This document shows positions 1 through 24,088 of a DNA stretch of 24,088 bases, one piece after another (the stretch's first letter is position 1; the number at the start of each line of letters is the position of its first letter). The position numbers and the translations under genes are program-made. The notes beneath the pieces are model-generated. The model was given only the letters and a program-made list of their open reading frames with translations. It was not told the origin of the DNA and made no database searches. The stretch covers positions 1 to 24,088 of the forward strand of contig NZ_QLIR01000025.1 in assembly GCF_003428155.1 (NCBI RefSeq), read 5' to 3'. This stretch comes from Fastidiosibacter lacustris. Its GTDB lineage: Bacteria > Pseudomonadota > Gammaproteobacteria > Francisellales > Francisellaceae.

Positions 1-6
1 GAGAGT

Positions 7-123
7 TACCTGATGATAATAGCGACTGTGAACCACCTGAATCCATTCCGAACTCAGAAGTGAAAACAGTTAGCGTCGATGATAGTGTGGCATTCGTCAT
101 GTGAAAGTAGAACATCATCAGGT
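7..123 (+). rRNA. rrf: 5S ribosomal RNA, complete (distal end of an rrn operon; 23S would lie upstream of the window)
   Basis: Collinear by eye with bacterial 5S over its whole length (CCACCTGAATCCATTCCGAACTCAGAAGTGAAA, GATGATAGTGTGG). The terminal arms TACCTGATGAT (7-17) and ATCATCAGGT (114-123) are complementary and form helix I. Length ~117 nt. A T6 run at 123-128 follows directly. Confidence 0.85.
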
Positions 124-386
124 TTTTTATTTGTCATTAGTTTATCAATACGATAAAAACGACCCTTCCCTCTTTAACTTTTTTAAAATATCCTGTATAC
201 AATCGAAGTCTTCATATCACTTCAATTTGGCAATTCCCATTTTTACTAATGGCAACACCACCAAAAAGCCCTTTGAAAACAAGTCCTTAAAATCAAACTT
301 TGAGTACAACTAGTCTCTTAGCAGAAAATAAAAAACATTATATACAGAGGGGTTCTATGATAGCCAATGGAACTTTTCTTTTTTTG

Positions 387-395
387 TGGTACAAT
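387..395 (+). promoter_or_regulatory. Candidate extended -10 promoter element (TGgTACAAT) upstream of hemA
   Basis: TG at 387-388, one spacer base, then TACAAT at 390-395, ~70 nt upstream of the hemA ATG. No good -35 hexamer at 17 bp. Sequence pattern only. Confidence 0.25.
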
Positions 396-464
396 GTCGA
401 CCAATTTTCAGTGGCTGAATGACTTGTCATAGCTGAAATAGCTGATCAATATAAAGGTACCTAG

Positions 465-1709
465 ATGACACTTATTTCTTTAGCAATTGATTATAAAAAA
501 GCATCCCTTGACGTTCGTGGAGCATTTGCACTTGAAACTGAGTGTTTGTCAAGTTATTTACAATCGCTTAAAGCACAAGCAGGTGTGAGGCAATGTATGA
601 TTTTATCTACTTGCAATCGCACTGAAATCTATGTTGTGTTGTCTGAATTACGTCAGCTTGATTTGGTAATTGCTTGGTGGCAGATAAATGCCAAAAGGGC
701 GGACTTAGATCTTAAAAATTATCTTATCATCCGCCAAGAAACACACGTTGTTCACCACTTGATGCGTTTGAGTTGTGGTCTGGAATCAATGGTACTTGGT
801 GAGCCGCAAATACTCGGACAAATAAAACAAGCTTACGCTCAAGCAATAACTGTTGGAACTTTGGGAGGAACGCTAAACCGCCTTTGTCAGAAGGTATTTT
901 CAGTGGCCAAATATACCCGCTTTCATACTGATATTGGTCAATGTCCTGTTTCAGTTGCTTTTTCTGCTATAAGCTTAGCTAGGCAACACCTTGATCACTT
1001 CGAAGATAAAACGATCTTGGTTATTGGTGCGGGAGACACTGCTAACTTAGTTGCAAGACACCTTAATTCATGTATGCCAAAAGCGCTTTTTATTGCTAAT
1101 CGAACATTAGATAAAGCCCAAAAGGTAGCTGATCAGTATCGCGCCAAAGCATTTGATTTGAACGCTTTAGACGAGTTGGTTAATCAAGCGGATATTATTG
1201 TCAGTGCGGTGAGGTGCCCAGGTTTTATGGTAACGGTCGATATGTTGACAAAAAATACAGGTTATAAGCTACTGATAGATCTATCTGTACCAAGGGTTAT
1301 CGATCCGATGCTTGACCATCTGTCTCATATTACAACTTATTGTGTCGACGATATTCAAGGGTTAATTCAAACGAATAAGGCTCTACGCGAAAAAGCGGCT
1401 TTACGCGCGGAAAAATGGATTGAAAAAGGCTTAAATGATTACATCAATCATGAAAAAGCAATTCTCTCAGATTCTACAATCAAAGCGATGCGTGCTCAGA
1501 CGAAAGACATTATTGATGAGGAGCTAAGCCGTTGTTTGCGTCGTTTAGAAAATGGTGAAGATCCTAAAATGGTATTAACGCGCTTTGCTCACAATCTTAA
1601 TAATAAATGGCTGCATACACCTAGTGTATCGTTACGAAATGCAGCCGTTCAAGGGCGTAATGATATATTGGGTTACGCTGAGGAAATTTTTGGTTTAAAA
1701 GGTAGATAA
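465..1709 (+). CDS. hemA: Glutamyl-tRNA reductase
   Basis: 414-aa ORF. The N-terminus [19 protein letters not shown] and the active-site motif [10 protein letters not shown] are characteristic of the family. [15 protein letters not shown] is a Rossmann NADPH site. Classic hemA-prfA-prmC synteny. Confidence 0.93.
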
Positions 1710-1717
1710 TAATATTT

Positions 1718-2809
1718 ATGAAAGAGTCAATCAAAAGAAAACTACAAGGCTTAATTGAGCGTCATGAAGAAATTGGTGTACTTCTTGGAGAAGCCGAAAT
1801 TATTAGTGACCAAAGTAAGTTTCGTGATCTGTCAAAAGAATATGCCCAACTTGAGCCCTTAGTCACAACCTTTAAAGCGTACGATAAAGCACAACAAGAC
1901 ATTATCAGCACCAAAGAAATGCTCAAAGAAAGTGACACTGAAATGAGAGAAATGGCTAAAGAAGAGCTTGTCCAAACCGAACAAAAGATGGAGCGTTTAA
2001 CAAAAGACCTGGAAATTCTGTTGTTACCTAAAGATCCTAATGACAGCGCTAATGTATTTTTAGAAATACGTGCAGGAACGGGAGGTGATGAGGCCGCTAT
2101 TTTTTCTGGTGATTTGTTTAGAATGTATAGTCGCTATGCTGAAACTAAAGGTTGGAAAATAGAAATCGTAAGTCAAAGTGAAGGTGAACATGGGGGATTT
2201 AAAGAAATTATTACCAAGGTTTCGGGTGAAAACGTTTACTCACAACTTAAGTTTGAATCTGGTGCCCATCGTGTGCAACGCGTACCTGCCACAGAATCCC
2301 AAGGTAGAGTTCATACTTCAGCCTGCACAGTTGCTGTCATGCCAGAAGCAGATGAAGTTGAAGGTATTGAAATTAATCCTGCTGACTTAAAAGTCGATAC
2401 GTTTAGAGCATCAGGGGCAGGTGGTCAACATATCAACAAAACAGATTCGGCTATTCGCATCACACATATTCCAACGGGTGTAGTTGTCGAGTGCCAAGAT
2501 CAGCGTTCCCAACACAAAAACCGTGCCCAAGCGATGTCAATGTTAAAAGCTAAGCTTTTACAAGCAGAAATAGATAAGCAGCAGCAACAGCAGTCTAGCC
2601 AGCGCAAGAGCCTTGTTGGTAGTGGTGATAGATCAGAACGTATTCGCACTTATAATTTCCCGCAGGGGCGTGTTACTGATCATCGAATTAATCTTACACT
2701 CTATAAGCTTGATGAAGTCATGGAAGGTGACCTTGGGTCAGTAATACAGCCACTTATTCAAGAATATCAAGCTGACTTATTAGTTCAAATGTCGGAAGAC
2801 AATGGCTAA
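1718..2809 (+). CDS. prfA: Peptide chain release factor 1
   Basis: 363-aa ORF with the RF1-specific PAT tripeptide ([14 protein letters not shown]), the GGQ motif ([23 protein letters not shown]) and [20 protein letters not shown]. Starts 9 nt after the hemA stop. Confidence 0.96.
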
Positions 2810-3668
2810 TACCATCAAGACCATTCTTCTTAGCTACCCTCAACGCTTAAACGGCATTTCTGATACGGTAAGGCTTGATGTTGAGTGTTTGCTTTGTCAT
2901 GTATTAAATGTTTCTAAAAGCTACCTTTATACTTGGTCAGAAAAGCAATTGACCCAAGCACAGCTTTACCAGTTTAATCGACTTTTTGATGAACGCCTAC
3001 AGGGCAAGCCCGTTGCTTATCTTACTGGTAAACAGGGTTTTTGGAATTTAGAGTTAATAGTGAACGAGCATACGCTTATCCCGCGAGCTGATACTGAAGT
3101 GCTTATTGATGCTATTCTTAACCGATTCGCAAATGCCTCAGACTTGACAGTGTTGGATCTTGGTACAGGAAGTGGTGCTATTGCATTGGCTTTGGCAAAC
3201 TCAAAGCCAAGCTGGAATGTTATTGCGGTAGATAACTGCCTTAAGGCACTCACAATTGCCAAAGAGAACGCTCAACGACATGGTATTGATAATGTCACTT
3301 TTTTGTGTGGTAGTTGGTATCAACCCTTAGCTAATGAAAGTTTTGACATTATTGTTTCTAATCCACCCTACATCGATAAAAATGACCAAGCTTTATGTGA
3401 TAAAGTACGTCAATATGAACCAAATAATGCACTTATTGCGAATAATAACGGATTAGCGGATATTGCACATATTATCACGCATGGTAAATGCTATCTAAAA
3501 CCCAGTGGTTTTATGATTATTGAACATGGCTATCAACAGGCCAAAGATGTGGCTGAACTTTTTAAGCAATATAGCTATACAGATGTTTTACATTATTATG
3601 ACCTTGCTCACCATAAACGGGCAACAAGTGCCAACGCAGAAATTCTTAAAACAATGATATTTCGATAA
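2802..3668 (+). CDS. prmC: Release factor glutamine N5-methyltransferase (HemK/PrmC)
   Basis: 288-aa ORF. SAM-binding motif [15 protein letters not shown] and catalytic NPPY ([11 protein letters not shown]). Overlaps the prfA stop by 8 nt and sits in the conserved position after prfA. Confidence 0.9.
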
Positions 3669-3769
3669 GGTTTGTTGCATTACACAGCATCTTAAACTCA
3701 AATAAAATTATGATTTAAAGTTTCTGAAGACATCAGCTTAGCAAATGAAATTTCAAAGTGGCTGCTTGT

Positions 3770-4603
3770 TTAGGCATAACTTGTTCGCCACATAGGTGAT
3801 GTTTGAGTCGTCAATGTTGCAACTTGCTCGGTAGAAAAAGTATTAAAAAAATTTAATCCTGTGCGCTGTTCGACTTCTTTAACCGATACACGGTATTTGG
3901 CAACATCTTTCTTATCTATATTAGCGTTGGGCATGATAAAAGCAATCGACTTATTCTGCCTTGGTGCATAGATTACTTTAAAGAAATATTCAGGCACGAA
4001 AACTTTGTTTTTGCCGATTGTTTTGTGTGTTTTACTGTTTTTAAACACAGGGCCCGTATAAACATAGAGCTCTTGATACATCTGCGCCCAAAAGCGCACA
4101 TCCCCTTCAAGCTTAGCCCAGCCTTTACGATTTAATCCCGGTCTTTGTGGTGACATATTTGAGAGATAAAAGGATTGAGTGGCACTTGTTTTACTGAAGT
4201 CCATCGACGCATAAGGCGCCAAGTGTCCACGGTCATAACCACTATTTTTATAGTCCGAAAGTTCAGCACGATATTTAAAAGGTATAGTAGGATCGCTCTG
4301 AAATTCATCCTGTCTTTTTTTCTTATTTGAAGCAGATTTGGCAGTTAAACGATATGCCACCCAGCTAGGTTGTTTTGTTGTATAGTTATATCCAACAATA
4401 TAGCCTTCACGGCAAAGATATAAATCAACTTTGCCACCAGGGCTGCCATATTTTAAAAAGCCATTGCAATAGTTAGTGGTTGCTGGCAATGTGGTAATAG
4501 CGCTTTGAGTCAAGCTCGTTATATTGGCAAAACTTAAACGTGTAAATGCCAGCACCATTATAGTGAGTAAAATAGGATAATAACGAATAAGTCGCGTAAC
4601 CAT
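3770..4603 (-). CDS. Secreted DNA/RNA non-specific endonuclease (NucA/EndoG beta-beta-alpha-Me family)
   Basis: 277-aa ORF. Hydrophobic N-terminal signal-like segment (ILLTIMVLAFTRLSFA). Family active-site motif SGYDRGHLAPYA followed by SNMSPQ. Confidence 0.8.
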   Translation of the reverse strand: MVTRLIRYYPILLTIMVLAFTRLSFANITSLTQSAITTLPATTNYCNGFLKYGSPGGKVDLYLCREGYIVGYNYTTKQPSWVAYRLTAKSASNKKKRQDEFQSDPTIPFKYRAELSDYKNSGYDRGHLAPYASMDFSKTSATQSFYLSNMSPQRPGLNRKGWAKLEGDVRFWAQMYQELYVYTGPVFKNSKTHKTIGKNKVFVPEYFFKVIYAPRQNKSIAFIMPNANIDKKDVAKYRVSVKEVEQRTGLNFFNTFSTEQVATLTTQTSPMWRTSYA

Positions 4604-4736
4604 AATATATTATTAATTCAATGTGCGGGGACCTTAAGATATAAGAAACTTACCCAATAATAAAGCTTTTATGCGCTAAGTTTTGACCATTGCCGTAAAA
4701 TTTCGAAGATAAAATAAATTGTAGATTAGTTAAAAG

Positions 4737-5849
4737 TTAAATCTTGAAGTAATTACTCATTACTTTAAACACTTCATCGCCTTCGTGCATCGTTGCTGAA
4801 GAGGTTCTTGTTAGCAAAATAGCATTAATTGGCAGCGTAATTTCAATCGCTTCTTGTATTCCCAAAATACTGCTTTGTGTATGCAAAGAGCCTAATTTCA
4901 CATGCTTGTTATGAATTTTTCCTAATTGTGCATCGTCATATTCTATTATTCCACCCAATGATGCACGCACTCGGAAAAAGTCAGCTTCTTGACAGCCATA
5001 TTTTTTATCCTGAGTTTCGGGGATGTTATTGTTTTGAATATAAGCAATCATACCGTTTAATAAATTTTGTGCTGACTTACTATCAAATGTTTCTTTATTA
5101 CCCATCTCGTAAGTAAAAGCGTGCTTGGGTGATTGTTGTTCCTCACCTGTCAATTCGTTCCAATAGGTTATCAACTGCCACCACGGGTAAAAGATAGCTT
5201 GATTGAAACAACCGCTTGGCTCATTTGGGGTGAAGATAAAGTAATCACTGATAAAGTGACATAGACGCTTATCTTTTAAATAACTTGGCGCATAAATATA
5301 AGGAACTGATATTGAGTCACAATGTAGATCAAAGCTAAAGTCTGCATCCAAAGCAAGCTTATGCAGTGTATTGGCAAGCTTTTCATGAGGTGCAATATCG
5401 TGTTGGATACAAACTTGAAGGCGTTTGGACAAAAGCTTATGAAATGCCTGACATAATTGATCAAAACCTTGGTTTTGATACTTTACTACAAACTCTTGTA
5501 AGTCGATTTTATCCAATCCACAAACAGGCATAAGCAAATTTTTAAACCCTCGATTCCAATTTTCTCCAGTCTTGGTATCAAAACGACCATAGGTATATTC
5601 GCCAATTTTAATATCCATTGCAAATGGGTTAGCAAATGGCACAAGTGTGACATTATAAGGAAAGTCATTTTTTTCTAAAAACTCTCGCATTGCCTTTATC
5701 AAGGCAATCCCATTGGTTTCAGCAGCATGTAAAGCAGCTTGTAAATACACATTGGCTTTTGCTTGCGGGTGCCGATACTCAATAACACTGATCTTATGTG
5801 CTAAACCAGAAATCATTGTTCTTAAAGGAATCTTTCGAATGTTTATCAT
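4737..5849 (-). CDS. Succinylglutamate desuccinylase/aspartoacylase (AstE/AspA, M14-like zinc hydrolase) family protein
   Basis: 370-aa ORF. The N-terminal zinc-ligand pattern LQAALHAAETNG matches the HxxE motif of this family. Its ATG overlaps the dapF stop (ATGA at 5846-5849). Confidence 0.5.
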   Translation of the reverse strand: MINIRKIPLRTMISGLAHKISVIEYRHPQAKANVYLQAALHAAETNGIALIKAMREFLEKNDFPYNVTLVPFANPFAMDIKIGEYTYGRFDTKTGENWNRGFKNLLMPVCGLDKIDLQEFVVKYQNQGFDQLCQAFHKLLSKRLQVCIQHDIAPHEKLANTLHKLALDADFSFDLHCDSISVPYIYAPSYLKDKRLCHFISDYFIFTPNEPSGCFNQAIFYPWWQLITYWNELTGEEQQSPKHAFTYEMGNKETFDSKSAQNLLNGMIAYIQNNNIPETQDKKYGCQEADFFRVRASLGGIIEYDDAQLGKIHNKHVKLGSLHTQSSILGIQEAIEITLPINAILLTRTSSATMHEGDEVFKVMSNYFKI

Positions 5850-6637
5850 CTTATTACTCTTATTTCACCATCAAAGACATGTACAACCGAGCCTACTAAC
5901 ACATAGCCATTATCAACCACGTTTACTTCGAGTTCAGCAACTGCATTTTCTACCTTAACAGCTGAAGTTAAAAAACCCAAGTAAATACCAGCAAACACCG
6001 AAGCAATACTGCCACTGCCACAAGATGGTGTTACTCCTGTTCCACGTTCCCAATGTTGGACATAAATTTTATCTTTAGCTAAACGTTTAACACAATGCAC
6101 ATTAATACCATCTATGTATTGTCGTTGTATTGTTTGTCCAAGCGTATTAAAATCAAATGCTGGTGCATTTGCCTTAAGCCAAAGTACTAAGTGAGGATTA
6201 CCAACATCGACCTCAATTCCGTATTCAAATAATTGACTACCAGCTAAATTATAGGTCAGTGGTTTTAAGATCGGTAGTCCAAGGTTAACACTGATAGTGT
6301 CTTTTGAGGCGCGCTGGCACGCATAATGCTTGCCTTCTACTTCAATTGTAATCGACTCTTGGTGCATATTTTCTTTCAGGAATAAATATGCCACAGCGCG
6401 CAAACCATTACCACACTGTTTTGCCTGGCTGCCATCTTGATTATAAATGGATATTTTCACATCCGCTATCTGAGAAGCTCTTATTAATAACAACTGATCA
6501 GCACCTATCCCAAAACGTCGATCACATAGGTTTTGGATTTCTCCTAATTGCCAATCACATTGTCCTTTACGCTCATCAATTACAATAAAATCATTACCCA
6601 ATGCGCACATTTTGTGAAATTTCAATACTTTACTCAC
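5846..6637 (-). CDS. dapF: Diaminopimelate epimerase
   Basis: 263-aa ORF. N-terminus KFHKMCALGNDFIVID and the two catalytic Cys motifs (QCGNGLRAVA, SCGSGSIA). GTG start at 6637 overlaps the stop of the upstream KS gene. Confidence 0.9.
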   Translation of the reverse strand: MSKVLKFHKMCALGNDFIVIDERKGQCDWQLGEIQNLCDRRFGIGADQLLLIRASQIADVKISIYNQDGSQAKQCGNGLRAVAYLFLKENMHQESITIEVEGKHYACQRASKDTISVNLGLPILKPLTYNLAGSQLFEYGIEVDVGNPHLVLWLKANAPAFDFNTLGQTIQRQYIDGINVHCVKRLAKDKIYVQHWERGTGVTPSCGSGSIASVFAGIYLGFLTSAVKVENAVAELEVNVVDNGYVLVGSVVHVFDGEIRVIR

Positions 6638-7868
6638 TCACATAATCCTTAATAATCAATGATGTATTAATTCCACCAAAGGCAAAATTATTACTCATAA
6701 TGTATTTTGGTTTTAACTGCCGTGGGATACCGATAATATAATCAAGCTTAGCGCATTCACTATCGACTTCGGACAAATTTAACGTTGGCATAAATATACC
6801 TTCTTTCATCATCATAATTGAAAGCCAAACTTCAAGTGCGCCACACGCACCAAGCGTATGTCCAAAGTTACCCTTTAATGAGCTCACTGCAACACGATCA
6901 CCAAATATAGAAAAGGTTGCATGACTTTCAGCTACATCTCCTTGTTCAGTTGCGGTACCATGTGTTGAAATGTAGCCAATGGCACTTGGATCAATGGCAG
7001 CATCATTTAATGCTAGTTTCAACGCATCACACATTTTATCAGCTGTTGGCTGAGTAATATGTTTGGCATCACAATTTGTACCAAATCCAACTATTTCTGC
7101 ATAAATATAGGCACCACGTTTTTTAGCGTGTTCATATTCTTCCAACACCAATGTACAGGCGCCTTCTCCAATTACAAGACCATCGCGATTTTTATCAAAT
7201 GGGCTTGGAGTTGTGTGAGGGGCGTCATTTTTTTGGCTTGTTGCAAACAAAGTATCAAAGATTGTGACTTGGCTTGGACATAGCTCTTCTGCTCCACCTG
7301 TAAGCATAATTTTTTGATAACCATGCTTTATTGTTTCATAGGCATAACCAATTGCTTGTGAGCTTGATGTACAAGCACTTGACGTTGGGATCACACGTCC
7401 AGTCAACCCTAAAAATAGTGCGAGATTGACTGCACAAGTATGACTCATTGATTTAACATACGTTGTGGCGCTTACATTTTTCACCGTTTTTTCGGTTTCA
7501 ATTTTGATTAAATCACATAAAGCTTGTGTGCTACCTGAGCACGAGCCATAGGCAATACCAATTTCTCCACTTTCCAATAACGTTTTATCTTCAAGTAAGT
7601 TAGCATCAATCAACGCCTTCTCCGAAGCAACACTCGCCAATTGTGCCACTCTACCCATTCCCCTTAGCTGTTTACGCGTATAATGTGCTGGCACTTTAAA
7701 ATTTAGGATTGGAGCCCCCAAACTTGTATGTAAGCCTTTAATTTTTTTCCATTCTTCCATACTTTTAGTTGCTGTTTTAGCCGATATAAGCGCTTGTTTA
7801 ATCTCTTGCCAACTATTGCCTAATGCGGTAATGCCTCCCATTCCTGTAACAACCACACGTTTTGTCAT
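6630..7868 (-). CDS. Beta-ketoacyl-ACP synthase (KAS I/II, FabF/ApeR-like)
   Basis: Thiolase-fold condensing enzyme. Active-site Cys in SSACTSSSQAIG, His motifs STHGTATEQGD and FGHTLGACGA, C-terminal NNFAFGGINTSLI. Start set at MTKRVVVTGMGG (ATG 7868), which forms an ATGA overlap with the upstream reductase stop. The track start at 7928 is an upstream extension. Confidence 0.85.
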   Translation of the reverse strand: MTKRVVVTGMGGITALGNSWQEIKQALISAKTATKSMEEWKKIKGLHTSLGAPILNFKVPAHYTRKQLRGMGRVAQLASVASEKALIDANLLEDKTLLESGEIGIAYGSCSGSTQALCDLIKIETEKTVKNVSATTYVKSMSHTCAVNLALFLGLTGRVIPTSSACTSSSQAIGYAYETIKHGYQKIMLTGGAEELCPSQVTIFDTLFATSQKNDAPHTTPSPFDKNRDGLVIGEGACTLVLEEYEHAKKRGAYIYAEIVGFGTNCDAKHITQPTADKMCDALKLALNDAAIDPSAIGYISTHGTATEQGDVAESHATFSIFGDRVAVSSLKGNFGHTLGACGALEVWLSIMMMKEGIFMPTLNLSEVDSECAKLDYIIGIPRQLKPKYIMSNNFAFGGINTSLIIKDYVSE

Positions 7869-8590
7869 ATCAAACCTCCATTGACAGAGATAATTTGACG
7901 TGTGACATAGCTTGCAGCATCTGAACAAAGAAAATTAATCACTGAAGCCACTTCTTCTGCCTTCCCTGCGCGACGCATAGGAATATATTTTTCAATTTCA
8001 TCTTTATACTCCAGATCACTAGTCATGTTTGTTTCGATCAGACCAGGTGCGACGCAATTTACTGTAATTTTGCGTTTGGCAAGCTCTAGTGCCAAGGCCT
8101 TTGTTGCACCAATAATACCTGATTTTGCAGCACTATAATTAACCTGTCCTCTATTACCAGCTATCCCAGAAACGGAGGCCAAAGTAACAATTCTTCCTCC
8201 TTTTCTTAATTGAATCATCGGCATAATACAAGGCTTTAGTACATTATAAAATCCATCTAAATTGGTATGGATGATTTTATCCCACGCTTCTGCGTCCATC
8301 GCTGGGAAAGCCACATCTTCGCAAATGCCTGCATTGTTGACAATAGCATAAAACGCACCATTTCGAGCAATTTCTTGTTCTAATTTTGTAAAACAATCTT
8401 GTCTATTTTCAAGATTAAATTGGATCAAATTTGCTTGACCACCTTTGGTTTGTATCTCATCAATTGTATATCTTGCACCTTCCTCATCACGATTATAATG
8501 CACAACCAACTCAAATCCAGATTGCGCCAACATAATTGCTGTTGCTTGACCAATACCTTTACTTGCGCCTGTTACTAATACTCTTCTCAT
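7865..8590 (-). CDS. fabG: 3-oxoacyl-ACP reductase (SDR, FabG/ApeQ-like)
   Basis: 241-aa ORF. TGASKGIG cofactor motif, NNAG, and catalytic YSAAK. Embedded between a hotdog dehydratase and a KS. Confidence 0.85.
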   Translation of the reverse strand: MRRVLVTGASKGIGQATAIMLAQSGFELVVHYNRDEEGARYTIDEIQTKGGQANLIQFNLENRQDCFTKLEQEIARNGAFYAIVNNAGICEDVAFPAMDAEAWDKIIHTNLDGFYNVLKPCIMPMIQLRKGGRIVTLASVSGIAGNRGQVNYSAAKSGIIGATKALALELAKRKITVNCVAPGLIETNMTSDLEYKDEIEKYIPMRRAGKAEEVASVINFLCSDAASYVTRQIISVNGGLI

Positions 8591-9045
8591 TAAAACGTTT
8601 TCCCTTTAACAATTTGTTCGAATTCTTTAGCGCTTGGCTGATAAGCACTGAATTTTGCAGTTGCTATACATTTGCCATGCAGTTGAATTTGACACAAAAA
8701 CACACCAATTGGGTCAATGATCATTTCTTTATTAGCAATGATCGTTAGCATTTCACCTTTGGCAAACACAGATTGTTTTGTTTTGAAATTACGTACACTT
8801 ATCATGAAGCCACGCCTGGGTGTATGATCACTTTCGCTGCCTTCAAAATAAGCAAGTGCAGCTGATGCTTGCGCCATCATTTCAATACCTACCCAAGCAT
8901 ATATACCTTGAATTTGATAATCGTAAAAGACATGGTTTGCAGTAATTTTTGCTGTACATATCGCTTGCTCTTCATTTATATAATCCAATGAGTCAATCAA
9001 GCGCATTGGTGGACTTTGCGGGATGATTTCTGCTAAATGATACAT
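8590..9045 (-). CDS. Hotdog-fold 3-hydroxyacyl-ACP dehydratase-like protein (ApeP-like)
   Basis: 151-aa ORF. Pattern PQSPPMRLIDSL ... GIEMMAQASAA ... RGFMISVRNF is typical of the small stand-alone dehydratases found beside KS/KR genes. Its stop codon shares 1 nt with the fabG-like start codon. Confidence 0.6.
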   Translation of the reverse strand: MYHLAEIIPQSPPMRLIDSLDYINEEQAICTAKITANHVFYDYQIQGIYAWVGIEMMAQASAALAYFEGSESDHTPRRGFMISVRNFKTKQSVFAKGEMLTIIANKEMIIDPIGVFLCQIQLHGKCIATAKFSAYQPSAKEFEQIVKGKTF

Positions 9046-9048
9046 AAA

Positions 9049-10260
9049 TCATTCCTTACTCAATGATGTTTTAAACGACGAGTTTGCTGCAATAATTAGA
9101 CTTATATTATTACCACCAAAAGCAAAGGAGTTACTCATAAAATATGGTTTTTGCCAAATACTATTATCACCTGTTAATTTGATTTTGGGTAAATTTGGAT
9201 CAAAATTATCATTGCCAACTTGGGCAGGTAATTGTTTATCTGGATTATATTCAGTAGATAGTAAAAGCCAACATAAGCCCAATTCAGTTGCACTTGCTGC
9301 ACCCAAGGTGTGACCTGTTAATGGTTTAGTTGAACTACAATATACTTGATCAGTAAAAATATCAAAAATTGCTTTGCTTTCGATTTCATCATTTTTTTGT
9401 GTTGCTGTGCCATGTGTATTGATATATCCAATATCATCAGGGTTTAAATTTGCATCCTTTAATGCCTTTAGCATTGCCACTTTAGCTCCCATGCCTTCTG
9501 GATCAGGAGCGGTGATATGATACGCATCAGAAGTTTCTCCACCTCCGACAAATATTATTTCACTTTGATGTTTACTTAAGATAAAAAGTGACGCTCCTTC
9601 ACCAATGTTAATACCATCTCTATCAATCTGAAAAGGTTTACAAATATTAGAAGTCATTGAATCTAATGCATCAAAACCATTAAGTGGCACCTGTGATAAC
9701 GTATCTGAGCCACCTACAATACAAAGTTCACATATATTGGCCTCAATTAATCGCTTTGCCGCCATAAACGTTTTTCCACTAGATGAGCATGCTGTTGAAA
9801 TCGTATATATCGGTCCTTTAGCACCACAAAGATCAGCCACAAATTGTGCCATTTTGCCAAACTCTTGTTTGTGATAATGAAAACGCCTAGGCATAGCTTT
9901 AGTTTTAGCATGTACTATATAAGCTTGTTCACTTTCCAAAATACCAGCTGTACTAGTTCCAAGAATAACTGCAATGCGAGCAGGATTAATGCTGGCAGAC
10001 AAGCTTCGATAGTTTTTTTGGATTTGGCTAAATGCTGCTAACAGCATTCGATTGTTACGGCAATCAATCTTAGCATAACGCTTATCTAAAGCTGGTAATT
10101 CACAACTTACTTGACCAACGTAGGTTTTTCTACCACTAAAAAGCTGATCATATGGTTTTAAAGCTGTTTTATTTGTCAAAAGTGCACGTGCAATTTCTGC
10201 TTTATTACAACCTAAAGCATTGATAGCACCCATGTCATTAATATAAATTTTACTGTGCAT
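9049..10260 (-). CDS. Beta-ketoacyl synthase (KAS, ApeO/FabB-like)
   Basis: 403-aa ORF. Active-site Cys in ISTACSSSGKTF, His motifs NTHGTATQKND and TGHTLGAASA, C-terminal NSFAFGGNNISLI. Confidence 0.85.
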   Translation of the reverse strand: MHSKIYINDMGAINALGCNKAEIARALLTNKTALKPYDQLFSGRKTYVGQVSCELPALDKRYAKIDCRNNRMLLAAFSQIQKNYRSLSASINPARIAVILGTSTAGILESEQAYIVHAKTKAMPRRFHYHKQEFGKMAQFVADLCGAKGPIYTISTACSSSGKTFMAAKRLIEANICELCIVGGSDTLSQVPLNGFDALDSMTSNICKPFQIDRDGINIGEGASLFILSKHQSEIIFVGGGETSDAYHITAPDPEGMGAKVAMLKALKDANLNPDDIGYINTHGTATQKNDEIESKAIFDIFTDQVYCSSTKPLTGHTLGAASATELGLCWLLLSTEYNPDKQLPAQVGNDNFDPNLPKIKLTGDNSIWQKPYFMSNSFAFGGNNISLIIAANSSFKTSLSKE

Positions 10261-10264
10261 ACTC

Positions 10265-10849
10265 TTACACCAGTTTATGGAATAATGCCGAAGGTTGTGT
10301 CAAAAATTCTTCGATGAGTTCAAAGCTAACGTCAATGTTACTATAGGAGTGACCTTGACCTGTTTTTATATCGATGTGCGCACAGGCAAAGACCTGTTCT
10401 GCTAGATGAGCAGGTGTGATTGTATCATCTTGTTGTAACAGCAATAGATAATCATTCATGTGTTTAAGTTGCTTTGGCATGGCATTCACTAATGCCATTG
10501 CCTCGTGATACATATCGCTATATTGTGGCATTAAAGCAATCAAATCTAAGCGTGAAGCTGGATTGATTAAAATGACTTTGTCAATATCACTTCGCGTCTG
10601 TTTTAATAAATGCGCCATATAACCGCCTAGTGAGCTACCGATAATTACTTTACTATCAGCTTTAGCCTGAGATAAGAGTCGATCGATCATACTCATTGCT
10701 TGTTGTGTATTCATGGTTAAATGTGGCATGTCGATTTGAGCATTTGGATATTTTTGCTTAAACCATTGTTTAAGCTTTTGCGCTTTGGGTGAAGTCGGTG
10801 ACCCTTGAAAACCATGTAGATACAAAAAATATTTGCTTAGCTTACTCAT
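10265..10849 (-). CDS. Alpha/beta-hydrolase, YqiA-like esterase family
   Basis: LYLHGFQGSPTSPKA N-terminal motif and GSSLGGY nucleophile elbow. Start set at ATG 10849 (MSKLSKYF), preceded by AAGAGG and forming an ATGA overlap with the cmk-fusion stop. The track start at 10879 is probably an extension. Confidence 0.6.
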   Translation of the reverse strand: MSKLSKYFLYLHGFQGSPTSPKAQKLKQWFKQKYPNAQIDMPHLTMNTQQAMSMIDRLLSQAKADSKVIIGSSLGGYMAHLLKQTRSDIDKVILINPASRLDLIALMPQYSDMYHEAMALVNAMPKQLKHMNDYLLLLQQDDTITPAHLAEQVFACAHIDIKTGQGHSYSNIDVSFELIEEFLTQPSALFHKLV

Positions 10850-12555
10850 ATTGACCTCTTTGTGCTGATGTATTGCCAACAGTTAATCAGATGATAGCCT
10901 GTCGTTGATTTTACTTTATCAAAGGCAGCTTGCTCATTATGATCGATATACTCAATTGGTAAATCATTTGCTATAAACACCTTAGCAAAAATTTCAAATG
11001 CTGCTTCAAGTGTATTTTCTTGTTTTGTCATGGCAAGATAGCGCATGTATTCTAACATCGGCCAAATGCGATATTGTGTTTGATCATCTTTGTTATTCAA
11101 GTTACTGCGTACTAAGCCGTTAGCATTAACACCCTTTTGAGAGGCAGACAAAAATAATGCTTTATGATCGGGCATGAGTCCTACATCCACACCAAGTTCT
11201 AGTGCCTCCAAAATAAGTGCACTCCACTCAAAGCTATGACCTGGTTCAAAAACAACAGGTTGATATTCAATCGAATATTCACGCATCAGCATTTGCTTGT
11301 GATCAAAAAACAAAATAATGATTTGCTCATATAAAGCTTGTGCTTGATTTTTAAAAATATCACTTTTGGTATAGCGATAAGCACTTAAATAACTTTCAAA
11401 TAAGTGCATCAGCGCATTTTGACCAATTACACCTTGTGCATCCTTTAAGTTTTTAAATGCTTCACTTACAAACTTCTCTTGAATTAATTGATTCACCTTC
11501 AAAATATCCGCCAATAAATCTGTTTGTGTGTATTTTTGATATAAATGACTCAATGAGAAGAGTAAGAAAGCATATTCATAAGGATCACTAACGTTCCCAT
11601 CTTGAACAAATTTGTGCCAGCTTTGTGTTGAGTGATTCCAATAAAGTGCTTTTATCTGCTGATAAAGCTTAAAAGCCTTGTTCCACCCATCTTCTAGATT
11701 GTTTAAGCGCGCATAGGTTATTAAATAAAACATTCCCCTTGTTTGACATAATAGTCTTGTGTTGGCTTTGTTAACTAAATAAGGTTTGTCCAAAAATTCT
11801 GGTACATAACTAAGTGTATCGATATTTTTGACTAACAAGCCATAATAGGTTTTCTGCCACCGTTTAATATAGCTTAATCTATCTATACGTTTGATGTCGG
11901 TTAATACTTTATTAAAAACGCCATTGATATCCAAGTTACTAGTATCTACAACAATTGCATCATCTGCTGCTTTCAAGGGAGCTATTGCTCGATTCCTATC
12001 TTGCGCATCACGTGCTTGCAATTGCTCTAAAATCTCGTTGTAATCTGCTTTCTCAGCTTTAGCAACAAGTTCATCATAGCGTCGCTTTGCACGCACTTGA
12101 ATTTCTGCGTCTAAAAAAAACTTATATTGTGCATTTGGAAAGACAACTGTTCCCATGTCTCTTCCATCTGCAACCAAGCCCTTTACTCCTTTAGCAAAGT
12201 CTTTTTGGCACGCAAGCAAAGCTTCGCGCACAATAGGAATTTTTGCAATTTTAGATGCTATCATACCTGTTTTTTCTTCCCTGATTCGGTGGCTTACATC
12301 GACACCATTCAAATAAGCGGTTGTTTTATCATCTTCAATCTTAAAGTCAATATTTAAATTTTTTAAGGTGTGATATAAACGTTCTTCATTACAAAGATCT
12401 AACTGCTGATCCAAAACAAGTAATGCCGCTAGCCGATAAATGGCTCCACTATCTAACAAGGCGTAATCAAACTGCTTGGCTAACAAGCGTGATAACGTGC
12501 CTTTTCCCACTCCACTTGGACCATCAACTGTAATAATATCAACCTTATTTCCCAT
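10846..12555 (-). CDS. cmk: Cytidylate (CMP) kinase fused to a C-terminal AGE-superfamily (N-acylglucosamine 2-epimerase / sugar isomerase-like) domain
   Basis: N-terminal ~225 aa is a complete Cmk (ITVDGPSGVGKGT P-loop, LDSGAIYR, GRDMGTVVFP, RAKRRY). The remaining ~340 aa carry alpha/alpha-toroid AGE-type motifs (YEYAFLLFSLSHLY, NALMHLFESYL, EPGHSFEWSALILE, RIWPMLEYMRY). It is one uninterrupted ORF. ATG at 12555 is preferred (AGGAG 10 nt upstream) over the TTG at 12564. Confidence 0.75.
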   Translation of the reverse strand: MGNKVDIITVDGPSGVGKGTLSRLLAKQFDYALLDSGAIYRLAALLVLDQQLDLCNEERLYHTLKNLNIDFKIEDDKTTAYLNGVDVSHRIREEKTGMIASKIAKIPIVREALLACQKDFAKGVKGLVADGRDMGTVVFPNAQYKFFLDAEIQVRAKRRYDELVAKAEKADYNEILEQLQARDAQDRNRAIAPLKAADDAIVVDTSNLDINGVFNKVLTDIKRIDRLSYIKRWQKTYYGLLVKNIDTLSYVPEFLDKPYLVNKANTRLLCQTRGMFYLITYARLNNLEDGWNKAFKLYQQIKALYWNHSTQSWHKFVQDGNVSDPYEYAFLLFSLSHLYQKYTQTDLLADILKVNQLIQEKFVSEAFKNLKDAQGVIGQNALMHLFESYLSAYRYTKSDIFKNQAQALYEQIIILFFDHKQMLMREYSIEYQPVVFEPGHSFEWSALILEALELGVDVGLMPDHKALFLSASQKGVNANGLVRSNLNNKDDQTQYRIWPMLEYMRYLAMTKQENTLEAAFEIFAKVFIANDLPIEYIDHNEQAAFDKVKSTTGYHLINCWQYISTKRSI

Positions 12556-13588
12556 GGTATTCAAACTCCTGCATTACAGTAATAAATGCTTTTACTTCGT
12601 CTAATGTAATTGAATTGTATAGGCTTACTCGCACACCGCCTGTGCTTCTGTGTCCAGCAATGCCATAAACACCTTTCTCTCTAGCAAAATTTAAAAAGGC
12701 TGTAGTTTGATCCAAGCTTGGTAAATGAAAGACTACGTTCATTTTTGAACGTATTTCAGCTGCTATGAAATTATTAAATATTTTTGAGTCATCAATTGCT
12801 TTATATAAAAGCCTTGCCTTATGATTGTTGTTTTCAGCGACAATCGCTAAGCCGCCTTGTGCCAATAAATCTTGCAATACTAACTCAACTGATACCCAAG
12901 CAATCACGTCTGGTGTGTTATACAAAGAGTTTGTTTGTTGCATTGTTGCATAGTTTAATATCGCTGGAATACTTTGTTTGTCTTCATCAATCAAACTTTT
13001 TTTGATGATCACAACAGTGATACCTGGTAAGCCTATGTTTTTTTGAGCTCCAGCATAGACCAAATCGTATCGAGATATATCTGTTGGTTTTGACAGAAAA
13101 CTCGAAGACATATCGCAAACGAGTGGTGATGATGTATTGGGAATATAATGCCATTGTATGCCATCTATGGTTTCATTTTCAGTGTAATGGACATAATCAT
13201 ATTGAGAAGCTATTAAATCACTGGACTCTGTCATTGATAAGAGATCTACGGCAATAAATTTTTTGGCTTCTTTAATTGCTGCTTGTGACCAATAACCGCT
13301 GTTGATATAAAGGGCTTTACCACTTTTATTCAGGTTCATAGGGATTGCAGCAAACTGACCGCTAGCCCCCCCCGACATCAATAAAATTTCATAATCATTG
13401 CTTAAATTTAATAATTGAGTTAAATATTGTTTGATATTATGATTGACCTCTGCAAATAATTCGTCACGATGAGACAACGACAAAAGTGATAATTTTGTAC
13501 CTTTGTAATCATGAATCATCTGGATAAGTGATTGGTAAATATGGCTTTTAAGCTGTGCAGGTCCAGCACAAAAATTCATTGTATACAT
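12545..13588 (-). CDS. serC: Phosphoserine aminotransferase
   Basis: 347-aa ORF. MNFCAGPAQL N-terminus and a PLP-lysine region YAGAQKNIGLPGITVVII typical of SerC. serC-cmk neighbourhood as in other gammaproteobacteria. Confidence 0.88.
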   Translation of the reverse strand: MYTMNFCAGPAQLKSHIYQSLIQMIHDYKGTKLSLLSLSHRDELFAEVNHNIKQYLTQLLNLSNDYEILLMSGGASGQFAAIPMNLNKSGKALYINSGYWSQAAIKEAKKFIAVDLLSMTESSDLIASQYDYVHYTENETIDGIQWHYIPNTSSPLVCDMSSSFLSKPTDISRYDLVYAGAQKNIGLPGITVVIIKKSLIDEDKQSIPAILNYATMQQTNSLYNTPDVIAWVSVELVLQDLLAQGGLAIVAENNNHKARLLYKAIDDSKIFNNFIAAEIRSKMNVVFHLPSLDQTTAFLNFAREKGVYGIAGHRSTGGVRVSLYNSITLDEVKAFITVMQEFEYHGK

Positions 13589-13982
13589 GTGTTGTATGTG
13601 TTAAAACTTAAGTGGACTCATTATAGCGAAGCAATGACAAGCATGAAATCTATATTCCCATCACTAAAGCTGAATTTTTAATTTAATTCTAGAGTTACAT
13701 ACTTTTTAGACCCTAGGGGCAAACATTAGTGTCTCATCTCTTAAATGCGTTATGGTTGATAATCCAACATGACAATTGATATGGTTAGGGGTATTATTAA
13801 GTGAGCATTAAGAGTTATTTAGGTCATCAAGCATTAGGGCGATAATCTGCCAAAGGTTGTTATTAAAATATTCCTTCATGGAAATAATTTTGTTACAAAA
13901 CGCCAATACCAGAAATACTGCAAAATAAAACGTGAATAAGATATACTTATAAGCGTTTAAACCTGAGATATGGAGACGTAAT

Positions 13983-14633
13983 ATGAAAAAATTGAGTAAA
14001 ATTATTGGCATCACTGCATTTTGTTTAACAAGTGGTAACTTTGTATTTGCTCAAGGTGTGCAAACGGGACTTACTCTTGGTGCAAGCTTAGGTGGTGCAT
14101 CAACACAAAACTACGACTCTAGTGGAATAATCAGTAATACCACCAAAACACAAGGTGGTGCCTATGGTGGTTTTGCAGTTGGTTATGACCTTGCTTTAAC
14201 CCAAAACATAAGTCTTGGTGTCGAATCCGGTTTTTATTATGGCTATAGCTTAGCTTCATTAAAAGCAGATGGTCTAGATAAATCTAACCTTAACCAGTGG
14301 AACATCCCTCTTCTTATTGTTGGCAAATACACTTTCAATAACGGTGTTAATGTGTTTGCGAAAGCGGGTGCAACTTATGTTCATCAACAAATTACAAATA
14401 CCGACACCTATTTTGTTCCTGGTACCAATGGCACCAATTTTGAATTTTTACCAGAGCTTGCAGCAGGGGTCGGCTACAAATTCACAAATGGTATTAATAT
14501 TGGGGGTCAACTTGGCTATTTATTTGGTTCAACCGCAGACTTAAGAACATCTAACTCTTATCACGGTAATGATGTCAAGGTTGCGGCAAGTGTGACTTTG
14601 ACTGCTTACATTAGTTACACATTTCCTATATAA
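13983..14633 (+). CDS. Outer-membrane beta-barrel protein (small OmpA/OmpW-like porin-family barrel)
   Basis: 216-aa ORF. GGAG SD 7 nt upstream. Signal peptide MKKLSKIIGITAFCLTSGNFVFA-QG. Gly/aromatic-rich alternating strands (GGFAVGYDL, GVESGFYYGY, AAGVGYKF). C-terminal aromatic motif ISYTFPI. Confidence 0.6.
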   Translation: MKKLSKIIGITAFCLTSGNFVFAQGVQTGLTLGASLGGASTQNYDSSGIISNTTKTQGGAYGGFAVGYDLALTQNISLGVESGFYYGYSLASLKADGLDKSNLNQWNIPLLIVGKYTFNNGVNVFAKAGATYVHQQITNTDTYFVPGTNGTNFEFLPELAAGVGYKFTNGINIGGQLGYLFGSTADLRTSNSYHGNDVKVAASVTLTAYISYTFPI

Positions 14634-14647
14634 ATAAACTTTAAGTT

Positions 14648-14693
14648 GTACAAGTTTAGACTCGACTTGACAGTTGCTTATTTTAAAACGCGA
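14648..14693. repeat. Left copy of the island-flanking imperfect direct repeat
   Basis: GTACAAGTTTAGACTCGACTTGACAGTTGCTTATTTTAAAACGCGA matches 23963-24009 at 41 of 46 aligned positions plus one 1-nt gap, aligned by hand. Weaker similarity extends to ~14641-14700 versus 23956-24020. Confidence 0.8.
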
Positions 14694-15061
14694 CGGCAGA
14701 ATTTAGAACTGTGAAAAATTTACACAGTCAATTGAACAGGTTTGGCTCATCTATTTTTATCTAAGTCTTGTGATTCTGTCATTACCAAGGTAAAGTGTCG
14801 GACTAATTACCAAGGGATTTTGTCGTGTTAATAGTATGGTCTGAATGCTATTGAGTCAACAAACTATTAGTAATAACCCTGACGTTATTAACCGAATCAT
14901 AAAAACTGGTAGTCCCTGCTTTTGTGGGTAACGTTTGACCTGTTTTTATCGTGTTCTCACCTATATAGGACTAGTGTTAAGGTCCGTGCTTCAGCAGTAA
15001 CGCAATACCTGATCTGACTATCCTGCTGCTTATTTATTCTCTACATACTTGAATTTAGGGG

Positions 15062-15091
15062 TTGACAGCCAATAATATTTCATGCTGAAAT
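15062..15091 (+). promoter_or_regulatory. Candidate promoter for the small ORF/operon (perfect TTGACA, weak -10)
   Basis: TTGACA at 15062-15067, then TGAAAT at 15086-15091 after an 18-bp spacer. A second perfect TTGACA at 15129-15134 has no usable -10. Pattern only. Confidence 0.2.
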
Positions 15092-15188
15092 TACTGTGGC
15101 GGGCAAGGAACTCTTAGCGACCGCTAGATTGACATTTTAAATTACCGCCGAAAGATGGTAATTTGAGGCATTACAATAAGGGGGATTT

Positions 15189-15368
15189 ATGAAATCAAGT
15201 GATAACCAAAAATTCGCGAAAGCTTCTAGTGATGACCCCGTTGTCTATCCACGTCATTTTGCTCCAGACTTTAAAGTCATGGGTGCTGGATCCACGCAGT
15301 GGCCACGGCATGCGAATCATGTATTGACAAGATCAGGTGTAACATCAGGATGTTTATCAAAAACATAG
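15189..15368 (+). CDS. Un-called 59-aa ORF, candidate precursor peptide of the radical SAM system
   Basis: ATG at 15189 preceded by TAAGGGGGA (15178-15186). Hand translation: MKSSDNQKFAKASSDDPVVYPRHFAPDFKVMGAGSTQWPRHANHVLTRSGVTSGCLSKT, stop TAG 15366-15368. One residue below the 60-aa cutoff the ORF track appears to use. Same strand as, and ~230 nt upstream of, the radical SAM gene. Confidence 0.5.
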   Translation: MKSSDNQKFAKASSDDPVVYPRHFAPDFKVMGAGSTQWPRHANHVLTRSGVTSGCLSKT

Positions 15369-15596
15369 TTATAACATTGATAGTTCGTTAGTATGGCAAC
15401 ATAATTAGCTAAAAAATAGTAGCCTGCGACGGGATCAACTATTCTCGCTAAAAAATTGATGAAAGTCTTATAAATAAGGGATTTTTGAATAAAACAGTTA
15501 CGAAAAAATACAAAGTGAGCATAATTGCATATCAAAGGATCTAAGACTGGATTTTCTGGTTGCGGGATATGTCTGGCTGTAAGGAGGGTTAGTGTA

Positions 15597-16286
15597 GTGC
15601 AACATGATATCTCAGAATATATTTCCCGTGATGAGCCTTTATTTAGTGCACCTGTTCACGTTGATTTTGATATGACAAATGCATGTAATCTGGCATGTCA
15701 TCACTGTCATGCTGCATCTGGTAGAAGACAGCATGATGAATTAACTTCAGATGAAATAAAACATGTGATCGCCGATTTGCATCAAAATGGTGTAATAGAC
15801 TTAACTATTGCTCGAGGTGAGCCATTTCTCAGACCTGATTTATCTGATATCTTAGAGTATGCTGATTCATGCCAAGGTATTTATACAACTGTAGTAACGA
15901 ATGGTACGCTTTTGAAGCGTGAAACAGTAAAAAAACTTTCCTCAAATTGCAGGGGCATAAATTTCAACATTAGTATTGATGGCTCCACTCCGGATAAGCT
16001 GGATATTCTTCGACACAGAAAAAAACGTGATAATGACAAAAAAAGACAGTTGTTTGCTCAGATTATTGATGATGCTAAAGCCATTTCGGATGCTGGACTT
16101 ACTCTCGGAGTTAGCTTTGTAGCCAGCGGAATGAATGCTGATGATCTTGAAAATGTTTACGATATGGCTGTTAATGAGCTAAGGGCGAAAAGTGTAACTG
16201 CAATACGTTTTTTTCCTGCCGGTTTTGGAAAGAATGCGTTAAACGAGCTGGTGCTAAAATATGAAAAGTGGGAAAAATTATTCTAA
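15597..16286 (+). CDS. Radical SAM enzyme, N-terminal (AdoMet radical core) fragment of a frame-disrupted rSAM/SPASM gene
   Basis: CX3CX2C cluster motif in DMTNACNLACHHCHA, then GEPFLRPD and VVTNGTLL. Likely start is GTG 15597, 9 nt after AGGAGG (15582-15587); the track start at 15525 is an extension. The frame ends at TAA 16284-16286 and the reading continues in the -1 frame. Confidence 0.8.
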   Translation: MQHDISEYISRDEPLFSAPVHVDFDMTNACNLACHHCHAASGRRQHDELTSDEIKHVIADLHQNGVIDLTIARGEPFLRPDLSDILEYADSCQGIYTTVVTNGTLLKRETVKKLSSNCRGINFNISIDGSTPDKLDILRHRKKRDNDKKRQLFAQIIDDAKAISDAGLTLGVSFVASGMNADDLENVYDMAVNELRAKSVTAIRFFPAGFGKNALNELVLKYEKWEKLF

Positions 16287-16774
16287 ATCTTACTAGAAGA
16301 CGTCATTCTTTCCAGAATCTCACCATTTCTGTTGCAGCTCCATGGGAAATATACCTTCCCCTACTGGAAAATGGCTACACACCTCAACAAGTGTGGGAAA
16401 TCTGGCAATATAAATCAATGCTAGCAGATCCCCTTTATTCATCAGCTTATCAGATCGGTGATTCGGGTGGGATTGGGGATTTGAATATCAGCGGTAATGG
16501 TAATGTATACCCTTCAGTTCTAATGTCAGGTAGCCATGACGTCCTATGCGGAAATATACGCAACCAGTCACTAAAATGGATATGGAATAACGCTAACCCT
16601 CTAAAGGAACTACGTAATATTCAACTTTCTAAAATTGGTGGTCCATGCGTTGACTGCCACATTCGTGATTTATGTGGTGCAGGCTCGCGCGCTCGCGCGC
16701 TTTCTCTGACAGGGAGTATATACGGACTTGATTATTGGTGCCCTGTCATTGCAAAAAATCTCAAGGAGATATAA
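16268..16774 (+). CDS. SPASM-domain C-terminal fragment of the same radical SAM enzyme
   Basis: GNGNVYPSV..LCGNIRNQSLKWIWNN followed by PCVDCHIRDLCGAGSRARA and YWCP. This is the CX2CX5C...C auxiliary Fe-S pattern of SPASM/twitch domains. The frame is open only from 16265, so the join to the upstream fragment lies in 16265-16283. Confidence 0.75.
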   Translation: MGKIILNLTRRRHSFQNLTISVAAPWEIYLPLLENGYTPQQVWEIWQYKSMLADPLYSSAYQIGDSGGIGDLNISGNGNVYPSVLMSGSHDVLCGNIRNQSLKWIWNNANPLKELRNIQLSKIGGPCVDCHIRDLCGAGSRARALSLTGSIYGLDYWCPVIAKNLKEI

Positions 16775-16776
16775 TT

Positions 16777-17085
16777 ATGTTACTGTATTCCAAAGAAAAT
16801 AGTACCATGCGTCTGCTGGAAAGATGCTATGGCGCCGAATTAAGGTATAATCGTCAGGTATTTTTTGCCAATAATGATTTAACAAAAATTATCAAATTTG
16901 TTATTAAAACATCTGGTTGTGATTACCCTCCGTCGTATAGTAGTCAATCATGGGTAGATGAAAAAACTGTACGTGACACATTGCATAAACTTTCAGATGC
17001 AGGTATTCCACTTTCATTTTGGGGTGAGTTTTGGAGTAATACTGAAGTTTTGTCAGCCAATCATAGTTTGAAGATAGATTTATGA
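16777..17085 (+). CDS. Small PqqD/RRE-like protein (putative precursor-peptide recognition element)
   Basis: 102 aa from ATG 16777 (AAGGAG 8 nt upstream; 2 nt after the SPASM stop). The size, the position next to the rSAM gene, and the pattern of beta-strand residues followed by helices (NNDLTKIIKFVIK ... VDEKTVRDTLHKLSDAGIPL) resemble PqqD/MftB-type domains. Assignment is by resemblance only. Confidence 0.45.
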   Translation: MLLYSKENSTMRLLERCYGAELRYNRQVFFANNDLTKIIKFVIKTSGCDYPPSYSSQSWVDEKTVRDTLHKLSDAGIPLSFWGEFWSNTEVLSANHSLKIDL

Positions 17086-17969
17086 CGGTTTTTTCATTTG
17101 CCAGAAAGATAGGGGATGCGTTGTACCGTGAGTGGGGAGAGATAAACTTTGATGTTATATCATTTCCTAGTCTTGCATATAATTCCATAACATCGTCAAA
17201 GCCAGAAACAGAAATTAATGTGTTTGATATTCCATTTTCATTATTAAGAGTGAATCAAATACCAAAGCAAAGAGTTAATAACGGATCGTTATTTGGTCAG
17301 CCACCACTCACCCTGTACGTGGCAGAAGACAAACGATTCTTTATTGAAATTTATTTATGGTCATCTGTTGATATGACTATCCATGATCATCCATTTTCAG
17401 GTGCTTTTACGGTACTAGAGGGAGTTTGCCAGCATGATTCATATCTTTTTGAGAGATCAGGTGGTTCCAATCAGCTACAGATGGGGAGCCTGATTTTTAA
17501 AGAAACCGAGCTAATGTCAAAAGGCGACTGCAGAATGATTTTTAATGGTGACCGTCTTATCCACAGAAATCTTCATTTGTCGAAACCAACAGTTACTTTT
17601 ATTATCAGAACCTATCGTGATCTAGGTCTCACTGGTAGAATCTATGAAGAGTCAGGACTTGCTATTGCGCCAGACCTGACAATTGCAGAGCAGAAATTTT
17701 TGGATTATCTTGATGGAGTGTTACGACTGAACAACTACGATACAGCTTTACGGATGATACAGTCTCTTATAAGCTCTGGTTTTAGTGATTTTGCTAAATA
17801 TCATTCTGCAAAGGTCTATCTAGAACAGACCCGACGTTATAACGAAGTAGAATCTATTTCTGACATGCTTGCGTCATCCATACCTGATGTTACTTCTGAT
17901 TTTTTCAGAAAGACTTTCCTGCTTCAGATAGAGCCCATTCTGAGTGGTGAGTCCTATACAACGTACTGA
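17082..17969 (+). CDS. Cupin-fold metalloenzyme, thiol dioxygenase-like (cysteine dioxygenase / PCO-ADO type His motif)
   Basis: 295-aa ORF with an ATGA overlap to the upstream gene. TIHDHPFSGAFTVLEG resembles the HxHP..m..f.vLyG motif of cysteamine/plant-cysteine oxidases. A further His cluster LIHRNLH lies ~57 residues downstream as a candidate third metal ligand. Confidence 0.4.
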   Translation: MTVFSFARKIGDALYREWGEINFDVISFPSLAYNSITSSKPETEINVFDIPFSLLRVNQIPKQRVNNGSLFGQPPLTLYVAEDKRFFIEIYLWSSVDMTIHDHPFSGAFTVLEGVCQHDSYLFERSGGSNQLQMGSLIFKETELMSKGDCRMIFNGDRLIHRNLHLSKPTVTFIIRTYRDLGLTGRIYEESGLAIAPDLTIAEQKFLDYLDGVLRLNNYDTALRMIQSLISSGFSDFAKYHSAKVYLEQTRRYNEVESISDMLASSIPDVTSDFFRKTFLLQIEPILSGESYTTY

Positions 17970-17980
17970 CAGGAGGCTTA

Positions 17981-18943
17981 ATGATAACAAAATCTACATT
18001 GCTCGAACTGTACAAAACTGCTTTTATTATTCGTACCGTAGATCAAAAAATTGATGAAGGACTCAGAAATAATCATTTTTTTGCACTGCATTACCCTGTT
18101 AAAGGGCAAGAGCTCATTTCTGCATCTTTAGGTGTCAATAAATATCCTGGGGACAAAATTGTTTCTACTTATCGATGTCTTGGTGACCTCATCGGATTTG
18201 GTGGTTCATATTATTCTTATTTCGCTGAAATTATGGGGAAAAAGGATGGAATATCCGGTGGCAAAGGTGGATGCATGCATCTGTGTTCGACTGAAAACGG
18301 GTTGCTAGCTACAACAGGAATAGTGGGAGGTGGACTGCCAATAGCATGTGGTGTCGCACTATCAGTGCAGACAGATGGCAACGACAATATTGTCTTTGTT
18401 ACCTTTGGAGATGGTGCCACAACAACCGGTGCGTATCATGAAGCAATGAACCTTGCGGGATTATGGAAGCTGCCCATACTGTTTATCTGTATCAATAATG
18501 AATATGCACTGCATACTAGGCTTAGCCGTATAACTACAAATACCGAGCTTTATACAAAAGTAGATGTGTATGGTATCCGCGCCTTCAGAGCAGTAGTAAG
18601 CGAGCCTGAGAAGTTGCATATTACTGTGACTAAGTGTGTGGAATTTGTTCGAGACACTGGTGAACCTATATTTCTTGAAATATCCTGCCCTCGTCTTCAC
18701 GGACATATGACAGGCAGCAACACTGAATACATGAACTTGCCTGCTGACGATGAAATGTTTCAGGTAGATCCACTTATGCTGTTTAGAAAGCAAGTCGTCA
18801 GGGAATATGACAGCAACAACCAACTGGAAAGTATTGAATATCAGATTATTAATGATGTCTCCGCTTCCTATAACAAAGCATTAAATGCTCCCCTTCCTGA
18901 TAATCAGGATCTATTGAAAGAGATTACAAAATATACAACATGA
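17981..18943 (+). CDS. Thiamine-diphosphate-dependent 2-oxoacid dehydrogenase E1 component, alpha subunit
   Basis: 320-aa ORF with AGGAGG SD. GQELISASLG and the TPP-binding motif FGDGATTTGAYHEAMNLAGLWKLPILFICINNEYA. Confidence 0.85.
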   Translation: MITKSTLLELYKTAFIIRTVDQKIDEGLRNNHFFALHYPVKGQELISASLGVNKYPGDKIVSTYRCLGDLIGFGGSYYSYFAEIMGKKDGISGGKGGCMHLCSTENGLLATTGIVGGGLPIACGVALSVQTDGNDNIVFVTFGDGATTTGAYHEAMNLAGLWKLPILFICINNEYALHTRLSRITTNTELYTKVDVYGIRAFRAVVSEPEKLHITVTKCVEFVRDTGEPIFLEISCPRLHGHMTGSNTEYMNLPADDEMFQVDPLMLFRKQVVREYDSNNQLESIEYQIINDVSASYNKALNAPLPDNQDLLKEITKYTT

Positions 18944-19968
18944 AAAGAGCACATGAACTATCGACTTCTCTGATGACTTTCGCTGAAGCTCTGAACAGCG
19001 CACTCGATTATGCACTACAAACTAATCCGGACGTTATTTTACTTGGAGAAGATATTGGCATACCATCAGGTGGAATTTACAGAGTGACGCAGGGACTGGA
19101 AGAGTGCTATGGTGCAAGAAGAGTGATAACAACTCCTATTTCTGAGCAGGGTATTATTGGTATGGGGATCGGTCTCGCTCTTTGCGGGAAGCGACCAGTG
19201 GTTGAAATCATGCTTATGGACTACCTGACAATTGCTTCAGATCAGCTTATTAATCATGCTGCCAAATTTAGGTACACAACAAATGGAGCCAGCCATGTTC
19301 CGCTTACGGTCAGAATGCATGTCGGAGGGGGAACAATGGGTGGAGCTCAGCATTCCCAGTCCCTTGAAGCCTGGCTGACGCATACTCCAGGTCTTAACGT
19401 TATTATGCCTTCCACTCCTGAAGATGCCAAGGGGTTATTATTATCCTGTATAAACAATGATGATCCATGCATCATGCTGGAATGCGTAGAGCTGCTCTGG
19501 TCTGGAGACAGGCATCCTGTTCCAACAGGTGCTCACCAAATACCTTTGGGGAAAGCACGAATTATGAAAGTAGGTGATGATATCAGCCTAATTGCTTACG
19601 GGAGATCGGTTGCCTGGTGTCTTCGTGCGGCTGAACTGGCTAGACAGCGCTTAGGGATTAGCTGTGAAATTATTGATTTGAGGAGTCTTGTGCCTCTTGA
19701 TTTAGACTTAATATTGAACTCTGTAAAAAAAACACGTAGAGCACTTATTGCTCATGCAGCTAGTAAGTTCTGTGGGTATGGGGCTGAAATTGCTTGCCAG
19801 ATCACGGAGTCCTTGCATGCTTGCCTTCATCATCATGTTGTTCGTGTGGGTAGTCTTACGAGTCCTGCCCCCTATTCTATGTTTTTGGAAAAGCAGCACA
19901 TGCCAGATGAAAGTCGTATTTTTGATAAAATAATGGATATCTTTGGTATTACAGGAAATGACAGATGA
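18940..19968 (+). CDS. 2-oxoacid dehydrogenase E1 component, beta subunit (transketolase-like pyrimidine-binding and C-terminal domains)
   Basis: 342-aa ORF with an ATGA overlap to the alpha subunit. LLGEDIG, PISEQGIIGMGIGLALCGKRPVVEIM, QHSQSLEAW, and a C-terminal IDLRSLVPLD motif. Confidence 0.85.
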   Translation: MKRAHELSTSLMTFAEALNSALDYALQTNPDVILLGEDIGIPSGGIYRVTQGLEECYGARRVITTPISEQGIIGMGIGLALCGKRPVVEIMLMDYLTIASDQLINHAAKFRYTTNGASHVPLTVRMHVGGGTMGGAQHSQSLEAWLTHTPGLNVIMPSTPEDAKGLLLSCINNDDPCIMLECVELLWSGDRHPVPTGAHQIPLGKARIMKVGDDISLIAYGRSVAWCLRAAELARQRLGISCEIIDLRSLVPLDLDLILNSVKKTRRALIAHAASKFCGYGAEIACQITESLHACLHHHVVRVGSLTSPAPYSMFLEKQHMPDESRIFDKIMDIFGITGNDR

Positions 19969-20645
19969 TACAGGGCTCTTCATTGCTCAGACTACCAGGA
20001 ATGGGAGGACTACTTGTGGGTTATGCTTTATCTGTTATTGCAGACACATCGGTATATATCGTATTTGCGGTTTGGGCAAAGCAGTTAACTGGAAGTACAG
20101 CTGGAGCAGGACTTGTGTTTTTTTGCTTTATAATACCTTCATTAATCAGTCCCTTGACTGGAAACATTATTGACCACTTCAGGAAAGATAGCACTATTGT
20201 ATTAATTAATCTTTTCATGGCGGCATCAATACTGAGTCTCTATTTTTCTCATGAGCAGCATCAGTACATTTTGCTGCTTGTGTCGGCCTTTATATATGGA
20301 CTTGGTTATGTAATATTCAATTCAGCACGAGTCTGCCTTGTTGTGAACAGCTATGATGAACAGCATATCGGACAAATAAATGCCTTGCTGAGAACACTGA
20401 GAGAATCTGTGAGGCTGGTAGCTCCTTTATTCGGAGTGTATGTCTATACTGTTTTTGGAAATCATGTTTTCGTTTGGTTTGTGAGTTTATCTCTAATTTT
20501 GTCTGCCTTTCTTTTTCTAAATTTTGAAAAAAAGAGCAATGACTATAGCACAGGTAAAGTTTCACTATTTTCGCTACGTGGACTCTGGAATGGAGCTCAG
20601 GGTATATGGTATGACACTATGACACACTTATTCGCTCCTGTGTGA
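19965..20645 (+). CDS. MFS transporter (EntS/MFS_3-like exporter), N-terminal fragment of a frame-disrupted gene
   Basis: ATGA overlap with the E1 beta stop. Consecutive hydrophobic helices and the LTGSTAGAGLVFF..PSLISPLTGNIIDHFRK motif typical of EntS-like exporters. Stops at TGA 20643-20645 and continues in the -1 frame. Confidence 0.7.
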   Translation: MIQGSSLLRLPGMGGLLVGYALSVIADTSVYIVFAVWAKQLTGSTAGAGLVFFCFIIPSLISPLTGNIIDHFRKDSTIVLINLFMAASILSLYFSHEQHQYILLLVSAFIYGLGYVIFNSARVCLVVNSYDEQHIGQINALLRTLRESVRLVAPLFGVYVYTVFGNHVFVWFVSLSLILSAFLFLNFEKKSNDYSTGKVSLFSLRGLWNGAQGIWYDTMTHLFAPV

Positions 20646-21163
20646 TTTGTCTTTCAATTACGCTTCTGGTTGCTGGATTTTATGAAATTATCCTTTTTAA
20701 CATCATTGATTACCTGCATCAACCGCTATCTCTCATCGGAAAGTTTATTTCTGCACAAGGAGTCGGGGCAGTGATGGGAGGGTTACTCTCCATAAGACTG
20801 ATAAAGCAGGTCTCACCCGGAATACTAGTCTCAGTGGGTTTTTTTATTCAAGTAGTATTTGCCCAGAACATCCCCTTAATTTATATCAGCTGTGCAATTT
20901 TTGGTTTTGGCGCGCCAGTTTCCATGGTGGGACTGGACACTATGATCCAAACGAAACTTCCTTCTGCCATTCAGGGGAGAGTCAATACTTCACTGGAAGC
21001 CATTACCAGCATTCCGTTTTCCCTATCATTTCTAGTTTCAACTCTTATGACCATTGTGGTTTCCTATAAAATTATGCTGTTTTGTATGGTTGTAGTGACT
21101 ACTTCTGCTGCCTGTTTCCTTTTACTGATGATCAGAAAGGTGAGAAATTACAATGACTCTTAA
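20642..21163 (+). CDS. MFS transporter, C-terminal fragment
   Basis: 173 aa made almost entirely of TM helices. The frame is open only from 20615. The two fragments together give ~399 aa, the size of a 12-TM MFS protein. Confidence 0.7.
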   Translation: MICLSITLLVAGFYEIILFNIIDYLHQPLSLIGKFISAQGVGAVMGGLLSIRLIKQVSPGILVSVGFFIQVVFAQNIPLIYISCAIFGFGAPVSMVGLDTMIQTKLPSAIQGRVNTSLEAITSIPFSLSFLVSTLMTIVVSYKIMLFCMVVVTTSAACFLLLMIRKVRNYNDS

Positions 21164-21224
21164 TAATTTTTACGATTTTTACTTTGCTTGAACTGTTAAA
21201 AGTCATATCTGGAGATGAAGAATA

Positions 21225-22094
21225 ATGAAACAAGAAAAGAAGTGGTATTGTCGCAAAGTCAGGCCAACTGCAATGCCACAGCATATTCTTAATGATGGAA
21301 TAAAAATCCCTTTAATTGGTCTTGGTACATATCAACAACCACGCTCATCGCTGATGAATGTATTATTTTCGGCCGTTGAAGACGGTTATCGGTTATTTGA
21401 TACGGCATCAATTTATGATAATCAGAAAATTATTGGTCATTTCATTAAGAGTGTCCCAGTTAATCGACATGAACTATTCATTACAAGTAAAGTCTGGAAT
21501 AGTGATCACGAAAATGTTATCTCCTCAATTAAAAAATCGCTGGATGAGCTTCAGACGGATTACCTTGATCTTTGCCTGATACACTGGCCTGCAACGAAAG
21601 ACGGTAACTTTATCAGAGCGTGGGAATCATTAATTAGGTTACGAGAAAAAAGCCTGATCAGAAGCATAGGGGTCAGTAATTTTACTGCCCAGCAGGTAAG
21701 TTTCCTCTTCGAGGTTACAGGTATCCTGCCAGCAGTAAATCAGATCGAAATACATCTCAGGAATCAGCAGCAAAATATTATTCTGGAAATGTCAGAACTA
21801 GGGATTTTTGTCCAGTCATGGAGTCCTTTATGGACAGGTGATTTGACAGAAACTGAATATTCACGGCTTGCCGGAATGGCGCTGAAGCACAATAAAACAA
21901 TAACCCAGATAATCCTTAGGTGGCATATAGAAAATGGATTTGGTGTAATACCAAAAACTTCACAAGTGGGCAGGTTACTGGAAAACATAAGCATTTTTGA
22001 TATAGAGCTAGACTTAGACTCCGATGATTTGATTTTTTTATCTTTACTCAATATGGATAAGAAGATTATGGAATATCCTGATGACTATGTCTGA
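21225..22094 (+). CDS. Aldo-keto reductase (2,5-diketo-D-gluconate reductase-like AKR)
   Basis: GIKIPLIGLGTYQ, DTASIYDNQ (catalytic Asp/Tyr), TSKVWN (Lys), LCLIHWP (His). GGAGA SD upstream of ATG 21225. An internal start at 21273 (MPQHILNDG) is also possible. Confidence 0.85.
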   Translation: MKQEKKWYCRKVRPTAMPQHILNDGIKIPLIGLGTYQQPRSSLMNVLFSAVEDGYRLFDTASIYDNQKIIGHFIKSVPVNRHELFITSKVWNSDHENVISSIKKSLDELQTDYLDLCLIHWPATKDGNFIRAWESLIRLREKSLIRSIGVSNFTAQQVSFLFEVTGILPAVNQIEIHLRNQQQNIILEMSELGIFVQSWSPLWTGDLTETEYSRLAGMALKHNKTITQIILRWHIENGFGVIPKTSQVGRLLENISIFDIELDLDSDDLIFLSLLNMDKKIMEYPDDYV

Positions 22095-22306
22095 TTATGG
22101 CAAAAACTAGATCGCCCGCAAGAAATGGAGGGCTCTGCAAGAAACCCCGTTACATACCAAGGATAGAAGTTAACATTTACCTTTAAACTTGGAAATTTGC
22201 CAAACTTTGCCTCTCAACGAGCAATTAGGAGTCATAGTCATGTTACTATGTTTTTTAGAAACCATTTACATTAAGAGCAAAATAATAAAAAATTATAGGT
22301 GTACTT

Positions 22307-23119
22307 GTGAAGAGTTATAATGATTATGATGCTATAGGTTATGAGAATTCATTAGAAATTGATCACAATAAATCCATGCTAATTGAAGACAGGCAGTTCA
22401 TTAGTTTAGACTGGTCAAAGGTATCCTGCCAAAAGAATATTACCTTTAAAAGGTGTCGTATTCTCAACTCCAACTTCAAGCACGCAAGGTTACATGAACT
22501 GAAGGTTATTGAGTGTGAGATATATAACTGTGATTTTTCACACGCAACTCTAGATGATGCAATTTTTGAAAGAAGTATATTCTATGACAAAGATAATGCA
22601 GTTGGATGTTCGTTCTATAGAGCTGATCTATTAAGATCTCAATTTAATTACTGTAATATCTCAGTAAGTGATTTTGAGCGTGCGGATGCTTTTCAAATTA
22701 CCATAAATAACTGCAAGGCTCAGGGTTGCAATTTTAAATTTACAAATTTCACCAATGTAGTTAGTCGAACGAAAATCTTTAGTTGCGCAGAATTAACAAA
22801 TAGTGATTTTAGGTATTCAGACTTGACTGGTGTATATCTAGCAAAATGTGATCTATCAGGAAGTAAATTAGTTTCGGTGATACTTTCAAGAGTAAATTTA
22901 GAGGAAGCAGATTTAACGAGCACGGACTTTTCACCCAGTCAATATGATGGGATAAAACTACATAAAGCAGATCTAAGGAATTCCAATATTGCTAATATAG
23001 ATATTAAATATATAGATTTTTCTGGGGTGAAAATATTTGAGTGGCAACAAAGCATATTTATGGAAAGTCTAGGTATACTGGTTTTCCCTGAAGGAAAGGA
23101 TGGTTTGAATGGACACTAA
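22307..23119 (+). CDS. Pentapeptide-repeat protein
   Basis: 270-aa ORF (GTG start, AGGTG upstream). A long run of A(D/N)LxX-type five-residue repeats, e.g. CDFSHATLDDAIFERS, YRADLLRSQFNYCNISVSDFERADAF, SDFRYSDLTGVYLAKCDLSGSKLVSVILSRVNLEEADLTSTDFS, KADLRNSNIANIDI. Confidence 0.85.
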   Translation: MKSYNDYDAIGYENSLEIDHNKSMLIEDRQFISLDWSKVSCQKNITFKRCRILNSNFKHARLHELKVIECEIYNCDFSHATLDDAIFERSIFYDKDNAVGCSFYRADLLRSQFNYCNISVSDFERADAFQITINNCKAQGCNFKFTNFTNVVSRTKIFSCAELTNSDFRYSDLTGVYLAKCDLSGSKLVSVILSRVNLEEADLTSTDFSPSQYDGIKLHKADLRNSNIANIDIKYIDFSGVKIFEWQQSIFMESLGILVFPEGKDGLNGH

Positions 23120-23319
23120 AATTTTATTTTTTTACTAGGGCTCGTGTTAAAGTACGTGCGCTGAGCCGCCATTTGCTAGATCTTCAGAAGTGCCGAAAAA
23201 TAATATATTAGCACTTTTTGTGTTTTTTTACTGCTCAAGTATTTCAAAATGAATCTTGCCTTGTATAATGCCCCTCATATCACTACCGACACCGGCTCTT
23301 CTTCTAGGAACTTTAAACT

Positions 23320-23962
23320 ATGGATGAATCTCCGATCTTATCTGTTGAAGAAATTGCCTTTTGTCTGACAAAGAAAAGTCCGTTAAACCAAATTGCATGT
23401 GCAATTATGCTGGGGTGTTTTAAAATACACATTAGGTTCCCCTTGTCTGATGAAGCTCCATTACTTCTCAAGTTGTCTTCAAAAGTTTCGGCTGAATTAG
23501 AGCTAGAACAACAGAATATTTTTGAGTTTGATTGGAGTAGTCGTACCGCAGAAAGGTATCGCAACAATATTAGACAGCTGCTAGGCTATAGAGAAGCTAC
23601 AAATGAGGATGCCTCACCATACATTAATTATTTGCAAAATGAGTATTACCAAAATTCCCTTCCAAAGAGATTATATTGGCGCAGTCACGTTTATATTTTG
23701 AACGGCATAAAATTGAGCAATTCTCCGTAAAACAAATAAACCGTTATATAATTTCAGCACAGCAACAATTTGAGCAATCCTTCTTTCAAAGTATTTTTGA
23801 TAACTTAACGCCAGACGATTGTTTTTTGATTGATCAAATTCTTACAACCAGTACTGAGAAAATTAAAATTGAGAAGGTAAAGGGCGACGATATTAATTTA
23901 GCCATAAAAAAGATTGAACAACTCAGTAAAATGAAGCTTCCCAAACATGTATATATTAATAT
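23320..23962 (+). pseudogene. tnpA: Tn3-family transposase remnant: N-terminal (DUF4158-type) ~215 codons only, frameshifted and 3'-truncated
   Basis: Two overlapping frames (23320-23730 and 23676 onward). They carry Tn3-type N-terminal patterns (LSVEEIAFC..., DWSSRTAERYRNNIRQLLGYREAT, then INRYIISAQQQFEQSFFQSI..LTPDD). Full Tn3-family transposases are ~1000 aa. The reading frame runs into the flanking repeat at ~23963. Confidence 0.65.
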
Positions 23963-24009
23963 GTATAAGTTTAGACTTGACCTGACAGTTGCCTATTTTT
24001 CAAACGCGA
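23963..24009. repeat. Right copy of the island-flanking imperfect direct repeat
   Basis: GTATAAGTTTAGACTTGACCTGACAGTTGCCTATTTTTCAAACGCGA; see the left copy at 14648-14693. Confidence 0.8.
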
Positions 24010-24016
24010 TTTTTGT

Positions 24017-24088
24017 CAGATATGGTTGAGCAATTCAACCTTCTCTTGCCAGTGCGTTTTCCCATCAGTAAAAGTTGCTATTGGTGTT
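24017..24088 (-). CDS. 3' end of an unidentified CDS continuing beyond the window
   Basis: The reverse-strand frame is open from the window edge to TGA (24019-24017): ...TPIATFTDGKTHWQEKVELLNHI. Too short to name. It would be convergent with the OMP gene if the island is removed. Confidence 0.3.

Follow-up and report, generated by a model that had tools for sequence, protein, structure and literature searches.

The 24,088-bp stretch analysed here, which is an entire contig of Fastidiosibacter lacustris (hereafter the window), carries a tightly packed run of genes in which a short open reading frame and a radical SAM enzyme are followed by a series of metabolic enzymes. An earlier note had regarded this run as an undescribed-looking peptide-modification operon, which raises the question of what the locus is, and whether it could still make a product. 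The region is, with high probability, a wpr-type RiPP cluster that was horizontally acquired by F. lacustris from a Xenorhabdus-like source and recently inactivated. The relevant features are given below by position in the window, strand and description.

15189..15368, +, wprA, precursor peptide of 59 aa, decayed (YPR at 15246-15254, WPR at 15300-15308, stop TAG at 15366-15368)
15360..15377, +, former third MAWPRH core unit, of which a nonsense mutation and several substitutions have left only a remnant
15597..16774, +, wprB, radical SAM cyclophane synthase with CX3CX2C and a C-terminal SPASM/twitch-type domain (Pfam, NCBIfam; 83% aa identity to X. littoralis WprB)
16777..17085, +, wprC, small partner protein of 102 aa (about 70-71% identity to the 97-aa X. 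littoralis protein P0146; R12 and R23 conserved in alignments)
17082..17969, +, 3-His cupin of 295 aa, intact, thiol-dioxygenase-like fold with N- and C-terminal helical extensions (AF2 pLDDT 89.7, Foldseek)
17981..18943, +, TPP-dependent 2-oxoacid dehydrogenase E1 α-like subunit of 320 aa, intact (Pfam E1_dh)
18940..19968, +, E1 β-like subunit of 342 aa, intact (Pfam Transket_pyr and Transketolase_C; PDB matches to PDH/BCKDH E1β)
19965..21163, +, MFS transporter gene, disrupted (MFS_1 in two halves; 8-bp tandem duplication at 20610-20625)
21225..22094, +, aldo-keto reductase (AKR), likely true start at 21273 (Pfam Aldo_ket_red)
22307..23119, +, Qnr-like pentapeptide-repeat protein (PRP) of 270 aa (Pfam; NCBIfam Qnr model, 165 bits against a cut-off of 240)
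23320..24029, +, broken N-terminus of a Tn3-family transposase (DUF4158), split over two open reading frames at the contig end (Pfam)

A check of open reading frames placed nine genes, all on the plus strand, within 15189-23119 at the positions previously given, and the tight coupling described for them was confirmed by ATGA stop/start overlaps at 17082-17085, 18940-18943 and 19965-19968 and by the TAA-tt-ATG junction of wprB and wprC at 16772-16779. The Shine-Dalgarno sites proposed for the remaining genes are present in recognizable form upstream of wprA, wprB, wprC, E1α and the AKR gene, but inspection of the sequence upstream of the PRP start (GTG at 22307) revealed no clear site. Profile searches of each protein, which the earlier note had recommended, supported the Radical_SAM, SPASM, E1, MFS, AKR and pentapeptide assignments, whereas Pfam returned no match for the small open reading frame (wprA), the supposedly RRE-like one (wprC) or the cupin. 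The combination of small precursor, radical SAM/SPASM-type maturase and small partner protein bears out the reading as a RiPP operon. Ten or more further loci, spread over four lineages, carry the identical gene set in the same order, a conservation that upholds the inclusion of the tailoring genes in the cluster; the gene set is more than a chance association.

The core of the operon can no longer be called undescribed, as WprA, WprB and WprC of Xenorhabdus littoralis (sp.) psl were characterized in 2025 (Khan et al., ACS Chem Biol 2025, PMC11851443), and a follow-up study of 2026 dealt with WprA2B2C2 and the S9 protease WprP2 of Streptomyces venezuelae (Haedar et al., Commun Chem 2026, PMC12957482). 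In the intact Xenorhabdus system, WprB requires the small protein WprC and cross-links Trp-C5 to Arg-Cγ at every WPR motif of WprA, generating three-residue cyclophanes (PMC11851443). Positions 15598-21140 of the window are colinear with the X. littoralis wpr locus (L089) at 82% nucleotide identity, and the encoded proteins share 83% (WprB), about 70-71% (WprC), 81% (cupin), 82% (E1α), 86% (E1β), 82% (MFS) and 78% (AKR) of their residues, with dS values of 0.63-0.74 and dN/dS ratios of 0.11-0.29. The AKR gene matches L089 7916-7106 in inverted orientation (81% nucleotide identity, dS 0.74) and is the orthologue of the upstream-divergent Xenorhabdus AKR gene, here relocated and inverted. The left flank of the island consists of chromosomal housekeeping genes, the GC content of the island is higher, and the Tn3 remnant on the right bounds a mobile island; the wpr cluster was probably acquired by F. 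lacustris through horizontal transfer.

The precursor has changed since. Its conserved core, (S)MAWPRH in up to three repeats, was not noticed previously; intact homologues contain three SMAWPRH repeats, of which the window precursor shares the (W/Y)PRH element. The Trp of its first motif has been replaced by Tyr, and DNA alignment shows that the reading frame now stops (TAG, 15366-15368) where the third motif once had its Trp codon: ATG GCA TGG CCA CGC CAT has become AAA ACA TAG TTA TAA CAT. WprB1 does not accept a Trp→Phe variant (PMC11851443), which makes it possible that the YPR site was at no time a WprB substrate.

Both frameshifts to which the earlier note alluded are present. In wprB, one nucleotide is lost from the A-run at 16273-16277, and a single added A restores a 392-aa reading frame; in the MFS gene, TATGACAC occurs twice at 20610-20625, and removal of one copy yields a 396-aa protein. 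They had been treated as something to repair, but further lesions accompany them: G73R in WprB converts to RGE a GGE motif that is invariant among 13 homologues, the C-terminus of WprB is about 10 aa short, and at columns that do not otherwise vary the protein has 10 singleton substitutions, compared with 1 in the sister sequence. Taken together, these changes are the mark of what appears to be a pseudogenized wpr cluster, and the pathway in the window presumably cannot run, because frameshifts interrupt wprB and the MFS gene, the GGE motif is altered, the third wprA core is lost and its first Trp is Tyr. The low dN/dS ratios suggest that most divergence from Xenorhabdus accumulated under purifying selection and, therefore, that inactivation is recent.

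The companion genes have their own conservation. The assignment of the 295-aa protein as a thiol-dioxygenase-like cupin withstood the silence of Pfam, including its CDO_I and PCO_ADO models, since the AlphaFold model is confident and the top Foldseek matches are CDO, 3-mercaptopropionate, mercaptosuccinate and ergothioneine dioxygenases, ADO and PCO; H101, H103, H161 and H165 are invariant in the alignment. Only 24 relatives were found among 5.8 billion proteins, and all with examined context are linked to a WprB homologue. The cupin is the most widespread WprB companion, occurring in enteric-type loci, a second proteobacterial-like lineage, Vibrio and S. venezuelae, with none near four more distant WprB-like genes. 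The E1α subunit, whose best PDB match is human PDH E1α and whose alignment contains the GDG..NN and HGH motifs, forms an isolated clade apart from generic E1, and the E1α/β pair is found in two proteobacterial-like lineages. No E2 or E3 partner was present in any wpr locus examined, and a literature search for TPP-dependent E1 enzymes in RiPP tailoring gave no precedent. The AKR is restricted to enteric-type wpr loci, and a PRP of about 200 aa recurs with wpr loci in three different arrangements. Other lineages, too, keep companion genes together with wprABC. The window PRP shares only 29% identity with that of X. littoralis and is no orthologue of the enteric-cluster PRP, so that its adjacency to the wpr genes could be coincidental.

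From conservation and fold, a working sequence of steps can be proposed for intact clusters. The cupin would oxidize the cross-linked peptide in an O2-dependent reaction, in the proteobacterial clusters the orphan E1α/β pair would add or remove a small carbon unit via a 2-oxoacid-derived TPP intermediate, and the AKR may reduce the carbonyl arising from the E1 step. The MFS pump would export the product, and the Qnr-like PRP may protect the DNA gyrase or topoisomerase of the producer; both export and self-protection, as suggested earlier, are reasonable readings.

Other explanations have to be weighed against this account. It is improbable that the operon is intact and functional, with both frameshifts introduced by sequencing or assembly and a two-motif precursor that works as a variant. 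The wprB lesion concerns one base in an A5/A6 homopolymer and hence could be a sequencing error, five genes are full length, and dN/dS against Xenorhabdus is low; an 8-bp tandem duplication, however, is atypical of base-calling errors, the wprA stop is a mutated Trp codon within a motif whose remainder is also substituted, and WprB carries both G73R in its invariant GGE motif and a truncated C-terminus. The view that cupin, E1α/β, AKR, MFS and PRP are unrelated chance neighbours of wprABC could draw on their absence from the discussion in the main text of both wpr papers (PMC11851443, PMC12957482), but it is very improbable given the overlapping stop and start codons, a gene order retained while WprB identity falls from 83% to 45%, the wpr linkage of every examined member of the 24-member cupin family, the separate E1α clade and the recurrence of the PRP in three different positions and orientations.

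Two further alternatives concern the chemistry. The route proposed earlier, in which the cupin oxidizes the single Cys of the precursor, E1α/β generate and process a 2-oxoacyl group and the AKR reduces it, is scarcely credible. Although the cupin fold resembles that of cysteine and cysteamine dioxygenases and of plant cysteine dioxygenases, a group in which some enzymes modify the N-terminal Cys of a peptide, the Cys of the window precursor arose by a Ser codon change (AGT→TGT) within the decayed third-repeat remnant, the intact WprA sequences of Salmonella, Photorhabdus, three Xenorhabdus species, the JGI loci, loci L086 and L087 and a Vibrio MAG contain no Cys, and the thiol-dioxygenase family models are silent. 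Alternatively, the cupin could oxygenate the Trp-Arg unit to a quinone-type redox cofactor, with E1α/β and AKR as client enzymes rather than tailoring enzymes. This is decidedly improbable, even though a small peptide, a radical SAM enzyme, a small chaperone and an oxygen-dependent enzyme parallel PqqA/E/D with PqqB/C, MftC is the best NCBIfam match for the N-terminal half of the radical SAM protein, the E1 pair lacks E2/E3 throughout, and precursor repeats could yield several product units per peptide. Against it, all cofactor-family scores lie far under their cut-offs, the Streptomyces S9 protease frees not a small molecule but peptides of at least some 12 residues, with the cross-linked WPR at their end, the Streptomyces version has no E1, and an exported toxin better fits an MFS pump with Qnr-like PRPs.

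Comparison with known systems places the locus more precisely. Thiol dioxygenases (CDO, 3-mercaptopropionate dioxygenase, ADO and PCO) share the cupin fold and HxH...H triad, but identity is only 10-19%, the wpr cupin has about 100 extra helical residues C-terminally and about 60 N-terminally, and the precursors accompanying it have no conserved thiol. Qnr, McbG and AlbG are pentapeptide-repeat proteins that protect gyrase; the latter two confer immunity within the gene clusters for microcin B17 and albicidin, both of which poison gyrase. The wpr-adjacent PRPs score 165-239 bits on the Qnr model and match QnrB1 structures (1e-44), but every one falls under the 240-bit NCBIfam equivalog cut-off, and no gyrase-directed activity is known for a wpr product. 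PQQ (PqqA/E/D) and mycofactocin (MftA/B/C) likewise combine a small peptide, a radical SAM/SPASM-type enzyme and a small chaperone to form a side-chain C-C bond, with later oxygen- or oxidoreductase-dependent steps, whereas here the profile scores (including MftC) are below cut-off, the precursor has repeated cores, other accessory genes stand beside it, and comparison of WprC with PqqD detected no similarity; the predicted WprC structure is of poor quality (pLDDT 48). The tryglysin (WGK) system WgkA/B/C of streptococci shares the aromatic-X-basic three-residue motif, the rSAM/SPASM cross-link and the small partner, but the C-terminal half of the window enzyme, although best matched among NCBIfam models by WgkB, scores 78 bits against a 650-bit cut-off, and WprB, 28% identical to WgkB, has no Aux I cysteines and introduces just one bond, from Trp-C5 to Arg-Cγ. 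The S. venezuelae cluster shares precursor, radical SAM enzyme, small partner, cupin homologue (41% identity) and MFS, and differs in having the S9 protease between cupin and MFS, where proteobacterial clusters carry E1α/β, and in lacking AKR and PRP. The X. littoralis cluster has the same gene order from wprB to the MFS gene, the same (W/Y)PRH motifs and the R12 and R23 of WprC; it belongs to an enterobacterium and not, like the window, to a Thiotrichales bacterium, with three precursor motifs rather than two, undamaged wprB and MFS genes, an AKR gene that is upstream-divergent rather than downstream-codirectional, and a PRP for which the window has a non-orthologous Qnr-like replacement. The window carries a new, degenerate copy of an already published cluster, whose companion enzymes are real.

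Between 15189 and 23119 of the window, which is a whole Fastidiosibacter lacustris contig of 24,088 bp, all ORFs of interest lie on the + strand and form one gene string.

Genes of the string, in order, with their profile matches
from 15189, + strand: small ORF wprA (precursor peptide), 59 aa; no Pfam or NCBIfam match
15597-16286 and 16268-16774, + strand: wprB, split radical SAM (rSAM) gene; Pfam and NCBIfam matches
+ strand: wprC (small partner protein), 102-aa ORF; no Pfam or NCBIfam match
+ strand: cupin, 295-aa ORF; no Pfam or NCBIfam match
+ strand: E1α followed by E1β (TPP-dependent E1 pair); Pfam matches
19965-20645 and 20642-21163, + strand: split MFS gene; Pfam match
+ strand: aldo-keto reductase (AKR); Pfam match
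to 23119, + strand: pentapeptide-repeat protein (PRP), last gene of the string; matches to Pfam Pentapeptide families

The ATGA overlaps and the 2-nt gap described in the earlier note are exact in the sequence, and every domain named there is supported by Pfam or NCBIfam, the cupin and RRE-like labels being treated separately below. When the frameshift-repaired rSAM protein was searched against 5.8 billion proteins, it showed 83% identity to its X. littoralis homologue and 61-73% to those of other Xenorhabdus, Photorhabdus, and Salmonella, followed by a second tier of relatives at 41-47% and a remainder at 30% or below. Around these homologues, both gene content and gene order are conserved. 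The X. littoralis locus (L089), located via its cupin, is colinear with positions 15598-21140 at 82% nucleotide identity, with 70-86% amino acid identity and dS of 0.63-0.74.

A full-text literature search for 'WPRH' retrieved two papers on wpr clusters (PMC11851443, PMC12957482). Together with a 97-103-aa WprC, WprB from Xenorhabdus sp./littoralis psl, an enzyme devoid of Aux I cysteines, joins Trp-C5 to Arg-Cγ in each of the three WPR motifs of WprA; replacing W with F, or R with K or F, abolishes processing, and R12 and R23 of WprC are important for function (Khan et al. 2025, PMC11851443). The Streptomyces venezuelae version includes an S9 protease that cleaves after WPR (Haedar et al. 2026, PMC12957482), and the cross-link is documented for the enzymes of X. 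littoralis and S. venezuelae alone (PMC11851443, PMC12957482). On the basis of the colinearity, the identities, and the WprC residues R12 and R23 shared with the X. littoralis locus, the core of the gene string is a member of this characterised family. The core of what had been called an undescribed-looking operon is therefore already covered by published work, which accounts for three of its nine genes; the main text of both papers leaves the cupin, E1α/β, AKR, MFS, and PRP genes unmentioned. The earlier interpretation thus stands in part, having been superseded with regard to the core and contradicted with regard to a chemistry starting at the single Cys.

The characteristics of the two partner proteins agree with this assignment. 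WprB of the window carries the CX3CX2C motif (CNLACHHC), and its C-terminal half, which lacks the Aux I cysteines as in WprB orthologs, contains no more than five Cys (a lone one, a CX2CX5C group, and another placed distally), with Ser at the position of the fourth SPASM Cys. None of the equivalog cut-offs of MftC, PqqE, and AhbD/NirJ was reached, the best score being 98 bits for MftC, whose cut-off is 265, and the scores for other rSAM families were lower relative to their own cut-offs. A sulfatase-maturase or heme-type role was rejected when these scores were set against the 83% identity to X. littoralis WprB. The 102-aa WprC is 71% identical to the 97-aa X. littoralis protein (P0146) and keeps both arginines. 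It gave no match to PqqD (PF05402) even at E=10, either as a single protein or as a six-sequence profile; a PqqD-type reading of the "RRE-like" label finds no support. Solved RRE proteins did not match it, and its profile produced only chance-level matches in the PDB and Pfam; its AF2 model, built on an alignment of only three homologues, reached a pLDDT of 48, too low to be informative on a winged-helix RRE fold. The original authors likewise describe WprC as having no similarity to PqqD (PMC11851443).

The homologous small ORFs contain three SMAWPRH repeats, as in the Salmonella sequence MKTNISPEFVSAGSESMAWPRHAVSDLIALNTNSMAWPRHAEPALTKVESSSMAWPRHYIPSV, while the window wprA reads VVYPRH and TQWPRH. 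A WPR motif (15300-15308) is thus retained directly upstream of the rSAM gene, where wpr-type precursors carry one to three, accompanied by a YPR variant (15246-15254), in which Trp is now Tyr, and a remnant of the third unit (15360-15377). Alignment of the precursor genes at the DNA level indicates that the third core unit has changed from ATG GCA TGG CCA CGC CAT to AAA ACA TAG TTA TAA CAT, the stop codon of wprA being the former Trp codon. A non-coding stretch of 550 bp (14640-15188) lies upstream of wprA, and the wprA-wprB spacer (15369-15596) measures about 230 bp, where intact clusters have about 86 bp. Neither stretch yielded an RNA family or a repeat, and promoter and terminator scans, whose matches were no more frequent than in shuffled sequence, were left unused.

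Four independent lesions show the decay of the cluster: a frameshift each in wprB and the MFS gene, the truncation of wprA at its third core, and the substitution G73R in wprB. In wprB, one A is missing from an A6 run at 16273-16277, and the addition of one A yields ...KYEKWEKIILNLTRRR..., matching KYEEWEKIILDLTRRH of WprB1. The GGE motif reads IARGEPF in place of the IAGGEPF present in 13/13 homologues, the C-terminus lacks about 10 residues, and ten singleton changes occur at columns otherwise invariant among ten enteric-type sequences (Xenorhabdus, Photorhabdus, and Salmonella), compared with one in the sister sequence. The frameshift of the MFS gene is caused by a perfect 8-bp tandem duplication (TATGACAC x2) at 20610-20625; once one TATGACAC copy is deleted, the gene encodes a 396-aa protein whose alignment to intact homologues continues across the junction, and the duplication looks like replication slippage rather than a homopolymer error. 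The remaining five genes are full length. An intact operon whose frameshifts are sequencing errors is nevertheless unlikely, as both the MFS duplication and the mutated Trp codon speak against it. The dN/dS of 0.11-0.29 against Xenorhabdus, the only informative comparison given that the values against Photorhabdus are saturated (dS>1.6), indicates that inactivation is recent relative to divergence. The pathway in the window is dead, and the window is a degenerate wpr member in an unexpected host.

The island has chromosomal housekeeping genes (hemA, prfA, prmC, dapF, serC and others) on one side and, where the contig ends, a broken Tn3-family transposase on the other; this position, together with a GC content above that of its flanks, fits horizontal acquisition. 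The window documents how a Xenorhabdus-type RiPP cluster passed into a Thiotrichales bacterium and entered early decay, which is ordinary genome biology. The N-terminal region of the transposase (DUF4158, 23320-24029) is spread over two overlapping ORFs, with the contig ending inside it, and constitutes a second pseudogene at the island edge. In two Salmonella enterica loci (L001 and L002), the intact cluster has plasmid-like surroundings (KfrA, CcdA/CcdB, Rep3 replication protein, integrases) and is therefore mobile among enterobacteria.

Several features elsewhere on the contig were also recorded. A 5S rRNA (9-123, 79 bits) at its very start was the sole match of the tRNA and Rfam scans, which returned nothing in the wpr region; the assembly break would be explained if, as is probable, the contig starts where an rRNA operon ends. 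On the - strand, a single 572-aa ORF (10846-12564) encodes both a complete cytidylate kinase domain and an N-acylglucosamine 2-epimerase-like domain; either the fusion is an unusual one, or two genes are separated by a stop or frameshift that was missed. Also on the - strand (6630-10260), two ketoacyl synthase genes surround a short-chain reductase (KR) and an ApeP-like dehydratase, adjoining dapF and a succinylglutamate desuccinylase/aspartoacylase-like gene; this set resembles a portion of an aryl-polyene-type or related lipid cluster.

The question raised by the window is the role of the cupin, E1α/β, AKR, and Qnr-like PRP in wpr clusters. The 295-aa cupin has only 24 relatives in the database, and every checkable contig among them also carries a WprB homologue, including those of S. 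venezuelae, the second proteobacterial-like lineage (L086/L087, 45% identity), and a Vibrio MAG, which makes four lineages in which the cupin occurs with WprB. No match to it was obtained in the examined DNA only near the four most distant of the WprB-like loci covered, at about 38-40% identity (Gemmatimonadota, Kribbella, Streptomyces sp., and Gandjariella), and exact-sequence look-ups of the window cupin and of P0001 gave no record. In the Vibrio MAG (L012, 9882-9938), a 19-aa precursor, MKKLKVIKTTSSPWPRAKR, is followed by rSAM, WprC-like, cupin, and MFS genes only, and would offer a useful minimal system for the role of the cupin.

The AlphaFold model of the cupin (pLDDT 89.7) has a cupin fold with a predicted 3-His metal site, and H101, H103, H161, and H165 are invariant. 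In Foldseek, its β-barrel resembles cysteine, 3-mercaptopropionate, mercaptosuccinate, and ergothioneine dioxygenases as well as ADO and PCO, and the top 50 matches are mostly thiol dioxygenases (E ~1e-7). The likeness to thiol dioxygenases proposed in the earlier note is therefore recovered at the level of the fold but not by family models, as no match at E≤0.01 was obtained in Pfam/NCBIfam (CDO_I / PCO_ADO) and the best profile match in the PDB was 3-mercaptopropionate dioxygenase at only E=0.48. Intact WprA precursors have no Cys and thus offer no thiol substrate, and the single Cys of the window wprA arose from Ser within its decayed tail, which leaves the proposed Cys-oxidation route unsupported; a free small-molecule thiol is conceivable as substrate.

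The E1 pair consists of an E1_dh α and a Transket_pyr/Transketolase_C β with canonical TPP and active-site motifs, and misses all cut-offs of the NCBIfam PDH, BCKDH, and acetoin E1 equivalogs (228 against 394; 289 against 321). It forms an isolated clade, with representatives at 56, 45, 41, 37, and 36% identity, followed by generic proteins at about 30%. The pair occurs in enteric-type clusters and L086/L087 and is missing from the Vibrio cluster, and no E2 or E3 gene was found in any locus examined. The AKR is confined to the enteric-type clusters and the window, whose copy is 81% identical to that of L089 but inverted and relocated. A literature search for RiPPs with TPP or pyruvate dehydrogenase returned nothing relevant.

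PRPs recur beside wpr clusters in three different arrangements and are Qnr-like in the enteric-type loci and the window. Those of about 200 aa are downstream-convergent in enterics and upstream-divergent in L086/L087, and a Gemmatimonadota MAG has one about 6.5 kb from its cluster. The enteric PRPs score 186-239 bits on the Qnr model NF033086 (cut-off 240) and match QnrB1 structures at 1e-44, while those of L086/L087 score about 40-50 bits and are pentapeptide-repeat proteins not clearly Qnr-like. The window PRP reaches 165 bits, below the same equivalog cut-off, and with only 29% identity to the Xenorhabdus PRP it is a different gene, possibly a replacement or a coincidence. In L089 (17362-19776), gyrB lies about 2.6 kb beyond the Qnr-like PRP gene, an arrangement not seen in the Photorhabdus, X. 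bovienii, and Salmonella loci and probably a coincidence of chromosomal position. A literature search combining RiPP, rSAM, pentapeptide repeat, and gyrase yielded nothing relevant.

Orthology to the experimentally characterised system points to WprC-assisted formation of the Trp-C5 to Arg-Cγ cyclophane by WprB at the WPR motifs. Beyond this step, the cupin would catalyse an O2-dependent step on the cross-linked peptide, E1α/β a TPP-dependent step, and the AKR a carbonyl reduction; the MFS protein would export the product, and the PRP would protect a type II topoisomerase. In a further-reaching reading, which is less likely than not, the cross-linked WPR unit would be matured by a peptide-acting 3-His cupin oxygenase and then, in Proteobacteria, by the orphan E1α/β and AKR, giving an exported compound that targets gyrase or topoisomerase IV, with the adjacent Qnr-like PRP as dedicated immunity factor and the Fastidiosibacter copy as a fossil. 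A cofactor pathway resembling those of PQQ and mycofactocin, in which E1 and AKR are client enzymes, is unlikely, fitting poorly with the protease, pump, and PRP associations. It is highly improbable that the accessory genes lie beside wprABC by chance, since their conservation across lineages and rearrangements contradicts this.

The comparative picture of the accessory genes, which is a more useful result than the window itself, suggests that tailoring of the mature wpr product goes further than has been reported and that gyrase or a related topoisomerase may be its target. If the further-reaching reading is correct, E1α/β and AKR would represent RiPP tailoring without precedent, and the product would be a natural ligand for Qnr-type proteins. 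The intact copies in Xenorhabdus, Photorhabdus, and the plasmid-like Salmonella element are best suited for such work.

Known systems offer points of comparison for these accessory functions. The proposed immunity role is drawn from the recurring PRP together with McbG and AlbG, the precedents for PRP-type immunity. E1 pairs of the AviB1/B2 and AlmDI/DII types add C2 branches to sugars (deoxysugars, as in the aldgamycin-type precedent), and by analogy with these branching pairs, in the favoured E1 step a C2 unit derived from a 2-oxoacid would be transferred onto a carbonyl made by the cupin. Within the wpr family, the Streptomyces cluster differs in that the S9 maturation protease occupies the position held elsewhere by E1α/β.

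Follow-up and report, generated by a model that had tools for sequence, protein, structure and literature searches.

What does the short open reading frame (ORF) ahead of a radical SAM (rSAM) gene in Fastidiosibacter lacustris encode, and what has become of it? We analysed a 24,088-nt stretch of DNA from this bacterium (GCF_003428155.1, NZ_QLIR01000025.1:1-24088; hereafter, the window), in which the ORF occupies 15189..15368 on the + strand, with ATG at 15189, 59 codons and TAG at 15366-15368. The start, stop, length and translation were exactly as quoted in a first-pass annotation made from the sequence alone, which had proposed a RiPP precursor. That annotation was also right in making the ORF the first one on the rSAM operon's strand: upstream of it, the closest + strand gene encodes an OMP beta-barrel (13983..14633) and ends 555 nt away. 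A Shine-Dalgarno (SD) sequence, TAAGGGGGA (15177..15185, + strand), precedes the ATG by 3 nt (TTT); the distance of 4 nt from its G run to the ATG is as first described, but the spacing of the SD had been given as 2 nt. The peptide contains a single Trp (W38) and a single Cys (C55), also as claimed. The ORF had been called unannotated, which holds only under a 60-aa ORF cut-off, and an identical 59-aa protein is already present in the NCBI protein set. Searched against a set of 5.8 billion proteins, the peptide matched only itself, and neither Pfam nor NCBIfam had a model for it, or for the ~100-aa protein and the cupin encoded downstream. Scans for promoters and terminators gave about what chance would (5 vs 4.4 expected).

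Precursors of such size are rarely called as genes, and homologues were therefore sought via the neighboring 295-aa protein and the DNA upstream of the rSAM genes. The 295-aa protein search returned 23 relatives from Xenorhabdus, Photorhabdus, Streptomyces venezuelae and metagenomes, and ten loci fetched around such relatives formed the comparison set; a scan of genome contigs that started from the cupin alignment yielded just two loci. A small peptide with one to four copies of (M/L)-x-W-P-R-(H/Y) was found directly upstream of the rSAM gene in nine of the ten loci (for example, MKSNINPKFVSTSSDSMAWPRHSVPDFKTLNTDSMAWPRHANPALTKVDSSSMAWPRHYIPSV in X. littoralis), and no WPR-motif peptide was found upstream of the rSAM gene in the sequence examined of locus L006. 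Five further precursors with one or two repeats each came from a profile search, one of them (P0027) being the L009 peptide; P0026 and P0028 are natural precursors with two motifs. A single-motif subfamily (L009, 4205..4345; P0029; P0030) carries MDWPRY, in which Tyr replaces the His after Arg, and has a long unrelated C-terminal tail. The metagenomic locus L008 (ENA contig_20478) encodes a four-repeat WprA (6195..6440; SMAWPRH four times) among Rep3 replication, resolvase and umuDC-like genes, which suggests a plasmid-borne wpr cluster whose repeat number varies by unit duplication; PLSDB contained no related plasmid.

Repeat peptides of this type are the substrates of a known family of enzymes. 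Khan et al. (ACS Chem Biol 2025) reported that the rSAM enzyme WprB makes a Trp-C5 to Arg-Cgamma cross-link in WprA (PMC11851443). The WprA of Xenorhabdus sp. psl (X. littoralis psl) has three WPR motifs, each cross-linked independently with a change of -2 Da per motif (PMC11851443). WprB, which is reported to be 28% identical to WgkB and to be without the Aux I cysteines, is active only with the chaperone WprC (97-103 aa), in which R12 and R23 matter, and the W37F, R39F and R39K variants of the precursor are left unmodified (PMC11851443). Haedar et al. (Commun Chem 2026) described identical chemistry for WprA2B2C2 of S. venezuelae, where changes in the residues just before the motif impair cross-linking by WprB2 and the S9 protease WprP2 cleaves after WPR and at Gln-Pro; for the Xenorhabdus wpr cluster, no protease is known (PMC12957482). 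The WPR family itself was already published in 2025-2026, and the Fastidiosibacter copy is a new degenerate member. Fastidiosibacter is not mentioned in the main texts of the two papers (supplementary lists apart), and its frameshifted wprB would not show as a protein in a PSI-BLAST search.

The comparison loci could be tied to these published systems. The L001 peptide fits WprA1 of X. littoralis, with motifs 18 residues apart and Asn, Val and Asn before the three Pro, and the L007 peptide fits WprA2 of S. venezuelae, as all cited residue numbers match at a constant offset of 5 and its C-terminus is WPRHTE. These matches, together with the identities of the rSAM enzyme and the small protein of the window to WprB and WprC of X. 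littoralis (see below), are the basis for naming the ORF wprA.

To compare the ORF with this family, we built a profile HMM on six precursors encoded at other loci, leaving out the window ORF. Among the 674 stop-to-stop segments that the six frames of the window contain, the ORF had an E-value of 1.4e-10, and the runner-up 0.54. In tblastn, the peptide matched the syntenic spot upstream of the rSAM gene with E-values of 4e-4 or less in seven loci out of ten (3.7e-12 for L001) and weakly in L010 (E 0.085), and nothing was matched at that spot in L009 or L006. In-frame conservation next to rSAM homologues, for which the first-pass annotation had suggested such a search, was thus found. The peptide is 52% identical to X. 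littoralis WprA over 48 residues, and the two genes are colinear in protein and DNA, sharing the N-terminus MKS..N.KF, the place of the SD and P-R-H twice. The SD aligns with GAGGAGG/TGGAGG at the same position before wprA of X. littoralis and P. heterorhabditis. The two P-R-H motifs of the window (at Y20 and W38) lie 18 residues apart, a spacing equal to that of the Xenorhabdus and Photorhabdus precursors. The order of precursor, co-directional wprB and wprC recurs in L001, L002, L005, L007, L008 and L010. By sequence homology and synteny upstream of wprB, the ORF is a genuine gene for a WPR-family precursor peptide, homologous to WprA, and the proposal of a RiPP precursor for the adjacent radical SAM/SPASM-type enzyme was upheld.

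The same data bear on whether the frame could have arisen by chance within a long intergenic stretch whose true feature would be an RNA with a regulatory role, or else the ORF 15317..15535 on the - strand, which had itself been named as the potentially conserved one. The ORF is short and the flanking intergenic regions are long (555 nt upstream and 228 nt downstream), but a chance ORF would not account for in-frame syntenic homology in seven loci and a weak match in an eighth. No RNA family was matched in Rfam at E <= 1 in the region 14500-15800. All tblastn matches of the - strand ORF 15317..15535 in the ten loci lay elsewhere than at the syntenic spot, at E >= 0.95; for the - strand ORF 15195..15320, the sole syntenic match was in L001 and was not significant (E 0.077). 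Neither - strand ORF had a Pfam match. Because the homology is in frame and syntenic, the - strand ORFs have no significant syntenic match and no Rfam family was found, we regard the ORF 15189..15368 as the conserved feature; the chance reading is refuted by the WprA profile and the tblastn synteny, and we give it practically no credence. The gap between wprA and wprB is 228 nt in the window vs 79-87 nt in Xenorhabdus and Photorhabdus. About 100 nt of it (15440..15545) are without a counterpart in the intergenic region of either genus.

The alignments also speak to the architecture of the precursor. The first-pass annotation had divided the peptide into a charged leader and a 25-residue C-terminal core, cut at MGAGS as a Gly-Gly/Gly-Ala-type junction, with the Trp and the Cys of the core modified by the rSAM enzyme and a dioxygenase-like protein. 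One part of this is borne out: W38 lies in a WPR motif, and the Trp of that motif is the shown cross-link site in the X. littoralis homologue (PMC11851443). A cupin with a thiol-dioxygenase fold is indeed encoded downstream, which speaks for this layout. The rest is contradicted by the alignments, in which the homologues are multi-core repeats starting at residue 18-20. The window peptide likewise begins with a short N-terminal part and then repeats its core motif at a spacing of 18 residues. The counterpart of MGAGS in the alignments is a spacer of variable sequence between repeats (LNTDS/TNSQS), and no homologue has Gly-Gly there. C55 sits in the decayed tail. Of the 12 other precursors, ten have no Cys and two have one in a non-aligned region, so that none has a Cys close to a motif. 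We consider this leader-core arrangement very improbable. A precursor with a Gly-Gly leader processed by a C39 peptidase was likewise rejected, as the alignments have no conserved Gly-Gly and the cluster has neither a C39 peptidase nor a peptidase-domain ABC transporter. A PqqA/MftA-like precursor was rejected because the scores of the rSAM enzyme against the mycofactocin and PqqE models are far below their cut-offs.

Although recognisable as wprA, the precursor has decayed, a point that the first-pass annotation had missed, as it had the existence of a published family. Motif 1 (Y20-P-R-H, in VVYPRH; 15246..15257, + strand) has Tyr in place of Trp (TGG in X. littoralis to TAT) and Val instead of Met/Leu at position -2 (ATG to GTT), and its CCA CGT CAT codons are identical to those of X. 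littoralis. Motif 2 (W38-P-R-H, in TQWPRH; 15300..15311, + strand), the sole intact WPR, has Thr instead of Met/Leu at -2 (ATG to ACG). By DNA alignment to X. littoralis, a remnant of the third repeat and of the original C-terminus lies at 15357..15397 on the + strand. Where X. littoralis has TCA ATG GCC TGG CCA CGT CAT, encoding Ser-Met-Ala-Trp-Pro-Arg-His, the window has TCA AAA ACA TAG TTA TAA CAT (15357-15377). The TAG that ends the ORF (15366-15368) is the former third Trp codon, and the Arg codon has also been replaced by a stop; the recognisable remnant of the original tail and its stop runs to about 15397. In the 12 other precursors, all 27 motifs have W-P-R, Met/Leu at -2 and His/Tyr after Arg.

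The rate of change of the gene was also high. Between the window and X. littoralis, wprA has a dN of 0.41 and a dN/dS of 0.50 (48 codons, one sequence pair), vs a dN of 0.08-0.20 and a dN/dS of 0.10-0.31 for seven flanking genes of the same pair. In intact clusters, the dN of wprA is at most that of the enzymes (0.105 vs 0.13-0.24 between X. littoralis and P. heterorhabditis). Two-motif precursors exist elsewhere, so that the loss of the third motif is not disabling in itself.

Damage was found in the downstream genes as well. The wprB gene (15597..16774, + strand), which encodes a homologue of the rSAM cyclophane synthase, has a GTG start and the SD AAGGAGGG and is broken into two frames, 83% and 74% identical to X. 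littoralis WprB. The gene retains the sequence for the CNLACHHC motif and for both the Radical_SAM and the SPASM domains, but its frame is not intact. The lesion is a 1-nt deletion at 16270-16279 (A run at 16273-16277; X. littoralis GGGAGAAAATT vs window GGGAAAAATT), relative to both the Xenorhabdus and the Photorhabdus genes; as it lies at a homopolymer, it could be an assembly error. The gene for the ~100-aa chaperone homologue, wprC (16777..17085, + strand), is intact, its product is 69-71% identical to X. littoralis WprC, and R12 and R23 are invariant across six sequences. The genes for the 295-aa cupin, with a thiol-dioxygenase fold in the predicted structure (17082..17969, + strand), and for E1 alpha and E1 beta of the thiamine-diphosphate-dependent 2-oxoacid dehydrogenase type (17981..19968, + strand) are intact too. 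The MFS transporter gene (19965..21163, + strand) is in two frames owing to an 8-bp tandem duplication, with perfect copies of TATGACAC at 20610-20617 and 20618-20625; the duplication is absent from the Xenorhabdus and Photorhabdus genes. Such a duplication is a typical replication-slippage mutation and not a typical sequencing error.

The distal part of the cluster comprises intact genes for an aldo/keto reductase (AKR; 21225..22094, + strand; 78% identical to the X. littoralis AKR) and a Qnr-like pentapeptide repeat protein (22307..23119, + strand), followed by an N-terminal fragment of a Tn3-family transposase (DUF4158; 23320..23730). Another ORF (23676..24029) overlaps the transposase fragment in another frame and has no family match. 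Together, the two (23320..24029) delimit the acquired region close to where the contig ends. The AKR gene is downstream of the MFS gene and on the + strand here vs divergent and upstream of wprA in Xenorhabdus and Photorhabdus (L001, 7110..7928, - strand), and this position indicates that the cluster was rearranged. Upstream of the locus are housekeeping genes (for a serC-like aminotransferase and a cytidylate kinase) and the OMP beta-barrel gene.

Could the ORF nevertheless encode a functional, diverged WprA with two cores, in an active cluster whose frameshifts are errors or are tolerated? W38-P-R would then be cross-linked, and possibly Y20-P-R through a Tyr-Arg bond. Such a variant can be entertained because two-motif precursors occur naturally and the wprB lesion, at its A run, could be an error. 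The good SD, the ATG and the N-terminus MKS...F are kept, as are the 18-residue spacing and the P-R-H of each motif (encoded by identical codons in the case of motif 1), and the wprC, cupin, E1 alpha/beta and AKR genes are intact with dN/dS of 0.11-0.31. The lesion in the MFS gene, however, is a perfect 8-bp tandem duplication, which is untypical of sequencing error, and the stop falls exactly on the third Trp codon with more stops behind it. Met/Leu at -2, without exception in the 27 motifs elsewhere, is lost twice here. Mutations before the motif impair cross-linking by WprB2 (PMC12957482), and a W37F precursor is not modified by WprB (PMC11851443). The dN of wprA is 2-5 times that of its neighbors. 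Altogether, we consider a functional two-core precursor unlikely.

The origin of the cluster was addressed by synteny and divergence. The order of precursor, rSAM, ~100-aa protein, cupin, E1 alpha/beta, MFS and pentapeptide genes is found in X. littoralis, P. heterorhabditis, X. bovienii and a plasmid-like contig, and the core of precursor, rSAM, small protein and cupin also in S. venezuelae and metagenomes; S. venezuelae has an S9 peptidase in place of the E1, AKR and pentapeptide genes. The closest relative of the window cluster is the characterised cluster of X. littoralis, with a dS of 0.6-0.8; the enzymes and the transporter are 78-86% identical in protein sequence (WprC, 69-71%). The dS between the X. 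littoralis and Photorhabdus clusters is about 1-2.5. The host belongs to the Thiotrichales within the Gammaproteobacteria, an order that differs from that of Xenorhabdus. GC content is 0.39 in the window cluster, 0.375 in the rest of the window and 0.43 in the Xenorhabdus cluster. The greater closeness of the window cluster to X. littoralis than of X. littoralis to Photorhabdus, despite the different order, and the transposase fragment point to horizontal acquisition.

It is thus highly probable, in our judgment, that the ORF is the wprA of a horizontally acquired wpr-type RiPP cluster that is now degenerating, with the precursor as an evolutionary remnant. In the intact systems of X. littoralis and S. 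venezuelae, where this has been shown, WprB, with the help of WprC, abstracts a hydrogen and joins Trp-C5 to Arg-Cgamma in each WPR. The remnant keeps the N-terminus, the 18-residue spacing and the P-R-H of two motifs, with one intact WPR, and has lost Met/Leu at -2 in both motifs and its third motif to a stop, alongside the frameshifts in wprB and the MFS gene. Synthesis of the product by the Fastidiosibacter locus has probably ceased. Transcription of the ORF may persist, as may translation, the SD being a good one, and at most W38-P-R could remain a substrate, given active WprB and WprC. A point against decay is that the genes for WprC, the cupin, both E1 subunits, the AKR and the pentapeptide protein are intact and have low dN/dS; any inactivation of the enzymes would therefore be recent, or those genes serve another end.

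The cupin and the pentapeptide repeat protein link the precursor to a wider set of genes. AlphaFold predicted the 295-aa protein as a cupin flanked by helical segments (mean pLDDT 88), and its best PDB matches are thiol dioxygenases (mercaptosuccinate MSDO, cysteine CDO, 3-mercaptopropionate MDO and cysteamine ADO); His101, 103, 161 and 165 are invariant. The cupin gene adjoins wprC in all ten loci, Streptomyces included (10001..10882 in both L001 and L007), yet ten of the 12 other precursors lack Cys. The main texts of both Wpr papers leave this strictly conserved cupin and the Qnr-like protein undiscussed. Every gammaproteobacterial or metagenomic wpr cluster that has E1 genes also encodes a Qnr-like pentapeptide repeat protein, next to an MFS exporter, the pentapeptide genes of the comparison loci lying on the - strand (L001, 14088..14726; L002, 14093..14731; L003, 14156..14809; L008, 12090..12728; L010, 5429..6112). 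The window protein may have a separate origin, as it is only 29% identical to that of X. littoralis and encoded on the other strand. In Photorhabdus, resistance to speirobactin, which targets gyrase, is encoded within its operon by a gene for a pentapeptide repeat protein (PMC12406682). In all gammaproteobacterial loci seen here, wprABC is joined to cupin, E1 alpha/beta, AKR, MFS exporter and Qnr-like genes, and this combination suggests an exported product that targets gyrase or topoisomerase IV. By analogy, the wpr precursor might be the first step of a longer pathway to such a product, with the pentapeptide protein giving self-immunity and Fastidiosibacter having a failing copy in which the genes for tailoring and immunity survive; we put this forward tentatively, as a possible but rather doubtful scheme. 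Less likely still is a variant in which the YPRH motif of the window is a natural substrate for a Tyr-Arg cross-link.

These results settle the small ORF as wprA and not as a new RiPP class, and extend the wpr family to the Thiotrichales via what was probably horizontal transfer. The locus is a natural experiment in which the precursor lost its defining residues faster than the enzymes lost theirs, and its decay shows which positions are constrained in intact systems, namely Trp and the Met/Leu at -2.

Among named systems, WgkA/B/C (tryglysin), the triceptides and darobactin likewise rely on an rSAM enzyme that cross-links an aromatic residue with an sp3 carbon at a distance of two residues. 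For the C-terminal half of the window rSAM enzyme, the best match is the NCBIfam WgkB model, at 78 bits, far below the cut-off of 650; the motif is WGK in the one and WPR in the other, and the bonds differ. WprC is unrelated to PqqD-type RREs. Closer to the window is WprA2/B2/C2/P2 of S. venezuelae NPDC049867 (PMC12957482), which likewise has a precursor with repeated x-W-P-R-H, an rSAM enzyme and a small chaperone, and whose cupin is 41% identical to that of the window and of one family with it. Unlike the window, the S. venezuelae cluster has the S9 protease and is without the E1 alpha/beta, AKR and pentapeptide genes, and WprA2 has a repeat spacing of 22 and Leu-Arg before the Trp.

The likeness is greatest to WprA1/B1/C1 of X. 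littoralis (PMC11851443), which has the same 5' order of precursor, rSAM enzyme and ~100-aa chaperone. The two precursors have in common the N-terminus (MKS-N-KF), the 18-residue motif spacing and P-R-H, and the cupin, E1 alpha/beta and MFS proteins encoded downstream are 79-86% identical between the clusters (tblastn). The window differs in that one of three WPR motifs is left and the Met-Ala before the Trp is replaced, in the frameshifts of wprB and the MFS gene, in the AKR gene being downstream and not divergent and upstream, and in a different pentapeptide repeat protein on the other strand. The hosts differ as well: the window comes from a freshwater member of the Thiotrichales, whereas X. 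littoralis is an entomopathogenic enterobacterium.
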